DNA from: Rozella allomycis CSF55
Taxonomy: Eukaryota
NCBI GenBank assembly: GCA_000442015.1
Contig: KE561209.1
Coordinates: forward strand, 62,001-126,000
Direction: 5' to 3'
DNA length: 64,000 nt
Part shown: positions 1-64,000 of the stretch, piece after piece
Position numbering within the stretch: the stretch's first letter is position 1
How the letters are laid out: the number at the start of each line of letters is the position of its first letter
Translations under genes and position numbers: made by a program
Notes under the pieces: model-generated
The model's input: only the letters and a program-made list of their open reading frames with translations
What the model was told of the DNA's origin: nothing
The model's database searches: none

Positions 1-37
1 CTTTTATCAATCAATTCTGCATATTTTAAATAAGAGT

Positions 38-703
38 TCAATTTATTTCACTTCCTTCTAGCTCCTGTTGTTCACAAGCATCTGCATCGCACTCTACGAG
101 AGCTTCATGATTTGAATCAAAGTCCCCCATTTGGGTCTGCTTCTTGAGAAAAAAGGTGATTGTAGCATCGCAATTCGCTAAATAGCTGGCATCAACCTCG
201 ATGTACGCCTTTTGCTTCCACCAATTCTGAACAAGGTATCTGACCTGTCCATTCACAATTCGATACCCAACCAACACCATTGCATGACTACCAAGTATCT
301 TGCCATCGTCCTTGCCAAGGTGTTGCCACTGGTTCATGTCCTTAAATTGGCTGGATACTTGGAAATTGGAAATCAAAGCAGGACCATAGTCTTCAAGGTT
401 AGATGCCAAATTTGCAGTGAGCAAATTCTTGCCTTTAAAGAACTCCATCTCAGTTGCCATCGGCTTGTCATGAAGAATGATCTTAAGAAATGACAAGGAA
501 CTCCCCCCTTCATTCTCCCAAATGTGGTTGTAAAGTGTCTTTGCTGGCATCTTCTTTCTCAAATAGGAGACCATGTCCAGCATTGGGATCCTCTGTTGAT
601 TGGTCATGGCCACAAGATAGTGTTGTAGGACAACTGGAGCGTGCATTTAGCAGAATCCAGATTTCAAGAATCTTTCGACATGTACATGGGCTTTCCCCTT
701 CAT
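38..703 (-). pseudogene. Papain-like (C1-type) cysteine protease, disrupted by an in-frame stop
   Basis: C-terminal HAMVLVGY...YLVQNWW carries the catalytic His/Asn. Reading upstream in frame gives KSGFC*MHAP, with TAA (647-649) directly after the catalytic Cys. The frame degrades further upstream. Confidence 0.7.
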
Positions 704-819
704 GTAGTAAGTTTGGATATTAATTATTAAACTACAAATAGGGCTACTAGGATACAATTAATATTCATTAATATGAATGTAACATTCATTCATGATGAAT
801 CTAAAATCTAAGCGACAAT

Positions 820-860
820 TGTCGTACCAGGGATTCGCATCCCATTTCTTAGAAAAATAG
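820..860 (+). repeat. Fragment of a dispersed LTR-like repeat (TGTCGTACCAGGGATTC...)
   Basis: Matches the starts of the copies at 47601(+) and 48177(-), but lacks one internal GGGATTCTCAT unit. Confidence 0.65.
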
Positions 861-1204
861 GTCATCATTAACAAAGGATCTTTGAATCCTGACGGATCTC
901 TGTTCTGATAGTATTTATAGAAAGAAGTTAGAACCAAGTCCAACCCCAAGGAAATATCCAATAAACAATCGGAGACCATCTATTCTCATTCAACTTCTGT
1001 TTTATACATTTATCTTTTAAAATTCTATCCAATTTATGAGGATTAAAATACTATAAGGGCATGGAGCGACAGTATTCAATTTAGTACTTTCACAAATATC
1101 TATTATTTCAAGGCTCAGAAGTCATAACAATTCCATCAAATCGGTTTTGAACCTTAAATAATTATTTCGCATTATTTAGTGAATCCGATATTTACGAAAG
1201 AGCA

Positions 1205-2065
1205 ATGGAGCAACAACTAATCTCCATGCTCATTTCAATTACGGTCATTAATCTCGTTACTTTAATTCTTCTTCCTCTGACGACATACTTCATGAGTCCA
1301 TTATTGTTACAGTTTCTGTTATCAATGTCTGTTGGAACGCTTCTTTCTGATTCATTTCTACATTTAATTAAATCTGAAACAGCAATTGGAGCACTCATGG
1401 GAATATATGTTTTCTTTTTATTGGAGAGATTACTCCAACAATTTCACCGCGGTCATGGTCATTCTCACGTTATATCGTCTTTGTTAATATTGGCGGATGG
1501 CTTGCATAACTTGATGGATGGGTTGGCAATTGGTGTTTCATTTGTTTCTTCCAAGGCTGTTGGAATATCTTCATCTGTAGCAATATTGTGTCACGAAATT
1601 CCACATGAACTTTCAGATTATACTATCCTTCTAAGTGCTGGCTTGTCTACCTTTAAAGTATTTAAGATATCTTTATTGTTTTGTGCCGTGTCATATGTTG
1701 GCGGGCTCGTAGGGTACTATATGTTGGTTTACGTAAATGAAGATTGGATGAACCAAGTATTGGCATTTGTAGGTGGAAATTTTATATATATTGCTCTTGC
1801 TGATCTGTTGCCTGAATTGCAACGCTTAGGTGGAAAAGACACAGCAAATTCACATTTCCATCGGCATGAATATCATCAACAAAGTGATGTGGAGGATCAT
1901 TCGTTTCACAGTGTTTCAGAGACAGTAAATGCTGATCAAATAAGCACTACTAACTTACATGCAGGGCATAACTTAAAACAAAAAGTGATTCCATTTCTAG
2001 TTCGACATGCTGGTCTTTGGACAGGATTTGCCATAATGATTCTTATTAAAATATATGAAATATAA
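1205..2065 (+). CDS. ZIP/SLC39 zinc transporter, LIV-1-like
   Basis: Multiple TM segments, HGHSH, DGLHNLMDGLAIG, CHEIPHELSDY, GNFIYIALADLLPEL; intronless. Confidence 0.92.
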   Translation: MEQQLISMLISITVINLVTLILLPLTTYFMSPLLLQFLLSMSVGTLLSDSFLHLIKSETAIGALMGIYVFFLLERLLQQFHRGHGHSHVISSLLILADGLHNLMDGLAIGVSFVSSKAVGISSSVAILCHEIPHELSDYTILLSAGLSTFKVFKISLLFCAVSYVGGLVGYYMLVYVNEDWMNQVLAFVGGNFIYIALADLLPELQRLGGKDTANSHFHRHEYHQQSDVEDHSFHSVSETVNADQISTTNLHAGHNLKQKVIPFLVRHAGLWTGFAIMILIKIYEI

Positions 2066-2196
2066 TTAAAATAAATTCTTCTTGATAGTGTTTTATGCCG
2101 TGACTTTGAAAGGCGAATGCGTCAAAAGAGTCGACGGAAAATTAATGCAATGCATGTCATGAGCTTAGTTAAAAGGATAATATTTTATGTGAAATT

Positions 2197-3968
2197 ATGA
2201 CAAAGTATATTGATGAGCTCTCAAAAGAAAGTGTATCATACTTCCTTAAAGTCATTCCTATGGTGACCAAATTCTCTAAAACGTCGATGGATTCTGTCAA
2301 TTTCAGCGTAGAAAAGCGAATGGCCCAAGTAAAAACCAGAGAGCGAGATAGAAACTCCATGGGTGAATATATTCATGATCCGCCCTTGTCCAGTCAAGGT
2401 ATCCCGTTGCCCTCCCCACTTGATTACTACCCAGTTTTACCACCAAGTGGCAAGCAATGTACTATTTCAGGAAGATACGGCAAGGCGTTTTATGAAATTG
2501 GTGGAGGAAGCAACATTGGATCTGCAAAATATAACGTTCGGGATATCTATGAAAAGTTGTTTAAGGGACCGTCTTATTCATTCGGTATAAAATCTAAATC
2601 ATGTTTGGATCGTAATTATTTTCGCCGCGTAAATTAAGAAACAACAGAGATTTCACCAGGTCCACTCCTATACAGTGTGAAGTACCAAAATATAGGGTCT
2701 AATGCTAAAAATGCGCCAAAAATATCTGGGAAAAAGGAGGAAAGACGTAATTAGTATGTTAGGTAATGATAGCACGGAATTTCGACAAGCCCAGTCCCAA
2801 CCAATACGTGTACCAGCATGAATTTGCGAAAGACGCGCCAAAATTTACTTTTGGAATTAAAAAAGAGGAACAAGGCAATCATATCTTTTATTAGAAAGGT
2901 TAGTGCCCACTACTCCAGGTCCCCTGGATTACAATGTGATGAAAAGCTACAAATTCATTGATCAAGCAGCCCCATCAGCAACTATGAAAACAACTGGCCA
3001 TTTATTTCAGAGTTCAGAACAGAGTGACGGTGTTGCGCCAAACAATTATGATGTTGTTTTGCCAAAATCTTCAAAAGCTGCATCATTGAAAGGAAGATAC
3101 AAGGAATCAAAAAGTATCAATTATTTTGTTGCTGTTAAAGCTTTTACTGCAAATCCTTCACCGGCAACTTACATAGTTAACGAAAGTGCTATTTATGCAA
3201 CCAAAAGATTTACATTGACAGCAAGAAATATTCCCTATCAAGGTAATCTTTAAAAACAATGACTAATAAGATACCAGTAAGGAGGTTTCAAAGCTGCCTT
3301 CTCCTTGTTCATACAACGCCAACTTTAATACCATTCAACGCAGACAGCCTGCCTCTGCATTATCTGGAAAACCCAAAGGTATGTATTAAAATTAAATCAA
3401 TATAAAACAGAAACAAAGAACGATGCTTTAGATAACCCAGCACCAAATGCATACAATCCAAATCCAACACCAACCATGAGGAGCAGTCCCAAGGTATCCA
3501 TAAAGTCAAAGCATTTTCTGCCACCTGGTAATTCTAATTTACAGCACTAATAGATTCTATACCAGGGCCTGGCGACTATGACATTGTTAAACCAATTGTA
3601 TCACGTCGTCTAATTGAAAAGATTGAAAAAATGGAGACCAATTCAAAACCAAGAAAAAGTATGCTTTGATATATGCGATTTTATGTAGAGCTTGAAGATA
3701 CATGGACTGCACCTGGACCGGCTGATTATGTCCCACTGAACAAGTTAGGGCAATGTGGTCCCAAGTATTCATTCGGCACTAAAACCAAAGAAATTCAGAG
3801 TAAGATATGTTTTTAGAAATAAGAGATAATCATACTCCATCTGCAGCAGACTATACCCCATTGAAGGCATTCAAAGATACACGAAGAATAACATTCAAAG
3901 GAAGACATTCGCCTTACGTGATGGTATTTCCAACACAACGGGTAGATTCTATCCGTGTCTCTGAATAA
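2197..3968 (+). CDS. ODF3: ODF3/SHIPPO-repeat (PGP-repeat) flagellar protein, about 9 tiny introns
   Basis: Repeated [TS]PGP..Y / P.YSFG units (SPGPLLY, TPGPLDY, IPGPGDY, APGPADY). It ends ITFKGRHSPYVMVFP...* at 3968. One GC donor at 2875. Confidence 0.75.
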
Positions 3969-4021
3969 AACCTTTTGCAAACTTACAATTCTAAGAAAAT
4001 GTTGTAAATGCAAAATCAAAT

Positions 4022-7000
4022 TTATTGAGAATATTGACTTCCAAATAACAATCTAGCCTTTTTAGTTTCTTCATCAGCATCTTTCGACTTTTTCGAAATG
4101 ATAGACATTGAATCATCTTCATTACTCAGATTCTTTGTTCGCCTAAACTTTTTAAACTTTTCTTTCACCAGTGAGCCTGTATGAGAAATCAAAGTTTTCA
4201 AAATATCTACTAACTCCCAATGTTATAAATTACCTCTTTTAATAACCATAATGAATTCCAACCAACTGCACGTCCGATCCTTGTATTCCAATGTAGAAAT
4301 CTTCAACAGAAAATTATCAATGTCTTCAATATTACTCTGTTTCCTTCCCCGATAAGTTAGTCTATGCGAACCGACATCAATTTTAACATGCACAAAAATT
4401 CTATTCCTCGAGGCTCTCGATTTCATTTTATTGGCATTCGCATCAACAACCGAAATAGAATCGACGGTAGTTAAATCTTTGGTATCAAAAGTCTCCTTTT
4501 TCTTGCGTTCCGGGTAAACATAGTGCATGAAGAGGGAGGAGAATGTATAGTACAGTTGAATTTTGAGTGGCGACAGATTGATGTTCAAGTGTTCGAGAAT
4601 ACTGATACCGCCAACAGGGGCAAGTTCTTTCCAAGAGATGAACAAGGAATAGTCATTGATAGTTTCAAGTGGAGAAAGAATGTCTTCATAGAGGGAATCA
4701 CGAAGTCTGTTTTTGATGAACAAATTTTTGACTTTGATGGAGCATTTAACAGAATTATCTTCAAAATAAGTCCACTGAAAATCAGAGTCTAGTACGCTGA
4801 CAGTGCAGATGGCTTCATTTGAATCCTTGATCATATCCCACGTGAAATCTCGAAATATAACAGTGTTATTGCTTGAAGGTTTTAGACTAGATTGATGTTT
4901 TTTCCTGTATAGAATAGTTTTGAATGCTTCAACAATGACGGATAATTGTTTTTGGGCTTCCTTGTAAGATTGTTTCACACTAAGCCACTTTTGATAAGCT
5001 TCAGAGTTGAAATCAATGTCATTGTTTGTAAAGATGTTGGATATATCAAGTTTGAGCATTTCAAATAATTGTCTGATTCTGTATTGCAGTTTAGACATTT
5101 CAGACATCAATTCTACAGAGTCAAAAGTGTCTGTTGTTAGAATGAGCATATTCATTTCATCAACTTCTTGCTTCTTTACAGGATCCCTATAAATGATTAA
5201 TTTAGTTATAATATCATAAAGGATTGTGTATTGCTGAGAAGAACAAGTAACTTGAATTTTTGGCGCCAAAAAGTAGAACGAATTGACATTATCAAAACTA
5301 AAGTCTTTGATTTTAAAGTTTGAAAATAAATTACCATTGTGCTTCTTTTTGAAGCTATCGTAAAAAGAATCGATAGTGAATTCAAATGGAATTCTATTGG
5401 AGACTCTTTGAAAGGAAAGGGTATCATGAGTTAAGCCAACAATGTAATCTTGTGGGATAAATTGCGGTTGATTGTATTTAATGTCAGTAGAAACAAACAA
5501 GGAAACATTTTGAAAGTTAACTTTTGTCGTTCTTTTGAATTTAGCGTTATTTTCTGATAGAATATTTGATTCTATGAATGTTTCAGGTGACAATAACAAA
5601 ACATGACCATTATTTGAATTTTCTGTTGGATTTTGAAATAGAAATTGAAGATTGTCAATTTTAACCCTTGTAATTTCTGAAATTTCATGATCTGATTCTT
5701 TTGAAATTTGAGGTTCTGAATTTTCTTTTGAATCAATGTCAATTTCATTTGATAAAACTTTTAGTAAATCATCAGAGAGACCTTTTGATAAAGATTTTAT
5801 TTTGTTTACCTAGTTGAGAGTTTATTGAGAGGATTGAATTTCTTTTAGAGTTAATTTCAGACAAGGCTTCTTGAATGAATCTGAGGGCGGCGGTTGTCAT
5901 GTGAAATCTGTTTAATCTACTTGAAGAATCTAAAGAAAGAACTCTGAATAGAATGAATCTGCAATGTTCATTGTACCAAACTTTTGGATTCTTTATTGAA
6001 TATTCATATAGAATAGAAAGATTTGGATTTATTTTTTCTAATAAATGATCGTGCCTTTTAAAGTTGTTTTGGCAATAATAAACATATTTTTGTAGATTAG
6101 ATTTGCGATCTACCAGGGTTGTAATTTTGTTTTTTATTTTAGAAAATTCCTAGATTGAAAAATGAAAAATATTTTACTTCCAGTTGAAGATAAGGATCAA
6201 TATCTTGTAATTTTAAAGTTTCTTTTTCAATTAAATTTGAATATTCAATAAATTTGTTTTTAAAGAATGGAAAATCATCCATATTGAATGACATTGAGTT
6301 TTTCAAGTTTGATGAATTTTCTGTTTTGTAATCAAAGAGAGAAAAATATAAAATTTCATCTGCAGATAGAAAGGGAGATAGACAAGTCCCAGACAATTCA
6401 AATTCAACTGAAGCGTCAATAGATTCATCATCTAGACCATTTTCACCAGGGGGTAAAATATAAGCAGAATTGAATTGATCTATTTTAATTTCAGAATGTT
6501 GCAAATCCCAAATTTGAATATTTTGAATTGTAGATTGAAAAGTGTGAGAAATGTGAAATAGAAATTCAGATTCCTTGCAAGAGAAAATAAAACCCAAATA
6601 CTTTCCATCATCTTCAAAACACAAATATCTAAAATTGTAACTTTCTTTGAAATTACCTTGCATTTAATTTGCCAATGTCTAGATTAATGTAAACATCAGA
6701 AAGATAATAAAAGAATTTAAAGACTTTTGATTTGTTTTGAATAAAGATTGGTGAATCATTTTTGAAATCTATTCTACCCTTGTTTACAATGTTTCTATAA
6801 TTTAAATGTTGATTAATAAATTTCTTAAACCAAATATGTAATTCTGGATACCAACAAAGTCTAGACGATCCATTTTCAGATTTCATTAAAGATTGAATTG
6901 TTACAGAGAATCCATTACTTCTAAACCCTTCAAATGAGTCTCCAAGGGTTGAAGGGTTTGAAGTAGTAGAATTAGTAATGTTTGAAGTAGTAGTAACATT

Positions 7001-10000
7001 CAAACTATTGGCATTACAATTTAAAGTAGTATAATTTAAGATAGATGAATAATACTTGCTCTGTAACTTGATGCTGGAATGATTAATGTTTCTACTTTTC
7101 CAATCAAACTTGAATGAATAAAAAACTTGATCTAAATGCAACACTAGAATTTCATCAAAAGGAAAATGATTATAATGATGACTACTTTCACCACTACTAG
7201 ATTGACTAATATGATCACTCTTGTTGCTAAACTTTGATTTAACACTCTTTTGATCACTAAGTAGAAAAGCAAACCCATTTTCATACAAAGAAACAGACAA
7301 CATTGGACAAGTACTAGTCTTTACAAAACACGATAATTTTCCCTTGATAAAGAATTCACTTTCCTTTAAATAAACAAGAGACAATAGATTAAATGAACGA
7401 ACAATTAAAGATTCAGAAATATTATAGGGATTCTTCAAGGGTAGAATGTAAAATGAAAATAGATCATGAAAAAATATATTTGATTTAAATGAATGCAAAA
7501 GAAATCTCATTTTATCCCAAAATGATAAATTTGGTGAAATTTCTAAACTTTCTCTTGTAAATAATGAAAATGATTTAATCAATTGACTTAAAACTGGATC
7601 AATTGATATCCCCCACACAATTGATGCTTTATCATACACATTTATTATCACAGAATTGAATATCTTTGTTGATAAACATGTTCTCTTTATTTTTATTTTA
7701 TTTATTTTTATTTTGTTTAAATTGTATTTTATTACATTGTAGTATTCATTTTCTTTTGTTTCTTCTTCTTCAACTACAACCAAGCCACCATAGCAATCTA
7801 ATTTATTAAATTCAAAAAAATTCATTGGATAATCTTTAAATCTCGCTTTCATTAAATCACACTTGAATCTCAAATAAATTCCAATCGCCATACTGTATTT
7901 ATTAAACTCTTCTACCTCTACATTCTTTTCAATCAAATTAAACATTTTAAACAAATCATTTCTATATTTGAAACTTTCAAACAAATTTAAATTCATGTTA
8001 AAATTGTCAATAAATAAGTTAAACAAGGAATTTTCCTTATCTAGATTATCATCTAAGCCACCAACATCACGTGCTTCCTCTTTTTCTTCTTTTAAATCTG
8101 TTAAACTATTTGAATCTTTTAAATTATTTGAATCTTTTAAACTATTTGAATGTTTGAATTCTTTAATGTAAAGATTTGAATTTAATTCTTCTAAAAGATA
8201 AAAAGTTTGAAATAGATCTGGATTATTCAACAACAAATTAACATTCTGACTTGAATAAGCCAACGGTTTCTTATAAAATGATTTTGAATTTAACGCGCCA
8301 ATCATTTCTGAATTCCATTCTTGTTCTGTTTCCACTTTATCCATCTTTTCTACTTGTCGCCAAAACGCTTTTTCTCTTGAAATTCTTTCTTTTTGATGTT
8401 TTTTGTTTATTTTAAATATTTTATTCAAATTAGATTCAAATTTATTGTCTTTAATGTCTAATAGAAATTTCTTTATCTGAATTTGTAGATTTACAACTGG
8501 ATTTTCATTGTTTTTGTTTTTAACAATAATTCTTTTAATGATTCCAATTTGATCAAATAAATATCCAATCGGTTCATTATCATGATGAATAAATTTAAAC
8601 TCTTGGAAATACAAAAACCAATTAGATTTAATTGAAGTAATTGTAGAAATAGAATTCTCATTTTCATATTCTTTAAATATTTTATCAATTTCTATCATTT
8701 CATTCTTATAGCCTGAATTTGATGGCAAAACTACCAATTGCTTCACATGCTGCTTTTGCTTCAATCTATATTCCCATTTATCATATTCTTCTCTTAAACT
8801 TTCCACTTTAATACAATCATTAATTAATCCTTCTTTCACTTCAATAATCTTTTTAAATTCTCCCATCTTTTCACTTTCTACAATCATCCTTTCAAAATTT
8901 ATCACTTTTCGCTTATCAACATCAACTTCAATACCCTCCACATTCATCACTAATTTATCATAATTAACTTGTTCTTCAATAAAAGGTAATCCAATTCTAG
9001 TTTTAAACTTGTCAATTTCCACTCTCTTTTTCTTTTCAATTGTTTTTATCAACTCAAACTTTATTCTTTTCCTTTTTTGCAATTCAGATTTTTCCAAAAT
9101 ATTTTTCAACAAAATTAAATCAACAATTTCAATATTATTATCAATTCTTTCAATTGAATATTCCACTTTATCCATTAAAATATTACTACTAAACATTTCA
9201 CACAAGATTACTCTTCTATCGTTACATTCAACTGTTATTTCATCAACCAACACATTGGCATTTTCATCAACAGATTTCCATACTTTAACATCATTTAACT
9301 TTAATCTATAAACATCCATCTTTGAACTTGTAATCAATCTTTCATCAACTACTTCATTCGGATGGAATTCAATCGTTAGACTTGGAAATGAAACTTGGAA
9401 ATTGCTTGAACTTTTTCTCTTTTTATTAAAACTAAATAATTCAGAAAATTCTTTTATTCTTTCAACTCCTTTAATAAAATTTAGCCAATTTAACTTTTCA
9501 TTAAACTTCAAATTGAATTGTTGAATTTTTAAATCATGAAAAATTGATTGAATTTTTTCTTTTTCTTTAATTAATTCTTGTTCATTTGAATTAATCCATT
9601 CGCCAATCCACAATGAACGTCTTTTGGGTCGCCTTTTGACTCCAAAACTAGAAAAATTCATTGTAGATTTTAAATACAAATCAAATGATCCAAAAATTTC
9701 ATCTGTTTGTTTAATTATATACAATAAATCATTCTTTATAAAAATATATTTTTCACTCTCATCTGATAACGTTGATAATTTCAAACAATCAAAATTTAAA
9801 TCCATTTTAATCAAACTCATCTTGCATAAGCCACTTTCTACATCAAATACAACTTGGAAATCTTTCATATTCCCATCAACATCTATTCAATCAATTAAAT
9901 TTATCCTACTTGGCGTTAAATTACAATTCAAATTCAATCCATTAACATCCATAACCCCAACTTGATACAATTCTTCTTCCTTTACAAAAAATCTTATAAA

Positions 10001-11179
10001 AATTTGGTCAATTTGACTAATCAAAAACATGCTTTTACTTTCCTCCATCACAACACTCGAATCAAACGGAAACTCTAATACTTTCTCTTCACTTTTAATT
10101 CCTCGCAACTTTTGTTCAGTCAATAAAACTTGCAACGCATTCATCAAACATAAAATATCACTCTCATTCACAAACAAAATAACCCTCTTCACTTCTACTC
10201 TCGAATCTAGAATAATTCCACTCTCCAACAAAACTGATGATACTCTCAACTGCGTCACATCAAAACAACTGCAAATTTTCAAATCTTCAATTTCACTTTT
10301 AACATCAAGTAAAATTCTTCTAACATTCAAACTCATATCATATCTCTTTAATTTACTCCATTCGATTTGACCTCTCAACGAATCTATCTTTATCGCTACT
10401 CCCTTCGCATTGTCATACACATCTCTATCTCTTAAATACTCAATTAGTTTGGATCTATCAATATCAATGTCCAATGTTTCCGCTGCATCAAACAACAAGT
10501 TGGCAAGAATTTCAACAATCTTTTCTTCTGGCATTTGTTCTGGAAACTTTATCTTTATTTGGGTATTATCCACACTCACTTTAACATCAAATGGTAAATT
10601 AAATCCCGGTTCACTCTCTTTGCTCTTTTTATTCCTTCTTTTCCCCTCCATAAACTTCATTCCACTGTCAATCTGCATAGTCCCCACGTGAAAGGAAATA
10701 CACAATCTAGAATTCACAAAAGACATCACTCCCTGAACTCGCTCCCTCAAACTAACAACAACATCCTTCCCACTAGTCACAATTACCTCTTCACACTCAA
10801 TCCTATTATCAATCAATTTCACACCACTAACAATAGTTTCCTGTCCACCAACATTCCTAATCCTAATGACATTCGCATTCAGCCTAATATAATAAAACAC
10901 CAACAACAACTTGTCAATAGGGAATTTCACAATTCGATTTTTTCCCCTATCCGGCCCCCCAACAATAGTCACTCTAACATCCACAAAATCAACATTAAAC
11001 ATTCGATCCAATACCTTCCAACTGAATTTTCCTATACTGATCTTGATTCGCTTCAAATTTATCGTCACATCTTCAAAGCCAGAAGTCGTCGTCTTGGAAA
11101 ATATTATTATAGACTTTAACAGAGATCTCACATACAAGAGGAGAATACATATTATTAGGCAAACTACCGGCCAAAACAT
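4022..11179 (-). CDS. FMP27: Bridge-like lipid transfer protein FMP27/Hobbit/KIAA0100 (BLTP2)
   Basis: N-terminal TM anchor, LSFWDKMRFLLH, Apt1-type APVGGISILEHL, MKSRAS, LEYKDRTCSW, KRDILKTLISHTG. The ORFs join via five 27-28 nt GT-AG introns. Confidence 0.9.
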
Positions 11180-11459
11180 CGATGAAAAATATCCGGAAAT
11201 TTACAATTGATAAACTGTCCAAAACGTGTTTGTCTTTTACTTTATGATGCCGTGACACCAATAATGATTACGATAAATGATAAAATTAATATTATCTTGA
11301 AATTATCTCAATTGAATTTATTGAAATACTCTCCTCACTAAATTTAATCCCAATGTCAGGTTAAAAATAGAAAAATGATCACGTCATTTAGTCAAGATGA
11401 ATTTTGGTGGCGCGTGTGAACAAAAATTAACGTCATCTTAAACTTTATTATTTTCGAAA

Positions 11460-11639
11460 ATGGATATCCTTCGTGCAGTTTCATTAAAACAAAGCACTCC
11501 TCATGCTACCAATAACCACACTCATGTTTCTAATGCGAATCTAGTTAAACAAGACCTACACGTCGACACAATGGAAGACTCGGTTTGCAGTATTGCTTTT
11601 CACAGAATTAATGACTTGATTCACAAGAAAAAGATATAA
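11460..11639 (+). CDS. Putative 59-aa small ORF (MDILRAVSLKQ...HKKKI)
   Basis: AAAATG start context, open 59 codons in an AT-rich intergenic gap; no recognisable motif. Confidence 0.3.
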   Translation: MDILRAVSLKQSTPHATNNHTHVSNANLVKQDLHVDTMEDSVCSIAFHRINDLIHKKKI

Positions 11640-11799
11640 ACAAATGGTTACGATGTTTTTTAGTTGTTTTTATGTTTTTTCAAAGGTTTTCATGAAAAGG
11701 ATTGTGTAATAGATTTAGTTCAAGATCAAACCTCAAAAATTCAAACCTAAATATGAAAACAATACAAAATTCAAAGTTTATTGAAAGCTACTCTTTACT

Positions 11800-12717
11800 T
11801 TATTGAACCAGACAACTTTCATTAGTCGGTTTCTCAACTTTTGATTTACTTTCTGATGGTGAGGCTATTCGACTCATTTTTTTGGTTAACTAATAACATA
11901 TTTGACTTAAATTCGTACCACTGCATTTTCCATTGATTTTGGCTTTATAGACACGTCACAAAGCTCCGATAATATTTGAGTGAAAACTGCATCAAAATTT
12001 TCACCTGATTTTGCAGACAGAAAAAAGGAATGAATATTATGTTCCAATGCAAAACCTTGTTGAATTTCTGGTGGTATCACCCTTAAATGAGAAATGTCAG
12101 CTTCATGTCGAAAATGTTCATAAATTACTTTTGCATCCAACTATACCCATCAACGGAGGCGCCCTTTGTTTGTGACGAGGTACTTTTAATGTTTCTATTG
12201 GGAATGTATCGATAATTTGTTGTGTTGAGAAATCTTCCATTTTCGATTTTTGACCAGTCAATGACGACATCATTGAAAACGAACTTGCACCATGTGATCC
12301 TTTGTTATGGGATCCGTGCCTCTTATTAATTGCCTTCGCTAGCCTTTGTCGCTCTGATTCTATGTGAAAGCCCGGAGGAATTTCCGGAATAAGCATTCTT
12401 GCTACTACTGGATACCAGTGCTCGAGAATACTTTTAAACATACCAAAGCTTGTAATGTCATAGCAGAATAATATACAGTGCGCGCCGCAAATAAGTGATT
12501 CTAATGCATCCCTGTCTCCTATCACATGTGATCCCACGTCCCAAATCTCCGCATTGGCATATTTTCCATTGTACATTAATACTTTGGCATCTAAGGTGTT
12601 AAGTCCTATAGTCCGCTTATATGTTTTAGATTTATAATCGCCTTCATGCAATCTAAGAGCTATTGACGTTTTACCACTACATGAATCGCCAAATAACACA
12701 ATCTTATATTGTATCAT
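11800..12717 (-). CDS. RAB28: Rab28-like small GTPase, 2 introns
   Basis: GDSCSGKTS, YKRTIGL, IWDVGSHVIG, GCKTD, LSAKSGE. After splicing 28- and 29-nt introns it ends in the CaaX motif CLVQ* (human Rab28 ends CAVQ). Confidence 0.8.
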
Positions 12718-12850
12718 AAATCATTCCAAGCCACCATCAATCAACATTAATAATACAAAATTAATACTTCAAGGTCAAAATAAATCGATATTTTCTTACT
12801 TTACGTTATTTGTTTGATCTGATATAAGTTGCCAAGCCATTGAAGGTAAA

Positions 12851-14571
12851 ATGTCTATGATTCAATTGACCGTCCAATTGGCTACACAAAATCCTCAAGA
12901 TGTAGATCCTGAGACTCTAGTATTCACATAATCTCCGCCTTAATTTTTAGGTATTTTTGGTTATATTGACCAGCGGCCCTAAGAAGTTGGTCATTTCCTC
13001 GCATGCTAGCTCCATTTTCCATCTGGATGAGATTGTAAATGAATTATTTTAAATTGAAGAAAGTTACGACGGAATTATCCAACGGAGATGGCCAATGTTC
13101 CCGATGTAAAGAAATACTTCACCATGCATTCATCAAACAAGTTAGTCAAATCCCTCAAAAATTTATGGGTGAAGAAGAACAAGACTCAACCTGTCGCTAA
13201 CAACATTCAGGATTTACTTGATAAGCTTGCCTCGTATTTTCAATTGTTGTTGACAAGCAATACAATTGCCCAGTCTAATGAATTTAGGGGATTCATGAAG
13301 GTTGATTACAATACGACTACTGCTGAACCACAGCATACAACTTTATCGCAAAACATTTTACACCAAACAAAATCTACATTTGATCGTCCTATGAAGACGA
13401 ATCAAAAAACACATTTGGATTCTTTTGAAATAATAAAGGTTCTTGGAAAAGGTAGTATGGGAAAAGTAATGCTTGTCAGAGAAAAATCTTCGGGCAAATT
13501 GTTCGCTTTGAAAAGCATTCATAAAAATTGGGTGGTGAAACACAGAGAAATTGAACATACGATATCTGAAAGAAACATTCTTGTAAAAATAAGGGAGATG
13601 AATCACCCATTTTTAATGAAACTTCACCAATCCTTTCAAACAGACACTGAATTGTTTCTTGTGATAGACTATTATCCTGGAGGAGACTTGGCAACACAAT
13701 TGGCACGTTTCTATAAATTCGATGAAGAAAGAGCTAGATTTTACGCTGCTGAAATGGTAATCTTTATTATTAATGTAGACAGATATTGGGTATTAAAGAA
13801 CTCCATAGAAATGGTGTTGTCTATCGAGATTTGAAACCTGAAAATGTGCTCTTAGCTAATACAGGTATCTAAGATGTTTTTATGGAATAGGTCATCTTGT
13901 CTTGACCGACTTTGGATTAAGCAAAATGTTTAGAGACGAGAGTAAAACTACTACCTTCTGTGGAACTGCTGAATACCTCGCACCTGAAATCTTAACTAGT
14001 TTGGCTTATGATTACAAAGTTGATCTTTGGTCTTTTGGTACCTTGTTGTATGAAATGTTGGTGGGCATCGTAAATTTTTATCCCATCACTTTTTCAGACA
14101 CCTTTCTGGGCTGACAATCAATCTGTAATGTATCAAAGGGTCTTATCAGCTAATTTGGAATTCCCCGAAGATATTTCTCAAGATGCCAAAGATTTAATCA
14201 GCAAGCTATTGGTAAGAGGCGCGCATAATAGGCTTGATTGCGATGGTGTCCAGAACCACCCCTTTTTCAAAGGCGTTAATTGGGATGATGTGTATTCATT
14301 GAAACTAAAGCCTCCTTATGTTCCATCTATTAAAAATGAATGCGACTTGAGTAATTTCGATGACAACTTTACAATGATGCTGCCAGGGGTTACTCCTTCC
14401 GCTCATGTATTAAGCCCATCAATGCAAAAGAATTTCTTTGGATTTTCATATAGTGAAAATAACATGAAAACAACACCTACTAACGAAAACAACGATAGCG
14501 TATCTTCAAAGTCCAAAGACTCCCCAGCTCCAATGAATGGCGACTCAGATACAATTATGAGCGCCTTTTAG
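12851..14571 (+). CDS. AGC Ser/Thr kinase with N-terminal PX-like domain (SGK/Akt/Ypk group), 5 introns
   Basis: [34 protein letters not shown], hydrophobic motif FFGFSY. The N-terminus ends in PX-like L..YFQLLL...SNEFRGFM. Confidence 0.88.
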
Positions 14572-14672
14572 GATATGCATGTTGTATAATAAACATCAAT
14601 TTACTCCATCGTTTTTTGTTTCACATTGCATCGATATGCCATATATAGTAAGCTTTCGGAACATTAATCTAA

Positions 14673-16079
<1,407 letters not shown>

Positions 16080-16173
16080 TAAAGTCTTTTTTCGACCTAT
16101 TTTCGACTGTATCAATCTTTAATTAACAAATATTTTTACCATTTTCGTGTCAATAGTGGCGAAGCCAATTTCG

Positions 16174-17352
16174 ATGTCATTTTCAATCAGGAGGTTTGGC
16201 ATTTCGAGCAGTTTAGCTAAAATATTATTTGCTGGATGTTTAATTGGACTAATGACATCTTATGTTTTTTATTTGAGCCGGACTGAAACAACAGAGCCAA
16301 TGGTGCAAGTAACCAAAAGCCAGATGATTGTTGATGAATCACTACCAGTTTTGGTCTACACGGTACTCGGCACAACTATAAAGTATCAATATTATATTTG
16401 GCAATCAATAAAACAAGCTAGAGTTTTAAACCCGTTGAATAGAATAATCGTCATTTTTCACCTTGAAGGATATGAAAATTCAAAGACTGAAATCGAACAA
16501 AATCAAAAAGAATTTAATTTTGAAATTGTATTTTATGACGATTTGGCCAAGACGTCAAAATTAATCGAAGAGTTCCGAAGCAATTTCTTTGTGTTAGCTG
16601 ATATGGTTCCCATTGACGGGAACAAAGATTTTGTCAGGTTTACTACGGAACGACTTATTATACTAAATGAATTGGCGCTATCTTATAATTTGAAAAATGT
16701 GTTTCACCTTGAAAATGATAACATGGTAAGATGGCTACATTTCCTTTAATAGATGTATATTGAAATGAAAGACATGATTCCTTACTTTGAAACCTGTAAC
16801 ATCGGAGTTGCAATACCAATAATTGACGTTAACCAAGCGGCAGTCAGCATAATCTATTTTCGAGAGGCTAAGGATATTGAATCATTGGGTCAATTTATTA
16901 TATCAATGTATAAAAAGGGGCGAGCAGGATTAGAAGATTACATGAAAACAAACGCTATTAATGATATGACGTTAGTTTACAAGTATCTCTCGGAAGTAAA
17001 TAAATCGGAAACAAACAGAAGAGTCACTACATTTCCAACTTGGATAATCAAAGAAAATGATAATTGCTTGTGGAATGAGAAAAAGGTTATATATGATGGC
17101 GCGGCAATCGGACAATACTTTGGGGGTACCCATGTTGATCCTCACGCTCGATGGTATGAACCACAAAGACCTTTTAAAGAACTCAAAGGTAAAATATTGA
17201 TTTGGAAGCCATGTGTTTCCAATAAGTCGGCTTTTTGTCCCTGGATTGATGATAGATTAGTTGTGAATCTTCACATTCATTCAAAACAATTGCAACGGTT
17301 TTATTCTTTAAATCCTGAAATCAGTGATGTATCAAAATATGATGGTCAATAA
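16174..17352 (+). CDS. Putative type II membrane glycosyltransferase-like protein, intron 16726-16752
   Basis: N-terminal TM, HLENDNM (DxD-like), INDM, YDGAAIGQYFGG, NLHIHSK. Confidence 0.55.
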
Positions 17353-17417
17353 ATTGATATCTGATTGGTTAAATTTAAGATTTTATTGAGCCCCTTGCCT
17401 TAGTAACCCGGGTTCCA

Positions 17418-19523
17418 ATGGGACGACAGAGATTGCTTAATCGGATATTGACAGGATTTATTACAATTTACATTTTTTATACCTTTATTTTTATGTTTAT
17501 GCATAACAATCGTGACCTGAATGAAATTCCGAAAAGAGGAACCGTCAAAAGATCTACTTCAGACACAGTTGAGCAAATTCAAACTGATCAAGATAAATTA
17601 AACATGAATGAATATTATTTATTAAGAGAATTGCTAGATAAACAAAAACAAGAAAAGTCAGACCAAGAGATTCACAAAAGTAAAATATTCTTTATCGTTG
17701 TACAGGGAAAAAAATTGAAGAGTTTTCAAAGAAAAAAGAATTTCCTGAAGTTGAATGGAAAGAATTATTTGACTTTTATAGTAATGTTTGGTGCACTGGA
17801 CAGGATCGAGAGTCAAGGTAATGGCCACAATTCTCGTTGAATAAGGATATGCAAGTTTAACAATTTATGTTATGATCCTAATCATGAAAAATTTATCTTT
17901 ATTAAGAGACCACAATCTGTTGAATACAACGTAGGAACGTCCAAAGAACGATCCGAAAAGGGACTACTCGATACAACATCAATCTCAAGTCACAATGCCT
18001 TCTATTGGGACTACGTTCAAGTTGAGGCAGGAACATATAATCCAGGAAAAATAAGATATGTTGAAGACCTCACTTTTATGTTTTATCGATTTCTTGCTGT
18101 CAACATAATGCATTCGTTGCATGACGATTTCTTTAATCTGTTTCACACTATCAGAGAGTTTGGGGACTCTGTATTCGAGGCCAGTGAATCATTTTCTAGA
18201 GATAATAACATTCTTTTCTTGGATCATCTTGGTTTTTCTGACTATTCACATATTTTTCAATCATTGACGAATAAACCACTTTTACTCAAGAACACACATC
18301 TTAATAGGCAAGACAAGCAAGTTACCTGTTTCACTAACGCAGTTGTTGGCATTTCTAAAAGAATGAGTTGGTATCACTATGGCTTTGGTTCTCCTCAAGG
18401 TCCAATTTTGAATAAGGAGGTTGACGGATTTGAACTTCGAGAAGCCACAAAAGCCTTATTTAATCATTACAATATTCCATATCATTATTACCCAGCTGTC
18501 AGAAAATCTTTGCGAGGAATATTGGCTTCCAGGGGCATCCAAAATGCTGATGAGACTGATAGTACAACTCCATCATTACCTAGGTGCATCGTAATATATT
18601 CTAGAAGAGGCGACAGATTAATTTTAAATGAAGATGAGCTTTCAAAGGCATTAGAAGCAGAATATTCATTGCCAGTGAAATTTTTAAGAATGGAAGACAA
18701 TTCTCTTGAAGAACAAATTAATATTTTACGAACGGCTTTAATAGCTATTGGGATGCACGGGTCTATGCTTATTATGAGTGTCTTCATGCCACCTGGTTCG
18801 ATATTGATAGAGTTATATCCATACGCTGTTCCTTCTGAAAACTATACCCCTTATAAAACTATGTCAAATATTAAAGGCATTGATCTTGTATATTCAGCGT
18901 GGGAGGTAACATTAATTGACCCCTATAATAGAATAAACATCAAGAAAACAATAGACCTCATCCAGAAAGACCCTCTCATCACGGAGGAATCCGTCATTTG
19001 TCAAAAGAAGAACAGGATAAAATACTAAACACAATTACTGTTCCTTTGCATACCTGTTGTACAAATCCGTATTGGTTGTTCAGGATATACCAAGACACAA
19101 TTGTTGATATCCGGGAGATAATTTCAATAATTGACAAAAAGCTTCCTGAAACTCTAAAAACAATGGAAATTCACGAAAATCGCTTGAAACGAGACTCAGG
19201 TAAAACATTGCCTTCAGCAATCAAGACTAGAAGTTGTACCAACAACACCTGAAAATGTTTCATGTAATATTGAAAATGGTTCTTTGCAGATAAAATGGAA
19301 TGAGGTTTGGAACACAAAGTCTATTGATAAATATGGCATTTGGATGCATCAAACATTTAAAGAGTATTTTACACAAGATAACAATTTTGCATTGGACAAT
19401 GTGGATTGCATAAAGCATGATCAATATGATATTTGGGTACGTGCATATTATAGTCGCGAAGGAGAACAATTTTTCACTCCTTGGACTGAGAAAACGTCTT
19501 GTAAATGCAATAACAAGCAATAA
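17418..19523 (+). CDS. POMGNT2: POMGNT2/GTDC2-like GT61 glycosyltransferase with C-terminal FnIII-like domain, 4 introns
   Basis: CKFNNLCY, NIMHSLHDD, WYHYGFGSPQGP, GMHGS..IELYPYAVPSENYTPYKT, HPERPSHHGGIRHL, CCTNPYWLFRIYQDT, YDIWVR; all parallel human POMGNT2 motifs. Confidence 0.88.
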
Positions 19524-19555
19524 AAAGCCGTCATTTATTTTTATGCTTTTCTTAA

Positions 19556-21030
19556 TTAAATTGTGACGCTTGCTGTCAATGGCCGTTTTGATGATTTAAT
19601 TGGTGGTAAAACTTTTCTACCTCCTACTCCTGATGGAGGCCTTAAGTGTATAAAACTAGATGAAATATCGTTTAGTTTCGATTTTAACACCAATTTGAAG
19701 CACACTAATAACCTTGTGTTTGATTTTAAGGACTTTAGGATTTCCATGAGATCTAATTCTAAAAAGTCTCTGGTTCCGTCGAAATTGTATAATGAGTCAA
19801 TAATGTCATTTAATAGCTGACTGCACCATTGGAGGTTAAAGATTTCAGACGCTGTTTTCCAGTCGAAAAATTCACTATCTCTGATATCTGATGCCCCCGA
19901 TAAATCTAATGATAGAATGTAATCTATAAATTTCAATACAATTTTCTTTTTTGACTTGTGAATTTTTCTCAAAGTTAGTATTATCAAGTCCACCAATGAT
20001 TTCTTATTTGCTTCCTTGTAATACATTATCAATAAAATGTCCATAAAGTTCAAGAATTGCGTAATATCTTCGTTGAATATCCAATTTAAGCAGACTTTTG
20101 TGACCCATGACATGTACTGATGTGATTCTTGATAAAGAGGTTCATTCTTAACCTTATTCAAGTCAGTTATTCTTCGAGGAACAATGATCTGTATTCTCCA
20201 CAAAACTTTCCCTGCCAAAACATTACTTAGAATTTTAGATTGACAAATAAAGTTTACGTCTGTCCCATTGTACCTTAAGAGTTCCTTGTGAAAGTTAACC
20301 AATAACTTTAGGGTCAAGTCATCTAAATTATTGTCGGAGCTACCATTTGTTGCGTTTGAAGAGTTTACTTTTGTAGAAGCTGAATGCCGTACTTCAGATA
20401 ATCAAAGCTCCTATGATTAATGCTGCATATATTGAATTTCATTGATCGCATTTTATGCTCGAATGCCAATGGTCTTACAAAGGGTTTTGAGAGTACAAGG
20501 CAAAATGGTAATTGTATGATTCCATTTGAAAGATTATTATGTAGTTTCATTAAAGATATTAGAGCTTCTAAAATATCTTCATTAAATTTAGAATCGCTGT
20601 TGTTTAAATATCGGAAGTAGAATGTCCGAAAACTTATCGAAAGTTGTGTTATCAATCTTGGCAAGTTAATTTCAAGAAGCATTTCAAATAAAATATTATA
20701 CAGTTTAAAATAATACAAAGAGAATCTGAATTCCATTTGAACTATTAATTGTTCGTGAAATGGACAAAAAATGTTCGCTACGTCTTGAATGCACTGTTTG
20801 TCGCTGGATCTTCCAATCAAAGTTAAATAAAAAAGAAGGATCTGCATCCAAAGTTCTCTTAAAGTTGCCGAAGAGAAAAATTCAAAGCATTCGACTAGAC
20901 TTATTATTGACTTTACTAAATCATTCGCATTGTTATCACTTTCGCGAGTTATTCTGTTCATAAATGCTTTTGTGATTGCTTCTCGTTGCAGAATATCTAG
21001 ATATTTAAAAGTGCTTAGAAGGTCATGCAT
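19556..21030 (-). CDS. Hypothetical helical (HEAT-like?) protein, 1 intron
   Basis: ORFs 20365-21051 and 19556-20317 join via a 29-nt GT-AG intron; Leu-rich; start uncertain. Confidence 0.55.
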
Positions 21031-21056
21031 TCTCCCTAGAAACGAGAACAATATTA

Positions 21057-22019
21057 TTAAACCTCATTTATTAATTCATTGAAAAAAGCATTAATTCTGT
21101 TAGATAATTTTGATACTACTAAATTAACAGTGGTTTCTAGCGCAAAAAATACACAACTTACAAGTACAAACGACAAGCTCGTATTTCTTACTGGAAGTTT
21201 TAAAAACGAGTCTTTCATTCGATATATGACATAAATTTCTATTGGAGCCATCATTAATTGCACGCCCAGACAGAATAAATGTTGCCTAAATTCGCCCTTG
21301 ACGTTTTTCAACTTTGATGTCAATGTTTGATCAATGATGTGCGAGAATAAAAAAGTGGGAAAGAGCAATGATTGCAAAGAAGTAAGTTTCCATTGCCAAG
21401 AAAATGATTCACCGAATAGGCGTTTTTGGAAAGAATTGAATAGAAAAGGATACTGAAGAGAAAAAGAAACCCTATATCTGTAGAAACTTTAGTCTACTTG
21501 TCAATTATAAAGTCTACTTGATCCATTTTCCTTTGTTCGACCATTATATCAAGCGGTATCTGAGATCGCAGTAAAGATTTACTTATAATCATGGCAAAAT
21601 CTGCCATTAATGATAATCCCAATCCGCTATATATGCTGTTATGGAACATTGAGATGTTTGCCATAGTGAAGCTAAAACGAGTAAATTACTTGATAACGAT
21701 GTCTCAATGTCATCAAGGGATAGCAAATCGCGATTCGGATCGTTGATTTTACAAGAGCAGAGAGACCATCCGCTATTATACCCAATTCAAACTAACAATT
21801 TTTTTAGAGTTATTTACAGATCTTTCTTCATGAAGATCATCAACGCTTGAATTCAAAACATTGTTTGTCTCTAATAAAGAATTCCGGACAATATCTGTTG
21901 CTGACTGAAGCATGTCATCGGAGCCATGGATTTCAAAGTGAAGTGTAATTAGTTGTTTTACTAGACTTTGAGAAAGAATTATGGGTAAACTCTGGAATCT
22001 GTAATAAGCGTGTACTCAT
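21057..22019 (-). CDS. Degenerate mitochondrial-carrier-fold protein (SLC25A46/Ugo1/MTCH-like)
   Basis: Spliced translation gives three Px[DE]xx[RK]-like motifs (YPLMTLRHRYQ, YPFLFNSFQKR, APIEIYVIYRM) plus SIYSGLG. It requires 4 tiny introns, one ending in TG. Confidence 0.5.
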
Positions 22020-22053
22020 GAATGAAATTTCAGATAAATGAAGGTAAGTTTAT

Positions 22054-25000
22054 TTAATTTAATTCTGATATTTGAACATTAGGCGGGAAAATAATGCCAT
22101 CACTAAGAATGCGATATGCCGTTGCCGAAATTTCGTTGTATGAACTTTGATTTTTCAAGAGCAATAATTGTTCAATAATAAATTGAGCATTGATGATATT
22201 GTGTTTGTAAAAAGAATTCATAATTCTATAAGCGTTGTAATATTTCAGAGCAATGAATTGATTGAACCTTGCTTCATTGAAATAAATTTTCGGTAGTTCG
22301 AACAAATGATTGATTAAAGTTTGGAGAGTCAAATTAAATTCATCTGCCAAAGAAAGTACAAGCCTTGTAAAAGAATGAACATGCTCCAAATTTGTTTGCC
22401 ATAATGTGAATATCATGAGAGATTCCAAAACAGATTCAGGGATGATATTTGAGTTTTGTAAAAGAGTTCGCGACAATTCAAAAAGAGAGATTCTATTGCC
22501 ACATTCGGATAAAATATTCATAAAGTCGTGAGGTGAAATACTTTGAATATTTTCAAAATCACTTGGTTGCACATATTGAACTTTAGGAAAAATAGGCTCA
22601 GCGTGTGCAGATGCAGGAATTTCAGAATTCAAAATGATATCAATTGAATCTTCATCACTAATATCACTATAAACATCGTTATAAGAATCAAAATCTTCGC
22701 TAGACATAATCATTTGACAGATTGGGTGAGAAAAGTCATCAAATTCTAAATCTTGGATTATTTTCTTTTTAGGTTCTGAAATTTCATCTGGAAGTTGTAA
22801 ATTTCTAACAAGACCTTTGTATTTTTCATTCAACTTGAATAGACCAGGATGATCAAATAAAACATAATCAAAAGATCTTAAAAGAGATATAATAGACAAA
22901 TATTCTTTAATTTCATCCAAAGATAATTCTAATTCAGCTAAAAAACTCAGACAATTGCTAATTATCAGAGAGTTTCCTTCTTTCAATTTTTTCTTACAAA
23001 AATCTTCAACTTGATCTTTATTTAAGGAAATCAATTCATTGGATTCAAACTCGTTTACCAATCTGTGCATCAATTCAAATCCATTTTCCTTTGCGAAAAT
23101 AAGTGGAATTATTTCATCAGAGTCCAGGTAACTTGATAGGCGATTTAATAGAGAGGAAATTGTTTCAACATTTAATTCGCTTCTCTTTAACTGATAAATG
23201 ACGTCGAGGGGCTCCAATTTTGATAATTTTTGAGTCTTTGGGGTCACTTTAGTTTGCTCCGCGTGCTTTTCATCTGTATTAATCATTTTAGTTTTGCTTG
23301 TAGCATTAGGGTTTATTTTTTTATTCTTATTATGTTTAGTTTTATTTCTATTGCTTTTAACATTTCTATTGATAGATTTTGATTCTATATCTACTGAAGT
23401 TTCATTATCTTTTAAAGGAATTGGATTATTTTCTTTATCATCTTCTTTTAATTCAAAGTTCTCTAATTGCTCTGTAATTTTATCAACTCTTGACTTTTTT
23501 GATTTCTTCTTTTTGCTATGTGACGGCTCAATTGAATCAAAAAGTGAATCTTGCAATTCTTTTAGTTTTTGATTTTCTCTATTTTCATGAAAATTCTTCC
23601 AATCGTCCAATGCAGGGGTGTGTCTTTTCAAGAACTGCTCAAACGTTTCACCAAAGAAATTCACTCTAGTTAAAGCGTCCGGACAATTATTTATAATAAA
23701 CTCATAGAGCTTTTCATCAACAATAGGATTAGAAGAGACTAGTATATTTAAAGGCGAATGATTAAATAGGAATTTTCCTTTCAATGCCTTTATCACAGAC
23801 GTTTTATCAAGTCTTAATAATAAATCTGCATGCTTGCTAAACAAGATATGCTCAATCACACTATTTTTCATTCCATATTTATAGTCCAAAGGATACAACC
23901 CTGATTCAATTAATGTTACAACACAATCTACACAATTTCTTAATGAATACTCAAATAATGTTTCCCCAAATGTTATAGTCCTTAACAATGGATATTTCGA
24001 TTTCGGCAATTTGGAAAGAACAAGCGATACCATTTCATTGCTGTTTCCAGTTATCGCCAAGTACAGGAAATTTCTACCTTTAGAAGATCTTTTGAAAAAT
24101 GCATCCGGGAAATAATCCAACAAGATGGAAACAAAGTCCAACTCTATATTTGGATTATTAAACAACATCATTGGGTACGAAAGACACTCATTCACTTCTT
24201 TAACATGATACTCTAGAATATTCGAGTCGACTGGGAAAATTTCATACATGGCTTTAAAAAACTCTGGCAAAGAATTAATAATGACGTAATGATAAATGGC
24301 ATGAATCATTATCATATCTGTTGTAAAATCAATCATTATTGCAATAACCTCTTTAAATCCTTCTACATTATTAGCTCTAATAATTTCTATTAAAAATCCT
24401 GGCAAGGCTAAGACACGTTTTTCACAACCATTCTTCCCAATCACTAAATCCATCGTTTGTGATTTCGTATTTGGATTTATTAGCAATAAATCTGATAATC
24501 CATAATCATGAACATAATTCATCACATCAATCCCTCTGGACGTTATTGTATTCAGTGTAATAAACTTTATGCTTAACAAAAACTGAATCATATCAATTCT
24601 ATTCAATTCAAACAAGTAATCAATCATTGATTTACCGTTAACATCCACAGTATGAAACATCCACGAATCCTCTTTTTTAACTTTCTGCACAAGCGTAATC
24701 AAAGAATCAAACCTATTAGAAATGGCTGCCAAAGAACCATAACAAGTCCAAAATGCATTCTTAGAATACACAACCAAGTCATAGTAACTTTCAATAACTC
24801 TTTCCAGATCCTTTGTATCCCCAAGAGTAACCACCCCACCGACATAGTCCAAAGACTGTCCGTTTTTCTTTGAGAAATATAGCTTAGTACTCAAATCCTT
24901 TATATCAGACTTTTTCCTTTTCAACTTTAGCGTAGTCACCTGCAAGTATTTAGAAAAATCTCCAACGTTTTCACCGACATTCACTTCTACTGGGTGCCCA

Positions 25001-25077
25001 ATTAGCCGTAGAGGATTAGGAGATTCGGCATAGATTTTAGATGAAATTAACGAGAAAATTAAAATTATGGTCAACAT
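22054..25077 (-). CDS. Intronless signal-peptide plus degenerate ankyrin-repeat protein (about 1007 aa)
   Basis: MLTIILIFSLISSKIYA signal. Ankyrin-like DVNGKSMIDY, SSKGRNFLYLAITGNSNEMVSLVL and NFFGETFEQF. Basic SKKKKSKK tract. Confidence 0.65.
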   Translation of the reverse strand: MLTIILIFSLISSKIYAESPNPLRLIGHPVEVNVGENVGDFSKYLQVTTLKLKRKKSDIKDLSTKLYFSKKNGQSLDYVGGVVTLGDTKDLERVIESYYDLVVYSKNAFWTCYGSLAAISNRFDSLITLVQKVKKEDSWMFHTVDVNGKSMIDYLFELNRIDMIQFLLSIKFITLNTITSRGIDVMNYVHDYGLSDLLLINPNTKSQTMDLVIGKNGCEKRVLALPGFLIEIIRANNVEGFKEVIAIMIDFTTDMIMIHAIYHYVIINSLPEFFKAMYEIFPVDSNILEYHVKEVNECLSYPMMLFNNPNIELDFVSILLDYFPDAFFKRSSKGRNFLYLAITGNSNEMVSLVLSKLPKSKYPLLRTITFGETLFEYSLRNCVDCVVTLIESGLYPLDYKYGMKNSVIEHILFSKHADLLLRLDKTSVIKALKGKFLFNHSPLNILVSSNPIVDEKLYEFIINNCPDALTRVNFFGETFEQFLKRHTPALDDWKNFHENRENQKLKELQDSLFDSIEPSHSKKKKSKKSRVDKITEQLENFELKEDDKENNPIPLKDNETSVDIESKSINRNVKSNRNKTKHNKNKKINPNATSKTKMINTDEKHAEQTKVTPKTQKLSKLEPLDVIYQLKRSELNVETISSLLNRLSSYLDSDEIIPLIFAKENGFELMHRLVNEFESNELISLNKDQVEDFCKKKLKEGNSLIISNCLSFLAELELSLDEIKEYLSIISLLRSFDYVLFDHPGLFKLNEKYKGLVRNLQLPDEISEPKKKIIQDLEFDDFSHPICQMIMSSEDFDSYNDVYSDISDEDSIDIILNSEIPASAHAEPIFPKVQYVQPSDFENIQSISPHDFMNILSECGNRISLFELSRTLLQNSNIIPESVLESLMIFTLWQTNLEHVHSFTRLVLSLADEFNLTLQTLINHLFELPKIYFNEARFNQFIALKYYNAYRIMNSFYKHNIINAQFIIEQLLLLKNQSSYNEISATAYRILSDGIIFPPNVQISELN

Positions 25078-25382
25078 GCCGCAGAACACGTGCACGTCAT
25101 GGACACTATAATCAGAATTAATTAAGCAAACGCCATTTTCTTAATTTTAAAAATACAAAAAATAATTAATGATTAATGAATGAACACAAAATTTAAATAA
25201 GATTGAATCTGATCTATTACATTAATTGTTTTTACAACAGTACTTCAATTTTAAAAAAAATAAAATATAAACGTATTTATTTAAAAACATAATAAGACCA
25301 TATTCACATTTAAAGATAGACCAACTCAACTCTATTTGTGTCGCCGGTGGCTTAACCAATAATACCCCTGCAGTTTAAAAAA

Positions 25383-27032
25383 ATGGATGGGCTTTCAGTT
25401 TTGAGTTCATTTATATCTATATCAATTCAAGAAAAAATAAATGGAAATAGCAGCCGCTATAAAGTGCTTTTGCGTCAACTTGGCCAAGATGTATCAGAAG
25501 GTGATTCTGTTACGCTGGCACGATGGTTCCAAGCCTTGACATATTCCGTATCTAGTTTATCGCAAGAGTGTCACGAGGTTGTTAATTTAGTAGTTAGTGT
25601 TAATCCGAGTGTATGCTATGATGATTATTTTGATTTTGTTGAGAATTTGGTGTCAGCGCATCCATATTACGCTGTTCCGTGTGTATCTAATTTGGTTGGA
25701 ATGATGAAGAGTGATGTTGAGAATTTGCATGATATTATTGCAGCGATTGTGGAGATTGTGCCTATGAGTGCGAGTCATTTGCTGAAGAATGTGAATAAAA
25801 AGTTTCCATTTAACAAGGAAGATAAGCAAGTTCAGATGAATTATTTTGGGAATGTGTTCAAGTTGATGGGATATGTGCCTGTTTTGAGAAATTCGTTGAT
25901 GGAGATTGTGGTGACTAAATTGTTACAGATTGATGTTGAGATTCAAGTGGAGATTGATGAATTAGATGAAGAAGAATTAGAAAAGGTCCAAGAAGCAGTT
26001 TTGAAGGGAGGTGATGAACAAGATGAAGTTGATGAAGGGGATGAAGATGAAGATGAAAAACAAATAGAGAAAAGAAATGAGATTGTTGAGAAAGAGATAG
26101 ATTCAGATAGTGATGAGGAAGTTGATGATGAGGATGATGAAGATGAAGTGGAAGAACAAATAAGCGACATTAAAGCTAGCATTGAAACATTGGATAGTTT
26201 AATGAAATTAACGTTTGAGAATGTTAAAGAAATAATGGAGAAAGAAGAAGATAAAGAAATGTTTTTAGTTTTCATGTCAATCTTTGAAAAGACAATTTTG
26301 AGAACATTTAATTCAAGATATGTTCAATTTATATTCTTTTATGTGACTAGTTTAGATTCTAAATACCATGATATATTTCTAGGAATGTTAATGTCTAAAT
26401 TGTTTAATAATAGATCTGTAATTTTGTGTGATCCAATAAGAATATCATGTGCTGGATATATTGGTAGTTTTATTGCCAGGGGATTATTTTTATCCGATAA
26501 ATTAATTAGCAAGTGTTTTTCAATGTTGATTTCTTGGGCTGTCCAATACGTAGACAACGTTCAAGACGTAAATAAGATTGAAGATCACTCTCTATTCTAT
26601 TGTATTGTTCAAGCGTTGTTGTATATATTTTGTTTTAGATATGAACTACTAATGAATGAAACTAATAAAGAATTGCTAGAAAAAGTTCTGTTTTCATCTC
26701 TAGAACCTTTGCTTGTTTGTGTTGAAAGCGTCACAGAAGAATTTATAGACGTTTGCTCTCATCTAAACTTCATTTTCTGTAGACATCTAGTAGAAAAGAA
26801 AGAAAGAAGCCATTTATCAATTCTAGATTCATTCTTTCCTTTTGATCCTTACAAGCTAAAAGAATCAAGTCTCTTTCTTGACCCGCTAAACATTTACAAG
26901 GAATATACATCTATTAATGATGAAGTTGAACAAGAAGATAATACTATTTATGACTCTCCTTCACAAGAATCTACCTCTAGCATTACCAATCATCTGAATT
27001 CATTATGGCAACAAAATATTACTGTAAATTAA
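25383..27032 (+). CDS. RRN3: RNA polymerase I initiation factor RRN3/TIF-IA
   Basis: KLLQIDVEIQ plus acidic loop, FNSRYVQFIFFY, YIGSFIARG, QALLYIFCFR, FFPFDPYKL. Confidence 0.95.
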   Translation: MDGLSVLSSFISISIQEKINGNSSRYKVLLRQLGQDVSEGDSVTLARWFQALTYSVSSLSQECHEVVNLVVSVNPSVCYDDYFDFVENLVSAHPYYAVPCVSNLVGMMKSDVENLHDIIAAIVEIVPMSASHLLKNVNKKFPFNKEDKQVQMNYFGNVFKLMGYVPVLRNSLMEIVVTKLLQIDVEIQVEIDELDEEELEKVQEAVLKGGDEQDEVDEGDEDEDEKQIEKRNEIVEKEIDSDSDEEVDDEDDEDEVEEQISDIKASIETLDSLMKLTFENVKEIMEKEEDKEMFLVFMSIFEKTILRTFNSRYVQFIFFYVTSLDSKYHDIFLGMLMSKLFNNRSVILCDPIRISCAGYIGSFIARGLFLSDKLISKCFSMLISWAVQYVDNVQDVNKIEDHSLFYCIVQALLYIFCFRYELLMNETNKELLEKVLFSSLEPLLVCVESVTEEFIDVCSHLNFIFCRHLVEKKERSHLSILDSFFPFDPYKLKESSLFLDPLNIYKEYTSINDEVEQEDNTIYDSPSQESTSSITNHLNSLWQQNITVN

Positions 27033-27120
27033 TAAATAACAATTAAATCCCTTTAATTTTTTATATTTTCAATTTTGATATTCGGACTCATCGCTAGTGA
27101 CTACTTGCAATCACATCTCT

Positions 27121-27531
27121 TCAACGCTTGGAAGAATTTTGTGCGAATGACTTGGCATTTCTTACAGCAATATATTCTTCCGTCATAGCCACGGGATAGC
27201 AACAAAAATACTGCCACAAACTTTTCAGTTTCTTTCCAGTAAATGTTTGTGACTTTTCTCGCCTTGTACTAATACTCTCTCCCAGAGTAGTTGACTGGCA
27301 ACAAAAAGCGAGACAGCCTAATATTCCGTAAATGGATGGGCTGGGTTTACTGTCATCTAGTAGCTTTTCGATTGCGCCGTGTGTGTAGCATGGACAGAGA
27401 CAGGTGAAGCAGCAGAGAGGAGCTTCCGAGGTCCAAGATTCGTTTAGAGTGTTTTGTGGGTTGTTTTCTATATTTTTGGGATGATGGATGGCCTGTTTAT
27501 ATGGAATATCGTTCTTAAGTTTATCACTCAT
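27121..27531 (-). CDS. PLAC8/Cys-rich family protein
   Basis: CCFTCLCPCYTHG and YFCCYPVAMTEEY motifs. Confidence 0.75.
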   Translation of the reverse strand: MSDKLKNDIPYKQAIHHPKNIENNPQNTLNESWTSEAPLCCFTCLCPCYTHGAIEKLLDDSKPSPSIYGILGCLAFCCQSTTLGESISTRREKSQTFTGKKLKSLWQYFCCYPVAMTEEYIAVRNAKSFAQNSSKR

Positions 27532-27976
27532 ATTTTTGACAAAATATGTAACCCCGGTCCAGATGGTGATGAGATGGAGCAATTATTGATGAGATAAAAC
27601 TAGATTCCACAACACTAAAAATTGATAATAATTCAATAATGTCTTTATTTAAGTCTCTTCAAATTCAATTGTAACTATTCATCAACTAGTTTTAGCATGA
27701 TTTAATTTGACTAATTTTTTTAAGAATTCAGGTCTAAAGTTTGTCCGGTGTGATGAAAGATCATTGCAATTAGCAGCGGAGGTACCACTGTGCTCGTAGA
27801 TTTAACAATAGAGCAACAGTCAAATACCGGCATCTCGATTCTCGGGTATTAATTTTTAATTTGGGAATATTTTCTGTACTCGTTCAACAAATTGTGGGGT
27901 TACTGGATTTGGTGACGATAAGAGATCATCTAAGCTAAGCCGCACTTGACTCTGTTCGGGGATAGACCCTGGCAAG

Positions 27977-28897
27977 ATGAAAAAGTTTTCTACCTACTTT
28001 GTGTTATCGTACATACACGTTACAGCTGTGTTGGCCGGTCAAGCATTTTCGAAAGATGGAGTTGCAACAAAGGTCTGTGAGAGTATTCCAGTAGTTGGTT
28101 ATGCAGCAAGCGCTGTTCATGCAATAGCTGGAAACGAAGAGCATGCAAAACGCGCAGCTGCAAAATGTACCAGTTCAACCATCACTGCAGCTGGTGCAAT
28201 TTGTGGTGGAGGAGTCGGTGGTGTTCCTGCTGCAATGTTGGGGGCATCGTTAATGGGTGTCGCAGGTAATGCGGTAGAAGCAGAAATAGCGAAAAATCAT
28301 ATCCACGACGAGTTAGTAAAAGCAGATTGTACTAATCACGATGCTGTGAACTATGTAGGGGCGTTCGCGTTTGCCGCGGCTGGTGCTGGCATAGCGGGTG
28401 TAGGTAATGTCGCGGCGAAGCAAGTATTAAGAGAGTTGGGCAAGCAAGGACTAATTAAAGGTGTAGCTGGTTTCGCTGCCGGAAAAGTTGCAGAAGCTTG
28501 CTTTGTTAATGTTCCAAAAGCCTTGATCCCGAAAAATATCTCAACATTGACAGGAAGACTAGCAACACGTTCAAATAAATCTCTGCATATTAATTCCAGC
28601 AACAAGCGTTTAGCCTGTAGAAATAACGGCGACGGGGATGAATTCATAGTTTATCTGTTTAATAACAATCTAGTCGCAATATACCACAAGAAGAGTGAAA
28701 AATTTGTTACAGCTACTCCAGAGGGTACCTTAATAGCGAATGCAAGTCAAGTAAATGAACATGAAGTATTTCAGGTGAACAAACAGGGATCGAAATTGTG
28801 CTTCAAGACATGTCACAATACGTATTTTTGCATTGACGGTACAGATGTACTTCATGAAAAGGAGGAGCATAAAGCACAAGAGTTTACCATTCAATAA
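27977..28897 (+). CDS. Gly/Ala-rich (Gly-zipper-like) protein with C-terminal fascin/hisactophilin-like beta-trefoil
   Basis: Hydrophobic N-terminus, SIPVVG..VHAIAG, GGGVGGVPAAMLG. C-terminal repeats KFVTATPEGTLIANASQVNEHEVF and CFKTCHNTYF. Intronless and GC-richer than its neighbours. Confidence 0.6.
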   Translation: MKKFSTYFVLSYIHVTAVLAGQAFSKDGVATKVCESIPVVGYAASAVHAIAGNEEHAKRAAAKCTSSTITAAGAICGGGVGGVPAAMLGASLMGVAGNAVEAEIAKNHIHDELVKADCTNHDAVNYVGAFAFAAAGAGIAGVGNVAAKQVLRELGKQGLIKGVAGFAAGKVAEACFVNVPKALIPKNISTLTGRLATRSNKSLHINSSNKRLACRNNGDGDEFIVYLFNNNLVAIYHKKSEKFVTATPEGTLIANASQVNEHEVFQVNKQGSKLCFKTCHNTYFCIDGTDVLHEKEEHKAQEFTIQ

Positions 28898-31492
28898 ATC
28901 ATTAGTTACGGAAAACGTTTTTTTACGACGACTTAAACTTCGTAAACTATTGTTCATAATCACGATTATGTTCGCTTGATACTACATTTAAAGATTTAAG
29001 CAGTTGACCACTCTGTATGTCTATTATACCAATATCATGTAAATGAAATCTGCGTTTTTTAAGAAAGTTTCAAATTGTCACTCATCTATATTGTAGTACA
29101 TTTTATAGACTCATCAAAACAGGTCCCACAAAAGTGTGGTGTTATATTGGTTAACAAACAAATCTTATGAGCAACACTGAGGATATAATAGGTGCGCATA
29201 TTTGCATCCATTGGACACCGTCGATTCTGATCACGACGGGGACCTTTCGACCAACAAGAAGTAGCGGTCGCCCTTAAAGCGTCGATACGTATAGCCAAAC
29301 ATAAGACAGAACTAGCTCGTTGCCACTCCATCTTTCTATTTTCGTTATTTCTCTACCAATAACTTTACCCCTTTCCCTTTTATCTCCGATTCCATTGTCT
29401 TCCAAGTTAATTATTTCGTTTTACTTTTCATTATTTGTTGAATAGAATTTGCCAATACAAATTTACCCTTTCATTTTCGTTCAAAAAGATCCGCTGCATT
29501 AGTTGTTTCTCAAATTTTAGAATATCAAAATTTTCAGTTTTAGTTTCATCTAATTCAGAATGAAAAAATAAGTATTATGGAATGTAACCATTATCAATAA
29601 TCAAAGACAATGGGTTAATGAAGAACCCGAACATTTAATCTAGTTTCCCCTATAAGCTAAGTCATTTTCTCTGGTCACATCTATTATTGCTAATTGAATA
29701 ATTCTGTCTATTCCCTCATTTTCGATCTTATTCTTAAGTCATTCCATGTTTCCGAATTTTCTGGGGTTTTCAGGTTGAGGCAAGGTTTGACTNTTTATTT
29801 TATTTCAAGGGTTGTATTTATACCCGATGATGATCATGAGTTTTTGCCTACCCACCACAAGCATTTTCCACAAGTCAGAAACAACCTCGCTGCGCTCCAT
29901 ATCGACAAACGAGCTCTTGTACGCATTGGGAGCTATTAAACAGCCAAAAGGGACCGTCAACCATAGCTGGTATACTATTAATAGTGCTTTACGATATTAG
30001 ATTTTAGTTTAATTATAATATTTTTTATTGTTGGTAGAAGCAAAGCCGCCAAGTCAACAAATGAGACTTGCTAGTTGGAGATTTCTGCTTGCAAAAGGCA
30101 ATCGATTTGGGCTCAAAAAATATAGATACTATTCCAGAGAATATCAAAATGCCGAAACGAAAAAGAATGGTTACTTCATTGGAACATAATTAACCTTGAA
30201 AAAGTAATTTTATCACAGTCACACTTGTGGGATTTGCGATCTGGGTTTAATCGAATATGCAATTCTTAATTCAATATCATTACAGTAAAACAATAAACAA
30301 ATTATATACCTAAAACTAGGCCCTAGGTGTATTTAAAGTTGGCACTGATTTTAAAAAAATTGTTTGCTTCAAAACTTAGAGATGTTTCTTCCATGTGTGA
30401 ACATGCTGTCGTAGAACATGGTACTGATGAGTTAAATAATATGAAAAACCTTAATATTAACAATAATTTTGATTTTGAGTACCCCGGTAGATCCAGAGGA
30501 TCAATATGGACCTCTTGTAGAAAATTTTTACTGTTCCTGAAAATTCCCTTTTAATTTTAAATAAATTTACTTACCCTGGTCAAAAAAAGACATTATCCTT
30601 TATCAATGTCAGTCTACACTTCACAACACATGCTGCATGTGGTTCCTTTGGGCAAAAATATATAAAATTACCCTATCAATGTGGGTCTTGTGGGTTTGGG
30701 CGGGTCCATTTAAACGGAAGGAAAATATTTATTAACGATATAATATGCATGTCATATCTCTAATTTTATCACAGTTGAATTTGCTGAATTCGCGTTTCTA
30801 CATGCGGGTTTGTCGAGCATAGAGTAAAAATAAAACTCTTTATAATTAAATAAAATGAAAAATATTTTTGATTACATCAAGAAGAATCCTATAAAATTAT
30901 CTCAAAAGGCAATATGAACTCCTTTATCCGAGAACATTCCTAAAAGCGCAGATAATTTTATTACAAACAATAAGCCAAACTTTAGACACCGTAAAACTAA
31001 TACTAGAAACAGGACCAAAAAGACGCGCAATTATATATTGAGAATATATTTGAAGACTATCATGAAAGATAAATAAAATTAAAAAAGATTGTAAAAAGGT
31101 ATGCGTCCCACCTTCAAAACTCTTAAGAACGCAAATATCGTATGCAAGCCAGAAGGAAGCTCCCGGTAGTCCCGCAAAGAAAAAGATAACAACAACATTC
31201 TACAGTGAATTTCATAAAGAAATAATCGTCATGACACTGAAGACTGTAAAGCTCGTCATAGCTACTCTTCTTGCTACCTATTTAATATTTTGAAATTCGT
31301 CATCACAATCGGACTTGTGGGTTTGAAGCCTTTTTCTGAAGGTTAGAGAACGGAAAATACGCATGATCTTGTTACAAATTACAAATACGCTAGAAAGAAA
31401 GCCTCTTTATAAAAAGTATATGAAAATATATATGATTAACGCAATGACTTTAGATTAAAATACTAATTTATTAAATAATTGATTAAATATGA

Positions 31493-34400
31493 TTAAATCC
31501 AAGCTTGCCATCCAGTCCAACTTCTCGCCAGAATATTAGGATCAGCAGCAATATCCAGCAAAACATCAACCTGTTTCCCTTCATCCAGTTTGCCACTAGG
31601 AATATCAATTCTCCTCTGCCTAACAATACTCAAAAGATTTTTATAGAATGGTTTAGATTTCTGACCCTGACAAAGTTCATCGCACAGTATCTCTACGGGA
31701 TTATCGCCATCAAGCTTTCTTTTAACCACATCAATTTTTTCTTGGGGGTACCAATCGGGCACAGAGCCGTCGTCGTTTGATATGTTGCCTCTCATTAGTG
31801 CGAATTTTCGCCAATCTATTAAAGGTTCTTTGACGAATATATCCAGAACAGTTTGAAAAAGCAAAGATTCAGATTTAATAGCTAGAGGAAAGGATGAAGA
31901 GTGAATTACCTTGAAGAACATTGATCATTATTGGACGCAAGAGAACGTTGGATCCTAATGGAGCCAAATAGTTTTCAATTTGCCTTGTTAGTCTAAAGGG
32001 CACCAGTTCAGGAACTCCCAAGACTTGTGTAGCTGAACCAAAAGCATGACCAAAATCAATACCAACTAGTTTTCCACTAGAATAAAAAATAGAATGTTAA
32101 TTTACGAATTTAGTTCTAATAAAAAGTTGTCTAAATGGCGATCACCAATTCCCAGTAAATAATGAGCAATATTGATAGTAGCCAGAGATTTAATGAATTC
32201 AGATCGAATAAAGAGAAACGCTTCAGAAGAGATGCATAAATTTGCCATGAAGGATCTGAAAGTATTCCAGGGGATGATAGATTCCAATTTATTCATTAAA
32301 TTTTCACAGTCAGATTTGGATGGTTTCATTAGAACGCCATTCCAATCTTTGTATTTAGAAACAAATTTATTCTTTTCAGAGATTGCTGATAACATTGGAT
32401 CATTTTTTGGACTTATTTTTGCTAAACTTTCTTTCATGCAAAGGAGGAGAGGTTTTGTGTTTTCAACCCATTGAATAGCGCCGAGTGAGAGACCCATTGG
32501 AATAACTTTGTAAGTGTTTAATGAAAGTGAATTTGAATTACAGAATGAATTTTTAGATAGAATATTGTTCACGATAGAAAAGATGTGTTGAATTCGTTGA
32601 TCTAATCTTAAATCTTCGCCAGTCTAATTAGAATGGATTAATTTGATTACTTTGATGAGAAAGTAATATTCCTTTTCATCAGATCCAATAATTTTTAATC
32701 TTTTTGGTCTTCTAAGTGAATTTAACACTAAAATTTTAGGATCAAAATGAATAATGTGAATATTCTGCAATCCAAAAACATTAACGAGATCTGAATGATC
32801 GATTGATTGAAATTTATCAAGCCATGGAGAATAACTTTTTAAAAGAGAATTGTTAACTTTTGAATTATTTTGTTTCATATTTGAATCGTAGTAAGAAATG
32901 GCCAATGAAAGAAATTTATCGCTTTTGATTTTGTTTAATTTTTCTCCTTTTGAACCAAATAGATTTATTATTGAAGATGAATGTTTTTTATTAAATTCTT
33001 TAAATTTATCACCTTGAATTTCATCCTTGTTGAATAAGAGATTAAACATTTCATTGTATTTGCTTATAGCCTTGTTTAATTCATTTCTGTTTAATAGATC
33101 ATTAATATTTTCAATGAATTGTTTAAATATCATTTCAGGTTCATTTAATTTAAACAATTCAAATTTAAATTTATCTAAAATTGAAGAATTTGTTAAATGA
33201 ATTAATTCTTGAATTTTTGGGTTAGAAATTTCATTAATTTGTTCTAGACTTGATTCTAAATTAAATTTAACGTTTTGTTTATCAATTAAAATTAAATCTT
33301 TTAAAATTGGAAATATTATATCAAAAATTGAAGAATTAATTAAACTTGTGAAATATGGAATCCATTTCTGTAATTTAATTGAATCAATTTTAGATTCATT
33401 GAATAAATATTTTAATTCTGAATGTTTTTCAATCAATCTTAAAAATATTATAAATAAATTGAAAGCATTTTCATTTCCCATTTCCATTAATTTTAATCCT
33501 TGTTTAATAACTATTTCAGCGTATTCAACTTTATTATCTCTTGAATAACATTCATTATAAAAGTAGACTGAACTCAACCGAGCATCCATTGAAGCATCAT
33601 TAACAACATTTTTATTAGTGATATCGTTTGATACCTCTTTTCTGTTTATTATTTCAATTAAATCGCTAACAGAATAAAAGTCAAAAGCTTCTCCAAGTAT
33701 TTTAAAATCAAAAACATTCTAAAATCATTAAAATTAAATGTTATTACTCTTTCAAAAGATTCTTTAATTAAACTTTCCTTTTCTTTAACAGAATTTGAAT
33801 TCTTTAATTTCAAATACATCAAATCTGCCGAATAACTTTCAAGATTAAATTTTTCAATTAATTTTTGAGCTACAATTTGATTTCCTTGTGATAAACAAGC
33901 TTCAACCATTTCTTTAACAAATTCCTTTTAATTTGAATAATAAATAAATTACATTTTGATTATTTAAAGGATAAAGAATTCTCATTTGATCCCATTCAGC
34001 AATACTTGAATTAATTGTAGGAATTATCAAACTCTTTAAACAAGGACTATCATGACAACTTTTTTTTGAATTGATCAAATTCTCCACTAAAACATTCTTT
34101 TAAATCAAATAGATTCTCATTTACTTTATTTAAATCTTGCAACAACTTTAATTTAACACTAGTAGCCAATGGATTAACAAGTGACCATTTATTCTTAAAA
34201 TTTTCAAACCCAATTTGATTAAAATAAGAAGCTTCATTCAATCTATCCTTGAAATAGAAACAAGAAGCAATTTCACAACTAAATTTATCAATCAAATAAT
34301 TTCTATTTTCAGTTTCAAGAAATGTTTCAATAAAATTCAACAAGGGGTTTGTTGGAATTCTCTTAAATGTTAATGATTTTGAATAATCTTCAATTTCAAG

Positions 34401-37400
34401 ATAAAGAAAACTTGAAATGAAGTTTGAAACCATTGAATCTCTCCATTCTTCATCCCACGCCCTTTCAAACTTGAAATCTAATGAATAACTCGTTGAAAGT
34501 GCTAAATCATCCCATCTACACAGATTCTTTAGTGATTCTAAACATTCTTGTTCCCAAAATACAACCTTTTATTAAACATCAATATATTCTACTTGAGAAT
34601 GAAACTCTTCTTGTTCTGCCATTTCTGATTGCAACAGTGATGAAAATAGTTTATAACTCTTATCAAATTGTCCCATCATTGAATAATTTATTGCATCTTT
34701 TATATTTTATTTATTAATTGAATTTACCTTTGGTTTCTTTTGAAATTATTTCTGAATTTTCAAAAATAGAATGATAAATCCAATTCAAATTCATTTCCTT
34801 GTACAGTTTAGCCAATTCTAATTCAAATGAATCATCTTTAATCTTTTTAATCCTTTTCCCTTTATCTTCTTGTTTATTAAACAAAATATAATTTTCTAAA
34901 CAATTTATTCCAATTAGACAGTTATTTGATTTTATTGAAACATTTGTTAATTGATTTATTAAAGGTTTAATGTCGTTTGGAAACAAGGAGCATAAATTTA
35001 GAAATGATGAAATTAAAGAATTTGAATTCAAGTTTGAAGAAAGAAGAAGAGAAAATGCTTTTTCCATTGTAGATTCAACAAGCGTTGCTAAAGAAGAATC
35101 AAACGCTATTAATGATTTTAATAAACTTGTGAAAACTATTCTTGATAGTTCATTATCTAAACTACAGAGTGATTGAAGTGGAATCAATAATTCTGAATGC
35201 TTGATTTGAATATCTGGCAACTCTCCTGTTCTATAGCTTCTCATCATTTTAATCTTGTTTGCTTTAATTTCATTAATTCTTCTATTCAATCTTTCTTGTT
35301 TCTTTTGCTTCAAATCTGCCATTCTCTTAAAATATTCTTTTGAATTGTCAGCTGTTTCATCTACTATGAATCTCTTTGTTCCCAATCTTTCATTAAACAA
35401 CAACGATGACTTTGTATTCAACGGTGTGTGCATTATACTTTCAACTTCAGTTACCATTTGAGTTGATTGTGTTGGTGTAAATTCAAATTCAGTCATAGTT
35501 GCCTTTAACTGCAACGATTCCCCTTCTATCCCTTCTACCCCTTCTTCTACTACTTCTGCATCTGTTGCTAGAGTAGAATTGAAAAAACTAGAAATAGAAT
35601 TCCAACTCGTATCAATCTGCTGATTATTAAATCTAACATTCGGCAATCCCTCTTGAAACAACAATTCATCCCTAGACTCATTAACCAACAATCCAATAAT
35701 CAAATTAATAAAACTAGATTGGTAAATTTCTTCAATTTCATTAAAATAGAAATCTTTTAAGATTATTCTACATCTTTCAATTAAATCCAAAGACAAGTTT
35801 GCTTCTTGATTGAAAAAGTTTAATACTTTGGTTTGCATATATGGATCATTCATCATTTCAATTAGAATGATTAAACATTTTGATTCAATTTCTAAATCTA
35901 TTCTCTTGTATATTAAACAAATGAATTCAAAATATTTCAATTTTATTTCATTGTTGGAATTACACAGAAATGATTCTTTTAGTTTATTAAATATTAAATC
36001 CAAATCTTTTCTTGTTAGTTTATTAGATATTTCAATTAATAGATCCAATATTATTAAACTAGTTTCATCATCCCTTTTAAAATTTGAATTTAATATTTTA
36101 CTTTTTAATTAAATGAATAAAATCTATTGAAAGTAATTGATTGAATTCAATAGAATTGTTATTCATTTTTATTAAATCTAGAGCCATAACAGACAACTTG
36201 CCATGTAACTTTGGTAAATTAAACATTATAAAATTCAAATAATCAACTGAAATTGGTGGATAATGAATACTTGTTTTATGTAAAACATTAATGAAATAAT
36301 CTACACTTGATTGTATCAAATTAACTTGTTTCAAATACAATGTTGAAATATAATCAAATTTCTCTTTATCTTTTTCAGAATAGAAATCTAATAATAATCC
36401 AACAACTTCAGCACACGACAATCCAACATTCTTATCATTAATGTTTATTAATTCTATAAACTTTAAAATCAATTCTCTACAAGTATTGTTTTTATTTAAA
36501 GGAAATGGATCAATTTTATTTGTTAAAATAGCTCCCAATAATTGACATCCAGTAAGTATAACAGATCCTCTTTGTTTCAACATTTCATTAATTATTTCAA
36601 TTGGAATTTCACAATTAGAGCCATAAATTTCAAGTAAATGTTTGACTATTGTTAAATTATTCTTTAAAATATGTTTCTTTTCATTCCATGTATTATTAAA
36701 CAAGTATTCAATAAATTTCAAACAAATATTTTCATCAATACTTTTTTTACATTTCCAATCTATTAACAATAAACAAATATCTTGTATTAAATAGTTGAAC
36801 CCTTGACCAAATTCATTTCCTCTTGAAACTAGATTCATTAATCCATTAACAAACTTTTCAGCGAATGGTTTAAACTTGCTATTTAAATTTAATAATATTT
36901 TAACAGCGAATAGTTTAATATTCAAATGATAATCACCATTCAACAAGTCTGATAGAATCTGAACGAATAATTCTGGAGAATCATTTAAACTAAATAGAAA
37001 ATCAAATAAATCTAAAACAGAAACAAAAGAATAATTTTCAGTAATTTTATCAATTTCAATTTCCAAACTCGAACCATTTAACGTAGTTAAGCTATTTAAG
37101 CTATTTAGATTATTTGTATTGTGGATAATAGCATCAGATTTAAACGATGGATCAATTACTTGACTTAAACTACTATCTACAAAATATTGCGTTGAAGTCA
37201 TGTATCTATTTTTATTCTCAACAACCAAGCCATTCAATCGTTTTCTTCTCAAGGGTGAATTCAATTCAACAGTAAAATTATATTTCTCATCAAGATTNNN
37301 NNNNNNNNNNNNNNNNNNNNNNNNNNNNNNNNNNNNNNNNNNNAAAATGTTAATCTTCTTTTGTGTCTTTTTTAAGATGGAACAAAGACAAGAATAAGAT

Positions 37401-40400
37401 CTTTGACATACATAAATATTCATTAATTTATATTTATTAATCAATTCATCATTCATTGTATTAAATGATTTAAGATTATCTTTTTTGCTTTTAGTTTCAT
37501 GACAAGTTTTAACAAGTAATTGAGTTGTTTCTTTACCAGTTTTATTCTTGAATGCCCCATTGAATAACAATTCAGTTGAATTTAATAAATCTGAATCAAA
37601 CATTTCATACATTTTCTGAATTAATTGAAAACAAATTCCTTTTAATCCCATTTCTTCTATTAAGTCTTGATTCAAATCATTTTTATTTTTATTTGTGACA
37701 TTTTCAATTATATAATTTATATTTTCAGAATAAAAAGAAGAAAGATTGTTTTTATTGCTTGAAGAGATGCAAGGGATTAATAGTAGATCAAAGACAGATA
37801 ATCTTAAATCAATTTCATGAGATTCATCTTTGATGACTTTAAACGTGATTGATAAAATATTGTTAGATTTGTTGAATGATTCAATAACGTTATTCATTTT
37901 ATCTCTTAAAGGATGATTCTTTTCTCTTGAAAATAATGGAATCATTAATTGGAATAAATCTACACTTGAACTTGATGAAACTAGATTTAATAAATTATTA
38001 ATAATTGAAATGTATTCTTCAAATTCAACAGAATCCTTTTTCAAATCAAATGAATTTAAAGATAATTTATAAACAATTAAATGAGAAAGTGAATTTAAAA
38101 CTGTTTTTGAATTTAATTTAATTAATAAATTTGCTAATGGGAATGAAATAAATCTATTTAAAGACNTGAAACTATTTAATGACTTTTTAATGATTGAATC
38201 AAAATATTCTTCAAAATAACTTTTCAATTCTTCAATTTTATTTGGATTTAATTCAACAAGATAATTTATAAATTCCAATTGCATCTCTAAACTAGATGAT
38301 TTAATAAANNNNNNNNNNNNNNNNNNNNNNNNNNNNNNNNNNNNNNNNNNNNAAAACACAAAAGTTTAAAACATTCAAAACATAAAATGACGCTTTAAAT
38401 TTGGTAAAACAAATAAAAAGTAATTTATCAATGTTTAAATAATCTAAATTTACAAAATCATTTTCTATTAAAATTTCAACCATTTTTTGTTCATCCAATT
38501 CAAATCCAAGTTTAATTAAAACATCAAAATTAATTAAATCTTTCCTTTTCATTTCAATAAATTTAAAAATAATTTCTTTATCAATTTGAATTAAATTTAA
38601 TCTATTTAAAATAATGTAAGAATTAAATAAATGTCTTGAATAAAACAAATCCATTGATTCTTCAATTAAAACAAAATTTTCTTTAATAATTTCATTCCAT
38701 TTTATTAAATTTATTGAATTTGAAATTTCATTAATCATTTTCATTAAATCTTTATTAATTTCTTGATATTTCAAATCAAATCCAAAATGACAGGGGTTAA
38801 ATAATAAAATAGAAAATAATTCACCCAATCTTTTATCATTAATCCATTTATTATAAATATTCTCATCTTTTAACATTGAAATTGAAAAGATAAACAATTT
38901 AATCAATAAAATACTTGAATCTTTATTAAACTGAATTGTTTCACTTTTAAAATATTTAAATAATTCATTAAAATTTAAATGCTTTGAATAAATTTCATCA
39001 AAATCTGTAATTGACATTAAATTTGAATCTATCAACCAACTAGAATATTCCAACACAGAAACATTATAATTAATCCAATCTCGGTTATTATCATTTACAT
39101 CATATTCAATGGATGGTGGTAAAATACCTATTAAATCATAATTCTCTTTAATAACACTCTTTGGATTCTGTAATGATTGTCTTGAATAATCATAATACAA
39201 TTCCATACAAATTCTTGAATAAATTCTCTCCCTTTTCAATGATTGAGAAAATAACCAATTCAACAATTCATTCAAATCTTTAAATCTTCTTCTACTCTCA
39301 TTCAAAGTATTAAACAATTCCTTTTTTGTTTTAATAATTCTAGTCAAATGATTTATAGCTTCTCTTGTAACTTTAACTGGAAATTGATCATTTTCAGACA
39401 TTCTAATAGAAATTAATAAATGTTCCAACAATTCAAATGTAAATTCATCAACTAATTCTTCTTGTTCTCTAAATAGTTTATAAATCTTATTCACACAAAT
39501 AGCTCCACCAAATCTTTTATAAACATTTGGATTAATCAACAAACTATAAATTCTCTTCAAAAGTGATTTTATATTAATCTTCTCACTAGATTGTTTAATA
39601 GAGTACTTTAAAAACTCTAAAATACATTCACCCCCAAATTCATTCAACGCTGTATTATCATTGGAACAAACTGAATCCAAACAACACTCAAGCAACAGAA
39701 TCGTTTCAACATTTTCATAGTTTGCATTCCTTGTAAATAAATGAATCAATTGAAATGTCAGTGGTTTAAACAATTGAACTGCTATTGGTTCAACATCAAC
39801 TGATAACTTTAATACAATAGGAAATATTCTTTTAAATATTTTACTAAATGAATTCTAAATCTAAACTAAATTAATTAAACTTACATTATCTTTAATTCCA
39901 TTCACATGCTTTCCAATAATAAAGATAATCAAAGCTTGAAGAAACTCACATGAAGCAACTTTAATTCTTCTCTGTGAAGATTCAAGCGCTAGTTTCACAA
40001 CCCTTGGAATAAAATCATCAAATATTAAATCTATATTGAAATCTTTAACTGGAAGTTTATATTTCAATCTACTTTCATTATCCCATGCAATTAAATTCTC
40101 AACATTAAAGTTATTCAACAAACTAATATTACAGCCTCCCAAACTACCAATAAACTTTATTATTCTTTCTTGCAATAATTCAACATCAACGCTTTCAATG
40201 TTTTCAATCTTCTCTTTAACATTTCCCACTGCATTAATCTCTTCCTTTTCAATTTTAATTAAATATGGATTAAACAAGTACAAAAACTCAGAAATTATAT
40301 TCTTCAATTCTTCCTTTTTGTTTGCCCATAAATCTTCCAATGTATCCATTGTAATTACAACCAGTGGTTTAAATGTCAATCCAATCTTTAATGCCAGTTG

Positions 40401-42604
40401 AAACGCTTCTGTTAACTCTTCAACTTTAATCAAATTCATTTTACAGCCAAAAAATAACAAATATAAACACGCACAAAGTAATTCATTCTTGTAATGTTTA
40501 ATCTTCAACTTTAATTCATTCAAAAACACTTTGATTAATTCAATCACATCTTTATTAACACTTTCAAATTGAATATCTTTAATAATCAAACTCAATATTT
40601 TATAATAACCAACAATTTCAAAGTTATCTTCAATCTTATTAATAAGAAATGTAACAAGTGCAAAATACCAATGATTTATTCTCAATGTTTTAACATTTGT
40701 AAAGAAGAGTAATAAAAATCTAACAAGATTATTAAAAATTATAAAATCTTTTGAAACTTTTAAATCTAATAAACTTATCAATTGCATAGAAGATTCAATA
40801 ATCTCATCATAAAAAATATCATTAAAATCATTTTCAACTTGAAAAATACTTTTAAAAATATAAATGTAATCTTCATAAGCATTAACTGAAATATCTTCAT
40901 AAACACTATTTGGTTCAATTTCATTACAACAACAAGTTAAACAATACAACACTCTATTTCACATTTACATTATCTTACTTGTCTTTTTCAAAAACAATTT
41001 CAATTGCTTCTTTTCAAACAACATCTTTAACAATCCTTGATACGAATAAATAACTGAATTTCTATTCCACTTTTGGATCCTCGGATAATTACAAAATAAA
41101 TATTTCGCAAAGTTATAAACTTGCTCCATAAATTTCTCATTTAAAACTTCAAACTCTTTGCCAATCAATGTAAACGCTTGAATAATTGATCCCAATTGAC
41201 TCAGAATTTGTTCATTCTCATTACTCTTCACACTAGAAAACATCCATCCACAATGAAACAATAAACTCTCCAACATTGATTCAAGTTCCTTCACTTTAAC
41301 AAATCTCTTACAAACACACGCAAAATACCCATAGCCTCTAATCCCCATCGCCAATGTTTTAATATTTCCTTGTCCATTCTTCATCAAATCTGAAAACTTT
41401 TCAATAAAAAACTTTTCAAAATATTTATGCTTATTTACCCAAAAACAATCTCTTCCAATCAAATCATCGCTCTTTTCACAAATCATTTTGGGAATCTCTT
41501 TCAAAAATGACTCCATTGCTTTCAATCCCAACTTTTCAATATCTTTGTTATTATGTTGACTCGTTTCCAAAAGTAATCCATAACAATTCCTATAATCTTT
41601 GACTAGAAACTCTTCAAATAAATTCACAATATTCATAAACAAACTCAGCGATTCTTCATCACAATAAATTANTCAAGGATTCTTCATCACAATAAATTGT
41701 TTCAATTACCTCTACATACATCGTATCTTTTCAAATTCTCTGGCGGCTTCATTGTCGCTTTAACACACAAATACAGCTTTTTAACCAAATCATTCACACC
41801 TTTCACAAACAATCTTTAAATTTACTCTCAATAAATCTACTTGACTCTTTCACTTTTAAAAATTCATTCATCCCTTTCAATGCTCCAGCCAACAACATCA
41901 ATTCAGTCTTTTTCTTTGTCTCAAACACCTCAAAGTAAACCACTTGCATAGCCATTTTCACAAACTGCACAATCTTCTTTTCATCCTTGATATGCTGGAA
42001 ATGTATCCCAACAATAGTCCCCAACAAACACAATATCGCGCCTTTCACAGCAGGCCGCAAATTCGTTTGCTGTCTCACATACTCCAACACAAATCTCTCA
42101 AACAATGCATTCACACCCAACCTCTCCTCAACACTACCATCCTCTCTTCTCATCACCAACAATGTTTGCACAAGATCCAACGCCGCCTTTTTCACCTTGG
42201 AATCTTTGTCCACCGTAAACAAGTACACACTCAGATCCTATCACACATCCACATTCCTCATACCTTTAAAAGAATATCATATTCACTTCCTACAAACTTT
42301 TCATGCTCAACCAACACGTACTGCAATACCTCCAGCAATACACCTCGGGTTGCCGCATCGTCGTTCTGCGCGACACTCTTCCTGATATATTCCAATATAC
42401 CTTTTTGATTGTCAAACATTAAAACTATCATCATTTCTGAAAATTACAGCAGATCTATTTACTAATGTCCTTTTCTTCGATTATATCAACTTGGACCATA
42501 TGACTTATTTCAGCAGCTACTAGCTTTGTATCGTTCTCTGTATACAGAGACTGGATACGATCGGATAATATTTGAATCGCACTTTCGCTTGATATTAAAA
42601 CCAT
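31493..42604 (-). CDS. PRKDC: DNA-dependent protein kinase catalytic subunit, about 14 tiny introns, two N gaps
   Basis: FATC DIAADPNILARSWTGWQAWI*, kinase GIGDRHLDNF / GIDFGHAFGSATQ / KTGEDLRLDQR, RSYRTGELPDIQIKHSELLIPLQ, RRIKVASCEFL, FREQEELVDEF. Confidence 0.95.
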
Positions 42605-43084
42605 AAATTTTGAATATCAGGTTGTGTCCCTAACAGAAAATTCCTAAAATTTGACATTACACATTTCGTCGAACACATCAGGGCATTTTTTCATCCAGAT
42701 CAAAAGAATTGTTTTGTTTCACTGTTTCTTACATTCTTCATGCATCGAAGAATGCTTTACATTATGATTGTCAATCCATCTACTTGCTATGAAATTGGGG
42801 AAATGCATAAATTACGAAAGAATTTAAAATTTGTCCCATCTAATCACCAATTTACAAAGTTAATTGATGAGTAATTCTGAGTTTAACTGAAAAAACTATA
42901 TAGTTCAATATTACTTAATGAATTAATGCTTGAAAATTAATAAATTAATGAATTTGTCAGTAATCAATAATATTTCAAAAATAATTTTTATATATTTTAA
43001 ATATTTTTTGAAGGTTGGACAAGCCACCCTAGAAATCTCACACTTTAAAAACCTTCTAAGGTTTCTAGCCCCCATACCCTGGTA

Positions 43085-45864
43085 ATGAGTTCGATAGAAG
43101 AATTAGTGGACAGCAATATTCAAGTGCTAGAAAACCAACTGGAAGAGCTGAAAAATCAACCAAAATACAAAGAATTNCAAGTCCTGGAACATCAACTGGA
43201 AGAGCTGAAAAACCAAATAGTTGAGCTGGAAAATCAACCAAAATACAAAGAATTACTTGCTAGATTTAATCGGGGAGATATGACTGTTTTAGCTGATGCT
43301 GCTTGGCAGAGTTATCAAAAGAAGGAAGAGCAGTTACGAGAGCAGAAAAACATGCTCTTAAAGACGAAACAGCAGTTACGAGAGGAGAACAAACATATTC
43401 GACAACAAACGGACGTGGAATATGAAAAGTTTGACGGGTCCAAGTATTCGCTAAGGTTTCCATTTTTTCAAGATAACGGAGCGAAGTATCTTGGAGTGAT
43501 AGGGCGGGAGAAACAGTTTCAAGAAATCAACAAGGCTGTAGATAACAACATAACCGCGCCAAAGTACTCACCCATGATAATAACGGGAAGTCGTGGCATT
43601 GGGAAAACCTTTTTACTGAAGAAGATAGGGATGCAAGATAATCGTAACCTCGCTAATGAGAAGCTTACGCGATCTAAAGAATGTGGCCGAATAATATCAT
43701 ATGACTGTACTTGTTATCCGGTGCAAACAAAAATCTCGGAAAAATTTATTAAATCGTTGGACCTTTTCTTTCCTTGCCTTATGATCTATTTCTTGTGTGA
43801 TATGTTTAACGAGCGACAGGTTGATGGCATTAGCTTCTTCAAAGTTGCTGATGTAGAACGTGTTTTAACTCATCAAGGAAAACAAAGCAAATTTAACGAG
43901 TGGATAGAAACAATGAGGAAAAGTTCAGTTGACGATGTTGCGGCAGAGTATATCCGATTGACCAATATTGCTTTTGGTGTCAAGTACGATAATTCCGAGG
44001 CGCCACTTGTTATTCTTTTAGATGAAATGCAGTATTGGGGCATAGAAATCAACGTTCATTCCAACTTTGAGGGGAAAAGCCACACAATTCTCAGTTATCT
44101 CCTTTACAAGCTTTTCCGGTGTCGGCCGGTGTGCATTTGCACCGGAACGCACAATGGCAATATATTTGAGATCACAAAAAAGTCTGTTATAGTGCCAACA
44201 TCTATTGATATTCAAGTATTCAGTGAAGAAGAATGTAAATTATATTGGCGGAAGATGACTAAGCATTGGATGAAGGAGAATAAGAAGGAACACAAGAACG
44301 AAAAGAAGATTGAGTATTCTGTAGATGATGTAGATGTAATAGAATTGATCTATGCTTCGTACAGAATCCCTCGCTTATTGTATCTGGCGACACTTGAATG
44401 GTTTCAAGGAAAATGTGATAGATCAGAAACAGAAATTGTTCTTCAATCATTTAAGGAAGCTGCAAGAAAATATTACACTGAATTGTTCAATTTCGTGATT
44501 TCTGATGATCTTTTTTCTGTGGCGGAAATCGTACAAGTTATACTCCACTGCTCTGTCTGCATAGAGCTGGATTTGGACTCCATGGTTCCAGGATCAAACC
44601 GTTGGAAGTGGAAAGATTTAGTGCACAAATCCATCATATTTCCGGCGAATAATTCTAATACTTATCTCTTGCCGTTTACATACATTTGGAACAATGCCAA
44701 CGGTGCCATNCGAAAGACAAGGAGATCAAGAAGGACAAAAAAGATAAGGAGCATACGAAAGACAAGAAAGACAAGAAGAGCAAAAAGAAGAACAAGGAGA
44801 TTGAGTATTCTGTAGATGATGTAGATGTAATAGAATTGATCTATGCTTCGTACAGAATCCCTCGCTTATTGTATCTGGCGACACTTGAATGGTTTCAAGG
44901 AAAATGTGATAGATCAGAAACAGAAATTGTTCTTCAATCATTTAAGGAAGCTGCAAGAAAATATTACACTGAATTGTTCAATTTCGTGATTTCTGATGAT
45001 CTTTTTTCTGTGGCGGAAATCGTACAAGTTATACTCCACTGCTCTGTCTGCATAGAGCTGGATTTGGACTCCATGGTTCCAGGATCAAACCGTTGGAAGT
45101 GGAAAGATTTAGTGCACAAATCCATCATATTTCCGGCGAATAATTCTAATACTTATCTCTTGCCGTTTACATACATTTGGAACAATGCCAACGGTGCCAT
45201 GCGTCGGAGAAAAAAGGAAATTAGAAATCATATCCATCAATTGATTCCTGGCTTAGTTTTAGAAGATCTCGTCTTTGATTTCCAAAAGTATTACAATGCT
45301 GACCCTGAAAAAATTGGCGATATCTTTGAAAATTTAATTGTGTCGTCTACCGCAGTGAAGATTTACCTGTCTACTATTAAATCTCTATTTGGAGTCTTTG
45401 GCTGTGATTATGCGATATTGGGCAGATTTTCTGCTAGAAACATCAATGGAATCGAACGACCTCCGACAGCAGTATTTGTTGATGCTTGTCCAGACAACAA
45501 AATTACACATAACATTCACGCTACCGCAGCTCATCATAACTTCGTATTGCAAACGTTGCACAAAGATGAAAGAGGACATGAACATCAGGTTGCGGTTGCT
45601 TGTTCAATGATAGCCACTCCCTCGGCAGCGTCCGTCGTTTCTCAAATGAAAATTAGTAAACAGTCACAAAAAGAAGTAGATCTCTTGCTATGGATTCTCG
45701 AGGATAATGAACATCAATTACTTGAATCAAATGCAGTTGTGTCTACTTATGTCTCTCAAGGTCGTTTATTGTTTATCAACCCGGACAAATGCTGCAATCG
45801 TATGGCGCTCGATCTTATCTCTCTGTCCAAGAAGGTTAACTCAAGAAAACGTCCCCTTGAATAA
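43085..45864 (+). CDS. Crinkler/RHS-type effector candidate: coiled coil, P-loop NTPase and degenerate REase-like C-terminus (assembly-duplicated)
   Basis: Walker A GSRGIGKT, Walker B LVILLDE, RIPRLL, IGDIFE..., AHHN. Intronless. A 403-bp block is duplicated across the N at 44710. Confidence 0.6.
44307..45200 (+). repeat. 403-bp direct duplication (44307-44709 = 44798-45200)
   Basis: Identical by eye; separated by a single N and an alternative Lys-rich segment. Confidence 0.9.
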
Positions 45865-47140
45865 ACAGACTTCATGTTTCATAAATATATAGAGTTGTTG
45901 TTAATTTTAATTTTGCACGAAAGATCCCCATGTGAACACTGAATTCCAACATGTTTCATGTTTCTAACCAAGAAATATGGAATTGAATAACACGTGATTT
46001 NCCTCATTCTTTTCAAACCTGAGAGGCTGAGCAACCTCATCACATGTGACGGTATTATTGGCATTTGAAACATTTCACTTTTTTAGTGACTAACAATATT
46101 TTGAATAGAAAGGAATTACGAAAGCGATTTTTTCAAAGTTCTTGCAAAATATGAATTGGACTGCAGTGAGCACGGGTCAGGAATCAAATATATCAAATTT
46201 TATGATGTTGTTATGAATTACGTTTAAAACTATTGTTTATTGATTTCATATCTCACTTCATATTTAAAGAACAATTTCTATACATTCCAGATTGCGCTAG
46301 ATGCTANTGGCTTCTGCTAGAACTTTGCCGGAGATCTTATAGAGAATGATTTTATGTTCGAGTGATTGTCTTACAAATCATTTACAGAATAAATAAGGTC
46401 TAATTTCTAANAAATGTTGCTGTCATCAAACTTTATGTAACCATCATAAGATCCGGTATGTTTATTGTAGGTTAAACTAAGATCCGAATTATTCAATCCT
46501 CCCACAGACCCTGAGAAAAATATGAAATTTTTATTGCTAGTGAAAATGTGATTCCTTTTCATAAACAGAGCGTACTTCTCTGGGTTACTTTGTTATAGAT
46601 ATTAACATTTGAATGTACTTATCAGTATTTTTCATAGTCAAATCAGCTGTCCATTTATCTAAAGTTTGTTCATTTGGAGCAGTAATTTGTATGTTCAAGT
46701 GTCTTGGTTCCATTTCATTGATTTCATCATTTGAATCAAATTTATATTTTCTTACTTAATACACCAGGCGATGCGGTCGTGACATACACAAATATGACAA
46801 AGATCAGAAAGACAGAAAACATAATTGTTGATGTTTACCTCGATCTATTCCAACAAACTTTTGATGCCTAGTCTATTCCATAATGCTGAACTAAAAATGT
46901 TTGTGAATAGTTCGTGAATAAAATAACAATCATTTTAGTGAGTTCCTTTTCGTGCAAAGAGTAAGGAGCAAAGCCACGCCCACCTTGGCCTTCCGCAACC
47001 GAGACGGCCTAAAGGAAAGGTATGGCTTAATCTCCATATCTGGTCTTGTCTCGCACAATGACATCATATAGATGTTTGGTTGATGCGACCGGAACCCTCT
47101 CGTAAATAAATTTTCATTTCATTTCAAAGCCACGCCCACG

Positions 47141-47385
47141 ATGAATGAAAAACATTGGAAGGGATATTACTAGTCTAAATCAATTAAGTTATGCGCCAAA
47201 GCAAATGCATACTTTCGAAAAGAGCAAGTCGAAAAGTCAGGCAAGAAATTCCAGCTTCAAGATTATGAAAATGCTTTAAAAGAATTTACAAAACCTATTC
47301 AGCTGATATGAATCATATTTTGTATGATTGTAGAGCCGAAGTTTTCGAGCGTTTAAAAGATTAAGAGACAGCGAAAGCAGTGCTT
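47141..47385 (+). pseudogene. TPR-repeat gene remnant
   Basis: HWKGYY*, then KFQLQDYENALKEFTKPIQL / NHILYDCRAEVFERLKD*ETAK; contains stops and a frameshift. Confidence 0.55.
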
Positions 47386-47600
47386 TGAACACAATAAAAT
47401 ACCTCACCTGTGGTTTTCACTATTTCTTTTCGTGTGCCATCTTTAACACAATATGTATTATGAATAATTTAATAATTTTGAAACCAGTAAAATTCGTCTT
47501 TAGACATTGACATTAATAATCGCCTTGAATCTATCAAACTCTTTAATATACGCAACAAGGNGAAAGTTGAATATTTTCAAACAAAATTAGGATGCTTAGG

Positions 47601-48189
47601 TGTCGTACCAGGGATTCTCATTCCATATTTCATAGAGGGATTCTCATAGTCATCCCACACATCTTAGAATAATTATCAAAGAGAGGAGTCGACATCATTT
47701 GCTTGTGATTATTGAGCTCTAAATCCTACTTTACAGCATGNGTTTTCATTCAATCCTTCAAATGCCTTCACTATAGCGCAACCATTGGGCACGGCGTGAA
47801 ATTCTTAAGAAGATTTTTAGAAGGTTCCGTAAAAATTTCAGCCTCANAAGCCTCGAGATGAAATGCACCACCACAATCAAATAGTCGCGCCTTAGAGTAT
47901 CTCAGGAGATTGTGTTCAGACAGTCCGTTTGCTAAAACCAAAATACAGCTTGTTTGTCTCTCGAAGCTTCGTATAATTTATTATAGCTTATTAGCTCGGC
48001 CATAACTAATTGAAGAGGAAGATAATGGCCATGATGAGCAACTGCTGAAAATCGGGGATTTTTGGTGCATGTGGACTGTNTTCTTTGAGAGTTGTGACTC
48101 CTCTCTTTAATAATTATTATAAGAAGGGTGGGATGAGAATCCCTCTATGAATTGGTATGAGAATTCCTGGTACGACATTACCCCCTTCC
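47601..48189. mobile_element. Two inverted copies of an LTR-like terminus (47601-47690 +, 48096-48177 -); the minus copy is preceded by a polypurine tract
   Basis: Both start TGTCGTACCAGG(G/A)ATTCTCAT and align to ...AAAGAGAGGAGTC. GGAAGGGGGTAA lies immediately 5' of the minus copy. Confidence 0.6.
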
Positions 48190-48277
48190 AGTAGCTGGAG
48201 GCGTTTNTTTTTACGCCTGTCGTTGTTATTTTTTCACCCAAAGGAAATTGTAAATAAATCTATTATGCAATCTATAT

Positions 48278-48865
48278 TTATTTGAAAAATATTCGTTCTA
48301 AATTCTTCTTACGAGTAGGAGCTCTACAAACAGGACATTCTAAGTAAAATTGAATAATGATGGATACCGCACTTTTGTTCTAACCATTGAATCCAGCATT
48401 TATCACAGCACTTGTGAGAACAAGGAGCTTTGGCCGGACTAGATGGTTTATTGTGACAAATGGGACAAACATCAATATTAGAATTGTTATTATAGTCTAT
48501 ATTTTCATCCGAATTTAAATCAATAACAGGAACTTGTTTTGGTTTTAATCTTGCGACAACTGGCTCTATCTTTATGCTTGTTTTTCCAATAAACTTTTCG
48601 TCTAGCTTTTTACGAGATTCAATTGAGCAACATGTAATGAATTTAGATTTAAGAGTGGATGGAAGTTGATTGGAAAAGGCTTCCTTGATTGTTGGATAAT
48701 TTTGAAACAATTCGTGGAGATTCTTGAAAACAGTATCTACTGGCAATCGTTTATTTTTCAATGATGACATTAACATTTGGTATGATTGATAATCATTGGT
48801 GCTTAAGGATGATTTAACCAATTTGGAAAATATTTGACCTTTTGTCTGTTGAGATTGAACTTGTT
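48278..48865 (-). CDS. 5'-truncated protein with harmonin-N/PAH-like helical domain and C3HC4 RING (RTEL1-like C-terminus?)
   Basis: FSKLVKSSLSTNDYQSY...LHELF...FSNQLP; CPIC...CSHKCCDKCW...ECPVCR after a 28-nt intron; cut at N 48866. Confidence 0.6.
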
Positions 48866-49207
48866 NAGCAACCAATTCCAACATTTAACCATAATTGATG
48901 ATTGGCATATTTATTAATATTATACAGTATGTCGCTCCATGCGCTCATAGAATCTTAATCCTCGTAAATTGGATAATNAATCGGTGATATGTATATGTGA
49001 GATATGTTACATTCCTGTATGTTGCTATGATTACTATGGTTGTATAGATCAACGCATTAATATATATCTGAAAATAGATATCTTTTATACTTTAATACAA
49101 AAAGAATTCTTCTGCTTGCGAAAAAATCATGTGTCGATTTTCATCGCAAAATATTCTTTTCTGGTAAACTCATAAATGAAGTTGATGTTTATTTTAGTAT
49201 TTACTAT

Positions 49208-51107
49208 TTAGTATCGGTATCCAATCTCGTCCCAAAATTCACATGATCTTCTCTTCCAATGGGACTCAGAATGAATGGGAAAAGATATGTCAATGTAATG
49301 CTCGTCATCTTCTGTGTATACTGGCCATGTTACATCCGCTTCATCATCGAATTTTGTTATATTTCCATATGCAAAGGCCGCAAATTTATTGGCAAAAAAC
49401 CTTGCGAAATATCCCCGATGTTGACTTGCTAATAATCTTGAAACCTTATTAAGGTAGTTTTTAAACTTTACCCACACTGGGACTCTGCTAGCTGCCGCTG
49501 AGACCAATCGAGTGAATGGACTTAAGAAAGAATGCATAGAATTGGCATCAAAGCTAGGAAAGGTATCAAAAACATATGGAAGTTCTACTGAATGACACAC
49601 TCTGTTTTTGCTACACGGGCCTTGGAAAAATTCTATATTCTATTTTACCTATGAATATATAACCAGGAACGTGATTGAAAACATATTGGTATACTGGTAA
49701 ATTTTCTCGTGTAAACATTTTTGCAACATGCCGCGAAGAGCATGTTACTCCATAAAGAGTGGTTATTGTCATTGCGGAGTGGAAATTGGTGTTGTGGTCA
49801 TCTGTCGCGGGGTATCTTCTTAAAACCTTGTCTTGATTCAACATTGTATATTACTTGTTCTGCCTTTTCTCTAAATATTCTAGAAAGGAGCGAGATATAC
49901 ATATCTTTCGAGAACTGCTTGGAAGGAACATGATATATGAATTGGAAAAGAGATGTCACTATTTCGATTCCATGGGATTCGTCCCGCGTTGTACCAATTA
50001 TCAACGGCACTTTTTCAAATTTCCCTTGTTCTATTAATTCCATCGCGGAACCGAATATGTTCTCATAATCAATAGTAGGTGTCCACTATTCAATGTTTAA
50101 AATCTATGGTACCAGAAGTATGTTATTTATGGAGTCTACCTGATCTGTCAAAAGTCCTTGCTTGGATAGCAAACCTAATGTTGACACTTTCTGTAAACAA
50201 GAAGTCCTCGTTTTAATGTCAGAACATCCTAATTCTATATTTTAAATGTAATATTCATTTACTCTCGGCAAATTTGACCCCATTTCTAATAGCCTCATCT
50301 TTTTCTTTAGATAGTGATGTAATTGGCGCGCTCATCAATATAGCTTTTGAGCAAAGACCGTGACTAGCTCGTGAGGTCAAATGTAACTATTCCATCAAGC
50401 AAAAAAATACATTACTGCTATTGACCATGCGCCAGCGGATTGACCGTAGCACGTTATTTGATTAGGATCACCCCCAAAAAATTCGATATTTTCTTTCACC
50501 CACTGCATTGCCATTCTTTGATCTTGAATAGCGTAATTTCCTTTCAATTCTTCCGTAGTTAAAAAGCCAAAAACCCCAACCCTGTAATTAAATGTTACGA
50601 CAATCACATTCTGTTTTGAAACAGTTGGTGTACCATCATATAGTCCATAGATATTCCCACCGCCCATAACAAAGGCGCCTATTCCCCGTAAATGAATATA
50701 ATACCTCCGAAAAACCAAAGTAGCACAGGAAGACTTTGGTTTTGTCTTGGATAGGCAGGCGCGTAAACATTCAAATATAAGCAGTTTTCAGAGTACAATG
50801 TGAACGACAATTGTGGACAAACATAGCTGTACTTTTGAGTGGGACGTATTCCTTCCCAGGGGGCTTTAGGAATGGGTGCCTGAAAACGCCTACTTTCAAT
50901 TGGAGGCTCAGCAAATGGTACTCTTGATTACATAGAAAAAGAAAAGAGGTACCCTAGAAATTGCCTAGTAAGACCATTTGGCGACAATTTCCCTTTCACC
51001 GCACCATATTTTGTGTTTACGACGAGGCCTTCAGTGTTATTAAAGCTACCCGTCGGTACACAACTAAAAAGCGGTAAGGTCAATTGTATCACCAATGAGA
51101 TCTTCAT
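49208..51107 (-). CDS. Secreted type-B carboxylesterase, about 7 introns
   Basis: Signal peptide, FLGVPFAEPP, SENCLYLNVY, GQSAG nucleophile, GTTRDE, CHSVELPYVF. Confidence 0.92.
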
Positions 51108-51134
51108 TAAAACCAGTGGCTTGTACGTACGTGT

Positions 51135-52607
51135 ATGTCTTCTTCTTTTGTTGTCGCTTGTGTAAGATCATTTGTTTATTTTTTTAGATAGGTAGGCAAG
51201 CCTTCTGCAGGAAAATCATCATTTTTAAATGCTGTATCCGATGCCGTTGCAAAAGTGGGAAACTATCCTTTTACGACTATAGAACCAAATAAGGGAGTTG
51301 CATATTATAAAGTATTGTATAATTTTCGTGATCTTTAGACCGAATGCCCTTGCAGAAGGTTGGCACATTATCATTTTGATAAATAGGTTTCAAAAGGAAC
51401 ATCTTTGTAAGCCAAGGCACGGGAAATGTATAATGGGAAATAGATACATTCCAATACAAATGCTTGATGTAGCTGGTCTGGTTCCTGGCGCATCAGAGGG
51501 AAAGGTTAATATTGAATTATTACCAAAACTAGGGTCTTGGCAATCAATTTTTGGATGATTTGCGCCACGCTTCGGTATTAGTTCATGTTGTAGACGCAAG
51601 TGGCTCTACAAATGAAAAAGGAGAGGCTACGGTAGGATATGATCCTAGCAATGATATCAAATGGTTGATTTCAGAAATTCATGCGTGGATTTTCAATAAT
51701 CTGAAAAAGAACTGGCCCAATGTCGTACGTCGACATAATGCCAAGTCTTCTACTTTGGAAGAAACATTACAAAATCAATGGAGTGGATATGGGGCGACAC
51801 CATTGCACACAATTAAAGTGTTAGATTTGTTATCTGGGAAAATACCTGAAAATATATCAATTTGGGATGATACCTCTTTAAATTGTTTGGTGGAGACATT
51901 TATTAAAGTTAGATTTCCGATGATTATTGCGCTTAACAAGGCGGATTTAACAGAATCCAATCACTATATTGAAAATCTATATAACTTGTATCCAGAATAT
52001 ACTATGATAGTTTGCAGTGCGCTTGCGGAGACATTTTTAAGGAAACTTGACAAACAGGGATTTTTGGCGTATGTAGATGGAACTGATACGTTCTACACTT
52101 TGGATAATGCTGAGTTAGTACCGAAGGTAAATAATAGACCCAAGCTTCAGAAAGGGTTACAATAAGCCAATGAAAGAACTAGACGAAAGAACTAAATCTA
52201 GACTTGAAAAGGTGCAAGGTACGTAGGTTCTTGATTATAAAATCCAGATCTTGTTTTGTATAGATTCGGTAATACTGGAGTGCAGGAAGTGATTCAAAGT
52301 GCTGTGGAGCTAGGAGATATGATTCCTGTCTATCCTGTGTCAAACATTAACAACTTCACTTCCGGCGAGTAAGTTCATTTCCTTTCAACATACGCAGCCA
52401 GTATGTATTTAGAGATGTTATTTTAACACATTCAAGTACTAGAATAAAAGATATCTCTCGGAAAATTGGTGCGATAAACTTTACTTCGGTTGTTACCATA
52501 GGAAATGTTCAAGTAATGCGTAGTCAATCATGTGACAGATATCCGATGAAGAATACGTAAGCCAAGAAAACAATATAATTTCATACGTAATACAAAATAA
52601 ATCATAA
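51135..52607 (+). CDS. OBG-family GTPase of the YGR210C type, about 8 introns
   Basis: [55 protein letters not shown]. Confidence 0.9.
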
Positions 52608-52714
52608 TCACTTTTTAAATAGATTTCAGATTTTTGTCTATTTTTAGATCGAATGTCGCATGCCGGCAGTGGTCTATATATGAACTTCATCATATTAAGT
52701 GAACAGAATAATTA

Positions 52715-53665
52715 ATGGCTATTATATTTGTTTTATACTCACATAAATGGTTCGGACCACTAAAGCAGCAATCATCAATGAGATCATTAATTGAATCATT
52801 GCAGCTGGATGCAACGAAAGATTATAGTATTAAGTGTCTTAAAAACAACTTCGTTTTGAAGGATAAAAACTTGGTGCTTCCTTCAGGATCTTATGAGTTA
52901 TTTGAAAGTAACATTGACTCATCTATGAAATTGGACTTGGTTTTTCCAAAGGAAATTACAAATTTTGAATCTAATACACAACTCTTAGTCGCAATACGTT
53001 TTGGACTTAGCTTGCTAGATAAATTATCCTTACAATTATCTGCTGCAAACACAAAATTTGCCAAAAAGGTATTACATGGCAATTTTGAACCAAATCTTAG
53101 AGAAATCAGAGTTAGAAAAACGTTAATTACATTGCTGGAAGAAATAGTGATTTTGATTTCGAATTCCATCAATACAGAAGACCCAGAGTACTGCAAAATT
53201 ATACATGTATTATTGTGTTATCAAAGCTATTTAGAGGGAACTATAACCATTAAGAATGCATTTTATCATGTGACAAGAGGTAATATGGTAATTCCACAAA
53301 AAACATTTAATGATCATCAAAATACCATTAACAAGCTGTCGCAGAAAATTGAAAGTATGAACTTGACCCATGCATTACAGAAGAATCCGAAAACATATAT
53401 GAAATCGAGAGTCGTTAAATTTGACTATGAATATGTAGCATGTTCACCATATCGACCTGTTGATCCAAGGGTCGCTGTTGGTTCGATGAAGAATAGATTG
53501 CTTGATGCAATGATTGATTCTAAATTAACTACAGATAGTGATATTTTGATATTAATTGAGTCTTGCATAAAAATGGAAGAAGCTATGTATTCGCCATACG
53601 GAATATATCCAACAACGTTTGTAAGGGAATCTATGATTAAAGATTTTGCGATACGAACCTACTAA
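52715..53665 (+). CDS. Hypothetical intronless protein (316 aa)
   Basis: Long ORF with ATG and stop; no recognisable motif. Confidence 0.6.
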   Translation: MAIIFVLYSHKWFGPLKQQSSMRSLIESLQLDATKDYSIKCLKNNFVLKDKNLVLPSGSYELFESNIDSSMKLDLVFPKEITNFESNTQLLVAIRFGLSLLDKLSLQLSAANTKFAKKVLHGNFEPNLREIRVRKTLITLLEEIVILISNSINTEDPEYCKIIHVLLCYQSYLEGTITIKNAFYHVTRGNMVIPQKTFNDHQNTINKLSQKIESMNLTHALQKNPKTYMKSRVVKFDYEYVACSPYRPVDPRVAVGSMKNRLLDAMIDSKLTTDSDILILIESCIKMEEAMYSPYGIYPTTFVRESMIKDFAIRTY

Positions 53666-54168
53666 ATGTGATTTCACTAATAAATTATAAAAATAAATGC
53701 CTTCATTTCCTCATTTCCTCAATCATTATGACTTTCGCAAATGTTATTTCTAATTTTCATCCTCAATACGGGATTCTCTTTTTGAACTACTAAAACAGAA
53801 GATTTTTGCGAGTCCAAATGCTTAAAGTCGGCTTCTAAACTACGCGAATTTTTCACATGAAGTCGATATGCCTGAAAGCTTCACATTCTATGAAGTTAGT
53901 TTCATTTCTTTTTATGTGTATGTCTATAAAGCCCACTTTTCAGAATAAGAATATGGTCTTCCCACATCTGAAGTTCCTCATCAGAAAACAGGCGTCTTCG
54001 AGGACTTAATTTCATTGATGTGGCTCAACGAAACATAATTCGGGCAAATCTTCACAGGATGCGAATAATCAGTGCTCAAAATAATTACTAAAAGCCAAAA
54101 AGTTGCACTAACAAACGACAATCGATTGAACATGTTTTTATTAATAAATTATCTAAAGAACCAAAAAA

Positions 54169-55374
54169 TCAATACTTTCGTTTCTTCAAAGGCACCATAA
54201 CTTTTTCTTGTACTTCTGAATTGTTATCATCTTCTTCAATCTCCGCTGTATCGGTTTCCTCTTCTTCCTGCTTGAAAAATGACACCAACTGATCTATTTG
54301 CTCTCCTGCCAACATTTGATCTTGAGGAATCGAAATGAGCATTTCAGTTATAGGCGATGGCGTAACGCGCCTTGAAATTGATCGACGACTTCTTCCTTCG
54401 CGCTTTGGCGTGTCAGACGATTCAAAGTTGTCTTGCAAAATTTTTCCACTTTTCCATTTCATGCCACAAGAATTGCAGAGTGTAGATTTGCCTGGTTGAA
54501 GAACAAGAGAATAGTTACCGTTGGGCCCTTTTCTCCATAGCGGGGTAGATCTGCAACCACAATAATTGCATTGTCTTTGGCCTCTATAAGAATTTATCGC
54601 ATCACTGCCATTAATTTCTTTGCTTGGAGTTTCAATGGTTTCTTTTGTTTCTACGTTTGCAGTATCAACCTCCAGTTTCTGCTTTGGCTAATTGAAGGTA
54701 GGCTGAAAATTTACCTTTTTACCGCTGCTGACCTTTTTATAAGAAGTTTTTTGACCAAACAATAAAAATTGCATCAACAATATTCACAACAATTGAATAA
54801 CTTACTTCTTTAATTGATGGTGGAAATTCACATTGTATTGAGAGATCATCTTGATTGCGAGGCGTGACATTTGTCAGTAGACCCAGAAAGCTGTTAGCAG
54901 GGACTAATTGCTCCAGATTAGTAAACAGAGCCTATTTCATGAGTAAATTTGAAGAGTTACTTGGTCGATATTTTTCATGCAGACTGTCAATTTTTCGTTT
55001 CTATGTTTGATGGTCAATTGCGCTTGGAATGGAGCCTAATATGATGCAAAGTCGAATATTACATTAAAGTTTGTTTTCTGTATAGCTATTAAATCTGGAA
55101 TTTTAAACAAGGTAGGGTTTGATGGGTATTGAAAAGCGATAATTTTATCGATGATGTAAACTTGTATATTGTTGAAGATATGAGGGCCAATAATTATAGT
55201 GATTGTAGAGTGTGATTTTTCTGGAACAGAAATGTTCAGAATATCAAAATAGTCTGTCAGTAGGGACTGTCGAGATTGAGCCAGTTTTAAAAAGAAAAAA
55301 CCACTAGAACTAATAATCACTAAAATTTTAAGATACTTGTTATATGAAGAATTCAAGTAATTAGAGTTTGTCAT
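54169..55374 (-). CDS. GATA zinc-finger protein (C-x2-C-x18-C-x2-C), about 6 introns
   Basis: CNYCGCRSTPLWRKGPNG|KSTLCNSCGMKW; C-terminal PLKKRKY NLS. The upstream exons join in frame. Confidence 0.8.
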
Positions 55375-55481
55375 AGAAAAGAAGAAAATGAAAGACAAGA
55401 AATTTCAGAAAACAAGAACATTCATTTATTGTGTAATGAAGAACAAAAACTGGTATGAGATAAATAAAATGCATTTGAATT

Positions 55482-57289
55482 TTAAGAGAAGGAATCTGAA
55501 TCGATTGAAAGAGACGAAGGAAATTTCCTTTTTAGAGGTTGTTGATTTAAGGGTCTTGGAGCATGACTGGGACGGGACATGGAAGAAACTGTGGGTCTAC
55601 CAACAGAATTCTTTTGATTTGAAGAAAGATTAGAGAAAAAGGAAGAATAATCGATTGGCGGTTTTTTTAAATTCTTTGTTACATGCAGGTAATGATGATT
55701 ATAATTTGAAATGTTTGAATTATTTAGTTTTGAAAGATCATCGCCTGTTAAGAAGAACAAGGCTCGTTTTTCATAGCTAGGAAAAATAATAAAGAAAGAA
55801 AATTACAAAGAAGGAATCTGATAAGGAATTTTCTGATTTGAATTGAAGCCCAAAATTTCTTCATTTTCATTATCAGGTTCATCAATCCAAACTCTACCAT
55901 TCCTTCCTAATCTGTATCTAGCGTTTGGTAAAATAGTTTCTGAAATTTTAACATCTTTTGAATAAAACAAAGAAGAAAGTTTTGGTTTGAAATTGATGAA
56001 AGGAAGCTATTATTAGCAGGGGTTATTGTTACTTCAGAAGTGTCATTGAAATCTTCATCTAATCTTCGTTTCTTCATTAATTCTTTATCAATGACAGACA
56101 TTAAATTCTGAGTCATTGCGATTGAATTTGAATCAATTCCTTTGACTGTTGAAGGTGCTGTATTTGTTTTTGGTGTTTGAAGTGCCTTTTCTTTCCTTGT
56201 AGAAATTCTCATTCCTCTATTTGACTCATCTGCGTATCTCAATCTTTTTATCGTCTTTTAAGTTCTATTGAATTTATTTACTTTTGGTTTCTTTTCAAAT
56301 ATTGGTCTTAAATGAGCAATCGCTTCTAACTCTTGCGGAGAAACTTTCTTTTTTAAATTGTCAACTAGAAGACTTTGTTCAAAAATTAATGATTCCAGCA
56401 TCAATGATTCTTTCTTAAATTTGTCTCTCTTGCAAACCATTTCCAAAAGAGTCTTTGCTGTTTCTAAATCTGTTCGAAGTTTCTTCAATTTCTCCAAAGA
56501 TTGTGAATCGCTTCTTCTTGTTTTCCTTTGAATTTTAATTTCTCTTCTTCTAAAACAAACATAAGGATCAGCGTAAGACTTTTGACCTTCATCAAGCTAA
56601 TCTAAACACTTAAATCTCTTCATACTTTTGTTGAATAAATTAATCCTTTTCCAACTCTATTTCTTTTTTCTTTCCAATATTCAAAAACTTTATCGCCAAA
56701 ATTCTTTATTCCTTCCTCCATCATTGGAATTTCCATTAGCATCTCCAAATCTTTCATATTGACACCTTCAACACTCTATTTCAATCATCATTTCAATTTA
56801 CTCTCTCATTTGATGCCTTTTCAAACTGGTTCATCATCATCTCAAACGCATCTTCAGATAACACAATCTTTCCATCTTTATTAATTTTATTCAACCAGTT
56901 TTCATCATCATCATCCATATCATACGGAATACTCACACAGTCCTCTATAAGCGTATTAAACCGCACAAGGGTCTTTGGCTGCTTATACACACCCCTGTAC
57001 AAGATATCATAATTCGCAATCTTTGTTGGCTTAGATGGCGTTGGAATATACACTGGCCCCGAATTAATCTGCGCCGACGCTAATGCTTGTTGCAAATGAT
57101 GCTCCTATCATCCCAAAATTCCAATATTTCTACCTCCTCCTCATCCTTATCAACTCCTGTCGGAATCAACGGCAACGCCCTGCTTATACTGGCGGATTCA
57201 TCAAGGTCAGGCACATCATAATAGCAAAATGCAGGTAGCGCTTTGTAAATATCGATTTTTCGCGAACGGAATTTTGGTTTGCGTTCCAT
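55482..57289 (-). CDS. EPL1: Enhancer of polycomb (NuA4 subunit), 6 introns
   Basis: FRSRKID, PTGVDKDEEEEHHLQ, YDMDDDDENWL, DPYVCFRRRE, RYRLGRNGRVWID. Confidence 0.92.
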
Positions 57290-57612
57290 ACTGTGTTAAA
57301 CTCTAAAATATCGCTCAAAACTCATTTTTATACTTTTTTGCTTGAATTTGACTAGTCGTGTATACAACGACCCTATTTACAAGGGTTTTCGGACTTACGA
57401 AATTTCGTAATTGGCATATTGTCGCTCGGCTCGTGATTTGTGTTGATACAGCGATAGATTTTTGAAATCTTTAGCATTATAAGAAAAGAAATTTTGAATC
57501 ATTTTACTCGAGACATTCGTAAGTCCTATGGAGACCCGTGATTGTTGTAATAGCAAATGATATATATCAAAAATGCGATAGAAAATATTAAAAATGTTTA
57601 TTATTGTGAATT

Positions 57613-60132
57613 TCACAACACTTCATATTCTTCATCTGATTGTGTAATATTCGCAGGTTTTATTACACTGGCATCAACGATTGGTCTGATTGCAAACAAG
57701 TTTAATTCCTTAATTTTCGCCCACTAATATTATTACTCTAGACATTTCTATGAAACCAAGTAGATCACTTGAATAAATGAGAAAGCCTAATAACATTGAT
57801 GGATCAAGCTCACTAACATGAATAGACTTTATTGACTGGCAGTGATAGGAAGGGCATGGGTAGGTTAATATCTCTTCAAAATTCTGTGAAATATGAGGAT
57901 CCAAGTACAAAACGTTTTGTCCTTTTGCTGCTGGAAAGTAAAAGGATCTCATCGGTTTTCCACCAACTATTCCCAAAAAGCACTTGTAATGAAACAGTGT
58001 CTTATTTCAAATATGGAGACATTTGTACTAACAATTTATCAAAGTACGACTCGTCCAATTTCTCTAGTCCAAGGCGAAGGGGTACCAACACAAATGCACA
58101 ATGGTCGCCTGCCAAACTATTTTTGATTTGTTCCACGTCTATCGCACAATCCACAGCGACATGCACCTTTACGGGATTGTTGCTCCATCTGTCAGACAAG
58201 TTTCACTTTAAGAATAAAATAATTGTTACCTAATTGAATGAGCGAGAACTGATGGGCTAAACCACTGACCAGGTCTTGTATTAAGCTTAGCGCCTTCTTT
58301 AACAATGTTATGAATTGAAAACAGAGATGTTGCTTCATCGTGAATCAATTTCAAGATGAATAAGTATTGCTTTGCAATATGCATATCGAATGATTTAATA
58401 AAGTTATCTGGATAATGAAGCTAATGTAAAGTACTGGATAGCATTATGCGTTTGTAGCACTCTGCGATCATTGATTGTCCTGATCGAATCATGCAGCCCC
58501 AACCGACATCTGATGTAAAAAAGTGGTGAATCAAGGGCATATTTGTTCGATAAGTTGCGTAAAACAATGAACTCCAAGCAATTTGAAAGTTTTCAGCTGC
58601 GTTGTTTATCACAGTCATACTTTCTTTAGGTTTGGTTTCGAAACAATTATTAATCAACCTTGGTAAAGATGGTAAGGATTTGTCGCTATTATAAATATGC
58701 AGCTGAGTTTTGATAAGATCAAAGTTTCTCTTCGACGATGCATGGAAAATTATGCAATCGCTCAAAGTACTTATAGCTATCTTGAAGCATTCTCGCAAAT
58801 TGAACGATATTTCTTTTATATTTTGAAACTCGACAACTTGATGGCCAATTTTTATGCTACGCTTGTCAATCACCAAATAGCATTTATGCCAACACAATTG
58901 ATTATAGTTCCATACATATATTTCAAAATCTTCGTGTTCTCTTTTATTTACAATGTACATTTTTGTGAAATTGAAATCTTCTGCGTGCATAAACCTACAA
59001 TTGAATTCGGTTTCCAACAAGTGAATCAGTCTGTCAATTAATTCTTCAGTAATTGCAATGCAGTGTTGATGTTTTAAGCAATAATACAGTGGATCATCGT
59101 ATCCATTCTTGATAATTTGTACTTTTATAGTGAGATGTTCTTCAGTGTAAGAGATTGATATAATCCGATGTACGGCTTCATCAAAAGACTCGGCAAATAT
59201 TGAAAATGGCTTTATAAAATTTAGCTTAAAATTTCTAATTCTTAGATATCTGCTAATATTATTGAATAAAGATTTCAATGAACTATTCCTACATTGCAGT
59301 ACACAAATCTTGCCCGCTATACAATTCTGACTAAACGCTGATCCAAAACGTTCATAATTCATGTTTAAGCATACTCCTTCAACATTTAAATCAAAAGAAT
59401 CAGAATAATTGCGGCCAAACATAAAAATGTTATTCATAGAGTCTTTGGCTACTTCATGGCCTTGATAAGATGGTTTGAGGGCCTGAACAAAAGTACCAAT
59501 TCCAGAGTTGAATATCCAGTGTCTAATAAAATTTTTGATATTGGTTACCCTAATTTTATATAGATTGGAAGCTCTTCAGATAAATCTTGATCAACCATAC
59601 TTGTCAAATCAACATTACTGGTCTTTGAATCCAATTTGTCAATATTCCTTGAGGTTAGTGATTGGGCAGACATTGTTCGTCTGAGTTTTGAATCCTTTGG
59701 TGGTCTATTTTCCAATAAAAACTCCAATTGAAGAACTATTTGCCCACATTCCTTTATTATTTTTAAACACGAGTTTAAACAATTGGATGAAACTGGAATC
59801 ATATTTCTGTGTATCTGGCTGGATTCAATGAAACAATTGTGATGAGTTTTATCAATGGAAATGAAATCAGTTGAAGAGTATGATGTAATATTGTATTTGG
59901 ATGTTGTAAATTCAAAGTATAAAGAGTCCATTTGGTGCTGTGTGTGAAACATGAAGCAAAATGAGGTTGCTTTAATTGGTAACTGGATAGTGTAACCTGG
60001 TTTGATAGGAACGATATATGCGGTTGAATCAAGAGAATATTTCAAAAACACATGGTCTGCCATCAAATAAGCTTTGAGGCGATTCGAGTTGAAATATATA
60101 TCAGGAAGTTTCACGTACAAAACATATAACAT
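57613..60132 (-). CDS. ATG4: ATG4 cysteine protease (C54) with N-terminal extension and inserted PH-like region, 5 introns
   Basis: TSDVGWGCMIRSGQ, FSIHN, GQWFSPS, VPLRLG, GIVGGKP, YLDPH, LDPSMLLGF, C-terminal LIR-like DEEYEVL*. Confidence 0.9.
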
Positions 60133-60205
60133 ATACTCTACTAGAAATAATATATAAATATATTTTATTCTTTAACTTTTTTATTCTTTATTTTTATTTT
60201 GTTGA

Positions 60206-61137
60206 TTAAAAGGCAAGTCTAATTACATGATCAGCTTTTCTTGCAGTGGGTTTAATGAAGCCCATAAATTGCAGTTCTGAAATAGATCTCATGAAACGAG
60301 CTAGAACGATGGATTGATCTAATTCTTCTTTGGAGCCGCTTTCGAGGATGAGGCCAAATGAAACAAACCAATCGTATAAATTGATCATTTTACCGCATTC
60401 AAGGTAGAGTTGGTAGATTATGGAAGTGTCTGGTAGAGAAGGATCTATGGTATCTTTAGAGATGGAAGGTTTGTTTAGGTAATGATTGCTATCTTTTAAA
60501 GAATTTTGAATAACAGATCTTGGCTGAGCATGAAACGCTTTACGAAGAGACTTTGCATTATCAAACAAGAATATTTCATGCAAGGGGAGAGAAGAATAAT
60601 CTTGTAGACCAAATTGGAAGATTTCTTTTAATAAATTGACGCAATTTGATTTGTTTGTTGAAGATGAATTTGATTTGAATGTTTGAAGAGAGTTTGATAA
60701 TTTTGTTGTTTCATTTTGTAATAAATCGCATTGATTGAAAATTTGAATTATTTTAGAGAAATATTCTTGAAATGAATTTTCATCTAAAAATCTTTAATGA
60801 GTACGAAGAAAATAGAATTTACTTTATGATTCTCAAGATTGAATGAAGATTTTCAATTTTATTTTCTAAACAATTTAGGAATAAAATGGATGGAGATTTT
60901 TTTAAAGATTTTGATTGAATGAAGGGATTTATTTCAATTAAAGCTAAAAAACAAAATTTGAAAATTTCCAAAAAAGAANTTTCAGTTAAAGCTAAAAAAC
61001 AAAATTTGAAAATTTCCAAAAAAGAAAATAAATTTCTGATTTGAATTTTAGCCCATTTTTTGAATTCTTGATTGTTTTGTAAAAGAATTTTCATTTGATT
61101 CAAATTTTGATCTAATTTTGAATCTACAAATCTTTTA
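60206..61137 (-). CDS. ORC3: Origin recognition complex subunit 3, C-terminal part only
   Basis: PDTSIIYQLYLECGKMINLYDWF...ARFMRSISELQFMGFIKPTARKADHV; the frame is cut at N 61138. Confidence 0.9.
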
Positions 61138-61142
61138 NATAT

Positions 61143-62724
61143 ATGTCATTAGTAAGATATTTCGTAATTGATAAAATGAGATCTAATGTCACAACGTTTT
61201 TGATTGGCGCAATATTGGGTGCTGGCCTAAGAGATTTATTAAGAAACCTTAGTTTGAATTATAAAGGCGATGACGAGGAACCAATATACGTTGAACTTGA
61301 AAGTCAATTTATTCTGTCACCAGATATTTTGTACGCTATTCTTAAAAAGTTTACCGAATGCATGTCAAATGGTCTAGCTGAAGAAAACTACAAAGATATG
61401 CCAATGATTCCCAGCTTCGTTGAAAGGCTTCCCAAGGGTAATGAGTATATTGGCCTTTGAAAGGAAATGAGACTGGATATTTTTTGGCAATAGATTTAGG
61501 GGGCACAAATGCAAGAATTTGCCTTGTGGATTTAAAAGGAACGAGAGAGCAGCCTGTATTAATTCAGAAAAAGGCTGTTGTACCAGATGATGTAAAGGCA
61601 GGAAAAAGTGAAGATTTATTTAATTGGCTTGCTGATCTTACATTTGAATTCGTTAACGAAAATGAAATAACGAATGAAGAAAAGATTAAACTTGGGTTCA
61701 CATTTTCATTTCCAGTTGTGCAGTCTGGCTTATCCAAAGGGAAATTGACTCAATGGGCAAAGTAAAAGAGAATATATTCTATAACAGGGGCTTTTCATGC
61801 GAAGGGGTTGTTGGAAAGGATGTGGTGGAACCTTTACAAAAGGCTCTTCATAATAAAGGACTGGAGATTGAAGTTGTTGCATTAGTCAATGATACAGTTG
61901 GAACACTTGTCTCACATTCATATGTTGATGAAATGACATTTATGGGAGTCATATTGGGTATTTTGATTCTTAATGTATCAAAAGGAACCGGAACCAATGC
62001 AGCTTATGTTGAAGAATGCTCCAGAATAAAAAAGAAAGATTTGAAAGGAAAGCAAATGGTTATTAATACGGTAAACGACATGGTTTGTATTAATAAAGGA
62101 ATGGGGAGCGTTTGACTCTGAGAGGAAATATTTACCTTATACGAAATATGATAATCATTTAAATAAAGAATCATTGTATCCAAATCAGCAGAATTTTGAG
62201 AAGATGATCTCCGGAATGTATCTTGGTGAAATCACACGCCATGTACTCGTGGATCTCCATGCTAGAGGTTTATTGTTCCCAGCTTCTAATATAAATTGCC
62301 TCTTGAAAAGAGAATCATTTTTAACTTCTCAAATGTCAAGAATTGAAAGGTAAGAAAAATTCCCGTAATTCAAAGGGACAATTCAAAAAACTTGGATGAC
62401 GTGAAAATTGTTTTGGAAAAGAATATTGGAATTTCAGAAACAGATCTTAATGACAGAAAACTTGTTAAGCATGTTTGCAAATGTGTTGGAACAAGAGCAG
62501 CTCAATTGTCTGCGATGGCTATTGGTGCTGTTTTGAAGCATTCCGGTAGATGGGATTGCACTGTTGCTATTGATGGATCTTTGTTTGAACATTACCCTAA
62601 TTTTAAACTAAGAATTCAACAAACATTAAGACAATTATTTGGAGTTGTTTCAGATGACGTGAAATTGTCGCTAGCGAACGATGGAAGTGGAATTGGTGCA
62701 GCTTTGATTGCCGCTTCATGTTAA
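61143..62724 (+). CDS. HXK: Hexokinase, 5 introns
   Basis: MPMIPSFV, LAIDLGGTN, LGFTFSFPV, VNDTVGT, GTGTNAAY, INTEWGAFD, EKMISGMYLGE, DGSGIGAAL. Confidence 0.96.
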
Positions 62725-62745
62725 AAATAAAAAAAGTTGAATTTT

Positions 62746-64000
62746 TTATTGTTTTTTGGCTTTTGGTTTTTTCCAAACGACATCAAAGATGATGAGAAGA
62801 ATTGGAACAATGTGACCAATGAAATACAAATCTGAATAAACCGAATAAAATTTAGAAAAAGAAAGTCTCTCAAATGCAATAAAACTGTAACAAAGTCCAA
62901 ATTTAGCCCAAAAGAATCCAACAACTTTGTTTAATGCTTTTGGAGTTTTGCCGCTGAGACGACGAATCCAACGCTGCTCAGCTTCCATCATGAAGAATTC
63001 CAAAGAAAAACAAAAGAAATAACCAGGATGAAACCCATGCCAAAGAGCTAAAAATAAAAGTGAAATAATTGATGAAAGTTGTTTTGATCCTAAAAACTTT
63101 AAACGCTTAAATATGTATGTTTTTATCCACAGATTAGTATTAATATTAAAAGATGCGATTATATCACCCAAACTGGTTGCAGAATTGAACAAGACGTGAT
63201 CAATATTGGTTAGCAGAGAGAAATCTGCATTCCCATGTGCATCAAACCCTTTAAATGAAATCCCGCTAGCGATACATGAAGATTCACTCAGAAGCCAAAT
63301 AAAAATGTACTTAGCTATAGTAAATTGGCCAGCAATCACAATGTAAACAACTCTCCAATAAAATGGAAACATTGAAAATTCTTTCGTGTTAAGACTCTCC
63401 ATTGGAAATTTTGATTGACCTAATTGATTAATGATCAGATAAAATATTGCCACAACAAATTTCTTCATTGCTGGTATTGTTGTATTCACTTCAATCCTTT
63501 TCCCGTCTTTGACAAAAATTCTCCCAGACATGTATCTATTGTACAGTGAATATGAATATTGAGGCCCAACAAGAAACCCAAAAAATGAATAAAAATATGC
63601 CAGAGTATCAATCAATGATGGTGCTTTGTCTAACTTGTTTTCATTTCCAGCATGCTTTGTTGCACCGTCAGAAACATCAAATACAAATCCTATTAAGCGC
63701 AAAGCAAGTACAGATTGCGCAGTAGTAAAATTAATATCATAATCATCTGTACTGTACTGATAATAACACCAAAATAAATGGCACATAACAATCATTATAC
63801 ATGCCCAAGGAGTGTTTTTTGAACGTCCAAACATTTTAACCATCAAATATACAAAAACAATGGAGATAAGGGAATGCATTGTTTCAATGCCGTAATTGAA
63901 ATAAGCAATTGCAAGACCAAATGATAGAATAAATGCTCTCAATCCGCTCTGTGAATACTGTCGATCCAATAGTGTCTTCTTGTAAATAAGCCCAACAAAA
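62746..64000 (-). CDS. LPCAT3: MBOAT lysophospholipid acyltransferase, LPCAT3-like (5' end outside window)
   Basis: FGFLVGPQY, FNINTNLWIKTYIFKRLKFLG, FLALWHGFHPGY, KxKxx ER motif. Confidence 0.88.
   Translation of the reverse strand, partial: FVGLIYKKTLLDRQYSQSGLRAFILSFGLAIAYFNYGIETMHSLISIVFVYLMVKMFGRSKNTPWACIMIVMCHLFWCYYQYSTDDYDINFTTAQSVLALRLIGFVFDVSDGATKHAGNENKLDKAPSLIDTLAYFYSFFGFLVGPQYSYSLYNRYMSGRIFVKDGKRIEVNTTIPAMKKFVVAIFYLIINQLGQSKFPMESLNTKEFSMFPFYWRVVYIVIAGQFTIAKYIFIWLLSESSCIASGISFKGFDAHGNADFSLLTNIDHVLFNSATSLGDIIASFNINTNLWIKTYIFKRLKFLGSKQLSSIISLLFLALWHGFHPGYFFCFSLEFFMMEAEQRWIRRLSGKTPKALNKVVGFFWAKFGLCYSFIAFERLSFSKFYSVYSDLYFIGHIVPILLIIFDVVWKKPKAKKQ

Follow-up and report, generated by a model that had tools for sequence, protein, structure and literature searches.

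A 26-nt unit that ends in TG interrupts the ATG4 gene of Rozella allomycis, and it is probable (we put it at about 0.7) that this unit, at positions 58204-58229 on the minus strand, is a U2-type intron cut at UG and not at AG. Positions are those of the window, by which we mean the whole 64,000-nt stretch of DNA that was analysed. The coding strand of the unit reads GTAACAATTATTTTATTCTTAAAGTG, with AG before it and AAAC after it. Its 5' GT is present (GTAACA, 58224-58229), and two of the 48 introns in our curated set also begin with GTAAC; its 3' end is TG, not AG. The extended 5' consensus of U12-type introns is RTATCCTT, and the 5' end of the ATG4 intron, GTAACAAT, does not agree with it. 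The UG end and a canonical end further downstream are each odd in one respect: the first has UG at the modal intron length, and the second has AG but lies 10 nt beyond the longest intron observed. The balance tips to the TG at intron position 26 (TG26) because of the fit of the encoded protein and because of a second allele.

The gene around this site belongs to the Peptidase_C54 (ATG4) family. The ORFs of its exons match PF03416 in order and jointly cover profile positions 2-267 (Table 1), with scores of 49.3, 42.9 and 80.9 bits against a curated cut-off of 25; the exon 3 ORF, when scored singly, reached 17.9 bits and fell under this cut-off. In the first ORF (384 residues) the match extends over residues 328-379, and the first long exon thus carries an N-terminal extension of ~320 residues ahead of the start of the C54 domain. 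Three SNPs in this exon (59048, 59057 and 59090) are synonymous in its frame. The ORF of exon 3 (58002-58202) starts NLSDRWSNNPVKVH. The other three introns of the gene are all canonical GT-AG introns of 27, 28 and 28 nt. The spliced product aligns with the family profile from end to end, and its GWGC and DPH motifs, which we take to hold the catalytic Cys, Asp and His, are aligned to the consensus. The closest matches, among the best 150 of 1121, come from early-diverging fungi (Linnemannia, Dissophora, Lunasporangiospora, Paraphysoderma and Benniella). When exon 4 was used as a query against 1.84 billion representative proteins, the top match was 57% identical. No ATG4 model of R. allomycis or of a close relative was found in the protein collections searched, and the 384-residue first ORF as a query gave no protein match of 211-672 residues. 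A scan of metagenomes returned two loci with 13-residue matches only, which were judged not to be relatives.

Table 1. Features of the ATG4 and GATA-factor genes in the window (exon and intron limits at the questioned sites are those of the putative TG cuts)
Feature	Positions	Strand	Remarks
ATG4 first long exon	58435..59575	minus	start of C54 domain (GWGC); ORF 58424-59575 = PF03416 positions 2-54
ATG4 intron	58408..58434	minus	27 nt, GT..AG
ATG4 exon 2	58230..58407	minus	ORF 58226-58420 = PF03416 positions 68-118; human ATG4B residues 110-153
ATG4 questioned intron	58204..58229	minus	26 nt, GTAACA start, TG end
Bypassed AG, intron positions 23-24	58206..58207	minus	A (58207) = position 23; use gives a stop
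Disputed 15 nt	58189..58203	minus	exon if cut at TG26, intron if cut at the 41-nt AG; ends CTGACAG
ATG4 exon 3, start implied by TG26	58029..58203	minus	ORF 58002-58202; PF03416 positions 127-184 from ORF residue 9
ATG4 intron	58001..58028	minus	28 nt, GT..AG
ATG4 exon 4, with DPH motif	57737..58000	minus	ORF 57713-58006; PF03416 positions 185-267, E 1.4e-22
ATG4 intron	57709..57736	minus	28 nt, GT..AG
ATG4 last exon	57613..57708	minus	stop TGA at 57613-57615
GATA-factor gene, ambiguous GT-TG candidate	54778-54805	minus	28 nt, GTAAGT, TGAAT with A23, TG end
GATA zinc-finger intron	54492-54518		canonical, 27 nt, GT..AG

Several acceptors may be considered for this intron. Use of the AG that ends at position 24 leads to a stop 12 codons on, and a cut at TG26 joins exons 2 and 3 in frame. 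The frame is next kept by an AG ending at position 41, whose use introduces no stop and deletes five residues, NLSDR, and then by one ending at position 47; beyond these 41-nt and 47-nt options no frame-keeping GT..AG pairing was found near the site. If the 26-nt unit is shifted by 1 nt, the mRNA is identical but the ends become GG..GT, which is worse, and if it is moved 2 nt upstream (AG..AG), a stop arises. The 15 nt in dispute complete a split Arg codon with its last base, encode N, L, S and D, and supply the first two bases of the Arg codon that follows. In the allele of the window, TG26 is flanked by one AG 2 nt upstream and another 15 nt downstream, and the base at -3 of the cut is G, which only 2 of the 48 curated introns have there, a point against this cut. 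The preliminary description had given the AG and AAAC flanks of the unit, the stop that follows from the AG at 24 and the loss of five residues at the 41-nt AG, and all of these are confirmed here.

The strongest competitor, which we nevertheless consider unlikely, is a canonical 41-nt GT..AG intron (58189-58229) with a CTGAC branch 3 nt before its AG; ATG4 would then be five residues short, and TG26 would be unused or minor. Such an intron keeps the frame without a stop, it has canonical dinucleotides, and its CTGAC-AG end resembles the yTnAy-AG ends of other introns of the window. Its length is the first point against it. Our curated set comprised 48 GT..AG introns on the gene strands; each connects long ORFs or exons matched by Pfam, and each passed a filter of 24-34 nt. 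They measured 26 (10 introns), 27 (12), 28 (15), 29 (5), 30 (4) and 31 nt (2), a range that includes 26 nt and leaves 41 nt outside, 10 nt beyond the longest member. In all 48 the acceptor was the earliest AG from position 26 onwards, and the AGs that were skipped ended at position 24 (three cases) or 25 (one case). Because the curated set had been filtered at 24-34 nt, the absence of longer introns rests on a second survey, which took in every candidate between 15 and 69 nt that was flanked on either side by 50 or more open codons. This gave 27 candidates at 26-31 nt. Those longer ones that were inspected either proved to be short introns read through to an in-frame AG further on or lay antisense to a gene, with the 41-nt and 47-nt options in ATG4 as the exceptions; no other convincing intron over 31 nt with strong flanks was seen. 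A possible long exception is a 35-nt GTCAAT..AAG candidate at 17345-17379, and another is the GATA case discussed below.

A second regularity concerns the interior of these introns. When the curated introns are aligned at their 5' ends, 32 of the 48 have A at position 23 (binomial p ~5e-5 against 38% A), and this signal is stronger than that at any position counted from the 3' end. We infer that the A at position 23 (A23) is the branch adenosine, held at a constant distance from the 5' splice site; it should be noted that both the fixed A23 and the 26-31 nt range are counts from one window of 64,000 nt. The ATG4 intron has A23, and its G26 lies at A23+3, as in the ten 26-nt introns. The unit thus shares with the ordinary GT-AG introns of the window a GTAA start, a length of 26 nt, A23 and a cut 3 nt later, and differs from them in two bases: at -2 it has U and not A, and at -3 it has a G where they have T or A.

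The protein fit was analyzed with three kinds of alignment. With PF03416, eight exon 3 residues are available for the eight profile positions between the exon matches, and the junction, split codon included, is gap-free in the 26-nt form only. With human ATG4B (alignment to PDB chains), an H towards the end of exon 2 corresponds to Q153 and the V-H of exon 3 to V169-H170; these two anchors are 17 residues apart both in the human protein and in the 26-nt form, and 12 apart in the 41-nt form. The gap-free match to human ATG4B, which had been proposed earlier, is therefore borne out. Finally, a profile was built from 83 domain-covering homologues among the best 150 of 1121 exon 4 matches; 67 partial sequences were dropped and the protein of the window was excluded. 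The 26-nt form scored 289.3 bits against this profile, the 41-nt form 276.1 and the 47-nt form 273.4, so that the 41-nt form loses 13 bits, and of the three the 26-nt form alone is gap-free at the junction. The spacing from G-x-W to V-x-V-x-x-D in the 26-nt form, 32 residues, is identical in 51 of the 83 homologues; elsewhere it is 27 residues in one (P0145), 29 in one and longer in the rest, apart from two that are truncated fragments. P0145 is a single instance, 1 in 83, of a segment that is five residues shorter at this junction, and to that extent it speaks for the 41-nt form. Against that form stands the L encoded by the disputed 15 nt, which matches L in 58 of the 83 homologues and which would be dropped; the S encoded there matches S in 25 of the 83.

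The second allele was found in sequencing data. Contigs of three DNA runs (X1, X2 and X5, from 2014, 2015 and 2018, with two organism labels) were compared with the window over 53001-60900. A single X2 contig with a depth of 1116 covers this whole stretch without a difference. X5 agrees with the window where it is covered, with a depth of ~3 at the ATG4 site. X1 contains the sequence of the window and, with roughly a third of the depth, a second haplotype. The bubble contig of the second haplotype that spans the ATG4 site has four changes, at 58158, 58173, 58189 and 58217. The first two are synonymous third positions in exon 3, and the last lies inside the intron. The second haplotype keeps the AG at 24 and TG26, and it has lost the G of the 41-nt AG (58189). 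This change converts Arg to Ile in the 26-nt frame, and because it is an amino-acid change there, it does not by itself prove that the 15 nt are coding.

This second allele looks functional. Among the differences between the ATG4 alleles that were listed (nine more in the 7.9 kb lie outside the count), 18 codons have purely synonymous changes and 8 have amino-acid changes, with no stop or frameshift, and the excess of the former points to purifying selection. Its ATG4 intron has no AG between positions 25 and 46. The 41-nt AG is thus absent from a haplotype that otherwise appears to work, which argues against the 41-nt intron.

We give little chance to the view that no productive splicing takes place here, with the gene in decay or with its RNA cut at the AG that ends at position 24 and the message then destroyed; on this view the protein fit of the TG cut would be a relic. 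The rest of ATG4 is intact, GWGC and DPH are present, the remaining introns are canonical, and the ratio of 18 synonymous to 8 replacement changes between the alleles is not what decay would suggest. An RNA run with the same species label (X12) contributed a low-complexity piece at 55.4-55.8 kb only and did not cover ATG4. An error of sequencing or assembly at the TG, with a true genome that has AG or an indel restoring a canonical intron, is very unlikely and the least probable reading of all: the assembly of the window is imperfect (107 N, with many single-base N at 46-49 kb), but no alternative letter or indel was found at 58204-58207 in X1, X2, X5 or either X1 haplotype, and no indel was reported in the ATG4 gene body, the sole one lying past the stop codon at 57593. 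These runs are not fully independent of the window because X1 or X2 may be its source. An AG or indel error in genomic reads had been named beforehand as an observation that could overturn the claim of a TG end, and the claim survives this check in three DNA runs and two haplotypes.

The preferred reading, an ATG4 intron that ends at TG26, suggests the following mechanism. Introns in this genome are 26-31 nt long. Their branch adenosine appears to be held at position 23, counted from the 5' splice site, with the 3' cut 3 to 8 nt downstream of A23. The sole nearby AG (positions 23-24) would not be usable as an acceptor in ATG4, as its A is the presumed branch adenosine. With no other AG between positions 26 and 31, ligation would take place after G26; the terminal G would be retained, and U would replace A at -2. 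The product of such splicing would be a full-length, family-typical ATG4 protease. It is likely, judging from the genomic sequence, that the RNA is cut at TG26 and that TG26 is the main rather than a minor site. Mixed use, with TG26 and the 41-nt AG as alternatives in the allele of the window, is compatible with the human precedent described below.

The preliminary description had gone further and proposed a spliceosome ruled by distance that accepts UG when no AG is in range. The length rule is upheld by the DNA (no AG from position 26 onwards is skipped in any of the 48 introns), whereas the extension to a genome-wide mode relies on one solid case. Acceptance of UG is supported by protein homology and by the second haplotype, which has no 41-nt AG; however, an AG lies 2 nt upstream of the TG, so that the rule has to be worded as no AG within positions 26-31, and not as no AG nearby. 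In its general form, a ruler in Rozella with the branch A at ~23 nt, ligation 3-8 nt further on and constitutive use of UG where AG is absent, with ~1% of introns being GT-TG introns (including that of ATG4 and possibly that of the GATA gene) that standard annotation models wrongly, is a tentative proposal, and we would sooner doubt it than rely on it.

Three of about 80 introns had been said to end in TG at lengths of 26-28 nt, a tally that is not confirmed here. Of these, the ATG4 case is solid, one is ambiguous and the third, in a carrier gene, could not be located. The ambiguous case lies in the GATA-factor gene, where no AG follows the donor at 54805 for 73 nt and a TG cut at 28 nt leads in frame into the exon that follows. 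Canonical in-frame alternatives exist, either a 73-nt intron and then an exon of 18 nt or a single 118-nt intron, and there is no homology to decide between them; the GATA case is thus ambiguous as an example of a GT-TG intron. With regard to the carrier, no mitochondrial-carrier motif was found in the six frames of the window, and no carrier family was found among the 64 and 89 ORFs that were scanned with Pfam. The only transporter detected in the window was a ZIP protein at 1151-2062.

Other candidates for a TG or other non-AG end were rejected. The ATG of the candidate at 21662-21689 is most likely a start codon. For the donors at 12146, 20392 and 50796, canonical introns fit (28 nt at 12101-12128, 29 nt at 20340-20368, and 26 nt at 50679-50704, the last in agreement with the carboxylesterase consensus), and a canonical AG solution was found for each of 40942-40968, 16726-16755, 41797-41825 and 29962-29992. 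Several further TG or other non-AG candidates were antisense to annotated genes. Two look-alikes, at 27671-27699 and 46728-46755, have no homology, and the gene at the latter belongs to no recognisable family. A crude frame-based scan of the window gave 14, 17 and 14 candidates with AG ends at 26, 27 and 28 nt over a background of ~4; TG ends at these lengths numbered 4, 5 and 5, which is the background level, with no excess, and this counts against the TG reading.

Some general properties of the window were also recorded. It uses the standard code and has ~34% G+C. An unspliced RRN3 ORF of 558 residues (25356-27029) shares 97% identity with a partial protein assigned to Rozella allomycis CSF55, and its next match is 32% identical; together with the ATG4 matches in early-diverging fungi, this assigns the window to R. 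allomycis or a very close relative. The introns of ~30 nt described in S23 of R. allomycis (PMC6349667) agree with this assignment. Rfam and tRNA scans of the window gave no match.

The splicing mode had been described as one not known for this lineage. In a literature search that did not extend to most subscription journals or to the original genome paper, no study of non-canonical splicing in Rozella came up; TG 3' splice sites as such, however, are known from human U2 introns. According to Szafranski et al. 2007 (PMC2374985), human TG sites occur only as alternatives to a nearby AG and never as the sole acceptor, and AG>TG mutants activated neighbouring AGs and not the TG. These data speak for the 41-nt intron. 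The human TG-AG tandem acceptors have in common with ATG4 a GT start, a TG end and retention of the terminal G (PMC2374985). The proximity of AG is also shared, since the ATG4 TG lies 2 nt and 15 nt from AGs and the human limit is 28 nt (PMC2374985). There are also differences. In the human cases, TG is always a minor or regulated alternative, whereas in ATG4 it would give the only family-typical protein, and would do so in a 26-nt intron. The second ATG4 allele has no such downstream AG. Finally, the human cases were validated by RT-PCR (PMC2374985), whereas the ATG4 cut is a prediction from DNA.

Short introns and rare splice-site pairs have been surveyed in other organisms. In 130 annotated fungal genomes, pairs besides GT-AG, GC-AG and AT-AC total 0.26% (PMC7072748), a rarity that speaks against a TG end in ATG4. 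Introns of about 25 bp are given for Paramecium and Nyctotherus (PMC5014332), and PMC6349667 mentions, besides the ~30-nt introns of R. allomycis S23, short introns in microsporidia. Such ultra-short introns share with those of the window lengths confined to a narrow range near the minimum, an interior rich in A and T, and a strong GTA start. In contrast to the putative ATG4 cut, no non-AG acceptors are reported in the available parts of PMC5014332 and PMC6349667.

If the proposed cut is true, the ATG4 intron would be a natural case of a non-AG acceptor that makes a functional mRNA of a conserved gene, as opposed to the human TG sites, which are never the sole acceptor (PMC2374985). Together with the strict range of 26-31 nt, it would offer a simple system for studying how distance from the branch point guides the choice of the second-step site, and a test of how dispensable the adenine at -2 is. 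It would also mean that gene models restricted to GT-AG introns, in Rozella and in other genomes with tiny introns, would truncate or shorten such genes.

Several introns in the window were unusual in length or had an ambiguous acceptor (coordinates of all features are collected in the table). A candidate on the plus strand, which begins with the unusual sequence GTCAAT and exceeds the 26-31 nt range of the curated GT-AG introns, was the only GT..AG link that joins two long ORFs in frame within an unnamed gene. In the DNA-PKcs gene, two intron-like units of 30 nt and 26 nt were arranged head to tail in different phases; joined, they would form a 56-nt intron. In another intron, a TG ends at position 27 and the AG at position 30, and since these cuts lie 3 nt apart, frame alone cannot tell which of them is used. 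Within the zinc finger of the GATA-factor gene, we found an intron that is free of stops and has a length divisible by three, so that its retention would add nine residues between the two cysteine pairs and leave the frame unbroken.

Features observed in the window
Feature	Position	Strand	Length (nt)
Intron with TG and AG endings	3659-3688	plus	
Low-G+C stretches	8001-12000; 38001-42000		
Intron candidate, unnamed gene	17345-17379	plus	35
Paired intron-like units, DNA-PKcs gene	42238-42293	minus	30 + 26
Inverted repeat	47601-47690; 48096-48177		25-41 (arms)
Segment with second haplotype, X1	53001-60900		
GATA zinc-finger intron	54492-54518	minus	27
ATG4 first long exon, with N-terminal extension	58435-59575	minus	

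In ATG4, approximately 320 residues precede the Peptidase_C54 domain, and a Pfam scan of this extension gave no match. Because SNPs in this region were predominantly synonymous, we conclude that the extension is coding. Very long N-terminal extensions were likewise present in the best ATG4 homologs among the matches listed (Mortierellomycota; total protein length, 881 to 3398 residues).

With regard to base composition, G+C content was low (21-33%) in two stretches that also showed a strongly negative GC skew (-0.32 to -0.53); these stretches coincided with the long ORFs that the Hobbit-family and DNA-PKcs genes have on the minus strand. A gene-poor region with many single N contained an inverted repeat, whose arms are 90-92% complementary and lie approximately 400-500 nt apart; this pair is possibly a small terminal-inverted-repeat element.

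One of the DNA runs whose contigs were compared with the window, X1, contained a second haplotype at approximately one third of the depth (e.g., 101.6 of 292.1). Its SNPs were clustered, the majority being synonymous third-position changes. Together, this depth and SNP pattern suggest either a 2:1 allele ratio or a mixture of two strains.
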